From NCBI GenBank assembly GCA_964276515.1, contig OZ193910.1:5704001-5768000 (forward strand): 64,000 bases of DNA, in the 5' to 3' direction. Under the pieces are notes generated by a model, which had not been told where the DNA came from, did no database searches, and saw only the letters and a program-made list of their open reading frames with translations. Position 1 is the first letter of the stretch, and each line of letters begins with the position of its first letter. The translations under genes and the position numbers were made by a program. Positions 1-64,000 of this stretch are shown one piece after another. Origin of the DNA: Gordius albopunctatus. Taxonomy: Eukaryota.

Positions 1-3000
1 ATTTTGTTTCCTCAGGCACCACCATATTAAATCGCGGGGGACCGTGTCATAAGCTTTCTCCAAGTCAATAAAAACCATATGTAGGTCTTTCCTCTTTTCA
101 CCATACTTATCCATCATTTGTCTTAGGGCGAAGATTGGGTCGATTGTGGATTTGCCGGCCACGAATCCGAATTGATTAGCCGATATTTCCACCTCGTCTT
201 TCAGCTTTGTTACTATGACCCTTTTCATAAGCTTCAAGTAGTGGCAAGTTAGCTTGATACCTCTGTAATTGCGGCAGTCCTGAGGGTCTCTTTTGCCTTT
301 AAATAAGGGTATACTCGTGCTTGCTCTCCATTTATTAGGGATACGATCTTCTACCAATATCTTGTTAAGGAGGTTCGTCATGGTGGTGACTCCTTCTTCA
401 CGACATACGAGCAATGCTTTCATGGGTATTCCATCTGGACCATTTGCTTTTCCTTTTTGCATCTTGTTCATTTCTCTCCTAACCTCATTCTCCTGAAAGA
501 GTTCGACCATACTTATATTTGGCTCAATTTCGGGAAGGGGATTCTTGTCATTTGCAATATTCATAAGTTTCTTAAAATATCCTTTTCATCACTTCTTTCG
601 GCTTGAATAAGGTTTGACCCTTCTCGCTTTTGACTATTTTAAGAACTCCGACATCGCGACTTTTCTTCTCCCTTATCTCGGCCAATTTTTACATAAGCCT
701 ATCGCCCCCTTTATGATCGAGTTTGTTTGCCATCTCGGTGTACGCGGCATTCTTCGCTTTTGCAACGGCCTATTTTGCGACCCTCTTTGCGTACCTGTAC
801 TCTTGATAATCCTCCGCCTTTTTTGATTTGTCACCGTCTATATAGATTTTTCTTTCTTACGATGAAATCTTTAACCGATTGATCCCACCACCATAGTTCC
901 CTATTCATAGCTTTACCTCCTTTGGTCTGCCTAGAACACGAATCGCTGTTTTCTTAATGTCCTTAGATAGCGTCTCCCAGTCTTCGTCTACGTCCCTTTG
1001 CAACTTACTTGCCCGCAAGAGTGATGAGACTTTTTGTTGGTATTCTTTGTTCGTCGACGTATCCTTTAGCCTTTCGTATCGAATTCGTGGTCCATAGACC
1101 TTTCTTCTTTAGGGAAATACTCTTCTGTCAAGATCCATAACAAGGGGACGATGTTGCCTGGCGATTTCTTCTCCCTGTATTACTTTGCAATCCTTGATAC
1201 TCCATAAGTCCTTTCGCCGTATAAACAAATAGTCGATTTGACTAAAATGCTTCCCACTTCTATAGGTCACAATATGATCTTCGCGCTTTTGAAAATAGGT
1301 GTTAACGATCGCCATGTCATATGCTTGGGATAATTGGAGAAGTTTTTCACCTTCTTTGTTCTTCAGACCATGCCCATAGCCTCCATAATTGCGTTCATAT
1401 CCGAGGCGATCTTTCCCAACGTGAGCGTTGAAATCTTCCCCAATAATTAGCCTTTCTTCCTGTCCTATTCCTTGTATTTCCTTTTCCAATGAATCGAAGA
1501 ATATGTCTTTCTCTGATTCCAAACATCCAATTTGGGAAGCATATGCTAGTGTTGCGATCTCGTCTCGGTCTCGAAAGCAAAATCTCGTCTCGGTCTAGAA
1601 CAATCTCGTCTCGACGAGAATTCTCGTCTCGTTTCGACTTTTAAAAATTATATCAAATATTTTTTTCTGACTCTTATAAATTATTATATAAGATATAAAT
1701 GGGTCAGAATGGAACCAAATATTTATCTCAAACCCCAAAACACAAGATAGATGGGTATCTTAAGGTAGGAAGCATTATTAGAGGTGTTATATACTACTTG
1801 CCTCGAAGGTATAAAGTTGCTAAACAATAACTTTTATTTCCTGGCTAAGCCTCAATAAAAGGATAAAGTTCATAATATCATCATATTTTAACATAATGAA
1901 TTTATTTAGATCTTACTTAATAACGATAAAATAGTGACAAAAATTAGAGAGTAAACTTTTGAAGATATCATTATTTATAACAAGTAATTATCTGGACAAT
2001 GTAAATACAATAAAATAGGCATTTTTGTCGGAAGAACATAAAAGTTTTAAGATCTAACGTTAATTGCACACATATAACTTCAAAACATAAAATTTTATTT
2101 AAAGCACAATTTACACTTCCCCATTTTATTTGATTCATCCTGGATACTGTGAAATGTTAGAGCAGCTTGCTCTTTTTTGTGTTGGATGATGAACTTGTTG
2201 CGCATAAACTCATTATAGGTCTAAAAATTTATATTATATATATGGTATACAAATAAGTAACAAATATTTAATTAATACTCAAATACCCTAAGGGCTACTA
2301 ACACTATGTTGTCTATTAAGATTTTATTACAAATTTGAAATTTGCGCGAAGCGGATAAATAGGTGCGTAAGTAATGTACTATCAAAAGTTTCAAAATGAT
2401 ATTAATTTGCATTTAATACCCTTAATTTAAATCTCAAAAAATAAAAATTCTTAATTAGCTAAATGAAAACTTAATAGATAAAAATTAAAGTCGAGATCTC
2501 GCCGATAAAATCTCGTCTCGTCGCGAGGTCAAAATTCTCGTCTCGATCTCGACTCAATTTTTAAAAATCTCAGACGAGACCGAGATTTTTCTCGGTTTTT
2601 CCGCATCACTAGCATATGCGCACATAACGGTTAGGAGTCTCCCTTGATCTGCAATCTTCATCCACATTAACCTGTCGGAACAACGCTTGACTTCCATCAC
2701 CTTGTCCTTGAACGATTCTCTTAGAACAATACTGACCCCATTTCTACGATTTGGTGACCCACTGTAGAAAAGCTTGTATCCTTCTCCTAATTCCCGAACT
2801 TTCGTTCCGTTCCACCTCGTCTCTTGTAGGCAGGCGATGTGTACCTTTCTTCCTTTTAGCATCTGTGCAACCTCGATGCTCTTCCCCGTCAACGTTCTCA
2901 CATTTCAGCACGTAATTCGCATTCTTTCCACAACTAGTTTCCTTAACCGCCTTTGTTGTGAGTTAGGCAGTAACCCTAGTGTATTTTTCACATTGCACGG

Positions 3001-3108
3001 GCGAGGTATGCAGTGCGCATCGTTTGTGGTGGACGCCCTAATCTTTTCTTGTAAATTCTTGTTTGAAACTATCATAATTTTGGAATTGATTTTTATAGCC
3101 GATTTCCG
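1..3108 (-). mobile_element. RTE-clade non-LTR retrotransposon (APE endonuclease + start of RT), decayed, runs off window start, interrupted by a hAT MITE
   Basis: Minus-strand ORFs 2554-2901 (IACLQETRW...GYKLFYSG...NGV) and 1109-1522 (IIGEDFNAHVG...SQIDY...QHRPL) are typical APE segments. Bases 1-500 translate on minus to RT N-terminal motifs (ANGPDGIP, NYRGIKL, NQFGF, FIDLEKAYD). Stops and frameshifts are present. Confidence 0.9.
1547..2611. mobile_element. Non-autonomous hAT-type element (MITE) inserted in the RTE LINE
   Basis: Perfect 8-bp TSD GCATATGC (1539-1546 and 2612-2619). 10-bp TIR TAGTGTTGCG/CGCATCACTA with 1 mismatch. Subterminal TCTCGTCTCG repeats at both ends. The paralogous LINE near 35549 shows the empty site. 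Confidence 0.92.
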
Positions 3109-3109
3109 A

Positions 3110-3323
3110 CAAATGAGAAAAATTCGCTTCCCAATATTGAGCCAAACATAAGTATAGTCGAACTATTTCAGGAGGATGAAGTAAGGACAAAAAAGTTGTA
3201 AAAAGAAAAAGCTAATGGCCCAAACAGAATAAGTATTGAAACATTGCTCGGATGTCGCGAAGAACTAGTTACGCCACGAAGAACCTTTTCAACAAGATAT
3301 TGGTAGAAAAGCAAATTCCTAAT
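3110..3323 (+). mobile_element. RTE LINE RT fragment, part 1 (5' flank of the hepadna-like insertion)
   Basis: Aligns by eye to the reverse complement of ~335-553 and ends at ...NKILVEKQIPN. Confidence 0.8.
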
Positions 3324-3355
3324 CGTTCCTCTCGCGTACTACTTACCCCTTGACG
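3322..3355 (+). repeat. Left 34-bp direct repeat of the RT element
   Basis: ATCGTTCCTCTCGCGTACTACTTACCCCTTGACG, 32/34 identical to 6002-6035. Confidence 0.95.
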
Positions 3356-3459
3356 CTCGTTAGTGTGAAAATTTTTTTTATTTTACCCCCTTAAACGACA
3401 ATATCCCCTTAAATAAATATTTTTCCAAGTCCACTTCCCAAATTAACACTACCGAGCCC

Positions 3460-4092
3460 ATGAACTCCCCCAATGATAAGGATTCGATCACTGCAAACGC
3501 TGAAGGTAACGCTAATAGGTCGGATCCAGCAATGACACTGATCCTGAATAGGCTAGCCGAAATGGATGCCAAGATCGAAAGAAATATCCTGGGAAGGAGC
3601 GGAGAAACGATCGATATGGCGGATCGGCCACATTGGGCACCGTCCCAGCCGACATAATCGGTGACTATGACCCGCACGGAACTGGAAGCACTCCTTGCGA
3701 GCGAACGAGCTAGAGCAGTCAACGTCCCCAGCTCTAACGTTGAAATACTCAAGTTACGTCTCAAGGGCCTTAGGGAAGCAGTAGAGACAAATTATTCAAT
3801 TTCGGCTCATCAGAAACATGAAGCTGAGTTCTTTCTCAGTCTTGGGGAATTGATCAATGACTACAACAAGACAATAGACAAATTCTCGGACAGAGTCCGC
3901 ACCATTGCCATGGCTTCGTATTACGGTTGGCAAGCCGTCACAGGAAAATCAAAAGATTGGGCAGAGAAGATGGGCATGGGGCAGTACACTGAGCCCGTCC
4001 AGCTTTTTCGGCCGCCTAATCGGTTCAATGCTCCGAGGAAGAAAGGCTCTTACTCGAAAGGGCCGCCTGCGCCTCTGGCGGAACGAACGTAG
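3460..4092 (+). pseudogene. ORF1, gag/core-like protein (~210 aa) with one internal stop
   Basis: ORFs 3460-3657 and 3661-4092 are in the same frame, separated by a single TAA. Predicted helical, with motif RVRTIAMASYYGWQAV and a basic/Pro-rich C-terminus. Confidence 0.6.
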
Positions 4093-5927
4093 ATACGTGA
4101 GGACGGTAGCGGTGACTCTCGGCTGAGGTGTTAACACGCCGAGGTCGGTGAGGGATGGTTCTATTCCTACTTGGCTTAATAACTACACTGCCATTGCTAG
4201 GAGTATCGCTTTGAATACCATCTCTCCCGACGATGGTCCGGAGTTGGAGGAGCCGATTCATCCTACCAACGCGCCGCTACCCGAACGAACTAATGTGCCG
4301 GGACATCTCCATGAACAATGGACGGAGGTGGGCATGGATAGCGACAGCCCACCTATCATTAGCGAACCGTCCAATATCCCCTCTTTCCCCTCCCACCCCT
4401 TATCCTCTTATTCACATTTTACTCTACCCCTATCCATACGGACCACAATTCTGAAACCGCACTTCAGGCAATCCCGATTTACCCATAGGATTGCGACGCA
4501 TGGCTTCAAGCCTAAATTGTCACGGATGACCATAGCCGACAACAAGGGAAGATATCACATCCCTCGATATGTAAAAGCTATCCCCCGTGAGCACAAAACC
4601 CTGGTTGACGAAATAGTGCTGAGCAATGTTGTTCGTAGAAACACGGAGGCAATTCCGTCGCCAATGTATTTTATTCACAAAAGTGACGGTTCCCCTCGTC
4701 TTATTGCGGACCTCTCGCAAATATCAAAAAATTTCATCAAATATCCTTTCACTTTAAAGTCGATTCCGCTTATCGCTTCATCTCTATCGGAAGCCCGTAT
4801 ATGACCAAGATCGACATGAAAGCTGCCTTTTTCTCCATTTCTCTGCCACCAGAATCCTCAAAATTCTTTGGATTCCGTTATAGAAGGAACAAATATTCGT
4901 ACAAAGTGCTACCCATGGGGGCGGGCTTCTCGCCCTTTGTTCTACAGCAGGTGATGCTTGACTTGTGTATTAAGGCCGTAACGAAGTGTAAGTACAATGT
5001 CTATCTGGGCAACATACTCATCTATGGTCGGTCCCAGACGATGGTCAAAGCAGACACCCGAAGATTCCTCTACTTAGCTAAATTCTGGAACCTGACAATC
5101 AACTACGGAAAATCGTCAGTAGAACCTCGTACCATCATGGACTATTTGGGTATCAATGTCAACTTAGAGAATCACACACTCAGGGTGAACCAGAAGTTTG
5201 TGTCAAAAATCGATGCCGCCATACAAATTATGTCCCACTTCCTGGCCACCAACAAGCTTCCACATCCCTTGGTCTCACAAACCTGCCTTGGAATTCTCAC
5301 GCATTACACATACATGCTGACAGGCTGGTCAAATTTCCTCTCTCAAGCGTACAACCTATGCCTATCAGGAGACCCCATACGATTCCACACGGATTGGCTG
5401 ATCAAGAAAATACTTATGGTACAAAACCACTTATCCACTCCTTTCCGAATGAAATACGAGACCAACGGTTTCACAGCCGGTGATGCTTCCACGTCCCACA
5501 TTGGCTTATTTTATCGAGGATCTGTCCTCTCCATTGCCAAGGGGGACGCTCTCGCTATCTTCGGCTGCCAAGACCTTATTCCCACTATCAACCTACTTGA
5601 ACTCGTCCCCATCCCCCTCGCTTACATTAAGGCCATGATCGACACTCCACAAATAAACACCAAGGTCCTTACGGACTCAAAAAGAGCGTTTTAAATCATG
5701 AAAAAGGGGTCGCACATGCGCCGCACCTGCAACTAGCTTTCACAAAAATCTGTAACAAGATGGGCCTAGATCCCATGCTCCGGATGAAGCAGAATATGGA
5801 GTGGGTATCTACCGACTGTAACCCGGCCGACGTACCTTCCCGGGAAAACTTCTTCGACGATGCCCAACTAGGAAGGATAGTTTTTTGGTCACGCTCGAAC
5901 CTTTCACACACCCAGAACAACAACTAG
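4028..5927 (+). pseudogene. ORF2, reverse transcriptase + RNase H (pol), frameshifted, catalytic motif mutated
   Basis: RT motifs YFIHKSDGSPRLIADLSQIS, KIDMKAAFFSI, KVLPMGAGFSPFVLQQ, YLGN (at the YxDD position), YLG. RNase H motifs GDAS, INLLEL, LTDS, and WVSTDCNPADVPSR (shifted frame, ending TAG 5925-5927). Breaks at 4124 (TGA), ~4800 (frameshift) and ~5692-5710 (stop and frameshift). Start position uncertain. Confidence 0.88.
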
Positions 5928-6001
5928 TTTGCTGAACGATAAAGACCATGAAAGATCCTAAGGATTACACTATATCTTATGACATGTTTTTTACCACTTT
6001 T

Positions 6002-6035
6002 ATCGTTTCTCTCGCGTACTACTTAACCCTTGACG
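6002..6035 (+). repeat. Right 34-bp direct repeat of the RT element
   Basis: ATCGTTTCTCTCGCGTACTACTTAACCCTTGACG, followed by a partial third copy (TCGCGTATTACT, ~6038-6049). Confidence 0.95.
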
Positions 6036-6135
6036 TTTCGCGTATTACTCATAATTATATATCTTTTTGTAATGTATGGATAGATATAAAATAAAACAAG
6101 AGATAGGGGGATATCCTGAATAGGACTCTCCCTTA

Positions 6136-6790
6136 TACTTATTTAAAGGCATAGGAGACTGGCAGTTACAGAGGTTTCAAGCTAACTTGCCACTCCTTGA
6201 ATCTATGGAAAGTATCTTAGTAACAAGGCTGAAAAACAAGGTGGAAATATCGGCTAACCAATTCGGATATGTGGCCGGAAAATCCACATTTGACCCAATC
6301 TTCGCACTAAGACAAATGATGGATAAATATGGGGAAAAGAGAGGGTACCACATGGCCATTATCGATTTGGAGAAAGCTTGTGACACGGTCACTCTCGATT
6401 TAAAATGGTGGTACTGGAGAAAACAAAATATCCCTGATGCATATATACGGCTTATGAAAAAATATTTAAGGACAAATTCGTGCGTTAGGACGAGAGTTGG
6501 AGACTTTAAACTTTTTCGAGTTAAAATTGGATTACATCAAGTATCTGCTCTAAGTCCTTGTTTATTTAATTAAATTATAGACACGATAACAAGAGACATC
6601 CAAAAGCATCACAATGGTGTATGAAATATGCCAAATCAGGTATTCAAAGAAGTAGAAAAGTGGACAAAGCGCTTAGCTGGATATGGTTTAAAAGTCGAAG
6701 ATAGAAAAGCGGTATACGTGGAAATTAACGTTACAGGCACCCCTGCTTTAGGTATGAAGATTTGTTGCTGTTTGATGGAAGGGAGACATG
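6136..6790 (+). mobile_element. RTE LINE RT fragment, part 2
   Basis: ORF 6187-6573 contains NQFGYVAGKST, IDLEKACD and GLHQVSALSPCLF. It continues the LINE broken at 3323. Confidence 0.88.
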
Positions 6791-8570
6791 AGTGAAGTAA
6801 AATTGCTTTAGTTATTGGCACGGAGGTAAGATTAAAGTAAAATTGCTCTACTGAGCCATTATTTATAGTTCACACGGCGTGGTTAAATATGGTGACAGAG
6901 TGAATGCTTGGGGTGTTGATGAGTGATGATAAGCTATCAAATGTTATGGTAAGATACGTACCACGGGGTGACGCATCTTTATTAGAATCGCAATTGGTCA
7001 CCAGCTAAAACGGTCATCAACGGTGAAAATGTTAATTCAGTTGATGGAAGTAGTAGAATTCAAACGCCTACCATCCCTTGAATATGACGTATTTGATTTG
7101 TGTTATTAGGTGCTTGTGCTGCAGAAATTGCTAAGTCCTTGGTCATTAAAGGAGGCCATTTAGGTTTGTAATGCTACTGTTAGAGACCATTTGCGGGATA
7201 GTAGAAATTTTGAGTGGTCGAGCAGACGTTGCAATTGTTGATTTTAATACGAGTGTATGAGGGCGTCGACGTTTTCATATGGAATAGTAACCATGTAAGT
7301 AAGCAGCTTGTGTTGTTCACAGCATTCGGACACGTTTGATTAGGTTTGATAGGTTGATTTTTGCAACTCGATGTTTCGTATTGATGCTGGTTTGACAAAG
7401 TAGAGCCCAATGTGCATTATTTTAACCAGAAAAAAACAATGAGTCCGATATTTAAAAAAAGTTCTGGGTGAGGAATGAAAAAAATTCCGTTTATCCAAAA
7501 GCGAGGTCACTAATTTTTAAGAGGAGTTATGCTTATTATAAAAAATATGGTATAGGGGAGAGGGTCAAAGGACAGTGGTTGTATGCTAGGCGTAAAGTGC
7601 GATATATTGTTGGAGAAAGAGAATTCGAAATATGAATATATCGCATGGAATACATTTAAATATATTGCATAGAATACATTTAAAAATATCGCGGTATTAA
7701 ATAATAAGTATATTAAGTAGTAAGTATTTAAATTTAAAAAAGTGTGAACAAGACGGGAAAACACTACATCATCGTTCAGAAAATGTAATTTAATTAACTC
7801 TCTACAGAAAGGATTGCGTTTCGCAACTAGCAAGTAAAAGTTACTTATGATAGCGGTAAATTTGATTAAATATTTCAATCAATAAGTTAAACAGTCATTT
7901 AGGCACACCTTGCAGAAAGCTCAAACAGTTATGAAAGACGCCATAGGCAGGAAGGCTAGTAAAAGAAAGGCGTACTCGCTATAAGCCAATTATTAATGAT
8001 TTAATCATTATATTTATTAATTGCTATGCAATTTATGGGCTCGCTTTTCGTTGCTTATATTTTAATTTTTTAATGAGCCAGACCTATGTGTAGCCAACTG
8101 GGGAAAAAATAAATAAGATATTTAGACATGCTATGTTATTAAGAGCAGATTATTACATTAGAGTGATAAACTTCCAAACATTTTTAACCATTGACAATAA
8201 GACGCACAAATTTTTTAATAAATCCCGTTAGTGCTAAATCTTTGTGACCTGGATCATATATTTTAATTAGAAGGTATTTAACCAATCGCTAAGTTTATAA
8301 CCACATAAATGGCACATCTTTATATTGCAGTTTCACGAGAAGAAAAATATTTAAATAAATATAAGAATTAACACAATTAAACTATAACAATTCACAATAA
8401 AGTTTGTCTAGTGATATATATCAAGATTGGCTGTGTAATTAATAAAGAAAATAACTTGAATATGAATATGCATATATATGGACATAAAAACAATTAATAT
8501 AACCGGATATTGAGCAATTAAGTATTAACCGTTATGATTAAGAGATCAAAGATATAACAGTAACATTGTG

Positions 8571-11500
8571 TCAAAAGGCAGCATCAAAATCATCTGAGTT
8601 ATAGCCCCTGAGTGAATCTTTGGCAAATAAAGGATTTACCTCATCCAAAAAATCCCGCTCAGCATTGCATTGTAGACCAGTTTCTGATTTAGATTGGGTA
8701 TCAGTGTCGTACTTGCAATAATCTTCAGATTGAAATATTTCATCTAAAAAGGATAGGGAACCTAGCCTAGACCTTGAATCATTGTTTTGGTTATTAGTAA
8801 AGGATATAACACCCGTTTCTCCGTTTAGAGGATTATTTAGAGGGCTGAACATGAGATCATCTTGGAGAGAATCTTAAAATAACATTTAACGAAAAAAAAT
8901 TAACTAAAATACTGAATTCAAAGAGGCGTTCTTCTTCTTCGCAAGTCTCTGGAAAAGTAGCAAATGTAGAATGAGCGTAGTTTCTAAGGTCGTCAAAATT
9001 TGTAGTATACGAGCAAATGCCAGATGTGGGCGTAGGTGAAGAGATCAATGATCCATCTGAGGATGGGCTTAAAACCCCGGGGTTACCATTCCTTCTATAG
9101 GTTAGGCTAAATGACGCAGAGACCGCTATGTTTTGATTACCGTCTTTCTTAAGCGAGCTATTTATTGACACATAACTTCGCTTGGGTATTAAATTTTCGA
9201 CGTTGGATTTAATTGGATAAAATCCCGCAGTGTCTAATGAACTAAAACAATGGAGTTTGGCGATATCTCGACTATTTTGAGACTTATCTATATTATTGCT
9301 TCCACCATTTATCATGTAGTTGGCATATGCAAAATTATTGAGAAGCAGCTTGTTAGTAGCATCGTTCAAAGTATAATTAAATTTTAGGGGCGATAAGCAA
9401 GATTCATAAATTGATGAAAACGTTTTGTTTGAATGAAAAATATTTGCAGCAGTATTAAATTGTTGTGGCAACGAAAGAGGTTCTTTAACTTTATTTAAAA
9501 TCGTAAAATAGGCTGAATTCTCATCACTATCTCTGGTATTTAGCAAGGATAAGTTAGGTGTGGCACTTAAGTAGCCCTGATCTATTGAAGTTCCTGGTGA
9601 GGTAATATTTGAGCTTATAACTTTTGTTTTGAGTAGAGGAGGCAGCGTTTGAAAAATTGGTGAGCTTGAAAGGTTATTTTGATAATTCAATTTATTCGTA
9701 GTTTTTATGTCTTTAAACACATTACAACTATTTGGGATAGCTGCCAAAGCTTCATTATTTGTACATGTTGATGGCGCTGAATTTAGAAAGTATATTACAA
9801 AGTTTTTAAATATAGCAAACAGATGCTCTAGCTAGCTAATGTTGACATACAGATAAATGTTATTATTAATTAATTTACCGATCTTGTAACTTTGTCCCTG
9901 AGTCTTAAGCTTTTTGTTATGAAATCTTCGCATCTTATTTTCTCTGGATCTCCTATTTTGAAACCACACCTGTAATATAAAGTTTAACGTGTAAGTATTC
10001 GCTCAATCTAATTATTATTATTATAGTTATGATTTTTATTTAATAAACGTGTATTTTAGCCTCTTCTATGTTAATTCTGAAAGACAATCGTTTTTTCTCC
10101 TCGGAATTTGGGTAATGATTTTCTTGAAATAGATCCTCCAAATTATTAAGTTGTTCCTGTGTAAACTGTGTCCGTTTTCTTTGTTTGCTTTGAGAAATGT
10201 TATACACACTTACACCGTTACTTTGGTTATTACTGTTTTGATCATTGATGTAGTTTGAATAATGATCATCGTTGTTATTTATCTGAGGACTAGAACTTGA
10301 ATACTTACCGCATTTATTCATCATTGAATTCATTTGCAACCATACATCATCGTCTTTTAAATCTAATATTTGTGAAATCAAAATTACATAAAGATGCTTT
10401 ATAAAATTAGTAAGTTGTATGAAAATGAGATAGAAACTAAATAACGACTACATTTTACATAATAAAAATGCAAAAAGAGGGCATTGAGAAGATAAATTTA
10501 AAGACGAAACATTTAATTCTTAGTTCTTATAAGGTTACTGTCTAAATTAATATACAGATCATGTCGTCAAAATGATTTAACTAACAGTTTGTTGCACTAC
10601 CGACTCAATATAGTCATAAGGGATAGCATTAGCACGAATATTCCACATTTTTAGAAGTTAGCCACAAAAATAATTTTGTGTCCATTTTATTTACGTTTAA
10701 AATCACCTTTGATATGTAATTTGTATCTTTTATTATAAAAACATATTTAAAGTTCTACCTAGGATCACATTCATCTCGTATAAGTTTAATTTTAATTTCA
10801 TCTGTAAAGTAAAATTTTAACACAATTTACTGATAAAACCATATTTGATTTGATATTGAACATGGTAGCCGGGGGAGGAGGGGGGACGGTAACTGGTTCA
10901 AATAGCGTTTAAAATTAAAAAAAATTAGCCTTATGCCTTCCCCATGACTAAACATTAATTAATATAGAAACTAATTGAAAAATTTATATGATAATCTAAA
11001 TTTTTATTCTTTAAATTGAATATTAATTTGAAATTGAATATTCATTTCTCATCACCAAATTCAAATTTATATGGACATTATAAAATATTTTGCAAATCCG
11101 TTTAAGACAAATGTGTAATTTAATTAAATTTTTTGAGGGAGGTTATTAGAGAGTTAGCCCAAAATCCTCAAAACCTTTATTCTGATATAACTTTTAATTT
11201 CATTTTGATATTGAGTCTTCAGGCTTGAGGCTAACGACCTGCATAATTTATTTTAAGACCCGGCCCGAGCCCAAATTTTTAAATTTTCAGGGACTTTGGT
11301 CGGGCCCGGAATTTTAATAAATAAAGAAATCTAAAAATAACCCTAAAACATGTTCCTCGTATAAATTTATTAAATAATTTAACGCATAAATTAAGACTAT
11401 AAATGAATTTAACTTCAACTAGCGTAGGTAATATCACTAATTATTATCTGCGATATCCTCATCTTCAGAAACTAAATTTAACTTTTGGCAATTTTTCTAA

Positions 11501-14336
11501 TTCAATCGAGGTTAACATTCTAATGCTTTCTAATTGGGGCCATAGGAATTATGATATTTTAGGATTATAATTAATTTAGGGTGGGGCTGAACTACTTCAA
11601 AGTCACTTTTTCCAACACAAACCCGACCCAAATTTTTTTAATTTCAACCTGAACTCGACACGAATTTTAAAATTTTCAACCCGACACCGGCCCGAAAGCG
11701 TTTAAATTTTTTTGAGAACGTGTCAAATTTTGTTACTTTACGCGAGAGTAAGAAAAATTGAGATGTGTAAAATTTGATCTGCAAATTAAAGTGCAATTAA
11801 TGAAACTAATTGGTACCACAGATTTTGACTACTAAATTTATTTGAATCATTTATTATGTGCTGTATAGATATGATAGCATCTACAATATCGTGCGTGTCG
11901 CAACCTCACCTTTCTCTCCTTTAAAATTCGTTTTTATTAATATACCAATAATAAATCATATTAATTTGAAAACCATTTAATAAATTTAACTTACTTTTAT
12001 GTTCGTTTATGAATTTAAATATATTTTATGTAGTTCTTTACTCTATTTGAATACAATTAAAATATAAAGTATTATAATAGTTATAATAATTTTGAAAAAA
12101 CAAATTATTATATTTATTAATCCCTGTAATAAATTATATTAATATAAAATACATAGTTTCGCAAATGAACCATTTGATAAATTTTAACTTACTTTTATGT
12201 TGTTATCAATATATATTTTTATAGTTTAAATTAATAATAAACTTCCCTTTTACACTATTTAAATGCAAATTAAAAATATTTTATTGAAGTATTTACCATT
12301 CACGAGTCAAATTTAAATTTGCGTGCAATTTAAATAGTCAGCTTTAAATAAGGAAAACAAAATTAATTAAAGGAATAAACTTAATTAGTTATACATTTTG
12401 ATATTGATTCAAAATATTATACACATGAGCATTAATTTAAAAGATATGTCTCCCATATTGCAATGTAAGATTCAGAACCTTCCCGACCCAGTATTTTAAA
12501 AATTTCAAACCGGGCGGGGTCAGGTTTCGGGTCACCCGTTCAGGTCTCTAGGTTGAACTACAAAATATTTACATTATGTCATTAAATTAAAGCTGAGGTT
12601 AATAATTTGTACAAATTTAACATATATTATTTTAAAAATCCAGTTTATCGAACAGTGGCTAGTTAATCCTAAAATTGTTATATAAAAAAACTTAGCGCTA
12701 TATAGCAACTGCCTTATAAAAAGTAATGTCCCTTAGCTACCATTTTCTTGGCTTTAAATGCCGTGCTACCCTCAAAAAAAGCGCACAATGGTAACGCGTT
12801 GCGCATTTTTAATTTTTGACACATACAAAACTCGTACAATCTAAAATTTTTAAGCTATATATTTATAAATCAAACCTAAATTTACATTCTAAGGCTGATT
12901 GATAGACTCCAACGCATAAAAATGGTGTATTGTATTTAAAAAATTTTGCATAAGATATCGAATGATAAAATATCAGATTTTGTAAAATAATTTTTTTAGG
13001 TTAAGCAAGTAACGAAGAGGCATTTCGAGGAACAGTCATGTGTAAAATATTTACTAAAATTCGTATATTTCAAATGATAGCTAAAAACACTACGACGACC
13101 CTTATTTTATAACTGTCAACCATTCAAACAACCTAAAAAGTTATTAATTCACAGCATTTATTCGTATTGTAATTGGCGGCCTTCATTTTTAGTTTATGAC
13201 GTAAAAGATTAAGATTAAAAAACAACATTACAACATATCTAGTTCGAAAAAGTGTCATATCTTGCCATATTGTGGTGGGGTATAATCCGGGCCCTTATCA
13301 AATAATAATTATTAACTGAAAGTTATTCAATAAATGATAAGAGAACATATTTTTTATTCAAAATAAACTGTAGTCTCTGAAGCCAAACATTTAAATTTAC
13401 ATTTTCTTGAAAAAATTAGAATAAATCAGCAAAAATTATTGATACTAAAGAAAATAAATGATCAATAAAAATCACTTTAAAAAAATTATATTGAGTATGA
13501 TGTTAAGAAGGTTCCACCGACATAAATTGTTAGTTCTTGAAACTAGGATTATGTAGCATATGTAAACTTAAAGGTAATTTTTTTAGATAAACGATTATTT
13601 CTTTATGGTCACAAGATCATTGATAAACATGTAATTTTTAAGCTTTATAATTTTTAAATATATAATAAACATCTTAAACAAAGGCCGCTAAATTTTTAAC
13701 AATAACCTGTAATTTACCTGCTAGCGTATGAGTAAAATTATTAAGATTGCCTTTTGGGGTTGAGGACATGGGTTTATAATTCAAGGTACTAAATGAACAA
13801 TAAGGATCTTGGCCTTGGTAACCTAATTTATCTGCCCAATCCACCAAGGAAATTTGTTTGCTTGTCGATGTTATAAGTTTCGAAAATTGATTAGCATGAA
13901 GATATTTATCACTTAAGTTTTTGCTTCCATACACATTATAAATATTGGATGCACCGTGTGATTGTAAATCTATTTTATTGAGTCCGTAACTTTCGCCTTT
14001 ATTTTCATTTAAAGATAAACAGTTAGGTCTCATAGTTGAGGATAAAAGATCAAGGTTTTCATATGAAAAAGGTGGGCTATAATTTAGGTATCGAGATGAA
14101 TTCGGTAATATATTGGGATGTGCAACGGATGTGCAAGTAACGGGAATGGGGAGAGACTGCGGATTAGGGATTTTTACACAGGAATTACTTTGCTCAACAA
14201 CAAATAATTCGTTATTAATGAAACGTTGATTTGAAAATACGGATATTTTAGGCACATAACTAAGGTTTTCATCAAGCTCTCTTTCAGAGACTGGCTCGAA
14301 GTCCAGGCCTGCATTCTCAACCTTAATCCGCTTCAT
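8571..14336 (-). CDS. PRD-class (Q50 paired-like) homeodomain transcription factor, ~729 aa, 5 exons
   Basis: Model complement(join(8571..8872,8913..9776,9879..9969,10049..10362,13718..14336)); all introns GT-AG and phase-consistent. Homeodomain KQRKRTQFTQEQLNNLEDLFQENHYPNSEEKKRLSFRINIEEAKIH/VWFQNRRSRENK has the canonical PRD-class intron between residues 46 and 47. First and last junctions are less certain. Confidence 0.85.
11597..12550. mobile_element. Degenerate hAT-family non-autonomous element (ACCCG-repeat family) in homeobox intron 1
   Basis: Ends CAAAGTCACTTTT...ACCCGACCC and GGGTCACCCGTTCAGGTCTCTA match the ends of the 22286-22949 element and the 23094 terminus. Confidence 0.7.
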
Positions 14337-14755
14337 TGGTGGCCCAGGGTGAATAAGCCATAAGTCTCAGGCCAAATATGCAAATCTTTTCATGACAGCA
14401 AAAATAGTCTATTAATGGGTTTTGTAAATTTAGTTAAATAGCTGTAACTTTATATATAAGCACGATTAAATTCAAAAAGTGTCGTTTTTGAAACATAGGT
14501 GACCACAAGTTGTGTCCTCGAATTCCCCCTCAAGGTCATTGTCAGTGTCACATAATTAGCATAAAGAAAAGTTAGAACTTAAGCGCGAAGCAATCTACAA
14601 TTTCTACACCTCGGTATCTGAAATTCATTTTAGTAGTGACCGGTTTGGTGTCGCATATTAAAAGCATGCCATTTGTATCATACTGTAATTCCTAGCAAAA
14701 CATATATGTAAAAGTGTTTTAAAGTTTAAGTTCACATTTAAAGTTATTTATTCTC

Positions 14756-14879
14756 ATGGGCGTAGCCATGGGGAGCTATGATTTTAATTATGGCTTAAAC
14801 AACCATAAATTATTGGTTTGCCCCTCCTTGAAGCATTATTGCCCCCCCCCCTCTAGTTGCAACCCTAACTACGCCCCTG
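14756..14879. mobile_element. Short G/C-run MITE (CATGGGCGTAGCCA TIR family)
   Basis: Termini CATGGGCGTAG...CTACGCCCCTG. Related copies near 24320-24381, 28452-28592, 36820-36951, 38751-38888, 46780-46894, 52420-52580 and 62710-62790. Confidence 0.7.
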
Positions 14880-17716
14880 TCAATACAATTTTTTAGAGGA
14901 ACACTATTTTTACGATTCATTGGTCTTATAACAAATAAGAATCTTTAGTCCTTTTGTTGAAAAATATTTGACAGTCCCTTAGAATTAAAAAAATTTTTAT
15001 ACTAATAATCATGCTGTGTCATTCCTGATTAATAATTCAATTATATTGCAGTTTCATAAATTAACTTATCACAGTGAATTAACTATTAAGAGACTCGTAA
15101 TTGACTAGAAATATTTTTAAACCAAATTTGTTATATAAATAATCCTATATAGCCCATTATAACGTATTAGTTATAACTTGGTTAAATTTTTAAATTATTA
15201 TTAATTATAATAAAAAACTGTTAAGGGTAAAAGGTAATGAATAGTTGAACTCTAAGCAGTGGCTTAGTTGCCTAAAGGGGGGGGGGGGGGGTAAATTTTG
15301 TTTCAACAAATTTCGATTAAATAAAAATTAATTTAAAATTTTACATTCAATATCTACGATATTAATAATATCTTTAATATTATGTTTGTACTTAGAACAA
15401 GCATTAACAGTTAAATTATTTATATTTAATGACCCAATTTTCTCTGTGATCGTTCTTACAGCGACGCAATTTGCAAAGAGCTCCTTTCAATTTTTCTCAA
15501 TATGTCCATCAGTGCCATTGTTTGAACTGGAGATGAGTACGGGCCTTTTAAGCATAATTGGCCCAGCAGTAAAAACATTTAAAACCCCTGTCTCAACCCA
15601 AGACCGTTAAGTTTTTTTGCAAAGTACGGGCCCAGCCTAGACCCTTTCTGAAAAAAATGGAAACTTCGATAATAAAATCATGAGTCTCAAACGGACTGTT
15701 ATTTCTTCCAACAAGCGATCCGCCGTTTAACTTTCACTAGTAGCACTTGTAGCTGCATAAAACAATTTGTGTCAAATAGAATTGAAAACTCAAAGCATGG
15801 TTATTTTTATTTACAAAGATTAACTAGTTTTGTTTTTCAAATAAGAACTTTTGGGATCCACTTGTAAAAAAATCACAAGTTATATGAATTAATGATGAAA
15901 AATTATTATTGATAAATTCATAATTAAAATTAAATGATTATAAAACTTGATAAACATCATTATTTTTATACAATAAAATTACAAAAAGAAAAACATGTTT
16001 TAAATATTTTTTTGGCTAGAGCTGGGCTTACTTATATTTACGCCTAACTTGAGCTCGTTTCTTCCAAGCCCGGCCCGTAATATTTTTAGCAAAAACGATA
16101 ACATTAACTGGCAAAAATTTCATAAACTTAATTTTGGCGATGGTAACTACATTTGCTTTAAAAAATTGTGTGTGCCTATGTCATGAGTAGACTTTAAAAA
16201 TCAATTAACTAAATCACGTTGAATAACAATTCTTAGTTGACTTTTATCGTCAATCTTTATTGTTAATATAGCGCCCTCAATCTCTCAGTAAAAGTAATTC
16301 TATGAAGGAAGCACGAATGAAGAACGCAAGACGTTTTTTTTGTAAAAAATCATTTATTTGACGTATTAATAACCCTAAAAAATATATTAAATGGTATAGA
16401 AAAAATTACATAGACGACTAAAAAAATATAAAGGATGGCATTGATCCGTGTATGGATATCGTGTCGGATTTAACGATTTCCATTGTATTATTTGTATTTA
16501 TTTACTATGCTTTTCTCTGGTGGTATTAACACTCGCAGTTCTAAAAACAAGGAATCTAAAGTAAATTTATATAAGCATGTTAAACGCTTAGAAAGGTATG
16601 AATTTATTAATTACCTTGATTTACATTTGGCCTGTGTAAGCGTCTTCCACTACTATTTTAGAAATGGAGATAATTTTTAAGATATAATTAAGAAGTAAAT
16701 TTCTTTTCATTTTAATACACGCATTAGTATATTTTAATCTAAAATTAAATCTCAAATTAATTAAGGTAATTAATTGTTTCCATCAGCACTACACTAAAAT
16801 GCGTCCCATTAATATCATTGAGTTTTTCCATGTAATTCCGAAAAAATTTAAAAATTTTGTCAGGGGCCCCCTTCCCTTGTTTACGACTTTAGATTGATAA
16901 ATGTTATATTATAATTTTCGCCCCAACGATAATAGTCATACTGCAAATATAATCCGCATAGTCTTACAAATGAAATTTTATAATTAATACGTATTTTTAT
17001 AATTTATTACTTACACTCTAAAAAGGCCAACAAATTTTTTCAACCCGAACCCGACCCGACCCGAAAGTAAAAAAAGTTAATATTGTAAAATTAATTTTAA
17101 TAGATTTAAATGGCAAAAAATTATTATCTCCCAAAAATGGACAAAACGTTATATGTCTATCATTTCCGGGTCACATGCTAAAAAATATAATATATATAAA
17201 TAAACTCGGGCCTTCGGCCCTCGTGGGAAGGGGGGAAGGGAAGGGGGGACGACTCATCTATACTCCGTATAAACGTAGCATATTTGCTATGCAATTTATG
17301 GGCGTTATATGCAAAATGTTTATACAAATTTTCCATCTAATTAAAAAATATGGGCGAGAAAGGTGGGAAGGGGCGAAAATGCCTATAGAGGGGTATTAAA
17401 TGCAAAATGATTAGTTAATTATTTATACAAATTTTCCATTTAATTAAAAAAAATGGCCCTCGCCGGGATTCGAACCCACATTAAATAGAGGCATAAGCCT
17501 TTGTAGGGGGGCACAGGGACCCATATCAGTAGAAGCATAGGCACTTCTAGGGGAGAGCATAGGGCAATTTATCCATGTTAACCTATTAAAATACGAAAAA
17601 TTTCGATTTATTTGGCCAATGATCATTTTTTTAATTGGTCAGTAGCCAACGGAAGGTCAAAAAGTCATATTATACATGGTATTAACAAGAACATAATATT
17701 AATTTAATTAAAAAAA

Positions 17717-20086
17717 CTCGGGCCTTCGGCCCTCGTGGGAAGGGGGAAGGGGAGGAGGGGAAGGAAGGGGGAACTCATCTACACTCCGTATAAATGTATC
17801 ATATTTGCTATGCAATTTATGGAAATACTTACGTGAATATTGCAAAACGAAGGTTGGAAGCACTAAATAAGTGTATATGCCAAATATCATAAAGGGGGAG
17901 AGAGGGAGCGAAGGGGAAGCTTTATGGTTAGTTAAATTCTACGGGAGTTGTATTACCAAAAAGTCATAATAGCAATGGTAGGAACAGGAATAATCATAAT
18001 AGTCAAAAAAAACGAAAAAAAAATTTTCGAATCACATTTTGGCCAAAGGTCATTTTTTCCATTGGTCAGCAGCCAGGACACGGTAAAAGTGGATATAAAT
18101 TCATAATAGTCAAAAAAAACGAAAAAAAAGTTTTCGAATCACATTTTGGCCAATGGTTATTTTATTCCATTGGTCAGCAGCCAGCGGACGGCCAAAAAGT
18201 CATAATAGCAATGGTAGGAACAGGAACAATCATAATAGTCAAAAAAAACGGAAAAAATAATTTCGATTCACATTTTGGCCAATGGTCATTTTTTTCCATT
18301 GGTCAGCAGCCAGGACACGGTAAAAGTGGATATAAATTTATAACAGTCAAAAAAAACGAAAAAAAATTTTCGAATCACATTTTGGCCAATGGTCATTTTA
18401 TTCCATTGGTCAGCAGCCAGCGGACGGCCAAAAAGTCATAATAGCAATGGTAGGAACAGGAACAATCATAATATTCAAAAAAAACGAAAAAATAAACTCG
18501 GATACACATTTTGGCCAATGGTCATTTTTTTCCATTGGTCAGCAGCCAGGACACGGTAAAAGTGGATATAAATTCATAACAGTAAAAAAAAACGAAAAAA
18601 AAGTTTTCGAATCACATTTTGGCCAATGGTCATTTTATTCCATTGGTCAGCAGCCAGCGGACGGCCAAAAAGTCATAATAGCAATGGTAGGAACAGGAAC
18701 AATCATAATAGTCAAAAAAAACGGAAAAAATAATTTCGATTCACATTTTGGCCAATGGTCATTTTTTTCCATTGGTCAGCAGCCAGGACACGGTAAAAGT
18801 GGATATAAATTCATAACAGTCAAAAAAAACGAAAAAAAAATTTTCGAATCATATTTTGGCCAATGGTCATTTTTTCCATCGGTCAGGAGCCAGCGGACGG
18901 CCAAAAAGTCATAATAGCAATGGTAGGAACAGGAACAATCATAATAGTCAAAAAAAACGAAAAATAAACTCGGATACACATTTTGGCCAATGGTCATTTT
19001 TTTCATTGATCAGCAGCCAGCGGACGGCCAAAAAGTCTTATTATCATTGATAGTAACAAGAACAATCATAAGAGTCAAAAAAACTCCGGGATTCTAACCC
19101 AAAAACTAGATAAATTGCATAGCAATTATTAAAAAGTATAGGGTAATTATCAATGTTAACCTATTCAAAAACGAACAAAAAATTTTGATTTATTTGGCCA
19201 ATGGTAATTTTTTTCAATTATCAATGTTAACTTATTCAAAAAGGAAAAACGAAAAATTAGGATTTATTTGGCCAATGTTCATTTTTTCATTGGTCAGTAG
19301 CCAGCGGACGGTCAAAAAGTCATATTATCAATGGTATTAACAAGAACAAAATATTAAATTAATTAAAAAAATAAAAATTTTGCCCTCTCCGGGATTCGAA
19401 CCCACATTAAATAGAGGCATAAGCCTTTGGAGGGGAACAGGGAACCATATAAATAGAGCCATAGGCCCTTGTAGGGGAGGGCATAGGGTAATTATCAATG
19501 TTAAACTATTCAAAAACGAAAAATTAAAAATTTCGATTTATCTGGTAAGTGGTCATTTTTTCATTGGTCAGTAGCCTGCGGACGGTCAAAAATTCATATT
19601 ATCAATGGTATTAACAAGAACAATATATTAATTTAATTTAAAAAAAATTAAAATTTTTGTCCTCTCCGGGTCTCGAACCATCAATTTAGAACGTTCGCCG
19701 GGATTCAAACCCACATTAAATAGAGGCATAAGCCTTTGGAGGGGAACAGGGAACCATATAAATAGAGCCATAGGCCCTTGTAGGGGACGGCATAGGGTAA
19801 TTATCAATGTTAAACTATTCAAAAACGAAAAATTAAAAATTTCGATTATCTGGCCAGTGGTCATTTTTTCATTGGTCAGTAGCCTGCGGACGGTCAAAAA
19901 GTCATATTATCAATGGTATTAACAAGAAAAAAATATTAATTTAATTAAAAAAAAAAAAAAAATTTTGTCCTCTCCGGGTCTCGAACCCGCAACCTCCAGG
20001 TCGGGAAGCTGGTGTAAATAACTTGGTAGACGGACGGACGGACGGACGGACAACCAAAAACGAGCCCATAAATTGCATAGCAATTA
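17717..20086 (-). mobile_element. HINE-like element, inner copy nested in an A/T-run of the outer copy
   Basis: Same hairpin start and subTIR at 17805. (GGAC)n microsatellite at ~20029-20051. Terminal GCCCATAAATTGCATAGCAATT at 20064-20085. The outer repeat unit resumes right after. Confidence 0.75.
17956..19080. repeat. Tandem satellite array, ~236-bp unit (dimer of ~127 and ~109 bp subunits), ~4.5 copies
   Basis: Unit start CCAAAAAGTCATAATAGCAATGG at 17956, 18192, 18428, 18665 and 18901; partial variant at 19028. Confidence 0.95.
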
Positions 20087-22285
20087 AAAGTGTTTATGGC
20101 CTTTCCGGGTTTCGATCAAGAACCTCCACGTCAGTAAGCCGTTGCTACAACCACTCTTACCATGCTGGCATTAAAATAAAGGAAGTTTTTGTTACTTATA
20201 TAGATAATGAAATAATAAAGATGTGTTTTATTTATGTTTATTATATAATAAAATGAAACAATAATAGAAAATCAATATATTATAGATAATTCAACAAATA
20301 TCAACAAGAACAAAATATTAATTTAATTTAAAAATAGGCACTTGTAGGAGAGGGCATAGGGTAATTATCAACGTTAACCTATTAAAAAACGAAAATAATG
20401 ATTTTGGGAGGAGCATTTTGAAATTTTAGCCTTTACTTAAGCAAGATGGCCAATGTTAATTTTTTTTATTGGTCAGTACCAAAAGACGGTCTATAAATAC
20501 ATGCGAGTCAAAAAAACAAAAACAAAAAATTCGAATCACAATTTGGCTAATGGTCATTTTTTTCCATTGATCCGTAACAAGAGACTGTCTATAAATACAT
20601 ACGAGTCAAAAAAAACGAAAAAAAATTTTAAATCACAATTTGGCCAATGGTCATTTTTTCCATTGGTCAGTACCAAGAGATACTCTATAAGTCAATGTTA
20701 GCCAAAAAAACGGAAAAAAATTTTTTGATGCTCATTTTGGCCAATGGTCATTTTTTAATTGGTCAGTAGACAGCGGACGGCCAATAAGTCATATTATCAA
20801 TGGTATTAACAGGAACAATCATAAGAGTCAAAAAAACCGGAAAAAAAATTCGATTCACACTTTGGCCAATGGTCATTTTTTCTAGTGGTCAGTAGCCAGC
20901 CGACGGCCAAAAAGTCACATTATCAATGGTATGAACAATAACTATATATTAATTTTTAAAAAAAATATAAAAAATTTTTATAAATTTTTTGGCCTCTCCG
21001 GGATTCGAACCACAGATCTGGATAGGCATAATGTAGGATGTAGGGGGGGGGCACAGGGACCCATATCAGTAGAGGCATAGGCTCTGTTAGGGGAGGGCAT
21101 AGGGTAATTGTCAATGTTAGCCAAAAAAAACGAAGAAAAAAATTCGATTCACTCTTTGGCCAATGGTCATTTTTTCCATTGGTCAGCAGCCGGCGGACGG
21201 CCAAAAAGTCATATTATCAATGGTACGAACAATTAATTAAAAAAAATTTTTTTTTTAATTTAAAAAATTTTTTGGCCTCTCCGGGATTCGAACCCACATC
21301 AGTAGAAGAGAGGCATACTCCTTTGTAGGAGGGCGGGGCACAGGGACCCATATCAGGAGAGGCATAGGCACTTCTAGGGGAGGGCGTCTATAAATCAATG
21401 TTAGTCAAAAATAAACGAAAAAAAAATTTTTTCTTCACATTTGGCCAATGGTCATTTTTTGCCATTGGTCACTAGCCAGCGGACGGGCAAAAGCTATATT
21501 ATCAATGCTACCAACAATAACTATATATTAATTTAAAGAAAAAAATATAAAAAAATTTCATTTTGGCCAATGGTCATTTTTTCCATTGGTCAGTAGCCAG
21601 CGGACAGTCAATAAGCCATATTATCAATGGTAGTAACAAGAAAAATATATTAATTTAAAAAAAAATAAAATTTGGCAGATTCGAACCCACAAACTAGTTA
21701 AACTATAATCCGAACAAAAAATAAACAACGTGACAACACGAACAGCGTGACATAAACAAATGGAAAGTGAGCCCATAAATTGCAAACCCGCAATTTTTTC
21801 AGATATAAAATGCTTATATTCTTAAATGAGTTTGTCTGTATTATCAGGCAATTTTGATTTTAAGGCAAATAACGGTTGTGGCAATATTGTACGAAAATTA
21901 AAGGAGAAAATTTGATTATTATTTCAAAAATTCTTATTTTTCAAATCATGTTTGTAAAATATGATAAATTAATTTTATTCTAGTGTATAAGTTAGGCGTT
22001 TTTAAAAAAATATAAAATGGGAATCAAGAAAATCATAAGTTTTATGATATCAATTACATGTTCATTATAATTTAGCATCCATCAAGATATTTTACTTTTC
22101 TGAGTTTAAAAATGGGCAATTCCAAAATTCAGATATAACATAAAAGAAATAAATTTTAATGAATGTATGAGATAAATTAATCGACCATTTCGGTATTAAT
22201 TAAAAAATATTATATGAAATAGCATTAATTTAAAAGATATGTCTATTATTCAATATAAAATTTAACGTTCAACCCGACCCGGACC

Positions 22286-22949
22286 TAGAGCCCTGCACGG
22301 GTGACCCGAAAGTCGGGTCGGGTGGGGTTCGGGTTAAAAATTTTAAAATACCTTAGGGTCGGGTCGGGTTGAAAATTTTAAAACGCTTTCGGGTCGGGTC
22401 GGGTCGGGTTGAAGGTTATAAATCTTACATTGCATAACAAACATATCTTTCACGTGGATTTTTCCGGTTGGGAGGAATGTGCAGATGAAAATGTTCATGA
22501 AAAAGATGAACTTGAGGAATATATTCATTATAAACTTGCAAAAAAGGATGAAATATACGACACATTCGAATGGTGGAGAATATATTCTTATAAATATACT
22601 GCTTTAGGGTTATTGGCTCGTAAATTTCTGGCCATACCTGCCTCCTCTGCGTCCAGTGAGAGATCTTTTTCTACAGCTGGACGAATTTTAGAAGATAAGA
22701 GGTCGAATTTACGGCCGGAAATTGTAGACGCTATTATATTTATACATAATTATAATAATTCTCTCAAATAAATTTATTATTCAAATTCGTGGCGTCAAAT
22801 TGTTTCTGAAAGCTGCCAATTTATTTTGTCAAATCAATTTAAAATATTTAAAACGCTTTCGTGTCTGGTCGGGTTCGGGTTGAAAATTTTAAAACGCTTT
22901 CGGGTCGGGTCGGGTTCGGGTTGAAAAAAAGTGACTTTGCAGGGCTCTA
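22286..22949 (+). mobile_element. Internally deleted hAT transposon retaining the C-terminal dimerisation domain
   Basis: TIR TAGAGCCCTGCA/TGCAGGGCTCTA and perfect 8-bp TSD CCCGGACC (22278-22285, 22950-22957). ORF 22409-22771 contains EWWR...LARKFLAIPASSASSERSFS...RSNL. Confidence 0.93.
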
Positions 22950-22957
22950 CCCGGACC

Positions 22958-23094
22958 CGACCCGAGTTTAAAATTTTTCAACCCAAACCCGACCTGAAAT
23001 TTTTTTAAAATTTTCAACCCGAACCCGACCCGAAAGCATTTAAAAATTTTAAACCGGTTCGGGTCGGGTTTTGGGTCACCCGTGCAGGGCTCTA
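22958..23094. mobile_element. Terminus of the host hAT element (same family, opposite orientation)
   Basis: ACCCG subterminal repeats ending GGGTCACCCGTGCAGGGCTCTA. The body extends left of 22278; its other end may be the degenerate ACCCG block near 17040. Confidence 0.75.
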
Positions 23095-23234
23095 CGTAAG
23101 GGTAACATTAATTTATACTTTCTAGGCTCCCCAGAAAGAATACTGATATATTCAATAAATGGATATATATTATGCGCCCAGAGTTTCATCTAGCAACCAT
23201 TTTGAAAATCAGGATTTTAAACATATATTCTTGT

Positions 23235-24546
23235 TAGAGACCTACAACGGGCCTTAAAATAGCCAGGGCCCGACTCGGGCCCTTCAAAATATTAAATCTT
23301 AGGGCCCGTGCGCAGCCAGTAAATTTTATACAAAGTCCACGGCCCGGGGACGTATAAAAAAATTATTTTGTTTATTTTTATGTAAATTGTAATTTTTGAC
23401 CTAAATGTTTAAACAAAATTCATACGCGTTACAAATGTTAATAATAATCATGTAAAAATAATAAATTATCGATTATTTCCGGTCAGATGAGTTAGTTCTT
23501 CTTTCTTTTAAGAGGCGACCTACAAGTGCGAAAAAATACTTTAAGTAATGGCGCTTGTAAGTACGGTTACGTGGCACAATCCCCAAAACGTAAAAATCCC
23601 GAATTTTGATGCTACATTGGGCGCTAAAATTAACATGTCATTTAAACATTATGGAAAATTGTTCAACACATAATCAAGTTTTTACAGAATTAATAAATAT
23701 TTAGCATCTAATGAAAATTCCACTATCACAAATAATTGGTGATATTGCCAACGCTTGTTCAGTTGAAGATAAATATATATAATTTAGTTTATTGATAATT
23801 CTATATTTTTATTTTATGCGTCAAATTATTCATTAAAAACTTCAAAAAATATGTTTTGTCATGATCATTATTAGATTTTTCTAATCATTAAAATTCCGAG
23901 CAGGGCCTTAAAAATTCGGGCCTAGGCTAGAGTCTTAATTGTTTTTTATTTATATAGATGAGATTAAAGTTATATCATAATAAATCCAACATTCTAGAAT
24001 ATTCAGCCAAAAACTTTTTACAGCCTATTTTCCCCGTATTCCTTCACCAACTTTTTGTGAACACTCATTAAACTAAATCATTTACATCATCATACAACTC
24101 ATATAATTTAACTTTTAAATTAAACAATATTTGTCTAAAAACATAATTTACATGATTTGCGAAAAAATCTAATGTCATAAATTCAAATTTGGTGGTAATG
24201 TATGGGTGATTATACAAAGGCAAAATATACTGATGTTCATTTTCAATAATAAATATTCAAATTATCATGTAAATTTGCATATTTGTTTCTATATTAATCA
24301 ATGTTAAGTTAATATAGGGGGGGGGGGCACATGACAAAAATTTTCAATTCCCCTGCACCCCCCCCCCTCGGCTATGCCCATGGACAATGTTAAATTTGCC
24401 CTAAAAATCGTTAGTAATGTGAATGTTTTAATATTTGACCTGTATATTTCTTAAGTTTATTCATGCGCTTACCCCCCCCCCGGCCCGAATTAGTTAAGCT
24501 GAGGTCAAGCCCGGCCCGCGGCTGGGTAGGGCCGTGCAAGTCCTTA
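23235..24546. mobile_element. Degenerate hAT-like MITE with GGCCC-rich ends
   Basis: Imperfect inverted termini TAGAGACCTACAACGGGCC and GGGCCGTGCAAGTCCTTA. No clear TSD. Confidence 0.5.
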
Positions 24547-26206
24547 GCTCTCTAATTCAAACTATGGACCTAGTTGGCATATTTAGAAACAAATGAAAAG
24601 AGCTTTTTATAAATAGTGCAACCTTGCAGGAAGACCACAGGCGAAATTGGGTTGGGTTAAGTAAGATAATATAATTGTTGATGCTTTTTCTAACTACAAA
24701 CTTAATACCAAGGAGATTTTTAATGCATTTTTTTTAATCTAAAACCGTCTTAGATATTGAATTTATATAATTTTAATAAATTTTTGTTTGATAGTATTAA
24801 TTATTTATCGAAATTTTTTTTAAATCAACCCTCCCCTCTCTCCTTTAAACAACCCTGCCTGTGACGTTGTGTATTTTTAAATTCGTGATCCTCAAATCTG
24901 GCCATTTTAGAGCGTAATGCCTCACATATTCTGAACGTATGAAATTTTATATAAGGGGCGGCAAACGGATTTTAGCATTTAGCGTAAAATTTCTTTCCCT
25001 CTGATATCCTCTTCAAAAACTCTAGTAATTTTTGTTTATTTTTAACCCTTACACACTTAAGTTTTCTTAAAAAAATATAAAGCGCTTTTGATTTAATCAT
25101 ATTAAATAGGGCGCTTTTTAAACCTACCCTTTATCTTGGCATTGTGCAAGCTGCAGGAAGTTATATAAATATTGTTTTTGCGATCAGACATTTTTTCAGG
25201 TGTTTCATTTGTTTAAAAACAAACGTTAAGTGGTGGTATTTTGATAAGCCACAATATGCACTTAGTATAAGGTGCTCTTATATAATTACACAAAAACGTC
25301 TTGTCATCACGATAAGTATGAATGGAAAACTATTGTCATAATTATTATTATACATTTAATTTAGGGTTTCGAGGATTTTGTTACTCAATGTCTAGACTTT
25401 TGTTTATATTGGACTAGAGTGAATTATGTTTTAACGTTATATTTTGGTTAAATAAAGATATGCTTAGAGGTAAATGGGGGGGGGGGGAGAAAAAAATCAA
25501 AACATAATGGTAGAACATCTCGAAAGGACTTTTAATTTGACAAGCTCACGCATATGGTGTCAACCAGCACTGAGAAGAATACACTATGCTTCAATTAATA
25601 TTTGTTATATATTTATTATTTAACTCCTCACGTGGTTTATTTGGTTTAGTGAATGTCAACGTAATCAGCAACAGCAAACCCTGTTGTAGCTTTACTAGCC
25701 TTAATTATTAAAATAACTTTAATATTCTGATAATCAACGAAACGTGTTATGGGTGGATAAGATGCAGAGACATCTGAGTCCGTCGTCCACATATAATCCC
25801 GTTCCCGACATTGGTGAAAGTGAAATCTTGGTGAGTCTATGTCAAGCTCAAGGGTGAGAGGCAAATATTATCTCACACCACATCCTTAAATTAAAGCTTA
25901 ATCTTGCTTTATCGCCCTCCCCGACCCCCTCCCCTCAGAATATTTTTAATTGATGCCATGGTAGGGCATATGTATGTAAGTAAGACAATAACTCTGCTAT
26001 TATTATATGTATTATTATTGTTTATTTGTATGGACACGTATGTAAATTGATATAAGCTATGTTAATTCATCGGTAACATTATATATGACATATGAGAATT
26101 AAACCGTAACGCAAAGAATGAGGAGTTGCGATAATATTTTTAGAGTTCATTTTAGCTAAATATATCATTAATCATTCAAAACAAGCATTTATACAAAATC
26201 GGAAAA

Positions 26207-27559
26207 ATGGAGCATATACTCAGTAATCAACATAATAGATATAATCTGCACACATACATGTCGATTAATAATAAAGAAATTGGGACATCCGACGATTCTC
26301 AAACCTCATCTTCAAAATCGCCGATGTTGTCGACCACCCCTTCACCTTTAAAATCGAATCCAATGTCAAATAGTTCCGATGACAAAAACGAAGGAAACAT
26401 GGGTTGTGAAAAAGCTAATGAGGATATCTCAGATATTACAAATTTATCCAAGAGTTACTTGCCTAGCTTTAATATTGAGATCTCCAATCACGAAAACCCT
26501 ATCGAACCTGAAACAATGGCTGATCGAAAAATCGATTATAAATTCAAACAATACTTAAATTACACGAAAAAGAGGAGAATCATGCAAAGCAGTGACACGA
26601 TTGATTCCAAAAATTATATATCTAATGAGCCGCTGAACCTCGAAAAAAGAAAGGATATAACTATAAAGGGGGAATCCGTTAGTAAGGCATCGCCATCCAA
26701 ACCCCCAAAAAAGTTGTCAAAAATAGATGATTATGTGGACAATAACCACTTATCACCTCAAGCAATGCCATATTTACCCTGCATTTTTAATAAGCCATTC
26801 ACAGAAATGCAATATCCTATTCAGCCTTTCACTAACAATTTAGGACTAATGGCACTTTCTATGATATATGGAAATCAAAATTTTCCCATGCCCCATCAAC
26901 CCAATGCGAACCATACAGTAGGCAATTCCAATCAGCTTTTGGAGCAATATTTACCAACTCAGGACTTTACTATTAGTTCAATGGTCACTCAAACAATGGA
27001 TAAGATTAATATGGATTTGGGGGCAAAAGTTCAATCTGCAAAAAAGAAAGATGAAAAAAGTATGAATCTTGGAAACGAACCAGGTGGTGTTAGTAAACGT
27101 AAGAGACCTAAATCAATAGAGTCAAATTTACAGTTTAAAGAAAAACTCAGAGAGCCGACATTCGAAAAATCTGAAGATTTAAACTTGATTACCACGTCAA
27201 AGAAAGAAGTTACCATTTTTGAATCGTGCGATCTCAATGCATCTAAAATAAAAATTGAAAACGAAAATACTAGCGGGTCATCCTCAAACAACGAAGATAA
27301 TGTTATTTCTAAAATTAATAAAAGTCTTGAGGTAAGGAGACAGAATAATAGTGGTTTGAGAGATGAATGTTATTGGGAGAGGAGAAGGAAAAATAATGAA
27401 GCAGCCAAAAAATCTCGCGATTCTCGAAGGGCTAAAGAAGACGAAATAGCGATGAAAGCAGCTTTTTTGGAGCAAGAAAATCTAAAACTCAGGGCTCAAT
27501 TAGCTATGATGAAAAATGAGACCGCAAAATTACATTATTTGCTATTTAGCCATGTATAG
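26207..27559 (+). CDS. gt: giant/CES-2-like PAR-subfamily bZIP transcription factor, 450 aa, single coding exon
   Basis: C-terminal b[47 protein letters not shown]. The KEDEIA..AA.LE..N signature is typical of giant/CES-2-like proteins. EPLNL resembles a PLDLS motif. Orthology to gt is not proven. Confidence 0.88.
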
Positions 27560-29264
27560 AATAATTATAGAAAGCTTAAATTGCTCAAATAAATACACCC
27601 TGCTCATACCCCATGCTCAAACTTATTTTGCCGACTATTGTCCAAAAATTTATAATTTACATGCATTTATCAAACCGACGCAATTTCAAACACCTTATTT
27701 ATTTTATTATTATTAATACTCCGTTTGTTGTTAATCATATATATTTTTTGTAATTGTTCAAGCCAAGTTTTTCTAGCATCAAATGCATATTATGGGGATC
27801 AAATCTCACGCAATAATAACAATATATATTTCGGTATATCAATTTTTATTTTATATGTGGAAATAAAAACGAAACAAAACATGTTTGCTGTTTATTTTTA
27901 AAATTTTGAGGCTACTTTTCAATTTATTTAAAAACTAGATAAAATATCCTATTAATTAAAAAAATTTGGTTTCCAAAATTATCAGCTCCAATTTCACATA
28001 ACTAAGTATTTTAATGTCGGCAAACGATAAATTGCGACTTTCGTAAAGTATTTATAAGAGTTATCTTAGGTTGTTGTGTGTGGGAAAACTATTACAGTTC
28101 TTTAGATAATTTCAATAGACTAAAACAATGGTCTACTGAACTCTAATGTCTCAGTAGCATCCGATTAACTAATGCGCGTCTCATTTGCTCGAGGTTTTTA
28201 CCACGGTAGAAAGTCCTTCATCAATTAAGTATACTTAATCTTACATACATTTCTTTGTCACGTATTAGGAGGGCATTAAATTACTAAGACTGAGTTTGTC
28301 TGTATGTGTGCTAATGGTGGGTGGAAGGAAGCTCTCTCTTACGCCTAAACACTCATTTTTAAATGTCATATTATAAAATTAAACTTGTTTAAATAATTAT
28401 ACTGTCTTAGAAATAAAGAATTGTCATTTTTTGATTAAACTTATTTATAGTCATGGGCTTAGCCAGGGGGGGGGGTAGGGAGAGGCGGTTGCCCCCTCTA
28501 AATCCAAAAACTTTGTTTAAATTTGTTATCGATAAAATTTCAAAAAATGATCATTTTTCTCCTCCCTAAATCATTGCCTGGCTACGCCCATGTTAATGCT
28601 CACTATATTTATATGAAAAAGGTACGATTCCTAAAAATGCAAGATTAAACTAAGGATATTTTATTATTTATAACTACATCTGGGTAGGCATTATCAAACA
28701 AAAGCTTGTATAAGACATTCTTCACTGAAGACTTATTTTGTGATAATCACCTCCTCAAACATAAAAGATATTTTTTATCTTTTCAATAAATCTGCCCATA
28801 ATATTTCTCTAAGTATATATGCAACATTAACAATCAGTTTTGATTTAATTAAATAAATTTCTATAATCCTGCCTCCTACAACAAACAGTTGACGCTTGCA
28901 GGTATAAGGACATACAAAGAAATTAAGTGAACATAAAAAGAGGGTAGTAGAGACATTCAATTAATTAAATGTAATTTTACTATAGCATATTATACCTGAA
29001 TAGTTATTGTTTAGAATGGTGGTTAAGTGAGTTCAGAGTTCGTAGAGAGGAAGTCTTATTGTTTACTATATAGTATACACCTAGAATTTTAATAGATCTT
29101 TCCCTGTAAAGGTTTTTTGCCTTCTCATATACGACATTCTTTTAATTTTTATTTTCTCATGTTAAGAACAATGTCCATGTATTAAAACTTTCACTAAGGT
29201 GTCACACTCTTCAACAATTAAGGTATTGGCCCCTGATGCTTTGTTAAAGTGTTTTAATTACGCC

Positions 29265-30390
29265 TCTGGATTTCGAATCAAATCGAATATTGTTGGTATT
29301 CGATTCGGATGCGATTTTTTTTGGAAGAAATATTCTATTCGAGATTCGTCGAATATTAAAATGAAGATTCGAATTCGATTCGAAAAAAATTTAAGGACTC
29401 CAAAACGATTCGAATATATATTAAGTTTTTTTATTATTAAAAAATACATTAAAAGGCTACTATGATTTTTAATTTGCATATACACATATACATTGGAAAA
29501 ATTTATTTGAAATATATTTAAAAAAATACACACATTGAAAATATTAAAGCGAACAAAAAACAATGGCGATATGTGTAAATCAATAACCGTTTTTAGCCAA
29601 CTTTTAAGGTAAATTATTTTCCAAACACTTTCTTCCTTAAACGATTGCTTGTGTTTGGTCAATAAATTGGTTCCGGTTGAAAATATTTTTCGCACGGGGA
29701 AAATAATCCAGATATAGAGAGTAGATTTTTTGTCAATTTTTGGGTAGCTATAAAACGACGTTGATTCGATTTCCACCATGCAAAGGCTCAACATTGGAGG
29801 CCGCACGTGGTTTGTGCAAAAATGTCTCCAATGGAAACTTTGCCCTGTTCGCTCTTAATAGCCTATCCAGTGTTGATACCTCGCTAGTTGATATAAAATC
29901 GGGCTGACTTCCTATAAAAGTTTCAAAGTCATCTTTAATTTATCTATAGGATATGCCATGTACTTTGAGCCCTAAATCAACGACACTCGCTAATAATACT
30001 ATCTTCTTATTAAATGCCATATATATTCAATTTTCTGTTTGGCCATCTTGACAGCATGATCTTCTATGCCTGGTTGATAATATGCCGGTAATACCAAGTT
30101 CTTTGTAAGATTTTCCCCCCGGATATTAAATTAGTTGCGCTGTAAAAGGGAAACTATCAATTTAACCTTTTAGATTTGTTCCATTCAATGTTGGATAGTA
30201 ATTCCTCCTAAGAGGAATTTAAAGGCCAAATCCAATGCCTGCCTTCTAAAATAGCCTTTTCTACCATTATATAGGTTCTGTTCCATCTGACTACCATGTC
30301 AGGTTTTGCCTTTATGTAATTAATTGATGGGTCAAATTCTTTACATATAGCCTTTAATCGTGAAATATTTTTGGGTGTCTTGCAATTTTC
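29265..30390 (-). pseudogene. Decayed hAT transposase with TTCGAAT-repeat subterminal region
   Basis: Minus-strand DMVVRWNRTYIMV (~30265-30300; the hAT DxxTRWNSTYxM motif) and C-terminal KIFSTG...IIYLKSW. TTCGA repeats at 29270-29415. Confidence 0.75.
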
Positions 30391-31606
30391 ATCAAAGCTC
30401 GTAATTTAATTTAATTGTGAATGTCGTTCTCCATAACTTATGTGAGTTTGAAAAATTTTTAATTAAACATTTCAAATTGTAGCAGGAAAAATAACTAAAA
30501 TGCCGTAAGATAAAAATGGCTAAATATTTGAGGCGAAGTTTTAAGTGCTTTCTGATTGAAAACCAAAGATATTTATAACGCATGCGCGTATCCTATGAAT
30601 TTTTACATATTTTTAATATCAAATACATGCTCTAAATAATAAAAATGTGAGCTTTAATCTGAATCACGCTATTAATACTTGCAATGTAAAAGTTAATTAT
30701 ACCAAATTTTATTAATAGATTTTCAATGCCACATTTTTGACTTATATAGTGCACAGCCAAGATTTAAATTAAAGGGGGCAAAAATTCGGTAATGCTATAA
30801 TATGTAGGGGCAAACTCATGAGTTTTATATTTTAACCATCATTTTGCTTCTACTGCGCCCATGATGAAATGATTAAGAATTATTAATAACCATCGTGTTA
30901 AAATAAATTTTTTTTGACATTATGTATGATTAAACAAATGGGCAGTTTGGATTGAAAAGAAGTAGGGGTATCTGGAATTCAATATTCAGGACCACAGTCC
31001 ACAGATTATAATTTTATTTGGGAAGGGCAAAATCTAAAAATATGATCTACTCGTTAAAACGAGGAATAGCCAGTATTAAATACCAACTCATTCATATACA
31101 AAAATTCCAGCTTCTTTAATTTTAACCGTTCAAAAATCCATAACGTTTTCACAAAAAAGCATATAGTTAATAAATAATAATTTTTATGGCATTAGATCTT
31201 TTTTGCCTTATAACTTATTAATTTCAATTTTCCAATGTCACTAAATTGTAAATTTTTTCTAATTTTATAGAAAAATTTTATGTTAAACAAAAAGGAGTCT
31301 TGTTAGTGTTGCCCAAAAGAAATAATAATTAAATATCTTAAAAAATGTTAAATTTAATTTTAAAACTAATTTTAAAAAAATGTTAAATCTTATTTTTCAA
31401 CTAAACAACTATAGGTCTGAATGGGGCGGGTTAATCCATGGGCCGTGCAGCAGGGCATAAATTAGGGCTGACTTAAAGGTGCGTCCTAGGCTCGGGACAA
31501 GATAAGTAAAACATTTCGGACTTTATTTTGCTCTCTTTCAAAATTATGAATACAAGAATGAAAGAAACCACGTAGTATTTTATGTAAAATAAAATTTTAT
31601 TTATTA

Positions 31607-33582
31607 CTAGCTGAGCCCGACCAAGCGTTGCTTTGGCTTAGTCCCTAATTAGTTAAATTAGTACAAATTAATTTGTAAAAGAGTTTATGATGTGAAAAAA
31701 TATAATGCTATTATATAGTTTAATAATAGAAAAGGTATATTTATTAATGATTTAACAGATTTACACACCGTTTAAATATTTATTAGGTATTTTATAATTT
31801 TATAGGTTAAAAAGTCCGATGTTTAGTTACAATATGCATAATTGGGTTTGGGTGACAAAAAAATTATAAACCGCTGGTATAAAAGTGACTGATAATGTTC
31901 GACAATGTAGAAAAAATTTAGAGTACAGCGTATATAATAATGTAATGTCATCATACCCTAAAATCTAGAGTATCTAAATGAAGATATTAGAAAACCATTA
32001 GGCGCCATGTTATTATTCCCCACACTATGACCGTCGTTGTATGTCCTTGTTACAATGCTATAAAATTTGCTGGAGAAAAGAAGGGCATGTGTTGCGCGTC
32101 TGGAAAAGTTAAACTACCTATACTTGGAGAAACCCCCAGTCATTAAAATTTCTCCTTGTTGGTTATAGTGCGGATTCTAGACATTTATCTAACATTAGGA
32201 AATACAACTCCAGCTTCCAAATGACATCGTTTGGCGCAGATATATTACAACACAATTCATGCCAACCTTTAAAGTAAAAGGCCAAATTTACCACAAAGTC
32301 GGGTCCCTCCTTCCAATACCAGATAAGCAACATAAGTTCTTACAAATGTAGTTTATCGGAGATAATGAGATTGGATTAAATGCACGCCTTGGAATTTCTA
32401 CTGGCATAAAAAGGTCTATCGTTTTACAACTTCAGACGCTTCTTCACGCTAAAAACAATTTAGTGCGCATTTTAAATATGATTTTCTTCGTGCTCTCGAA
32501 GCATTATTCTGTATGAATAATAGCTCATATAACTTCATTTAAAGTTTGTCGGTTAACCATTGTCTGCATTTATCAACTTACCGTTAAAGTAATCTTTATA
32601 TAATTTTAATATTAATAACCGAACTTCATAAAAATAGCAAAAAAGCGAAAGTTTTACCAATTCCTCCTCAAGCATCTAAGAAGAAGACTTCTCCTTAACC
32701 TTTATTAACAGCAAGCAACATCTTATTGTAAAGGGGGGAGAAAGCGTTTAAGTTCAATTAGGATGGGGAGGGGGGCAAAATAAATTTTTTTGAATTTTTA
32801 AGTGTTTTTGCATTGAATTTTTTTTGTCATTCAAGGGGGGGGGGCATAAACCCAAGAGCTATCTACCTAGACTATTGCGTTACGCAGTTGAATGGTTGCC
32901 ACGCTACCACCATCCTCTGTTGATCTTATTTTTTATAAAGGATACCCATCACTGCACGTAATCTAACTAATGTAGAGCAGACGTTCCGATTCAATTTTGG
33001 CTCACATATTACATTGATGGAATAATTGGCGGCATTTTAAATATGATTTTCTTCGTGCTCTCGAAGCATTATTCTGCATGAGTAATCATATAACTGCATT
33101 TCAAGTTTGTCGGTTAACCATTGTCTGCATTTATCAACTTACCGTTAAAGTAATCTTTTTGTAGTTTTAATATTAATAATCGAACTTCATAAAAATAGCA
33201 AAAAAGCACGAAACGTGGGAATGTTTCTAAAATCGCGCGTTATATTTATTTAAGAAAATGGTGATGTTTTACGGTTATATATTGCAAGAAAAACGGGGGT
33301 AGTTGAGTAAAAAATTGAGACAAAAGTGACAAAGCAATCGTGGAAAAAAGTTTAGGGTAATTAGTAGCACCATAAGGATAAATAAGTATAATAAATAATC
33401 CGCTAGATGGCGGTATAGACTACCAAAAAACATGGTTCCCGCTGTCGCAGGTTGATAAAAAGTATCTATAAACCATCTACAATGCTAAGGCAATAATCTG
33501 GCCAAATTTGGTGGCAATCGGTTAAGAACTCTAAAAGTTATTAGCTTTCAAAAAAAGGGACTTAGATTTTTATATATATAGA
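31607..33582 (-). mobile_element. Non-autonomous Helitron
   Basis: On minus: 5' TCTATATATATAAAA, 3' hairpin (CCAAAGCAACGCTTGG) then CTAG. Inserted between A and T with no TSD. Confidence 0.85.
32027..32475 (+). pseudogene. Helitron RepHel N-terminal fragment
   Basis: CPCY...KFAGE..GMCCASGKVKLP, NIRKYNSSFQMTSFGA, FKVKGQIYHKVGSLLP, KFLQM*FI; broken by frameshifts. Confidence 0.85.
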
Positions 33583-34349
33583 TTATTAAAGTCAAGGATT
33601 TTAAATTAAAATAAAGTCACTAATTTAAATATTATGATTCATAGATTCGATATTTTTGTCTTGAACTGAATTTAAAAATGGAAGATTTTAGGTCAGACAT
33701 GCTTCTATGGTTGAACATCAACCAATGCTACCAATTTTATTTGAATAATAGAGTTTTTGGGAATTCCAGCCATCAGTGCCACTAGTGAGGGCACTTTCAA
33801 TAAGGCAGTACTCTTATGGAAGAGAAAAGGACTAGATAAATGCCCAATAAAATAGATAGTATTTTATTTTCATTTAAGATATATTGAATTATAATTTTGT
33901 ATGTAAATCAAGAATTTGTGTGGCGTAGATTAGTAATTTCATATAATTTAAAAGAATTTTACAACTATGGGCTTGTTTTTAATTAGTGCAGGCCTGGTGC
34001 GGCGCAATTTTATAGTTAAATCTGTCGGCTGGCTACGGTCCAAAAAATATATTTGTGCGGGTATGGACGGGTCGCAACTCAATATTTTGGCCCATTCAGA
34101 TCGCTATAAACAACTATCACAATTTTCATAAAAAAGAGTAACATAAGCCAAATTTTGTAATTGCTATATTTATAATTTAATTGTTCTAGCTGTTTTAACA
34201 TGCTTATTAAAACTTATTTTGTTAGCTTTTTGCCGCGTGGGAAAATAATCGTCTACGATTTCACTATGAACGCCTTCTATTTAATTAATACATTTGTTAT
34301 TTTCGTGCGAATTAATTCACAATTCGCGCGTCATCACGAACGCGCGGTT

Positions 34350-36050
34350 AAGGGTATAATCGTGCTTCTCCATTGATTAGGAAATGGCCTTTCTACCAAT
34401 ATCTTGTTAAAGGCTCCTTCTTCACGACATCCGAGCAATGCTTCCATAGGTATTCCATCTGGACAATTTGCTTTTCCTTTTTGCATCTTGTTCATTAGTG
34501 TCCTAACTTCATCTTCCCGAATGAATTCGACCATATTTATGATTTGCTCAATATCGGGAAGGGAATCTCTGTCATTTGCAATATTTATAAGTTCCTTAAA
34601 ATATCCTTTCCATTACTTCCTTCGGTTTGAATAAGGTTTGACCCTTCTCGTTTTTGACTATTTTAAGAACTCCAACATCGCGACTTTTCTTCTCCCTTAT
34701 CTTGGCCAATTTGTACATAAGCCTATCGCCCCCTTTATGATCCAGTATGTTTGCCATTTCGGTATACGTGGCATTTTTCGCTATTGCAACGGCCTTTTTT
34801 GCGGCTCTCTTAGCGTCCCTATATTCTTGATAATCCTCACACTTTTTTGATTTATGCCACAGTCTATATAGATTTTCTTTTAATAAAATCCCTAACCGAT
34901 TGATTACATCACCATAGTTCCCTATTAATAGCTTTGCCTCCTTTGGTCTGTCCTAGAACACGAATCACTGTTTCCTTTATGTCCTTAGTCAGCGTCTCCC
35001 AATTGTCGTCTACGCCCCTTTGCAAATTCCTTGTACATAAGAGTGAAGAGGCTTTTTGATGGTATTTTTCGTTCCTTGATTTATCATTTGTCTTTCGTAT
35101 TGAATTCGAGATACATAGACCTTTCTTCTTTCGGGAATTACTCTTCTGTCAAGATTCATAACAAGGGGACGATGTTGCCTGGCGATCGGTATTACTTTAC
35201 AATCCTTGATATTCCACAAGTCTTTTCGCTGTATAAGCAAATAGTCAATTTGACTAAAATGCTTCCCACTTATATAAGTCACAATATGATCCTCGCGTTT
35301 TTGAAAATAGGTGTTAACGATTGGCATGTCTGATGCTTGGAATACTTGGAGAATGGTTTTCCCTTCTTTGTTCTTCAGAGAATGTCTATAGCCTCCATGA
35401 TTGCGTTCATACCTGAGGCGGTTTTTTCCTAAGTGGGCATTGAAGTCCGTCCCAATAATTAGCTTTCTTCATGTCATATTCCTTGTATTTCCTTTTTTAA
35501 TGAATCGAAGAATATATCTTTCTCTTTTTCCTTACACCCAATTTGGGGAGCATACGCGCACATAATCGTTAGGAGGCCCACTTGATCTACAATTTTCACC
35601 CACATTAGCTTGTGTGAACAACGCTTGACTCCAACTACCTTGTCCCTCTGTTTCTACTATTTGGTAACCCACTGTAGAATGGCTTATATCCTTCTCCTAA
35701 CTCCCGGCCTTTGGATGCGTTCCATCTCGTCTCTTATAGGCAGGCGATATATATCTTTCTTCTTTTTAGCATTTTTGCGACCTCGATGCTCTTCCCCGTC
35801 CACGTTTCGACATCCAGGCCGTTATTCGCATTCTTTCCACAACTAATTTCCTTAACCGCCTTCGTTGTGAGTTGGGAAATATCCCTAGTCTGTTTTTCAC
35901 ATAGCACGGGGGGGGGGATTCAGTATGCGTCGTTTGTGAAGGACGCCCTAGTTCTCTCGTGAAAAATTTTGCTTGAAACCATCATGATTTTGAAGCTGAT
36001 TTTTATAGCCGGGTTTCGAACTGACGCCAACCCTCAAGTTTTTGCACACG
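34350..36050 (-). mobile_element. RTE LINE, second decayed copy of the 1-3108 family (5' part)
   Basis: Collinear nucleotide similarity to 305-3108 without the MITE. ORFs 35010-35327 and 34334-34534 match APE and RT segments. Confidence 0.9.
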
Positions 36051-38750
36051 GACTCATGATTATGGTAAATATATTTTTTGAGATCGAAAACCTTAAATGT
36101 CTGTTACTCTTTTCAAGTCACACAGTGAAAGGGTGCAATACATATCATCAAAGATAATTTAAGGGTATGAATTCAAAATTTGTGTGTTTTTAATGAAAAT
36201 AGTGTATTTATACTTCTTTGAGTCTTATTTATAAAAGTTTATAATTCTGGAAGATTTTATATTTAGATCGTGGTTTGGCAGGGGTAAAAATTGATTTACA
36301 AGTGTATAACTATAAATTATTATATTTAGCTATGTTACTATATATCTTTTTTGTTTTTGTGAGGCGAGAAGACACTATTCTCTATAAGTGAATCTTTAAA
36401 TACATAAATAGTTAATATACAATTATTTTCATTGCCGATGTATCCATTAATTTTTGCTTTAAAGTTTCGCTTCAAACAATTGCGTTCAACACGTTCTGGG
36501 TCTTAAGGAATTGTGCCCAAGCAGTAGTCACACCTTAAAATGTTTCCCACTGACTACCTCTAAGGCGGCTTTCATAATGGGTGCAATGCGATGCAAAGCT
36601 AAAATTTTGAACACGAGTTAATTAAGCGTGGCAATAGTGTTTATACTTGACTTAATGGGACAAATTCATAATAATAAATAATCCCCAATTATTAACTCAA
36701 ACATTTGTAATTGTTGCTCAAAATTTTCGCTTCGCAATGCATCGCGTTCATTATCAACTGCAAACTTATATACTATCATTGCACTGTGTTACCTGAGTAG
36801 GTAGTTTTCGCTCCACACCTAAAGGGAGAGGCTTTGAGATTTTTCAATGCAAAAACGTTGAAAAATTAAAAAATTTATGTTTTTCCCCCCTCTAATTGAA
36901 CTTTTAAACTTTTTGCCCCCCCCCCTAATCCAAAACCTGGTTACGCCCATGTTTGAGACCCATAAGTAAATACTTTGTACTAAAAGTTTTTTAAATGTTT
37001 CTCTTAACTGATGGCTCAGCATTATATTAAAAAATAAATGGTAAATATTGTAAATTGCAAAGTAACTGTTGCCAATATATCGTTTCAAAATTTTTGAAGT
37101 AAGAAGTGCCGAACTTTATTATATCATTACTCTATATTGAACATATTTAACTTTTAATTATAAATAAATTAAAAGAAACTGATGTGATCAAGAAGTTGAA
37201 GGTGATACATAGAACGTCCCTTAAAAATTTCGTTTGATATTTTTAATATAAGTTAGAATTTACCTTTGGTTCAACTAAAACTAACGGCCGGCTAAACAAG
37301 AACAAACCAAAATTCTCTTGTCTGTTTAGACTTCGAGGTCGACTAAGAAAAAGCTGAACAATAATTTTTGTTGAGTCGACAGACACAGTAAACAAAATCA
37401 GGTCTTTTTACAATATTACTATAAGCTTTATAGAAAATAAATTCTCATTAAATGGAGAAAAATGTTTAGACAATACATATCCCGACTTTAACCTTATTTA
37501 TCTCACCAACTCGTTGTTATATTGATTTTAAACTTATATATTAAATAACAAATATTGAACTATCGAACAGTCGCAACTACACATGAAGCTCTGAAATATC
37601 TTAATTTTATTTTCCCTCAACATCTAGGATATTATTAGGACTTTAAAAGAAAAAGGACGCCGACTCATTGAGACTTAATAGTTGGTAAAACAGAAAAATA
37701 TGTTTATACTTTATCAGAAGATATTGATAACTTTTGTAAACAGCTAATAGTCCTAGTGGAAATTTTATAATGTGGCTCAAACCGTTTTTATTTTTATTGG
37801 CTCGTTTGTCAGTCAGTGCCCTCCACGCTAAATTAAGTAAAACTAGATGAACTATAAAATCTACAATATCAATAAACTATTTATTAAAAAATTATTCATT
37901 AAAAAAATTAAATGCCTATGTAATGTAGACAGGCATAGAATATTATATATTAATTATGTTATTTTCAGTGACACAATACCAAGACTGGACATAAATTGTA
38001 TTAAACAAACTATGCGCCCTATAATTTACGGAGGTTTAGAAATTTTATGATGTTATTAAACTTAATATATATATATATATGCCGGGATTGTATTTATTAA
38101 CATTTTCCAATATTTTAAAGGCACGCAACAATGAAATGGGGGGGGGGCACATATTCTGCCCGGCATAGGCGACTGGGTAGATATTCATCCGAATTCCCCA
38201 TTATTATATATATATCCGATAGGTATCTATCGATTTTCTTTAGTTTAAACTCGTTGTCACACAAAACCCCCTCCCCATATATAAATCTCTTAAGATATTA
38301 GACTATAATTAAGGTATCAGATGTCACGAAAAATTAGGAATGATGATTTTTAATCATATTGGAATTCCGTAAAATGTCATTCTTGGAATAAAAGTTTTAA
38401 TAATGTTTTTTATAAATGTCTTTTTTATTGATAAACAAACAAGACATATAATATTTAAATTGGTGGCGTTATTTCACTTTTTTGACATTCGTATGATTTA
38501 TAATTATATTCTTAAATATTGCCTACTTTCTTAAGAAAACAAATTACAACAATTCTTTATAAAATATAAATCAAATTTGCAAATACAAAATATTGTGCAG
38601 ATTATTATAAAAAATAACACTGTAAAAATATTACTCTTTTTAAAACAAATCCAAACAATTTTTTTTATATTGTAATTATTTTTTTTACAAAAAATTACAT
38701 ACACGACTAAAAAAAATATTGTTGTATTTAATATCAATCCGGCGTGCAAT

Positions 38751-38888
38751 CATGGGCGTAGCCAGGTTTTCGAGTAGGGGGGGGGGCGGGTTGCGAAACG
38801 TTTAAAAGTTTAATTAGGGGGGGCAAAACATAATTTTTTTAATTTTAAGGGTCTCTTGAATTGAATAGGGGGGCTACGCTACGCCCAT
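38751..38888. mobile_element. hAT-type MITE (CATGGGCGTAG TIR)
   Basis: TIR CATGGGCGTAG/CTACGCCCATG; near-perfect 8-bp TSD CGTGCAAT/TGTGCAAT. Confidence 0.8.
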
Positions 38889-39607
38889 GTGTGCAATTAT
38901 TTAAAAAGGCATGACTTAATTGACTTCGCATTTTTATTTAGGATAAATTTCTGACTGTAAAATAAAATAGTTAAAGAGAAATTAATATATTATTAGTTCA
39001 AAATCGTAGTGTTCAATAATGTAGCCTTACAAATACTTATGTCATAATCATGACTAACCGATTTAAGTATATGTTCGGTTATATAATTTGATAATATGAT
39101 TCGTATTATAGTAAAATATTAGTTAAGTTTGCTAATTAATATAATTTATTTTTCAAAATTAGCAGCTTTATAAAGTACGCATCAAGGTGTCAAATTAGGG
39201 TCCATAACATACTCATATAAATTTTAAATTATAAGCGCTAATTAATAGATTTTATATATTTTTAGTATTTTCTTAGCCTATATCAATCAATTTTTGTAGG
39301 CAATCATAAGAAATACTAAAGTCTTTTAGTTGCCTAAGAATATTCATACCAGCATATAGAAAAAATTTTGCAGCATTTACCAAAATTCTGTTTGTGTCTA
39401 CTAGATTTTGTAATATTGATTGAATACAAATGTGCGATTCTTTGAATTTCTCATTGCTATTTAAAAACATTATTTTATAACTGAGTATAAGCTTAAAAGA
39501 CTATGGTAGCCAAAATATTAAAGACTCTTTAAATCATTGAAAAATGTATATTTTCATTTTCAAGAAATGCATTGCCAAAATGGTATGTACTTCTTACAAT
39601 TTTCACC

Positions 39608-40129
39608 TAGTGTATCTACAGCGGGCCGTTTTTAGGAGGTCGGCCAGTCTGTACCCGTTTTGAAATCCTGAACGTCATCCCAAGCCCGTCCGTAAACTTT
39701 TTCTGTACATTTCAGGCCTGTTCATACCCATTTCGAAAAATTTCAGGCCCGCCCGGGATTTTCCGTAATAATTTCCTGCACTTCATGCCCGGCCCCTACC
39801 AAGATAGGCCCGTTAACCTCGGCCCAATATTAAATCTAAAATGTATGCAACATTTATTGCGTTTAACACATATTATTATTAAGATCTTCCGAGCAATTAG
39901 ACTGGATATTTTTAAGGGTTTCACTACAAGCCACACCTCAATCTGTAAAAATAAAATTTTAGGCCCGTTCGAGCCCATTATGAAACTTCTTTGGCCCGCC
40001 CGAGCCCGTTATAAAACTTTTTTGGCCCTCCCGAGCCCGGTACGTTAAAAATTTTTCTTTTCAAATCTCGTTAGTACCCATCCGTGGACCGGGTTTTTAG
40101 GCCCGTCCGTCTGCCCGTGCAGATCTCTA
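39608..40129. mobile_element. Degenerate MITE with GCCCG subterminal repeats
   Basis: Termini TAGTGTATCTACAGCGGGC and GCCCGTGCAGATCTCTA; clustered GCCCG motifs. Confidence 0.55.
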
Positions 40130-41039
40130 GTTTGAACACATCTAGGTAAATAATTTATAATTACATCTTGAGATGACAGCATCAGGCCCGTCTAGTTTAA
40201 ATTCAGGAGACATGGTATTCAAGCATATCCTTAATTGTCAGATATATATTTTAATTCGCCATATCATCTTTTTACAATAAACTACCTCTTAAAATTCAAT
40301 TATAATTACACATTTTAATTAAAATCTTATTCGGTTCAAAACCTTAAAATTTACTGCCCCTAGCCAGATAAAATTTAAAAATTTATATCACATTTCATGC
40401 CACGTCATATGACCGACTGGATTAGGCATATACTGCCCATGGTTTGTTTTAGAATAGGATTTTATTAACTTATCATTTTGGTAAGGGAAAAACTTTATAA
40501 AAAGGTATATCGTGCTAACTAGGAATGGTCATATAATTTTATATAAATTAAAATCTTTTTGATTTAATTAATCTTCAATCAACGCTGCACCATATTATGT
40601 TCAATGAATAAACATCATTTTACTTAATGTAATAATGAAGAATGAATTAACTAATAGGCCAAGTATAAAAAATTGACAATCAATATATATTTAATTAGCC
40701 TTGATTACTAAGTGATGATGCATGAATTAAATACGCAGTGTTATAGAAAAGATATTCAAGAAGTGCAATTTACATTTTAAATTTTTATAAACGGTGTTAA
40801 TTAATAAAAGGTGACTAACTTTAATTGGACAATTTTTAATAACAATTATACTATATTTTATATTTTTACCGGTGATCAGTCATTTCAACACTAATTTCTA
40901 TTCTTTAATATCCTTGAACATTTTTCTACGTTTTTTATAACATATCAGGTTCTTATTGTGAATTAACTTAAAACTTGCTTTAATATATGTTGTGTCCAGA
41001 TTCCAGTTCATTTATCATTAAATTTATGTTCCTTCTCAA

Positions 41040-44000
41040 TTATTTTTCTTGACATTCTTTTAAGCATTCTCATCCCCATCAATCCTATTTTCAATTGTGA
41101 GGAATACAGTATAATTATTTAAGGTCTTTTGATTTTTTTCTTTGCTATGACTATTTATCATAGGTTGATAGTCAGTCATTCCAATTTTATTTACCATTTG
41201 TCCCTATAATTTTATATATATCTTTATTTATCCTGTATATTTCATATTCCTTGTCATTTTCCCGTGAGTTTTATAATCTTAATTTTCTTTCCGAAGTACC
41301 CATCATCCCTCCTTGCATGACCATATCTTCTTAAATCAGCATGGTCTTCATTGATGTTGTGCATTGATTTCACCTTATTTCTTCATTATTTTTATGTTCG
41401 TTTTGCTTACTCTAGCATTCATATGTCCCACTAGTTGTTGCTCTTCCCGCTCCCGTATAGCCCAAGATTGGGAGCTATACACAATTGTTAGATGTATGAT
41501 TGACCTATACAATTTGGGATCACCCATTGGCGGTGAAAAACCTCTTATAAATTTTCTCCATAAAAACCTCAAAATTTTAAAATCTAAAACAGAACTTTTA
41601 AAATGCTTGCCTGCACATCACTCTTTTTACATAATAAAAAACTATTTTAACATTTAAAAGATTAATCATTGTTTTCGCTCATCTGGTGCATTTTTACACC
41701 CAGAAGTTTTAAAGTCGTACGAAGGCTTTTTAAAAACTTTATTAGAAAAAATTTAAAATTCTCTTCCAACCAAATCTGGAGGATTGGGAATTCGTCCTCC
41801 CGGCAGCATATCACTAGCTGCTTTTATTTCCTCTTTTAAGTCGGTCCAAAACTTAATTTTTAATCTCACAACACATGATTCCGACCCTCTGCTAACTCAA
41901 GCCTTAGAGCTTTGGAATTTGAATGTCACACCCGAGACCATTCAACCTCAAAGTACGAGACAAAAGGATTGTGATTCTGGACTCGTATCGCGCTCCGTTG
42001 ATTACCTTTTATCGAGCAGCGATGATAGCCAGCATTACAACCTTAGGTCCCTCGCTTTTAACGGTTCCCGTCACGAGTGGCTTGAAGCCTATCCCAGCAA
42101 ACTTTTGGGAATGCTGCTTGAAGACTTTGAGCTATCATATTCCATAGTTTTAAGGTTGGGGATCCGTTACAGCAGGGAATTCAATTGTCGAAACTGTCTT
42201 TCCAATGTAGACGAATATGCTAGGCACCTTCTACACTGCCTACCAAACAAATATAAATATTTTAGGCACACTAAAGCCAATTTATTAATTCAAGCTGCAC
42301 TTAAAAAGGCCAAAATTTCCTCAATTCTTGAGCCGTCAGATTCCTCTTTTGAAGGTAGGATGCGCCCTGACGGCTCTTCCCTAGTCCCCTGGAAAAATAG
42401 CCTATCCCTCAAATGGGATTTTACTTGTATTGACCTATTTGCCCCTTCCCATTTTAATTACAACCCTATCGCTACAGCAGAAGAGCGTAAAACTACAAAG
42501 TACTCTGCCCTTTTGGCATCCAATATTTTTATCCCTGTCGTTGCCTCGTGCTCCGGTTCCTTCGGTTTTTTAAAGAAATCGGAAAACGCTCACCGAAATC
42601 TAAAATTTCGGCGTCCTTTTTACTCAGACAACAACTAGGGATTCTTGTTGTACGATACAACTTTAAATCCTTTGCCGACTCATGGCCCATTTTAGAAGAT
42701 AATGATATAGATCTTTGTATTTAACCAATATGTCTTTATTTATATTTGTATTTCGCTTATTTATGTAACTTTGTTTCGTGAAAATAAACTTTTTAACCAA
42801 AAAAAAATTTTCCCTTCAGTCTTGTTAGGATTTTTTTGTCCCACAAAACGCCTGTTAAATCTCTCCATTTAAGCCAACCTGCATTTATCCATGCTTGAAC
42901 TTCTTTATCCATTCCACCACTACTCGCTTGAAGCGTTGATCTTAGATATTAGAGGGACTCCACACTTTTAACTTACCACCCGCCTAATATAATGTATGCA
43001 CATTGCATGCTCATCTAAATTTCTTTCAATTTATTCTAAAACTACTTGTTCTATTACCTTTACTCATGCATAAAAGTATTAGCCATCTCTGGTTCAGTTT
43101 TGACACAAAGGATTATAGTGTCTGCAAGGAAAAATTCCCAAGAAGCTTACTTAACTAGGAATGGACTAAAAGCTGACCTTGTCAAACTAGTCCCAACCGT
43201 AGTTCTAACGAACGTTCTATTTTACATGTATATATTTTTTATGGATGTGAAGCATATTTCAGGCAGCTTGTTTGCTTTAAAACATCTTTATATGCGCTAT
43301 AATCTTTATCGAAAACCTTTTTTAAAATGATAAAACACATATGCAAATCCTTCTCCCACCTAAACATTTTCATTAATCTTCTACCACTGGTCAGGGCATT
43401 TGCTGTTAGTTATCTCTGATTTTAACCAAACTCTAACGGCGTTTTTCCATCACATTTTTTAACCTTTGAAAGTGTGACTCATAAGCTTTATCCCTCTAGT
43501 TAAATCCGGATATTAAATTTCAACTTTTAGATCGGTATATAGCTAACCCTCCACGCGTTATGCATTTGATCTCTTTTCAAAGTGTTGTTGAAAAGTTCGC
43601 GGATTTGCACACCAGTATTTCCTAAGGCTTTATAACCTTTCCGACCCGTCAGCTTTACCCAATTTTAATTTACCCATAGCAACTTTGACCTCCTTTTCCA
43701 AGATCCAATCCCCTGCGGTCTCATTATTATACTTTCTTGGTTTTGACCTTCGACTAAGGGCCCCTTTTCAATTGATAAATCAAAATCACTGTAATAGTCG
43801 TACTATTTTTGTAATATTTAGCTGTCCTATAACAGTATTCTACATTTTGTCCATTGATTAGCCGACATTTTACTTAGTCTTTTGAAATTCAAGCCCTCTG
43901 CTTGGCGATAGCGTAGGTTAATACTACCTTTTCCTAACTATTTTATCCTTCGTTTAGATCCTGGTCTCATTTGTTTTTACGTTTAACACACATCTTTTGG

Positions 44001-44760
44001 GCCCTCTTTTAAACATTTGGTAAGGGTTGCTTATTAAAATAATCTTTGCTTTTATCCCAAACTTTGTATATATTCTTCTCTTCTTTGATACATTTTTGTA
44101 CATCTTCATTCCTCAACCAAGGCTCCTTAAAAGATCTTTTAGGAAACTTATTTTTTCCTAATATTTACCGTCCATTCCACTGGTCGCGAAGTTTTTCTAT
44201 AAGTTTAGCCATTCTCCGTATTTTGTCGAAATTTGTGAGTATCCTCCTAGAGTCTTTGCACTTACGCCAGCCAGTATTGTAAGGCAATCACTCGGTATTA
44301 CTTTTACCATTCTAATCTGTTGACGAGAAAGAGGTATATCTGAGGGATATAGCTGCCGCTTTTCTAGGTTATTAGGTCCTCCCTTCTCTACTTGAAGAGG
44401 GGATGGGCAATAGCTAATATAAATGCTGGAGCAATTTGTAAACTTCTGTATCTCCTTCATTTCCTAAAACATAACCCTGACTTTCATACCCTTCTCTTGA
44501 TTTACCCACGGGTTCATTGAGATCCGTTTCGAAAACTATGAGCCCATCTTTACCAAATTTTAATTGCTTATCCTAAGCTGCGACAAAATCTTTTCTTCCT
44601 TGGAGCCCACTTTAAGGAGCGTATGCTGATGTAACAATAATCATCTTCGTTTTAAAATACAAATGGATTGCCATAATTCTATCGATCCTTTTTACTCGAC
44701 GATGCTTTGTCGAAATTTCTCCAATATTATATCCACACTATTTTAGGCATTTTGGTGCCG
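41040..44760 (-). mobile_element. Old, highly decayed RTE-like LINE interrupted by a CRE element
   Basis: Minus-strand relics GVLWDKK..RLKGK/LYRSII..IVYSSQSW and YGHARRDD.YFGKKI (RTE C-terminal region), plus APE-like IIVTSAYAP near 44620. Boundaries approximate. Confidence 0.65.
41516..42807 (+). mobile_element. 5'-truncated CRE-clade non-LTR retrotransposon (zinc knuckle + restriction-like endonuclease) with poly(A) tail
   Basis: Motifs LGSPIG, LPTKSGGLGIR, CRNC...HLLHC...RH, RPDG..LVPW...WDFTC and AEERK..KY. AATAAA near 42783 and A-tail at 42799-42807. Short AATTT duplication at the junctions. Confidence 0.85.
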
Positions 44761-45862
44761 ACGGAACTAGGTTAGATTTAGATGTTTGACAACCCTACTT
44801 TTCCTTAAGACCTATATTACCTTTAAGCCTTATTGGAATTAATGTTAAAATGAATATTTAAACCAAACATATAAAAATGCGTCTTAAAGGGATCGGATAG
44901 ATATATTTTTAATGAGAATACTTAATAAGCAAAACTTATATTAATGTCAGGTTTACTATGCTAACACCACTCGTCTTGTCGCATCTCGTCTTGCATATTT
45001 TCTTGCCCATTGTTCAAAGTGGAGCAATATTTCGAACACTCTTAGTTTTACTTTAAAATTAAAAAGCCCTAATTTGCTCCATGGTCTTTAGGTAACCTTT
45101 TCCCTGAAGCAAATCAAAAATATTTTTCCACCTTTTGGGTTTTAATTTCATTTCATTTATAATAGTTTGCAATGTTATTAAAACTCCATTAGCAAAAGTG
45201 AAAACTACTTTTTATTACGATTCTTTTAAACTTAAAATATATTAGATAAGAGGTCTTTAAGATATTTATAATAAAACATTTTACTTCTTCCGTTTTCTAC
45301 ACAAGCGTGCATGATAACACTCAAGGTTCTTTTTAACATTACCACTTACGTCATTAATTATTTAGCCAATAATGTAATTTGCCATATCAAACGCTAATCT
45401 CCGCAAAACTTTATCTCAAGACTGTTGTTAAAGCCACGACGATTGTATAAATTATTTGTACTAGTATGTGGCTTACGGCATAACTTTAGTACGTAATTAT
45501 GAGGGCGTAGAAGGTGAGACGGTTCCTTCTTTTAATCAATAATCCAATAATCGTTTCGTTCATAAGAGGAGACCAGCATTTACGTTTGAGTATGCACTTT
45601 GTTATTGACGTCTCCTTTTCCTCCTCCGCTGTCCATCCTCCTAACCCCAGTGACGTTAAATTTAAGTCATAAAAGGTAATGGATAATACTATTGATACAG
45701 ATTTATAGCCAGCTTTTGAATTCGGGGGGGGGGGGGGCAGATAACAAAAAATTTTCCTTGACTATCCCAAAATTTTTCCTGAGAGCAAAAAAAAAGGTCT
45801 CGCCTATCCAAAAAAATTTTCCGGATTCAAATTTGGCTAATTGGGGGGGGGGGGGCAGCGCC

Positions 45863-46125
45863 TTAAATTCTAACTTTCATTAAATCCTATAGACGAACAC
45901 AACTCGTTCTCTCCATCCAGCTCTACACTTTCCACTTGGCATGCTAAAATTTTCAATACAATTTATATTATGAATATTATTTTTAAATTAAAAATTAAAT
46001 TCACAACAATCATATATTTTTAACTAAGCTTAAATTCTAACTTTTATTAAATCCTACAGGCGAACACAACTCGTTCTATCCTACCAGCTCTACACTCCTC
46101 ACTTTCCTTTGGCATGCTATAATTT
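45863..46125 (+). repeat. Imperfect ~90-bp direct duplication
   Basis: TTAAATTCTAACTTT...GAACACAACTCGTTCT...GGCATGCTA occurs at ~45863-45950 and ~46030-46120. Confidence 0.8.
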
Positions 46126-46911
46126 AAAAATTTGATATAATTAAATATCAAAAACATGCAATTACTATATAATGATGATACAGAAAAAAATAGATGTCTG
46201 AAAACCTATATAAAAAGTTTTGCAATTTACTAAAAAATACTGAATTAGCCCAAGCCCCACAAAATTTTTAATAACTATAAAAATAATCAATATTCATAAT
46301 CAGATTAATGTAATATAGAATATACCTGCATAAATTACTATTTTTAAATCATAAAATTATTTAAATAAATTTAAAGTATTTCATAAATTTTTCTGAAATT
46401 TATATATAATTAATAAATATGCCGAAAATTATTTAAGCAAAACACATAAAATTTTCAAAAAAGTCTTTGCTAAATAATTAAAATACTGAAATAAATATTA
46501 TCAAAGGTCAATAAAGATTCAAAATAAAATTTTTTAACTTACCGTTTTTAATAAAGTATGTATGAATATCCATTAAATTTGAAATTGGTAGGGAAATTAA
46601 TTTGAATGTATTATGTAAGTATGTATTAATTTTAGGAATAGGAAATAAATAATGACTACACAAACACAATCGCAACTAGTAATCTAAAATCTCAAATTTA
46701 GATTTAATTTTACCAAAATAATTTAAATTTATGTGTAAATTCCTAATATAAGCCTCTGTATTTATTTGAGTTAAGTTCAAACGGGGGGGGGGGGCAAAAC
46801 ATAATTTTTTTTAATTTTTAAGGGTTTTTTGTATTGAAATTTTTCTTTTTTTCTAAATTAGGGGGGGGGACGCCCCCCCCTGGCTACACCCATGAGTGGA
46901 TGTAGCTGTAG

Positions 46912-47149
46912 CAGGCACGTAGCCAGGATTTTCTCAAGGGTAAAGAAAATTTATTTATAATGTAACAAAAGTAAACTTAGCAGCGCTATATAACCAGCTT
47001 TGGAAAAATCTCTTCTCTTCATCAACTAGAGCATTTACTACCAATTTTATACATTAAAAAGGACATGGACCTTCAAAAAAAATTCAAATTTTGGTCAAGG
47101 GGGTTGGGGAAAAAAATTCCCGCTTTCTGCCCTCTTGGCTACTCGCCTG
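46912..47149. mobile_element. hAT-type MITE
   Basis: TIR CAGGCACGTAGCCA/TGGCTACTCGCCTG; perfect 8-bp TSD AGCTGTAG (46904-46911, 47150-47157). Confidence 0.85.
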
Positions 47150-47784
47150 AGCTGTAGTTAGACGTGTACAACTACGAATAGGCTATTTTATTTAGATTTA
47201 TTAAAACTGCATGAAATTTTGATAAATTTTAAATGTTATTGTAAATTCCAGACTGAAAAGTGCTTATTAAAGCTTAAATAAGATTAACTATATTCTAAAT
47301 TTACACATGATATAAATGAATTTCAATAATTTTAATAAATTGGAAAACTATTAATTTATCTACTGTGAAAAAATCTCTAATAATTAACTATATTCAGCCC
47401 CACTATCGATCAAAATAAATTTCAGTTTAATACTACAAATTTATCAACACAAGAAATTTTATGTATCAAGCCCATTTACAATTCTCATCTCTAATTAACG
47501 ATCCTTCCTAAATGTTTTATTTTATAAAACAAGAGACCATACAAGCTATATTCGGCTTGAAATAAATTAATTTCAAGCCTTATTTTCTAAATTTAATATA
47601 AAAAATATATCCATGAAACATCTAAATATTATTCTCTGTCTTTTTAGAATAAAGTAAAAATATTATCAACCATTAAATGAAATATTTCTATTAATTCGCC
47701 AAGTGCCTAAAATATTGATTTGCATTTATTATATCTAGCATTTAAAAAATTATTGACTGGTGAAATTGGAGTTAAATTAAAAAC

Positions 47785-50700
47785 ATGCAGCATGGGCCTA
47801 GTCACATCGTAGATGATGAAGATGCAAAATATTGTGCAAACGGAATAAATGTTAGAGCGGCTAATCTATATTCTCTGACAAGGTTATCCATTCAGGCCTT
47901 CGGTAACACACGAATATATCTTATTTATATCGTGAACATGAATTTATATATTTCCCGTTTGTTGATCGGTGTGGTTTATATTTGCAAATATTAGTAACAA
48001 CAAATTAGATTAAAATTAGATTTAACTTATTCTAACCTCATTCTCCAATCAGATTGATTTTGCAATAAAAATATTTTATTTTTATATATATATGCAGATG
48101 AAAATGGAAATGCAACGAAAAATAATTGGGGCCTTCCCAAAATATATTTTCTTATGTATAAATGGTTTACTACCACTGAAGATTTGATAGGCATTTTTGA
48201 AAATTTATATCCTTTTGAATAACTATATATATATTTAAAATTCTTAAATTGTAAGTAAGAGTTGTTGAGAATAATAATGTAGTTAATTATTATAAATACC
48301 TTGATTAAATTTAAGTTTATAAGATAAATTTTTTAATTTAAACTTTTTAAATTGAAGATTTTAATAAAAATCGTTTATTTAACCTCCTGGAAAAGGGAAA
48401 TGGCAAAAGCATTTGGTTCCAACCCCCTCCCACGTTACAACCCCCTCCAAACGATGCCCGCATTTAATAAATTATAATTTCCAAATGTAATTAATATTCA
48501 ATGTTCAAATTTTTGTTTTAGAATTAAAATTAATTCAAAAATTATTGTCCAATAAATATTAATAATATTGAAGACTCATAAATACACGATACAAATTGGT
48601 AATCATGAAATGCTTTTATAAGTAACTTTTATAATTAGTTTTCTTAAAATTTCTATTTCTATAATAGGTTTAAATAATATTGGAAGTATAAAATACAAAA
48701 TTTATTGGACCAAATCCCAGACCGACTCTAAATTGTTTGTATTCACTCGACCCGACCCATCGCTTTGCAGAACTTATCCGACCCGCCTAAAAAATTCTTT
48801 TTGTATATCAAGACGTTAATATGAGACCGGAATTTTGGTATGAAAAATATACGGTTATTATGTGATAAATTATGGAAATATTTTATTAGATTGGCCTCGC
48901 TGGCTATAAATGTTTCCCTCTTTGCTAGCAATTTGTATTGCTAGTTACAATTCGCTTCTAATTCTATTTTGTTTCTGGCTAGCATTTCGCAAGTGATATT
49001 GGTATTCTCGCTGTCTCTAATTCAGTTTTAGCCAAATCCATTTTTTACTCTTCTAATGGCTACCATAAACGGCTTTTCGCGTCAAAGTTAATTAATCACC
49101 GGATTTTGCGTTTGAGCATATCCCTCAGCCAATGCTTACAAATCGATGTATATAAACGCTCTAAGTGGTCCTACTGCACCTCAAAATATCCATTTTTAAA
49201 TTCCTAAAGTACTATGATTTACCCAAAGGATGCTCACCCTTCACTTCAACAGCATTCTATGCGATTCGGCAGTCGATTTCTTCGTTTTTTTTACATATAT
49301 TAATGCTGTCCGTAAATCGTAAATTATAGGCGATGTTGTATAAAATTTGTATTGGTTTGGTGCTAATAAAACAATTGTTATAATGAAGAAACATGGAATG
49401 AGGGGCACTCTCTTGATTTTATCGTATCTATGTACAATTATCCCTAAGGCAGTAATGATAGAAATTTCTTCCGTTATATACCTAATACCTGGTATTAAGC
49501 ATAAGCTGACTTCCCCGGGGAAAAATGCTCCTCTAAATTCTATAGGTCAAGCAAAATTGTTTTTTGTAATGAGTTAAACATCAGAAATCACAATTCATGA
49601 TGACAATGTAAAAGGTTTGGGACTTAACTAGCATGTGATTGAATTTTGACCTAACATGGATCAGTCCGAAATGACTTGGCAAGTTAACATATTATTTTAG
49701 AAGCGATTTGTCATGGATTTATTTTTTTAATCCTTGCAAGTTTTTAAAAGTATCAATTATCAAAGATTTAAGGAAATTTTCTGATTATTATGTCATCAGC
49801 GTCATACTAAATTATATATTAAGTTTGGCTAGAAAGGTCATAAAATTATAAGGTATCAATCAATAAATGTGTAGCGACTGGTTTTTCAGGGGTAGATATG
49901 TGTCCCACCCGATCCCCTTTAAAAGGAAGCTGGCCGAATCAAGGAAGTCCTATTCAAATAATTCATGGTACCAAAAACGAATTATAAAATGTATTTTTTG
50001 TCGGGTGCTTATTTGAATAGACCTAGTTAATTGATATATTAATGGTTATCCTATAATATAACACTTGTCATTTATTAATGACTGTTAATGTGTGCTTCTA
50101 TGTTTCTTAACTCCCAATTTCCATATGTACATTTGAAGAAAAGTTTGAAATAATAATTTGTGACGTGCCCCAATGCAATCATACCCCAAAGAATAGCATG
50201 TGTGATATAACAAAATTTGTACATCAAATTTGCAATTCGATAAAGTAATAAATCAAGGGCCAAATACTCAAAGAAATAATCGTTATTTATATATGCTAGA
50301 TATTGGATCCAATTATGCCCACAAGATTTCGATTTAAATCAAAAGGCCATAGATAAAATAGCACAATTCAAAAATCAGATAAGTGATGAAGGGTATCAAG
50401 GATTTAGCCAACTTATGACCGTATCCCAGCTGTAATTATTTAATTTTCTTATTTTTTAATTGCAATAAACTTGTATAATGCAATGCTTAGTTATGTATGC
50501 TCATTTTAAATAATCTTCAATAATTTCTTACATCATTTTCAATAGGCCACTCCTAAATCGTCAAGAAGCTATAATTTTATAAAAACTAAGGCCATATCAT
50601 ATTTATGTAAATTGAAATAAGGCTTTAAAACGATTTCGGTTTGGGTAATGAAGAGAAGGCCCGATTTACAACGGGTTTTCTATATTAAAGCGTTTGAACA

Positions 50701-53700
50701 TTATATCGTAAAATAATGAATTATCTCAAAATCAAATTATATATAATTTTCACTAAGTTATTTATCCCACATAAAACACATAAAATGTTTTACATAAACG
50801 CTTTAATCAATTTAACTAACTTTTTATATTTTTATGTCAAAGTTTTAACGGTTCGATATAATATATTAAATAATTTTTTTAATTATTTTATTTAGTTAAC
50901 AGGTTTTAATTTCTAGATTTAATTTTAAAAATTGATTAAATGCTTATAATATAATATTTCCCTCTACCTACTTTATCTTTTGGACCCTCTGATTAAATAC
51001 ATGTATAAAATAAAGTCGCTTAAATTTTAAATTTGTATTAATGCTATGAGATTGGTAAATAGGTAAGAAGTTGATAATCATAGTCTATTTCCTATCTTGG
51101 CGATACATAAATTAATATTCTTCTCTAAATTGGAACTTATATTTATTAAAATGATTTAGAGGAATTAATGGTAAATAATACAAAGTTTAAATGTTTAAAC
51201 AAATACATGTGCTTACTACGACTATATATTTCAAATTACGAACATATTAAACTCAATTTTTTATTTTAATTTAGTCCATCATATGATTGGATGAGAAACG
51301 TTTCAATGAGGCCTTCACCTCAACCTAATCATAAAGCTAGGAAAGTTTCTTTAGTATTTAATCATATAGAACCGCATGAATTGGCCGATCATTTCACCTA
51401 TTTAGATTATAAAGAATGCCGTCGAATAACAGTAAATTACTAATTGTTAACTTATTATATATATAACCATATAATTTTTAAACATATGATTTCAACCAGA
51501 GGTCAGATTTGTTGGGAATTTTCTGCCCGAACCCGGCCCGACTAAATTTTTTAACTTCATTGCCCACCCGAACCCATCTAAGTGTCCGCCGGGGCCCGCC
51601 CGAATTGTTAAAGCTGCCCGAATTGCCCGGCCCGAAATATTAAATTTGCCCGTTAGTCCCGAATTTATGAGGTCCCAAAAAGAGGTCGGAGTAGTTTAAA
51701 TTTTTCTGCCAGAAACCGGACCGGTCCAAATTTTTAACTAAATTGCCCGCCTGAACCCTTCTAAGTGTCGGCTCAGCCATGCCCAAACCATTAGAGCTGC
51801 CCCGCCTGATTAATAAAATTTTCCCGATAGACCTGAAATTATCCAATCCCAAAATCTTTCAACCACTATTACAAAATAAGCATTAAATTAATGGCATATT
51901 GATCCAAACAAAGATGACAATATTTTATCATTCATAATTATTATGTAAAAATAGCAAATCGTCTCCAATTTCCGGGGATAATCTTGTGCGTCTTTCCTCT
52001 ATTAATCTTCCTGCGATAGAAAAACTTCTTTCACTAGCAGCACTCGTGGCCGGGATGGCAAAGAGTATTTTTTGTAAACCTTGCTAATTTAGGATACCTA
52101 AAATAGTTATGATTTTTAATAACTTTAATGTGATTTGTTTGCTTTATTTTTCCACCATGTTTTTTTAGTTGTTAAGAAAAATGAATTACAATTATGCGCA
52201 TTGTTAGAAAATGGCATGAGCCTTTGTTTTAAGTCTAGACGGCACACATGTGTAGTGTATTAACAATGAAATGGCTTTTGGCTACATAAATATAAATAAT
52301 CCAATCCTTTCCATAATGAAGTAGGGCAAAGATTTAACTGAACGCGATAAAAATGTAATAATTAACTACCAGAGAGTAAAATGGTTTCTTCCATAGTATT
52401 AGATTAGAGTAGCAGTTTGCATGAGCGTAACCAGAATTGAAATTAGAGGGGGGCAATAATGATTTAGGGAGTGACAAAATGATCATTTTTTGAAAATTTA
52501 GCCATAATTTTAATACATTTTAACGAATCTTTGAGTTTAGAGGGGGGCAGCTGCCCCTTCCTGCCACCCCGGCGGGCCGGGCATTTCTGGTCTCTGATCA
52601 ACGATAAATTTTTTTTATATAATTGCAGTTTAGCGATTTTAAAAACTATGCCATCAGTGGCGATGTGAAATTGATACCACGGCTCGAAAAATCCATTATA
52701 CTTTTCAATGCATTTTCTCGATGGATACAATGCATGATATTAAATAAAACGACACCTCAACATAGAGCCAAAGTGATGGCTAAGTTTGTTGATGTTACAA
52801 AGGTAAATAAATTAATAAAATAGAATAAATGTACTTTTAATAGCGATTGCTGGAGATTAACAATTTTAATACTCTAATGGCAGTGGTTGGGGGCCTATTG
52901 CACAGTTCTTTAGCACGCTTGTACAAAACCATTTCGTTTTTGCCCTTGGAAACTATCAATATATTAATTGATTTATCGGACTTATTGTCGTCAGCTTTAA
53001 ATTATCAAAACTACAGACGAGCTTTGCAAAAACTCACAACCAATTCATGCAATCATATTAAAAGCGGGGCTGAAGAACCAAACTTACAAAAATGCGAGGA
53101 TTTCAATGAAAAAATAACAATGAGAAAATCACTTCAATCTTTCAAAAACTCTCAAGACACTTTAAAAGCGTTTAACACCCCTGTTTATAACTTGGGTAGC
53201 GCCAAACATAGGGGAGTTATATCAAAGTCTTTTGAATATACATCTCCTTCGCAGAAATTCCTATATTCGCTTAAGTTAGATGACAACCTGGAGATTCGTG
53301 AAAAAGAACGTTGCAGACAAGTAGTAAATTATGTTGCAATCAAGCACACCGCTACCAAAAGTATTTCATTTCTTAAAAGCTCAAATGCCAAAAATTTTTC
53401 ATCGTTTCCCGAAATAATTAATGGTAGCAAGTCCTGTCAAATTGATCATATGAACACCTTTCAAGGCAAAAGTTTGGATTTTTCAACGGGTTCCTATGAC
53501 ATTAAAATCAACGATGGAAATACAATGACAAAAATTAAAAATGAGTCGCTCATCGATTCGATGACAGTAAAGGAGTCATTCAGAATGCCCATTTTAGGGG
53601 TTCATTTAAAAGATTTGATATCGTTAAACGCCGCTTGTCCTGACTACTTAAACGCTGAAGCGCTGTTGATCAATGTGCGCAAAATAACGCTATTGATGCC

Positions 53701-56700
53701 TATTATGGAAGAATTGACACGTTTACAAAACGTACATTTGCCCTTTGAACCCGATATGGATCTAGTAAACACACTTCGTCTGTCATTGGATATGCCTTAC
53801 ACAGAAGAAGAAATTTACGAGTTATCTTTAGCTAGAGAACCCAGGACCATATACACAAGTGAATATTCCCCTTTTACCTGTCCAAGTTCAACCAACTGCC
53901 AGCAATTTAAAAGCTTGGTAATCGTTTATTTCACATATAAAATAATGTTAATGATCTTCTATTTAGACTTCTGAGAGTTCTAGTTCTGGCGTTTCAAAAA
54001 GAAATTATTTAAGTAAGCACCAAGTTTTTGCCGAATGGGCAGCTGGAGCTAAACCAGCTCCAGATCCTGAAACTTTAAACCGACATATAGATGCAATGGT
54101 GGATGCTGTCTTCAAAAATTATGATACCGATAGAGATGGTTATATATCAGGAACTGAGTTTGATTCTATCACTGGGAATTTCCCATTCATAGACTCATTC
54201 GTAGTACTAGACGCCGACAGGTTATTAAAACTATTGTTAATTAATTTTTTTTAATATTAATATAGAGATGGCGTGATTAGCAAGGAAGAATTGAAGAATT
54301 ATTTTTACAGAGCCAACTGTCATGCTTTGCGCAGCGGGTTTAAACATGCATTTCAAGAAACAACATACTTCAAACTAACATTTTGCATACATTGCACGGG
54401 ACTTGTAAATATAATTTCATACGCTAAAACTCATGATTATTTAGCTATGGGGACTAATAAAACAAGGCTATCGTTGTAAAGGTAAAAATCAACATAAAAT
54501 TTTGTATACATTTTAGCGGAAGGGTTATTTGTAATTATTTTTTTTTCATTTTATAGACTTTTTGTTACATCTAGTCCTTACCCATAAACATTTCCTTATT
54601 ATTAGTTGTAATTTTAATAGTATATATTTTTAGATCTACAAAATATTTTGATTTGTCTATTCTCGTTAAACTTTGCAATTTAATAAAGGTTAATCACTCG
54701 GTTATAGATTTTTTTATACAAATTATTATTTGCACACAACTATTTTGTATGACAAATATTAATAATCGCACATAATATTAAAATTTTTTTATTGCGTTGC
54801 CAGTTTAACCTTTGAACCTTAGGCTTCCTCAAATAGCCATGTTTAAGGAAATTCGCTAAAATTTTTGTCCTAAGGTACTATAGCCTCACCAAATATAACT
54901 GTGCAGTAACGTAAATTTCTGACTTATACTTTCTTAAAATTAAGAGGTAGTCCATCTGAGAAGAACGATTTCCGCTGTTGAATGCTATTAGTTGATTAAA
55001 AATTCTTTTAACTCCTCGTCATAGCTTCAATATTTCTTTCCCTTCATCATTATTCGACCCATACACATTTTCTCCGTAGTAGTTATCCTATTCAGTTTTT
55101 ACCACTGTTGCTGTTCATATCCTCTCAAATTATAATTATCAAGGTTCTTGGTATATTTTAAAACTATTTGTCCAACTTCTCTCAAAAATCATCATTTCCT
55201 TCATCACTGTATTCAATTTCACCCATACATTCATTTTACTTCATTTTTATTGAATTTCTTTGTCTAGTATTTATTTTGTCCTTGAACGAGTTCCCTTTAA
55301 TTGTTATGCAATTCTTACCCCAGTTCCTTCTAAAGCCCTGTCTTGTTCTGTCCAACCTTATGCTAGGTCTAGGAAAATATGCTGTAACAATTCATAGTAA
55401 TAAATATTTGAACAAAAAATTAAATTTGAACCACAAAAGCAAAATAAAATTGCATTTGTTTTGGATTTCATTTTTATTATTTCTTAGTCTATGCACATTG
55501 GTATGTGTAGACAAGAAAATGACAGACTTTCATATCAATTTATATGCCAAAGCAGTTTAGATAGTGTTTGCTAAGTCTTATATAAAAAGACACGGAAAAA
55601 CGTTTAAAATAACCTCATAATTATTTAATTTTGAATATTTTATCCACTAATTGATAAACATGTCACTAAAGTCATTTCAACTCAGCAATGCGAATTTCGT
55701 TTATATTGGGGCTAACTAATAAATACGAATTTAACTGTTTGGACTTACATATTTATATATCCATAACCAATATAATGTGTTGGCAATATATTCTCCCATA
55801 ATTTGTCGTTTCAAGCCTGTCTTAAGCCAATTATTCGAAAATATAATCAAAATTAAACCCAATAGCAACATTTAGCAAAAAATAGGTTAAATATAATAAA
55901 TAATATTTAAAAACTCAGTATTAGATTAAATAATATGCACTTAAATTATACAGTAAAACATAATTTATTTTAAATTACTTTGGGTTATGTTTTTTATTAA
56001 TAGATTGTGGTATTAATGCACATAAGCATTGCAAGGATGTAGTGGTTTTAGAATGCCGTATAAAGCAACGTTCCTTAATAAATCCAGGTCGCTCTCTTTC
56101 ATTTGCTGGCCCAGGTATCAAAGTATTAATTTTACATTTTAATAATTATTTTAAAACGAGATCTTTAAATGCAAACCTCTTTCAAATATTATTTACAAAA
56201 TAAAATAATTATATTACTATACTTATTTTATTTTTTAGACGTAAAAACAATTTCAAAAAGAAAATTACAAGACCAAGATGGTCAAGCAAATGCTTTATTA
56301 AAAAACCCAGAAAATTATTCCGAACCTAACCACGAAAATGTTAAAGTAAAAATATCTGAAATGACTAAAAAAAGCTATAATCTAAATGGTTCAAAGTCGG
56401 ACAGCGCTTATGACACTACAAATTGCAATGCATCAAAAAATCGGTATTTCCATGAAGATCAATCGCGAAATATAAAATCAAAAGAAGAAAAGTACGAACT
56501 TTCAAATCCATCCTCTATAAAATCTAGAAAACTCAGTGAGCTGGAACTATTGAACAAAATTGGAGATCGACCCACGCTTACATCTACAAAGCCTTTGCTT
56601 AGAAAACAATCTGCTATTCGACCATTATACCATATAAATGATTTGAATATTAAAATTAAAGGGAGAAATATGGTTCGGAAAAGTAAAAACGATAAAATGA

Positions 56701-58991
56701 CTCAAACCGATATTGAAATTATATCAAGTCCTCAATTTATAGATCAATTTCCAAGTATAAAAAGTCAAAACTTCCATAAAGATGACAAATACCCGCACCC
56801 TAATCACAACCTACCAGCTCAAAACAATATTTTTTTTCCTTCAAACTTTGATCTAAAAAACAAAATTCAGCCTATGTTTCATTCCACATCTGAAACACCA
56901 TCTAGCTATTCAAACGGGATAAAAATATTAGTAAATTCAGCTCCAAACGAAGAGCTCATGAAACAACTTACTCCTTCATTTTCCAATAATTCTGTTCCAC
57001 TAAAGATCATTAAAAATCACACACTGCCAGAAGAGAATGAATCATATTACAATAATGCTCCTACACATTCAACACTCTTTCCCATAGCACATTCTAATAA
57101 TTCTTATCACAATGGGTCATCTTCCTCATTATCTTTTTCATCGCCAAAAACATCGCCAAACAATTTTCCTTTCAGATTGGCCACCGCGACAGAGAGCGGT
57201 CCGTCATCATTTTCTTCCGATGAGATATTTCTATTCACAGAAGATCATATTAATTCACCCGAAAATAATAATTTACAAAATGAAAAGATTGCAAAAGTGA
57301 AAAAGTTTGATACACCTAATAGAAACGTTAGCACACAATCTGAATTATATATTGGAATAAATAATATTAAAACAATACTATTTCCACGCCACTCGAATGC
57401 TATTAATCAGAATATATCGTTTCACTCTAAATGCGATAGCCCATCTACTCTTGTCAATAATTTAGACCATAACTTGGAGATAAATGCATTTAAAACAGAC
57501 AATGATAAAAGTGATAGAAAATTCAAACTGAATGAACCAGCTTTACCTTTGTCGACAAGTGAAAACTATGTACATGCAGTATTAACAAGTTCCAATGTTG
57601 ATAAAGCGAAAGCAACTTTCTCTACATTGATAAATAGCTTTTCTTCCAAAGCTAATGTAGCAGAAAAAAATGTATTGCCAAATACAAAAAGCCCTAATCC
57701 ATTGAGGTATACAAGTTTGTTTTTGTCGCGATCTTTTAGTAAAACTAACTTATTCAAAGGAAAATATAATGGCAACAAAAATCAGGATCAAATTTGTAAG
57801 AATGAAGATCATGAAATGGTTAGTAAGCTATACCGATTTGAATTTTGATAATTCGGCTATTTTTTATTGATTAGATAGCACCAAAAAATTGTCAAACGTC
57901 TTAAAGTTTATTCAAGCTTAATTATAATACATACCATTAAGTTTCTCATTAGATTTTAAAATCTAATTATTCATTGGTAGAGCTTTGGTGTGTTAGAGTT
58001 TATCCAAATTTTATAGTAAGGTTGTATGCCAATTTAAATAGGACGAACTTTCACATCAATATGATATCTAGTGTTCATCTTAAAAAAGGGTATATTATTA
58101 TTAACCTATGCTCAGGAAGGTAAAAGTGCATAGTTGTTTTAATATAAAATTCATCTTAAAGAATCAATGCACAAATACTGACTAAGATACTATTTAAAAA
58201 AGGCCTAAAATAAATTTTGTTTCAAGTAAGGATAATTATTTATATAAAATTACCTTATCTCACGCAATTTTAATTTGTTTATCATTGTTAATTAAACTAA
58301 TCAAACAATAAAATACTAATTTATTCAAAAAATATATATAAGAAGTGCGCAAGACATCTGTAGCAACTAGAGTTCGAATAAGCGCATTTTACACATAACA
58401 AAATAAGACTCTATTAAGCTATTTTGTGGTGGTATAAATTAAAAATTTCTTATCCTTTAGTTTTATTAAAATATATAATTCATTTCTGTCTATTCAAATT
58501 ATTGCACAAAGAAAATTCTTAATTATTATTCTCTTTATAAATCCTTTTATATTGGCTTAAATTTTTAACCATTTCCTGTTTGTGCAACATCATATCTTCG
58601 AAAGTATCAATTTTTTAAATATTTTATAAAGGACAGTTCGGCCCGCGTTGAAGAAAAAGTGTTGTCGGTCCTTGATTCTTCTTTAAACGATGCAAGAAAA
58701 GAAATTAAAGAACGTCCTTCAATGCGCATTAATGTGCCACGTGTAAATTCCGTAAATTTTATTCACACCGATGAAAGGCATCTTAAAAAACGTCCCTTTC
58801 CATTGTTTGGCAGTTACGATAAAATAGGGACAACATTAGGGCCTTCAACTAGTGAACTCAAAAACCAAGAATTAGTTCCCACAATTATAAACTCTGAGAG
58901 CGAAGAGATTCATCAAACTTTACATTCCCGGCATAAATATTCATACCCGAAATTCGGCATGATCCCGAGGACTGCTTATAGTGATTTCTAA
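47785..58991 (+). CDS. RASGRP: Ras guanyl-releasing protein (REM, CDC25 RasGEF, 2 EF-hands, C1 domain, long Ser/Asn-rich tail)
   Basis: Exons 47785-47902, 48098-48206, 50131-50244, 50300-50431, 51275-51431, 52629-52802, 52844-53917, 53967-54220, 54266-54404, 54445-54481, 56004-56114, 56239-57818, then 57875-57904 or 58632-58991; phases are consistent. Motifs PSYDWMR, RKVSLVF, NNFNTLMAVVGGL, PILGVHLKDL, DTDRDGYIS and a complete C1 His/Cys pattern. Last exon uncertain. Confidence 0.93.
48207..50130 (+). other. U12-type (minor spliceosome) AT-AC intron in RasGRP
   Basis: 5' splice site ATATCCTTT at 48207, branch site TTTCTTAAC at 50103-50111, 3' AC at 50129-50130. Splicing restores the reading frame (ENL/FEEK). 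Confidence 0.88.
48960..49345 (-). pseudogene. mariner (Mos1-like) transposase N-terminal relic inside the AT-AC intron
   Basis: Minus-strand LRTALI...KKSTAESHRML, GEH.LGKS, FKNGYFEV, AQTQ and TCEML resemble the Mos1 HTH region. Confidence 0.7.
51498..52130 (-). mobile_element. hAT relic (C-terminal domain + GCCCG-rich end) in a RasGRP intron
   Basis: Minus-strand YPKLAR...AIPATSAASERSFSIAGRLIEERRTRLSPE at ~51935-52100. Confidence 0.8.
54960..55360 (-). mobile_element. LINE endonuclease relic in a RasGRP intron
   Basis: Minus-strand YGSNNDEGKEILKL...LTNS resembles the APE segment of RTE/CR1-like elements. Confidence 0.4.
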
Positions 58992-59341
58992 TCTTAAAAC
59001 TGTGCTCCTGAATTATATTGTGATAATAATTTATTTATTATGTTTTTACTTATTTCTAATCCTATTTTTAAATTTGAATAAGTTGATTACATATTCTCAA
59101 AACTATGAATGATTTACATGTTTACAAATACTAACTTAAGGGGTTAAATAATAATTAGTGTCTGTAGAATTAAATTAAATTTGGTTGATCCCTTGCGCTG
59201 AATAATTTTTTAATTTAATCGTTAAACCCTTAAAATATTCTTATTGGTTAACAAGTTGTCCACAAATCATTGTGCATTTGTGTATCTAAATGTTTTGGAG
59301 CATAAAGTTCTATAGAATATGACTGTAAATTTTTATAAACA

Positions 59342-61196
59342 ATGTATTCTATAATTATCTGGTTAATAATATCAACGTCTCATGGCTATAACTATTATCC
59401 TCATCAAAAAATTCCAGATCATCAGACAGATAAATCAGTTGATGACAGTCTTAAGCACAGGATATGTAAGCATAAAGGTTCTTTACTTTTATTTTGTAAA
59501 GACGAAGAGATTTATGAGGACGAAGAAGATGATGTATTAAAAAGAGATTATACTCAAACCATGTCCTCAACACACAAATTCTATAACTCACAAATTTTGT
59601 CTGAGGTTGATATGGACAAAAATCAAATAATGGAGAAATGTCGCTACAATTACACATATTGTAATAAGGAACATAATTTTACACCTTTAAAACAATTCCA
59701 AAATAATACAGGTTATCAAAGTTCATCGCCCAGCTATATATGGATAAAAGTGGTTGAACTCACTCCATCTTTTAGGTACCATGTGGTTACCCGAACCAAT
59801 CGGTTGTATTTATTCGATTGTAATTGCGATAGTGAAGAAGGTGTGTATGCTTGCTATGAGCTACCAAATAAGTTCCCAGCCGAAACTATAGACTATGTGA
59901 AAAAGCCACAATCTTTATCTATAATAAAAATCATACACAACGTTTTAAAAGAAAAAATTTATAACAAAAAAAAAATTCCCTTGCAACATAAACGATACGC
60001 CAAACTACGAAAAACTAGAGATGAAAATGATTATGGTATTTTAATTTAAATGTCTTGATACTTAAAACATTAAACATAACCATGATGTTTGAAATTAAAA
60101 TATAACTTGATAATGGGGGTTTACAAGAGAATTTAAGGTATTAAAATTATATTCATTCACTTAAAACAAATACCATTTGTCGCATATTTAATTTTGTTTA
60201 AAACTTTTCTTACACTTGTTTATAGCCTTTCTGAGTGATATTCGTTTTAAAAGGACTCTATTGTGTTTTATTTTGGAGAAGTAATTAAATTCTTAATTAT
60301 ACAGGTCTACAAAAAAAGTATCCCACAATCGGACAAATATAGAGTATTTTACGCTGAACATTAATATGTTTTGAGTCTTTTCCCAAGTTGTCCATATCTT
60401 GTGACAAATGAGGTTAAAAGTAAAAAAATGGCATTTTTAACGTCTTTTGAGGCGATACTCTCAGGCCATTTTAAATTCATTTTATATAATACTTATCTAA
60501 TACTAAAGACCATTTATCGATCTACAAGTCGATAATTTTATTTTTTGTTCACCTCTACTTTTATTATTATAAGCTTTTATCTAAGCCCTTCCAGCTTTAA
60601 AATTCCTCCTATGTCGGGGAAAATGAGTAGATTAGAGTTTCTAATACATCTGCGATGTTTAACATTTCACTCTCTCTCCATCTCATCCACTCCGGACCCC
60701 TTTTTGTGTGCTTGGCTAGATATGGGGACGGGAGTTGAAGAGAAAGATAAAGGGAAGGGAGAATTGTAAGAGGGAATTATTGATGTATTTAAATGTGATA
60801 TAAAGCTTTAATTGTTTTTTATAACTCAATCACAAAATGCATATTTTTTATTTTTTGTATAAAAAAGAGGAAAACTATGACCACAGTCATGACTATTATA
60901 ATGATGATGACATGGAGGATTATAATTATGACAGCGAAGGCCATAATATTTTTGCGAAGCCAAAATTTACTACTCCCACACCAAGTTTGCATTCGATTCC
61001 GGTGAAGAGAGTTTTCGAAATTCGTGTTGACACTTGCCAAACTGATAGTCTATTTACAAAGTTATTCCTTTTTGTACTATTTTCTATACAGCTAATATGC
61101 ACACTCCTTTATTTTACATTTATAATATCTCAGATCTGTCCCAAAATATGTGCCGTACCAAGTCGTTGCTTAACCTTAATATTCAAACAAATATAA
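59342..61196 (+). CDS. Putative type I membrane protein with an interrupted Ig-like domain (~340 aa, 2 exons)
   Basis: Model join(59342..60035,60868..61196), phase 1, with a weak AAG acceptor. Signal-peptide-like N-terminus; Ig hallmarks GSLLLFC, YIWIK, LYL....DSEEGVYAC and VFEIRV; hydrophobic helix LFLFVLFSIQLICTLLYFTFII. Confidence 0.6.
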
Positions 61197-62486
61197 AAAG
61201 TCTTGTTAATAATATTTTATGTATAGGCCTGTTCGTTAACTTTATGGGTTTTAAGCTTAACAAAAAAAGGTTGAAAGAGAAACCTTAATTAAGCTAAATG
61301 TTATGATCACTTAAGACTACACTTGGATGATAATAATCAAAACTGTTCAGAACACTAAGATGTTTTACTAAGGAATTATAAAAAAGTGCGAAGCTAAAAT
61401 TAGTAAAAACTACATTTAAATTATATCCGGGAATTAAGGAAAAAAATATATACGTTTGATTGCTGGAAAATTTTAATCCCCGTTTTTAGCAATCTTTCTT
61501 TGTGATTATCAAAATCACGTTCAATGGGGGGCATGGAATATTTAAGTTCAATATGGGGAATGGAACATTGGCGTTAGTGGATTTAATTACAATGAGAGGG
61601 GAGAGAAAAGTGACCTTATTATAAAACAAATGAGTCCGGGTTTTTTTGAACAAAAAAATATATACTTATAAATTTTTTGACTGAATTTTAAGTTAAATAC
61701 ATCAACACCAAATGAATTTGGGTTTATCATAATTTAGACATATATGAGGCGATAAACGGGTTTATGGGTACCAACTAATGAGTCAATTATTAATTACGGA
61801 GGAATTATATATTTGTCGATATTAAATAAGCCGTGAAGCTATAATATTATTAATATGTTTGTACAATTGATTTTATAAAAGTGGGCAGAATATTCTGCTA
61901 GTAAATTGATTTAAGTTACAAAGGTGAATTTATGCATGCCAGGTTGCATCAACTGTGCAAAATTCAGTCCGCTTATTTTTTAAAGAAATCCTCTTAGACA
62001 TATTATTTTATTTTTTATTAGTGCAAAATAGACGCACCAAAGAAATATTAAGTTAAATTGTATAATAAAAATGCTTGGAAGATTTGTTCAAATTAAGAAA
62101 ATGATTTCAACATGGCAAAATTACCAATCTCCCTCTTTTTAAAAACGTTTAAATTCGCCATTTATGAAAGTGGTAAAGTGAGATCTTTATTGATTTTGCA
62201 GTTGATATTAACTAAAATTCTTAATAAATTTGTATAATTTTTAAATTTGTATGTAAAACAGAAAGCAAAACTTGTATATGAGGTCAATGCTACCCTAATT
62301 TTAAATTGATGACTCGTGCATTCTTTATAATTGCAATTTAAGGTTATATTTTCGGCTTAAAATTTTATAATGGATTAGGCTGCATTCCTTAAGTTTAAAT
62401 ACTAGTCACTGAATATTTACACCCTACATAATTGTAACCTAAATAAACATTAATTAATATTGAATGAATAAAACAATTAACTTTTT

Positions 62487-62672
<186 letters not shown>

Positions 62673-63190
62673 TTTATTATTATTAAGTTAAGATAATAAT
62701 AAATGCTTGAGGGGGCCTAAGGGGAAGGGGCCAGAATTTCGCTTGGGGGGAGGGGCTGCCTTTTTGGCCGCCACCTAGCTACGCAACTGTTTAGTCCCTG
62801 ACTAATTCAGCTAATCTAATAATGCACATTTATATATAAAATATATTAAACGCTATATTTAAACAGTGTATTTACCAAAAGGGAATACCTTACGCTTGTA
62901 TTATTAGGCTACTAAATATATAGGTGCCATTTCACACTAATCTTTTTCCAGAGTTGCCCTATTTAACCTTCTTAGTCATTACTTCAACAAATATATCAAG
63001 AGCCCATTGCTATTCATTAATTGTAGAAATATTAAAACACGATATATTATTGTATAAGTTTATAAAATAAAGCCAATAATGCATACATATACAATAATTT
63101 TTTTGGAAAAATAATCGACATTAGATTTTACGTATCAACAACGAGTTAACTCTTCATATTTTAAAATTAGTCTATATTTTTGAAAAGAAC

Positions 63191-64000
63191 ATGAGGACCC
63201 GTAGGTCTAAAATAAACGAACCTAAAGGTAATTTAATTATATGCCTTTATAAAATATAGTTATAGAGGAAGAAGTTAAAGTTGAAGATATCAGATCGGAA
63301 TTAACCTCTCCCTTAAAAAAACGCAGAAGCCGCATAAAATCTAATGAATTTGATAACAAAGATTTAAATTTAATACCTGAAAGCATAACCGTCAATAAAG
63401 ATTTATCGGTAACTAATATGGAAGTTCAAGAAGAAAAGGCTACCATTGAATCTGAATCAACTTCATGTATACTATAGGCTAATTTATATTAATTCCAATT
63501 TTAGTAAATGTAGAATGTAATGTTAGTGAATTAAAACCAGAAATCACAAATCATGAAACAAATAATGATTCAAATTTTTTGCAAGATCAAGATTCTAATG
63601 CTGATTTGCTTATAAATGAAGATACACCTAATGATTTATTAATTAATAACAAACCTTTAAGTCCATCAGAGGACACTATTAAAATAAATTCTATTGTAGA
63701 CATAGTTCCATGTGAAGAAGATTTTCAACCTAACTTTGAAGGTGATGAAGAATTTGAACCGGAAGACACCCAAAAGTATATAATATATCCCAACTAAGAT
63801 AATCTACTTATTAATTTTTGATAAATATAGATCTAAACCAAACATTATAAATGAAGAATTTAAGATTGATATTGGACTAAGCTCAGACATTGATACTATT
63901 AATATAATACCTGATGAGAATAATTTAAATAATAAAGATGAAATTATATCTAATAAAAAAGGTATTGTAACTTCATTATTATTCTTAGTTAAACTAATTC
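63191..64000 (+). CDS. 5' part of a multi-exon gene for an acidic, low-complexity, probably nuclear protein (continues beyond window)
   Basis: Exons 63191-63227, ~63266-63466, 63505-63775 and 63831-63961, joined by phase-consistent 38-55 bp GT-AG introns. Starts MRTRRSK and contains NLS-like PLKKRRSR. No family recognised. Confidence 0.6.

What the first reader, a model, noticed from the sequence alone, without database searches (positions are those of the whole stretch)
3322..6135. Integrated ~2.7-2.8 kb retroelement with a hepadnavirus-like polymerase in an invertebrate genome
Seen: pol motifs PRLIADLSQIS, KIDMKAAFFSI, KVLPMGAGFSPFVLQQ, GDAS, INLLEL, LTDS and WVSTDCNPADVPSR, in that order. 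Established: HBV polymerase has SRLVVDFSQFS, SLDVSAAFYH, KIPMGVGLSPFLLAQ, ADAT, IHTAEL, GTDN and YVPSALNPADDPSR, whereas typical DIRS/LTR RTs have LPFGL..AP at motif B. The PMG.G.SPF.L.Q and D.SQ.S matches are therefore notably hepadna-like. Seen: pol ends 75 bp before the right repeat, leaving no room for an integrase or recombinase, and no envelope-like ORF is evident. The repeat-to-repeat unit (2680 bp) is close to nackednavirus/hepadnavirus genome size. Inference: a member or relative of the invertebrate hepadnavirus-like retroelements (HEART-type), or an endogenised non-enveloped hepadna-like virus, possibly a new lineage.
Basis: partly seen in the sequence, partly recalled or inferred. 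Interest (0 to 1): 0.9.

Follow-up and report, generated by a model that had tools for sequence, protein, structure and literature searches.

The report
Hepatitis-B-like retroelement without integrase
A decayed 2.8-kb mobile element inserted into a LINE, likely in a horsehair worm, has a reverse transcriptase-RNase H related to that of hepatitis B virus but no detectable integrase, recombinase or priming domain, and it groups with dozens of unnamed relatives that likely form the stock from which hepatitis-B-like viruses arose.

Summary
The element is real. It runs about 3324-6132, splits an RTE LINE with about 20 bp lost and no target duplication, has a 34-bp direct repeat, a 210-codon ORF1 and a broken RT-RNase H gene that ends 74 bp before the right repeat. 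Diverged copies exist in two read sets of one study. Motif B alone is not hepadna-specific, and plain BLAST favours DIRS-type RTs. RT-RNase H trees, however, place it outside DIRS, PAT and Ngaro (AU p 0.006-0.016). It sits on one branch with hepadnaviruses and some 70 unnamed polymerases that stop right after RNase H. Its nearest relatives are two Gordionus proteins. Three metagenome contigs share its plan and its ORF1 family, so it is not a one-off deletion. No terminal protein, core or envelope was found, so it is not a Blubervirales member. It is best read as a HEART-like, integrase-free retroelement whose DNA copy is likely captured at host breaks. Published HEART sequences could not be put in the tree, and the 2018 HEART paper could not be read.

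The parts
3110..3323 (+). Left flank: RTE LINE fragment that the element interrupts
   Evidence: 77% identical to another RTE copy at window 334-554; homology stops at 3323
3322..3355 (+). Left direct repeat (34 bp); its first 2 bases are shared with the RTE target (microhomology)
   Evidence: a read contig suggests the repeat reaches about 3374 in another copy (joint 3374 to 6065)
3356..3459 (+). 5' leader, closed by a 12-bp imperfect inverted repeat
   Evidence: fold of 3322-3460 z -2.85, 1 of 200 shuffles as good; 1 of 7 stretches folded
3460..4092 (+). ORF1, 210 codons, one internal stop at 3655-3657; helical, with an R.R..A...YGW motif and a basic C-terminus; likely the particle (Gag-like) protein
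   Evidence: profile of ORF1 from L067, L075, L079 alone hits only this ORF, E 4e-4, 1 of 525 window ORFs; most other read contigs differ at 3655; no Pfam hit
3878..4801 (+). pol, 5' part: frame overlapping the end of ORF1, stop at 4124-4126, Pro/Ser-rich spacer, then RT N-terminus; no terminal-protein homology
   Evidence: residues 118-223 of the piece 4127-4801 are 36% identical to P0026
4144..4231 (+). Long bulged stem-loop just after ORF1; candidate cis-acting RNA element
   Evidence: z -3.4, 1 of 200 shuffles, best of 7 stretches; lowest of 91 sliding windows; lies in the deepest read bins; no Rfam match
4798..5691 (+). pol, middle part: RT motifs A-E (motif C decayed at 5002-5013), thumb, and RNase H first three acidic motifs
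   Evidence: Pfam RVT_1 E 9e-16; 33% and 37% identical to P0026 and P0041
5694..5927 (+). pol, 3' part: RNase H end (NPAD.PSR) and 27 further residues; no methyltransferase or recombinase follows
   Evidence: 41% to P0026 over 44 aa; RNase H profile scores
5928..6001 (+). 74-bp spacer before the right repeat; its last 33 or more bases precede the repeat and 5' leader in other copies
   Evidence: joint 6035 to 3414 with 67 letters on the shorter side
6002..6035 (+). Right direct repeat (34 bp, 94% to left)
6036..6132 (+). 3' tail with AATAAA at 6090, a third copy of a 12-mer from the repeat (6038-6049) and a terminal hairpin
   Evidence: joined to the repeat in a diverged contig in both runs
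6133..6430 (+). Right flank: RTE LINE resumes, about 20 bp of target lost, no target-site duplication
   Evidence: 81% identical to the RTE copy at window 1-307; Pfam RVT_1 in 6124-6570

Best explanation
This is a decayed chromosomal copy of a two-gene retroelement (ORF1 plus RT-RNase H, no integrase, recombinase, protease or terminal protein found) from a HEART-like branch that also holds the hepadnaviruses; it likely copies a terminally redundant RNA into DNA inside an ORF1 particle, and that DNA is likely captured by host repair at chromosome breaks. Shown: the anatomy, the insertion into an RTE with about 20 bp lost and no duplication, diverged copies in reads, the tree position, and the same plan in three unrelated contigs. 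Inferred: transcription from the left repeat to the AATAAA in the tail; packaging by ORF1; a template switch at the repeat that yields a circle or a head-to-tail junction; end-joining into a break. The primer is unknown; without a terminal protein, self-priming by an RNA hairpin or priming by an unrecognised residue in the spacer are the candidates.
For: Junctions: RTE homology stops at 3323 and resumes near 6133-6138. Family: 756 and 465 contigs of two runs lie on 3324-6135 at 80% or more, 570 of 756 and 360 of 465 below 95% identity, all 30 bins covered. Head-to-tail joint 6035 to 3414 in both runs. Same plan in L067, L079 and (3' cut) L075, with a shared ORF1 family; L067 and L079 hit the hepadnaviral RNase H family PF00336. 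Window RNase H scores 21.5 bits on the L067/L079 profile, 11.2 on hepadna, 2.7 or less on Ngaro-, DIRS1- and PAT-like profiles; RNase H tree 95/91. RT-RNase H tree, 34 rows: window+L067+L079+hepadna 91/87, stable when either partner set is removed. AU rejects placement with Ngaro-like (p 0.016), PAT-like (0.010) and DIRS1-like rows (0.006). With 46 rows the branch of 29 has SH-aLRT 98 and is in 996 of 1000 bootstrap trees once one unstable row is ignored; the window trio joins YR-type rows alone in 0 of 1000.
Against: The 29-row branch has only 544 of 1000 bootstraps if row P0057 is counted. A position as sister to all 19 YR-type rows is not rejected (p 0.052). The RT-only careful tree leaves the window unresolved at the base. 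Branches are long and several rows have odd composition. The short-tail relatives were chosen by a profile that held the window, L067, L075 and L079, which biases sampling. The window's own RNase H has no Pfam PF00336 hit. ORF1 as capsid is untested (model pLDDT 52, no fold match). A simple circle cannot explain why the tail differs from the 5' leader. Both runs are one study and may be the window's source. No other insertion site was seen in full.
Confidence: 0.6

Rival explanations
1. It is a true non-enveloped reverse-transcribing virus of invertebrates that lives as an episomal circle and spreads between hosts; the chromosomal copies are dead-end fossils, as with plant endogenous pararetroviruses.
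For: No integration enzyme, no target duplication. Head-to-tail joint in reads. L079 has a ~105-bp terminal repeat around a 3.38-kb unit. 26 of 28 non-Gordionus relatives looked up lie on contigs of at most 4.1 kb, 17 of 28 at 2.6-3.4 kb. Hepadnaviruses nest in the same branch.
Against: The joint has about the depth of single-copy contigs (1038 over 2 contigs against 655 for the exact-match contig), which fits chromosomal tandems or a longer 5' repeat. The tail is not part of a repeat-to-repeat circle yet is shared by another copy. Contigs in these collections are short anyway. No core homology. No RNA holder was listed, which is no evidence either way.
Confidence: 0.25
2. It is mobilised in trans by the abundant RTE LINE machinery (endonuclease nick plus target priming), its own RT being secondary.
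For: It sits inside an RTE in an RTE-rich window; the 3' tail ends in a hairpin.
Against: No target duplication, no poly(A) or short-repeat tail, target deletion instead. RTE is so abundant that landing in one is expected. The two nearest relatives keep an intact RT motif C and RNase H.
Confidence: 0.08
3. It is a deletion derivative of a Ngaro/PAT-type element that lost its tyrosine recombinase and B1 repeat, leaving A1-gag-RT/RH-A2-B2.
For: The repeat-ORFs-repeat-tail layout matches what such a deletion would leave (split-repeat layout described in PMC6681497, passages). Best single BLAST scores are to DIRS-like and Ngaro-like RTs. Ngaro-like pol also ends about 30 residues after RNase H.
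Against: AU tests reject all three YR subgroups. The RNase H end and profile scores are unlike Ngaro. The ORF1 profile hits none of the YR loci among 2756 ORFs of 169 loci. The same YR-free plan recurs in L067 and L079. No internal copy of the tail was found.
Confidence: 0.07

Closest known systems
HEART elements (Gong and Han 2018; seven Ixodes sequences in PMC12691608 Data Sets S4/S6)
   Same: Integrated in an invertebrate genome; RT basal to Blubervirales; by eye similar F.L..LP, TK.D and PF.[LM]Q boxes and the same motif A-B spacing; mobilisation mechanism stated as unresolved in PMC12440569.
   Different: Tick HEART motif B is LPFG[IL]RP, here LPMGAGFS. All seven tick rows have Asn at the last motif C position; this copy does too, but its two nearest relatives do not, so that match is not lineage-wide. 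Nearest named relatives are from Nematomorpha. Ends, ORF1 and insertion signature of published HEART could not be seen.
Proto-nackednaviruses, nackednaviruses and Hepadnaviridae (Blubervirales)
   Same: About 3-kb unit; first ORF overlapping pol; RT followed by an RNase H ending NPAD.PSR near the C-terminus; no integrase or protease; one branch in RT-RNase H trees.
   Different: No terminal protein, core or envelope homology; no Rfam epsilon; multicopy chromosomal family; a 16-protein unnamed group lies closer to hepadnaviruses than this element does.
DIRS1, PAT and Ngaro tyrosine-recombinase retrotransposons
   Same: Gag-like ORF then RT-RNase H without protease; no target duplication; highest pairwise RT scores; a repeat at the 5' end and again near the 3' end.
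   Different: No recombinase, no methyltransferase, no inverted termini or internal complementary region, no B1 repeat; excluded by AU tests; different ORF1 family.
Gordionus sp. proteins XP_065317776.1 (P0026) and XP_065315139.1 (P0041), annotated 'uncharacterized'
   Same: Collinear with all three pol pieces, 33-41% identical for P0026; 100/100 clade with the window; on chromosome-size contigs.
   Different: Intact motif C; diverged enough to be separate families; their flanks could not be fetched.

Membership tests
Blubervirales (hepadna-, nackedna-, proto-nackednaviruses) | RT and RNase H related to hepadnaviral P | tested here: met
   as a stem relative, not inside the clade
Blubervirales (hepadna-, nackedna-, proto-nackednaviruses) | Terminal protein domain at the P N-terminus | tested here: not met
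   No Pfam PF00242; profile of 14 hepadnaviral TPs gives no hit in 52 element ORFs; the same profile and Pfam do find it in P0154
Blubervirales (hepadna-, nackedna-, proto-nackednaviruses) | HBc-type core protein | tested here: not met
   Profile of 11 cores gives no hit; fold test uninformative, pLDDT 52, so a very distant fold link is not excluded
Hepadnaviridae | Envelope ORF overlapping RT | tested here: not met
   Longest plus-strand ORF over the RT region in another frame is 133 aa (5082-5483), no Pfam hit
Blubervirales (hepadna-, nackedna-, proto-nackednaviruses) | DR1/DR2 and epsilon stem-loop | tested here: inconclusive
   A 12-mer occurs at 3332, 6012 and 6038; no Rfam hit; a bulged hairpin lies at 4144-4231, not at the 5' end
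Blubervirales (hepadna-, nackedna-, proto-nackednaviruses) | Circular episomal genome | tested here: inconclusive
   Head-to-tail joint in contigs at about single-copy depth; contigs cannot tell circle from tandem
HEART | RT branches between DIRS-type elements and Blubervirales | tested here: met
HEART | Groups with the published HEART sequences | not testable with these tools
   Seen only as text in PMC12691608 supplements; they could not be entered into a tree
HEART | Chromosomal, in an invertebrate | tested here: met
   RTE flanks and metazoan genes in the window; nearest relatives from Gordionus
DIRS1/PAT/Ngaro | Tyrosine recombinase | tested here: not met
   No room or ORF in this copy; longer host copies not available
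DIRS1/PAT/Ngaro | RT-RNase H nests in a YR subgroup | tested here: not met
   AU p 0.016, 0.010, 0.006; sister to the whole group p 0.052
DIRS1/PAT/Ngaro | Inverted termini with internal complementary region, or split direct repeats A1..B1-A2-B2 | tested here: not met
   A1 and A2 present, no B1 and no terminal inverted repeat
LTR retrotransposons (Ortervirales) | Protease, DDE integrase, LTRs with target-site duplication | tested here: not met
   outgroup position in all trees

The most novel reading that the evidence does not exclude
The element is a whole-length, end-defined member of a large undescribed radiation of ~3-kb reverse-transcribing elements with a Gag-like ORF1 and RT-RNase H but no integrase, recombinase or terminal protein. 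They replicate as non-integrating circles or particles in invertebrates and other eukaryotes. Blubervirales arose inside this radiation by gaining the terminal protein and swapping the capsid, which makes it the missing step between DIRS-type retrotransposons and hepatitis B virus.
Probability: 0.45. Interest if true: 0.92.

Novelty: new variant of a known kind. Interest (0 to 1): 0.8.

Why it matters
How HEART elements move is stated as unresolved, and few, mostly damaged samples exist (PMC12440569). This copy supplies both junctions, a terminal repeat, an ORF1 family and an insertion signature, so the mechanism becomes testable. The searches also expose some 70 unnamed polymerases of the same type, with hepadnaviruses branching among them. 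If that holds, loss of the recombinase came before gain of protein priming and of the core protein, and the origin of hepatitis B-like viruses can be studied in many living intermediates rather than a handful of tick and insect fossils.

Tried and rejected
No whole genome is held, so no BLASTN for other copies. Word-based protein searches with the single pol piece found nothing; nor did scans of viral and metagenome contigs with it. PDB search gave only weak foamy, Ty3 and caulimovirus RT hits. Single-sequence fold of pol failed (pLDDT 33). ORF1 fold search gave 0 matches at E 0.001 or better. No RNA holder was listed. Pattern scans for DIRS, Ngaro and proto-nackedna motifs in viral contigs gave 0-1 loci, so no nackedna or published PnNV row is in my trees; P0154 stands in as a TP-bearing relative. 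Rejected: the Asn in motif C as a HEART marker (relatives lack it); a degraded long target duplication (far less alike than the 94% repeats); the 12-mer as DR1/DR2 (unsupported); hairpin z-scores from my own shuffle, which run low in other loci too. The Atlas would not read the window protein; for P0026 it gave unnamed eukaryotic clusters and hepadnaviral P at rank 20, a lead only. Earlier-findings look-ups gave nothing relevant.

Full report
Observation. The insert has 47% GC against 32% for the window. It interrupts an RTE LINE: homology to another RTE copy in the window stops at 3323 and resumes near 6133-6138, with about 20 bp of target missing, no duplication and 2 bp of microhomology on the left. 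The window holds no second copy, and no whole genome is held.

Anatomy. Left repeat 3322-3355, leader, ORF1 3460-4092 (one internal stop), pol overlapping the end of ORF1 and running to 5927 in three pieces, 74 bp, right repeat 6002-6035, and a 97-bp tail with AATAAA at 6090. Motif C lacks both aspartates, so this copy is dead. The tail has no counterpart at the left end or inside the element, so the layout is neither an LTR pair, nor a permuted circle, nor a complete split-repeat set. A bulged hairpin at 4144-4231 folds better than 199 of 200 shuffles.

Other copies. Two runs of one study hold the stretch; they may be the window's source and are not independent. On 3324-6135, 756 and 465 contigs were laid at 80% or more; 570 of 756 and 360 of 465 are under 95% identical, and all 30 bins are covered. 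Other contigs differ from this copy at the ORF1 stop, at the break near 4800 and in motif C, which points to copy-specific decay; the table shows 40 of 794 rows, and none for 4124-4126. A joint from 6035 back to 3414 has 67 letters on its shorter side in one run (28 in the other), so sequence upstream of the right repeat is followed by the 5' leader in other copies. Its depth (1038 over 2 contigs) is near that of the exact-match contig (655), which suits a chromosomal tandem or longer 5' repeat; depth here is no copy number. A second joint (3374 to 6065) shows the repeat followed by a diverged tail in both runs.

Relatives. Pattern scans gave 21 viral loci, 18 of them hepadnavirus genomes, 77 caulimovirus-type loci and 69 metagenome loci, mostly DIRS-, PAT- or Ngaro-like by motif and, for many, by a neighbouring Phage_integrase hit (52 ORFs scanned, 46 of them from the 114 non-RT ORFs listed). 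The subgroup labels are mine, from motifs and gene content. Three loci, L067, L079 and the 3'-cut L075, share the window's plan: ORF1, overlapping pol with a long low-complexity spacer, RT, and (L067, L079) RNase H ending 4-5 residues after NPAD.PSR with no further gene. L079 has a ~105-bp terminal repeat. Their ORF1s, aligned without the window, hit only window 3658-4089 among 525 ORFs (E 4e-4); a four-row profile hits no other of 2756 ORFs in 169 loci. A profile of these pols against 1.84 billion representatives returned 150 best hits. Of the 148 after the two that match L067 and L079, 73 had a whole RT-RNase H with a tail under 100 residues, 7 a longer tail, and 68 were left out as incomplete by my pattern or over 1100 aa. 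The two closest, P0026 and P0041, are Gordionus (horsehair worm) proteins on chromosome-size contigs, collinear with the window's pieces. The host is therefore likely a nematomorph; this is inference. Of 55 hits scanned, 11 match the hepadnaviral RNase H family, 1 (P0154) the terminal protein, and 0 a methyltransferase, integrase or recombinase; a recombinase in a separate ORF would not show here.

Trees (window pol read with X at breaks). RT alone, 52 rows: the window lies outside a 30-row YR-type clade (95/80) but is unresolved at the base. RT-RNase H, 34 rows (15 rows without a detected RNase H end left out): window+L067+L079+hepadna 91/87; it holds without hepadna (83) or without L067/L079 (89, long-branch warnings in both). 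AU rejects grouping with Ngaro-like, PAT-like and DIRS1-like rows but not with all 19 YR-type rows together (p 0.052). RNase H alone gives 95/91. With 104 rows under LG+G4, 80 rows (the window, 73 short-tail rows including L067 and L079, 2 long-tail, 4 hepadna) form one branch at SH-aLRT 99; 2 short-tail rows fall outside. With 46 rows under the mixture model the matching 29-row branch has SH-aLRT 98 but bootstrap 54; it is in 996 of 1000 trees when P0057 is ignored, and the window trio never joins YR-type rows alone. Inside it, hepadnaviruses and P0154 (100/100) are sister to an unnamed group (97/93), not to the window. Sampling is biased by the query profile.

What it is not. No terminal protein (14-sequence profile), core (11-sequence profile) or envelope was found, while the same TP profile finds P0154. 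It fails membership of Blubervirales and of DIRS/PAT/Ngaro, yet it works most plausibly like a pararetrovirus without protein priming.

Mechanism. Inferred, not shown: an RNA from the left repeat to the tail is packaged by ORF1 and copied by the RT; a switch at the repeat gives a circle or head-to-tail DNA; with no integrase, that DNA is joined into chromosome breaks, leaving small deletions. Whether new copies come from chromosomal templates or from an episomal, possibly infectious form is open (0.6 against 0.25).

Literature. PMC12691608 (main text parts 1-2 of 3; Data Set S6 parts 1, 3, 4, 5 of 5; S8; search hits in S4; supplementary PDF part 1 of 3): HEART is sister to PnNV, nackedna and hepadna, and is represented by seven Ixodes rows. 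PMC12440569 (part 1 of 5 and passages; supplements not available): HEART mobilisation unresolved, few samples. PMC11551314, PMC6681497, PMC12241316, PMC6282271, PMC10848233 and 10.1101/829473: passages only. Gong and Han 2018 (PMID 29924338) is not held; I saw nothing of it, and it or its supplements may already describe HEART ends and ORFs. Nine searches listed no paper on this architecture, on such elements in Nematomorpha, or on the wider radiation; subscription papers are mostly not searched.

Verdict. A real, decayed but whole-length HEART-like element with defined ends, in a likely new host phylum, and a lead into a broad unnamed group around the root of Blubervirales. New variant of a known kind; interest 0.8.

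Noticed in passing
P0033, P0040, P0046, P0051, P0056, P0058, P0062, P0063, P0069, P0074, P0076, P0081, P0084, P0088, P0092, P0131: A 16-protein clade (SH-aLRT 99), mostly with H[IL]DD at motif C and no terminal protein, that with P0082 and P0087 is sister to hepadnaviruses plus P0154 (97/93 on a subset). These are closer to Blubervirales than the window element; P0082 and P0132 have HIDN like tick HEART.
   Followed up: partly
P0154: 946-aa polymerase with terminal protein, RT, RNase H and a 403-residue C-terminal extension on a 3,004-bp contig; looks like a proto-nackednavirus.
   Followed up: partly
L079:1-3488: 3.38-kb unit with ~105-bp terminal repeat and a second 53-nt copy 123 bp away just after pol, plus a long acidic spacer; P0001 is a 52% identical relative with an intact motif C. 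Type member of a large subclade (P0016-P0039 region).
   Followed up: partly
L054:1-4910 and L071:1-4942: YR-type elements with PMG at motif B; L071 pol ends in a Dam methyltransferase. L054 has a 31-bp end overlap (possibly circular). Their likely recombinase ORFs have no Pfam hit, and in L071 it lies upstream of gag.
   Followed up: no
window 3888-4450: Read depth is roughly ten times or more that of the RT core here, which suggests internally deleted or divergent subfamilies that keep this stretch and its hairpins.
   Followed up: partly
window 1-1600, 2554-3323, 6133-6800, 34375-36019: Several decayed RTE LINE fragments on both strands.
   Followed up: partly
window 8571-14366 (-), 26156-27559 (+), 52844-53974 (+), 22382-22771 (+): Host homeobox gene exons, a bZIP gene (giant-like by recall), a RasGEF exon and a hAT transposase dimerisation fragment.
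   Followed up: no
window 17900-18950 and 41757-42638: A tandem array that reads as repeated peptide units, and a 293-aa ORF that looks like the C-terminus of another non-LTR element (recalled resemblance; no Pfam hit).
   Followed up: no
L118: Picked up by the caulimovirus pattern but groups with Ty3/gypsy rows; kept in the outgroup.
   Followed up: partly

Follow-up and report, generated by a model that had tools for sequence, protein, structure and literature searches.

A decayed, apparently integrase-free and probably HEART-related retroelement with direct repeats inside a LINE of Gordius albopunctatus

How does a retroelement without a recognisable integrase come to lie inside another element, with a direct repeat at its left end, a second copy somewhat inside its right end and no target site duplication (TSD)? 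The question is raised by a decayed, 2.8 kb element with ORF1 and a reverse transcriptase-RNase H (RT-RNase H) gene, which interrupts an RTE LINE in a 64,000-nucleotide stretch of Gordius albopunctatus DNA (contig OZ193910.1, positions 5,704,001 to 5,768,000; hereafter the window). We report that this locus is best read as the end-joining capture of a cDNA with terminal redundancy, with a probability of roughly 0.55; an integrase-free, multi-copy, HEART-like element would have entered a break in the LINE through microhomology-mediated end joining (MMEJ) by the host. HEART elements are hepadnavirus-like retroelements (Gong and Han 2018, as described in PMC12691608, PMC11551314 and PMC12440569). 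The coordinates of the features are collected in Table 1.

Table 1. Features of the element and of the interrupted LINE, in window positions
Feature	Positions	Strand	Remarks
Host RTE LINE before the insertion, decayed copy	3110..3324	+	From paralog alignment and contig loose ends at 3324
Left direct repeat	3322..3355	+	First 3 bases (ATC) common to the LINE
5' untranslated region (UTR)	3356..3459	+	3356-3374 likely part of a longer repeat in a relative
ORF1	3460..4092	+	210 codons interrupted by one stop (3655-3657); without a match to any family
pol: Pro/Ser/acidic N-terminal stretch, RT, RNase H	4127..5927	+	
Predicted stem-bulge-stem hairpin in the pol N-terminal stretch	4319..4373	+	z -3.6, 0/200; best of 94 windows scanned
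Right direct repeat	6002..6035	+	32/34 identical to the left repeat
3' tail, ~100 bp	6036..6132	+	Also in one or more diverged relatives; precise 3' end uncertain (6113-6138)
Host RTE LINE after the insertion, RT fragment	6133..6573	+	6133-6138 ambiguous

The junctions were defined by blastn self-comparison of the window, which holds two paralogs of the host LINE on the minus strand, A (1-3109) and B (34349-36019). The left LINE part (3110-3323/3324) is 77% identical to 334-554 of paralog A (minus) and 74% identical to 34375-34578 of paralog B, and the right part (6138-6429) is 81% identical to 1-307 of paralog A. In the alignment with paralog A the LINE ends at 3323 and picks up again at 6134 with 20 bp absent, in agreement with the original prediction of a LINE split after 3323 that resumes near 6136 with about 20 target bases missing and none duplicated. 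The loss is 18 bp if 6133-6138 is counted as LINE and 25 bp if the LINE restarts at 6138. We also used contigs from two runs (X1 and X2) of one study, aligned at 80%, where one of the runs may be the source of the window itself. In paralog B and in the majority of the LINE-contig loose ends (48 in X1 and 21 in X2) the LINE extends through 3324, and the ATC at 3322-3324, common to the LINE and the left repeat, constitutes a 3-bp microhomology at the left junction. The final 35 bases of the left flank share no exact 8-mer with 6095-6150; the sole common 7-mer sits 27 bases from the junction, and the local alignment of the flanks in the TSD search was equalled in 40 of 1000 shuffles. Junctions of this sort, with microhomology, a small loss and no TSD, are commonplace where insertion proceeds without a nuclease; this one is seen in a single copy.

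Paralog B itself breaks off about 5 bases beyond the restart point of the host LINE, at TTAA followed by a GC-rich stretch (34349 and upstream); the remainder of this LINE was not found in the window and the break is perhaps another insertion. The boundary at 3109/3110 lies between two different LINE copies that abut head to head without a spacer. Elsewhere in the window 17200-21700 holds degenerate tandem repeats whose periods are close to 118 and 236 bp, and 10040-10447 (minus) is presumably, judged by its motif, a homeobox-like exon of a host gene.

The 34-bp direct repeats expected at the element termini are present, 2680 bp apart (blastn E 3e-7 in the window self-comparison), with the left one at the junction and the right one about 100 bp inside, as predicted, ending 97 bp upstream of 6133. 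The partial third copy was located in the tail at 6038-6049 (11/12 to 3332-3343); we consider it real but weak, with 6 of 1000 shuffles as good in a post hoc comparison and, by eye, less likeness to the repeat in the one relative with letters seen. Inverted terminal repeats are absent from the element (218 of 1000 shuffles as good), its tail does not occur a second time, and an Rfam scan gave nothing near threshold, hammerhead included. A Helitron-like or snap-back reading was considered and discarded, the tail hairpins being no better than those of shuffles (35-37/300).

ORF1 had no match in Pfam, in the word search or in the ESM Atlas, and its structure model is helical and of low confidence (pLDDT 45.7); its position suggests a gag- or core-like role. 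A possible likeness of ORF1 to YR elements in a gag-like motif was not supported by phmmer (best E 0.13). The pol frame is broken near 4797-4801 and near 5690, its RT catalytic motif is substituted, and the same frame is also open upstream (3878-4123). Pol matches RVT_1 (Pfam), its RNase H motifs align with those of relatives, and its stop is only 74 bp from the right repeat. YR, integrase, methylase, protease and terminal protein had no Pfam match in the element; for the terminal protein domain this applies to 4127-4801 and to the relatives as well. Six-frame phmmer with the YR and methylase parts of four DIRS proteins gave a best score of 0.2 bits, and a YR was found neither in the element nor elsewhere in the window. 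Having no detectable nuclease of its own, the element would need host repair or a helper.

The summed contig depth over 3862-4441 reaches up to 25x that of the lowest bins of the element, and one X2 contig matches 4316-4389 between two unmatched parts. This region, including the predicted hairpin, is possibly a cis-acting signal or a high-copy derivative.

Among 1.84 billion representatives the three closest proteins (E 2e-41, 2e-40 and 5e-20) are all RT-RNase H proteins of Gordionus sp., and a profile search gave 41 hits, with eight more Gordionus proteins. The Gordionus members, whose pol genes include XP_065317776.1, XP_065315139.1 and XP_065315196.1, are spread over contigs of five different chromosome-scale lengths and form a multi-chromosome family; they match RVT_1 only or, in two fragments, the hepadnaviral family PF00336 weakly (E 0.03 and 0.09), while the window element and the proteins P0001 and P0002 have no PF00336 match. 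The other hits that were classed are mostly DIRS-type RTs, with a minority that carries a DATP/NPAD-type RNase H; 7 of 12 in this minority match PF00336 at E<0.1, four of them above the curated cut-off. Single-protein word searches gave nothing for RT or ORF1, PDB hits were generic RTs, and in the ESM Atlas pol fell to unnamed or RVT_1 eukaryotic clusters at 0.90-0.94. A metagenome scan hit (L001) was a distant gypsy-type LTR element and was discarded. In bioRxiv 2024.06.11.598342, DIRS is reported only in Mermis among the species studied there.

Trees were computed from RT (55 proteins, after P0189 and P0182 were dropped because the motif was not located), RT plus RNase H (41) and RNase H (40), with rows hand-picked from about 200 and group labels taken from RNase H motifs and Pfam. 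In all three the nematomorph group joins the PF00336-type set and not DIRS (support 92, 96 and 99, respectively); these are quick LG+G4 trees with long branches and no named HEART or hepadnavirus among their rows, and placement of the nematomorph group with DIRS was not rejected by an AU test (p 0.4). Profile scores point in the same direction as the trees, the window RT scoring 159 bits with the PF00336-type set against 120-139 and its RNase H 23 against 4-8. The PxxLQ motif is present in 12/12 of the PF00336-type set, 4/4 of the nematomorph group and 2/24 of DIRS, and is also visible by eye in published Ixodes (tick) HEART rows (PMC12691608, supplements 4 and 6). In two respects, the RT-to-RNase H spacing (159-160) and the DAS motif, the element resembles DIRS. 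Taken as a comparison of RT and RNase H, these data lean to the hepadnavirus-related side; a relationship of the element to HEART/hepadnavirus-type elements is likely, and it probably behaves as a HEART-type element does.

The searches also returned unnamed RT proteins with a hepadnavirus-type RNase H (P0016, P0036, P0049, P0061, P0129, P0148, P0193 and others), several with long acidic N-termini and mostly on 2-4 kb contigs (ENA, JGI, Logan). They may represent an under-described HEART-like group.

Other copies of the element were seen in the contigs. Several contigs, 0-19% different, cover the same places, which implies at least 3-4 diverged versions. Evidence on their ends comes from the joints listed, each covered by no more than two short-read contigs that were matched at 80% likeness. 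Two X1 contigs join 6035 to 3414, the shorter side being 67 letters long, so that at least 33 bases found in the window only before the right repeat would also stand before the 5' UTR somewhere (the same joint in X2 has 28 letters on the short side and is uninformative); this joint would correspond to a longer left repeat or to a tandem or circular junction. In a second joint, 3374 to 6065, the right repeat of a relative extends by about 19 bases into the stretch that is UTR in the window and then continues into the tail, and by length the right repeat of the window is 16 bp shorter (hand comparison). A third, 6031 to 3577, leads from the repeat to UTR-like letters, and the repeat thus marks the 5' end in relatives. 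Two long contigs cease matching at 3400 and continue for 306 and 557 letters with no match listed. In single related contigs the repeat appears to be about 53 bp, with at least 33 bp more upstream, and the 100-bp tail recurs.

Relatives are thus likely to have a longer repeat and variable left ends. The 34 bp, taken as a unit in the original prediction, are probably not the functional unit and are likely the clipped remnant of a repeat that measured 53 bp at the least and perhaps 86 bp or more. Long repeats with 34-bp remnants had been named as a finding that would speak against capture, and the roughly 53 bp of the single contigs go part of the way towards it. Variable ends among copies, which had been named as support for end-joining capture, are suggested by the contigs, in which relatives appear to differ at their left ends.

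How might the element have reached its site? The original prediction was that the locus fits neither LTR-integrase nor target-primed insertion and fits capture of a linear cDNA at a double-strand break. The absence of an integrase match and of a TSD agrees with the former; the exclusion of RNA-templated insertion was too strong, because endonuclease-independent retroinsertion also deletes target, as described for L1 (PMC1920257). As for capture, the lack of integrase and recombinase, the missing TSD, the target loss, the 3-bp microhomology and the clipped left repeat all fit, while a single copy cannot tell loss at insertion from an earlier or later deletion. We suggest the following course. 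RNA from the left repeat through the tail would be reverse transcribed, and the terminal repeat would aid strand transfer or stem from a partly tandem template. The linear cDNA would then be captured at a break with trimming of its ends by host MMEJ, which would account for the loss of 18-25 bp and the absent TSD. The repeat would be clipped on the 5' side where the left copy meets the LINE, and about 16 bp would be missing behind the right copy. Linear DNA of hepadnaviruses is joined into double-strand breaks by NHEJ or MMEJ, with deletions at its ends (PMC5408681).

The target loss might instead be separate from a clean insertion made by a recombinase or nuclease acting in trans, through a later microhomology deletion at the left junction or a deletion already present in the LINE. 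A single deletion that ended on the common ATC would account at once for the clipping of the repeat and the loss of target, and the host copy bears 6- and 9-bp deletions of its own. In addition, 5 of the 12 LINE contig rows listed, all without the element, miss 12-28 bp in the same interval (counted by hand), one of them sharing the left break, and given these gaps the loss may be older than the insertion. Against this, deletions of at least 6 bp affect about 3% of the LINE columns in the window (68/2275), and independent deletions of at least 16 bp about 1.5% (34/2275; both hand counts); the lack of a YR in element and window also counts against it, as does the TSD of a nearby MITE. This MITE (1547-2611), which has terminal inverted repeats and which we take from the TSD rule to be hAT-like, serves as a local control: it lies in paralog A, its site is empty in paralog B, and its 8-bp TSD (1539-1546, 2612-2619) is still exact. 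We judge a separate loss unlikely, with enough in its favour to be kept in mind. An ordinary insertion with a degraded TSD of 3-8 bp, for which the element would end near 6113-6121 and 6116-6132 would be altered target, is the least credible of the readings. ATC does recur at 6113-6115, the 17 bases behind it approach the 18 missing in length, and a gapped 7-of-8 likeness of 3317-3323 to 6114-6121 can be seen by eye (it is not the top alignment), but those 17 bases align to neither paralog although the host copy is about 80% alike elsewhere.

Two readings take the repeats as part of a known replication scheme. Because the left copy is at the end and the right copy about 100 bp inside, the layout is that of A1 and A2-B2 in the split direct repeats (A1 ... 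B1 A2 B2) of PAT/Ngaro-like YR retrotransposons (PMC6681497, section 6); the recombinase and B1 would have been lost and the tail would be B2. The predominance of DIRS-type RTs among the hits beyond Gordionus and the AU result are in keeping with this, but the tail does not match 5800-6001 (325 and 386 of 1000 shuffles as good), so that there is no B1/B2 pair, and split direct repeats, which had been offered as one role for the repeats, are not supported. Furthermore, no tail-to-repeat joint is found among the 15 joints listed, trees and motifs lean away from DIRS, and YR integration is described as keeping a trinucleotide at both ends (PMC7192593), in contrast to the loss seen here. We find this origin improbable. 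Still less probable, in our view, is an endogenised hepadnavirus-like episomal virus, with a linear DNA starting from DR1 and DR2 about 100 bp inside the right end. The size of 2.8 kb would suit it, as would hepadnavirus-like PMG-x-G-x-SP and NPAD-x-PSR motifs, whose likeness to HBV is visible in part in published rows. The layout, too, resembles hepadnaviral linear DNA primed at DR1 (PMC5408681). Set against these are the absence of a terminal-protein match and of any family match for ORF1, the length of the repeats (34-53+ bp compared with DRs of 14 nt reported in PMC11551314) and IMG/VR scans that returned no relative. The junction seen in relatives consists of pre-repeat, repeat and 5' UTR and not of tail and repeat, and no epsilon-like fold was found right behind the left repeat (57/300). 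A DR1/DR2-type circle, which predicts a tail-to-repeat junction, is not supported by the same data, no such junction being among the joints listed.

The interest of the locus lies in the family, an apparently integrase-free and probably HEART-related nematomorph retroelement with readable ends. HEART elements are the proposed source of hepadnaviruses (PMC12691608), and their mobilisation is stated to be unresolved in PMC12440569. In the literature covered, which did not extend to the original HEART paper, subscription journals, Repbase and the Figshare files of PMC12440569, where they may be described, we found no such elements in Nematomorpha and no HEART termini. With a family that is multi-copy and has recognisable ends, in a nematomorph assembly of chromosome scale, the movement of HEART elements becomes testable through alignment of the flanks. 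We also put forward, as a speculation that we hold to be doubtful, a nematomorph lineage that is integrase-free and hepadnavirus-related and spreads in the chromosomes solely when host break repair takes up terminally redundant cDNA, so that 5' ends vary, the 3' tail is fixed and target bases are deleted. If true, it would give a first view of how HEART-type elements move and a snapshot between retrotransposons and hepadnaviruses, before terminal protein and core.

Compared with known systems, the element differs from LTR retrotransposons by having no integrase, protease, TG...CA LTRs or 4-6 bp TSD, and from DIRS1-like elements by having no inverted terminal repeats, ICR or methylase domain. 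With PAT, Ngaro and VIPER it has in common ORF1 plus RT-RNase H, a repeat that stands at the left end and again within the right one, and no TSD, but it is without YR and B1/B2 pair and target bases are lost. Penelope-like elements with pseudo-LTR and tail likewise have a short upstream copy of the 3' region, a variable 5' end and a tail at one end (PMC8557442); the RT of the element is instead of the LTR/DIRS/HEART type with RNase H, and its tail is 100 bp compared with 30-40. Neither GIY-YIG nor, in Rfam, a hammerhead was matched, and the classed hits are DIRS, HEART-like or LTR RTs. The Blubervirales (hepadnaviruses, nackednaviruses and proto-nackednaviruses) share the size of about 3 kb, an ORF ahead of pol, an RT-RNase H unaccompanied by integrase, a pair of direct repeats and break capture as the known integration route; the element differs in that it lacks a terminal protein and a recognisable core, its repeats greatly exceed DR1/DR2 in length, and it forms a multi-copy genomic family. 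HEART elements are likewise genomic retroelements of invertebrates with an RT on the hepadnavirus-related side, and the P-F-x-L and P-F-x-[ML]-Q motifs are, by eye, common to the element and the published Ixodes HEART rows; the host here is a nematomorph and not an arthropod, and the RNase H start and spacing of the element are DIRS-like.
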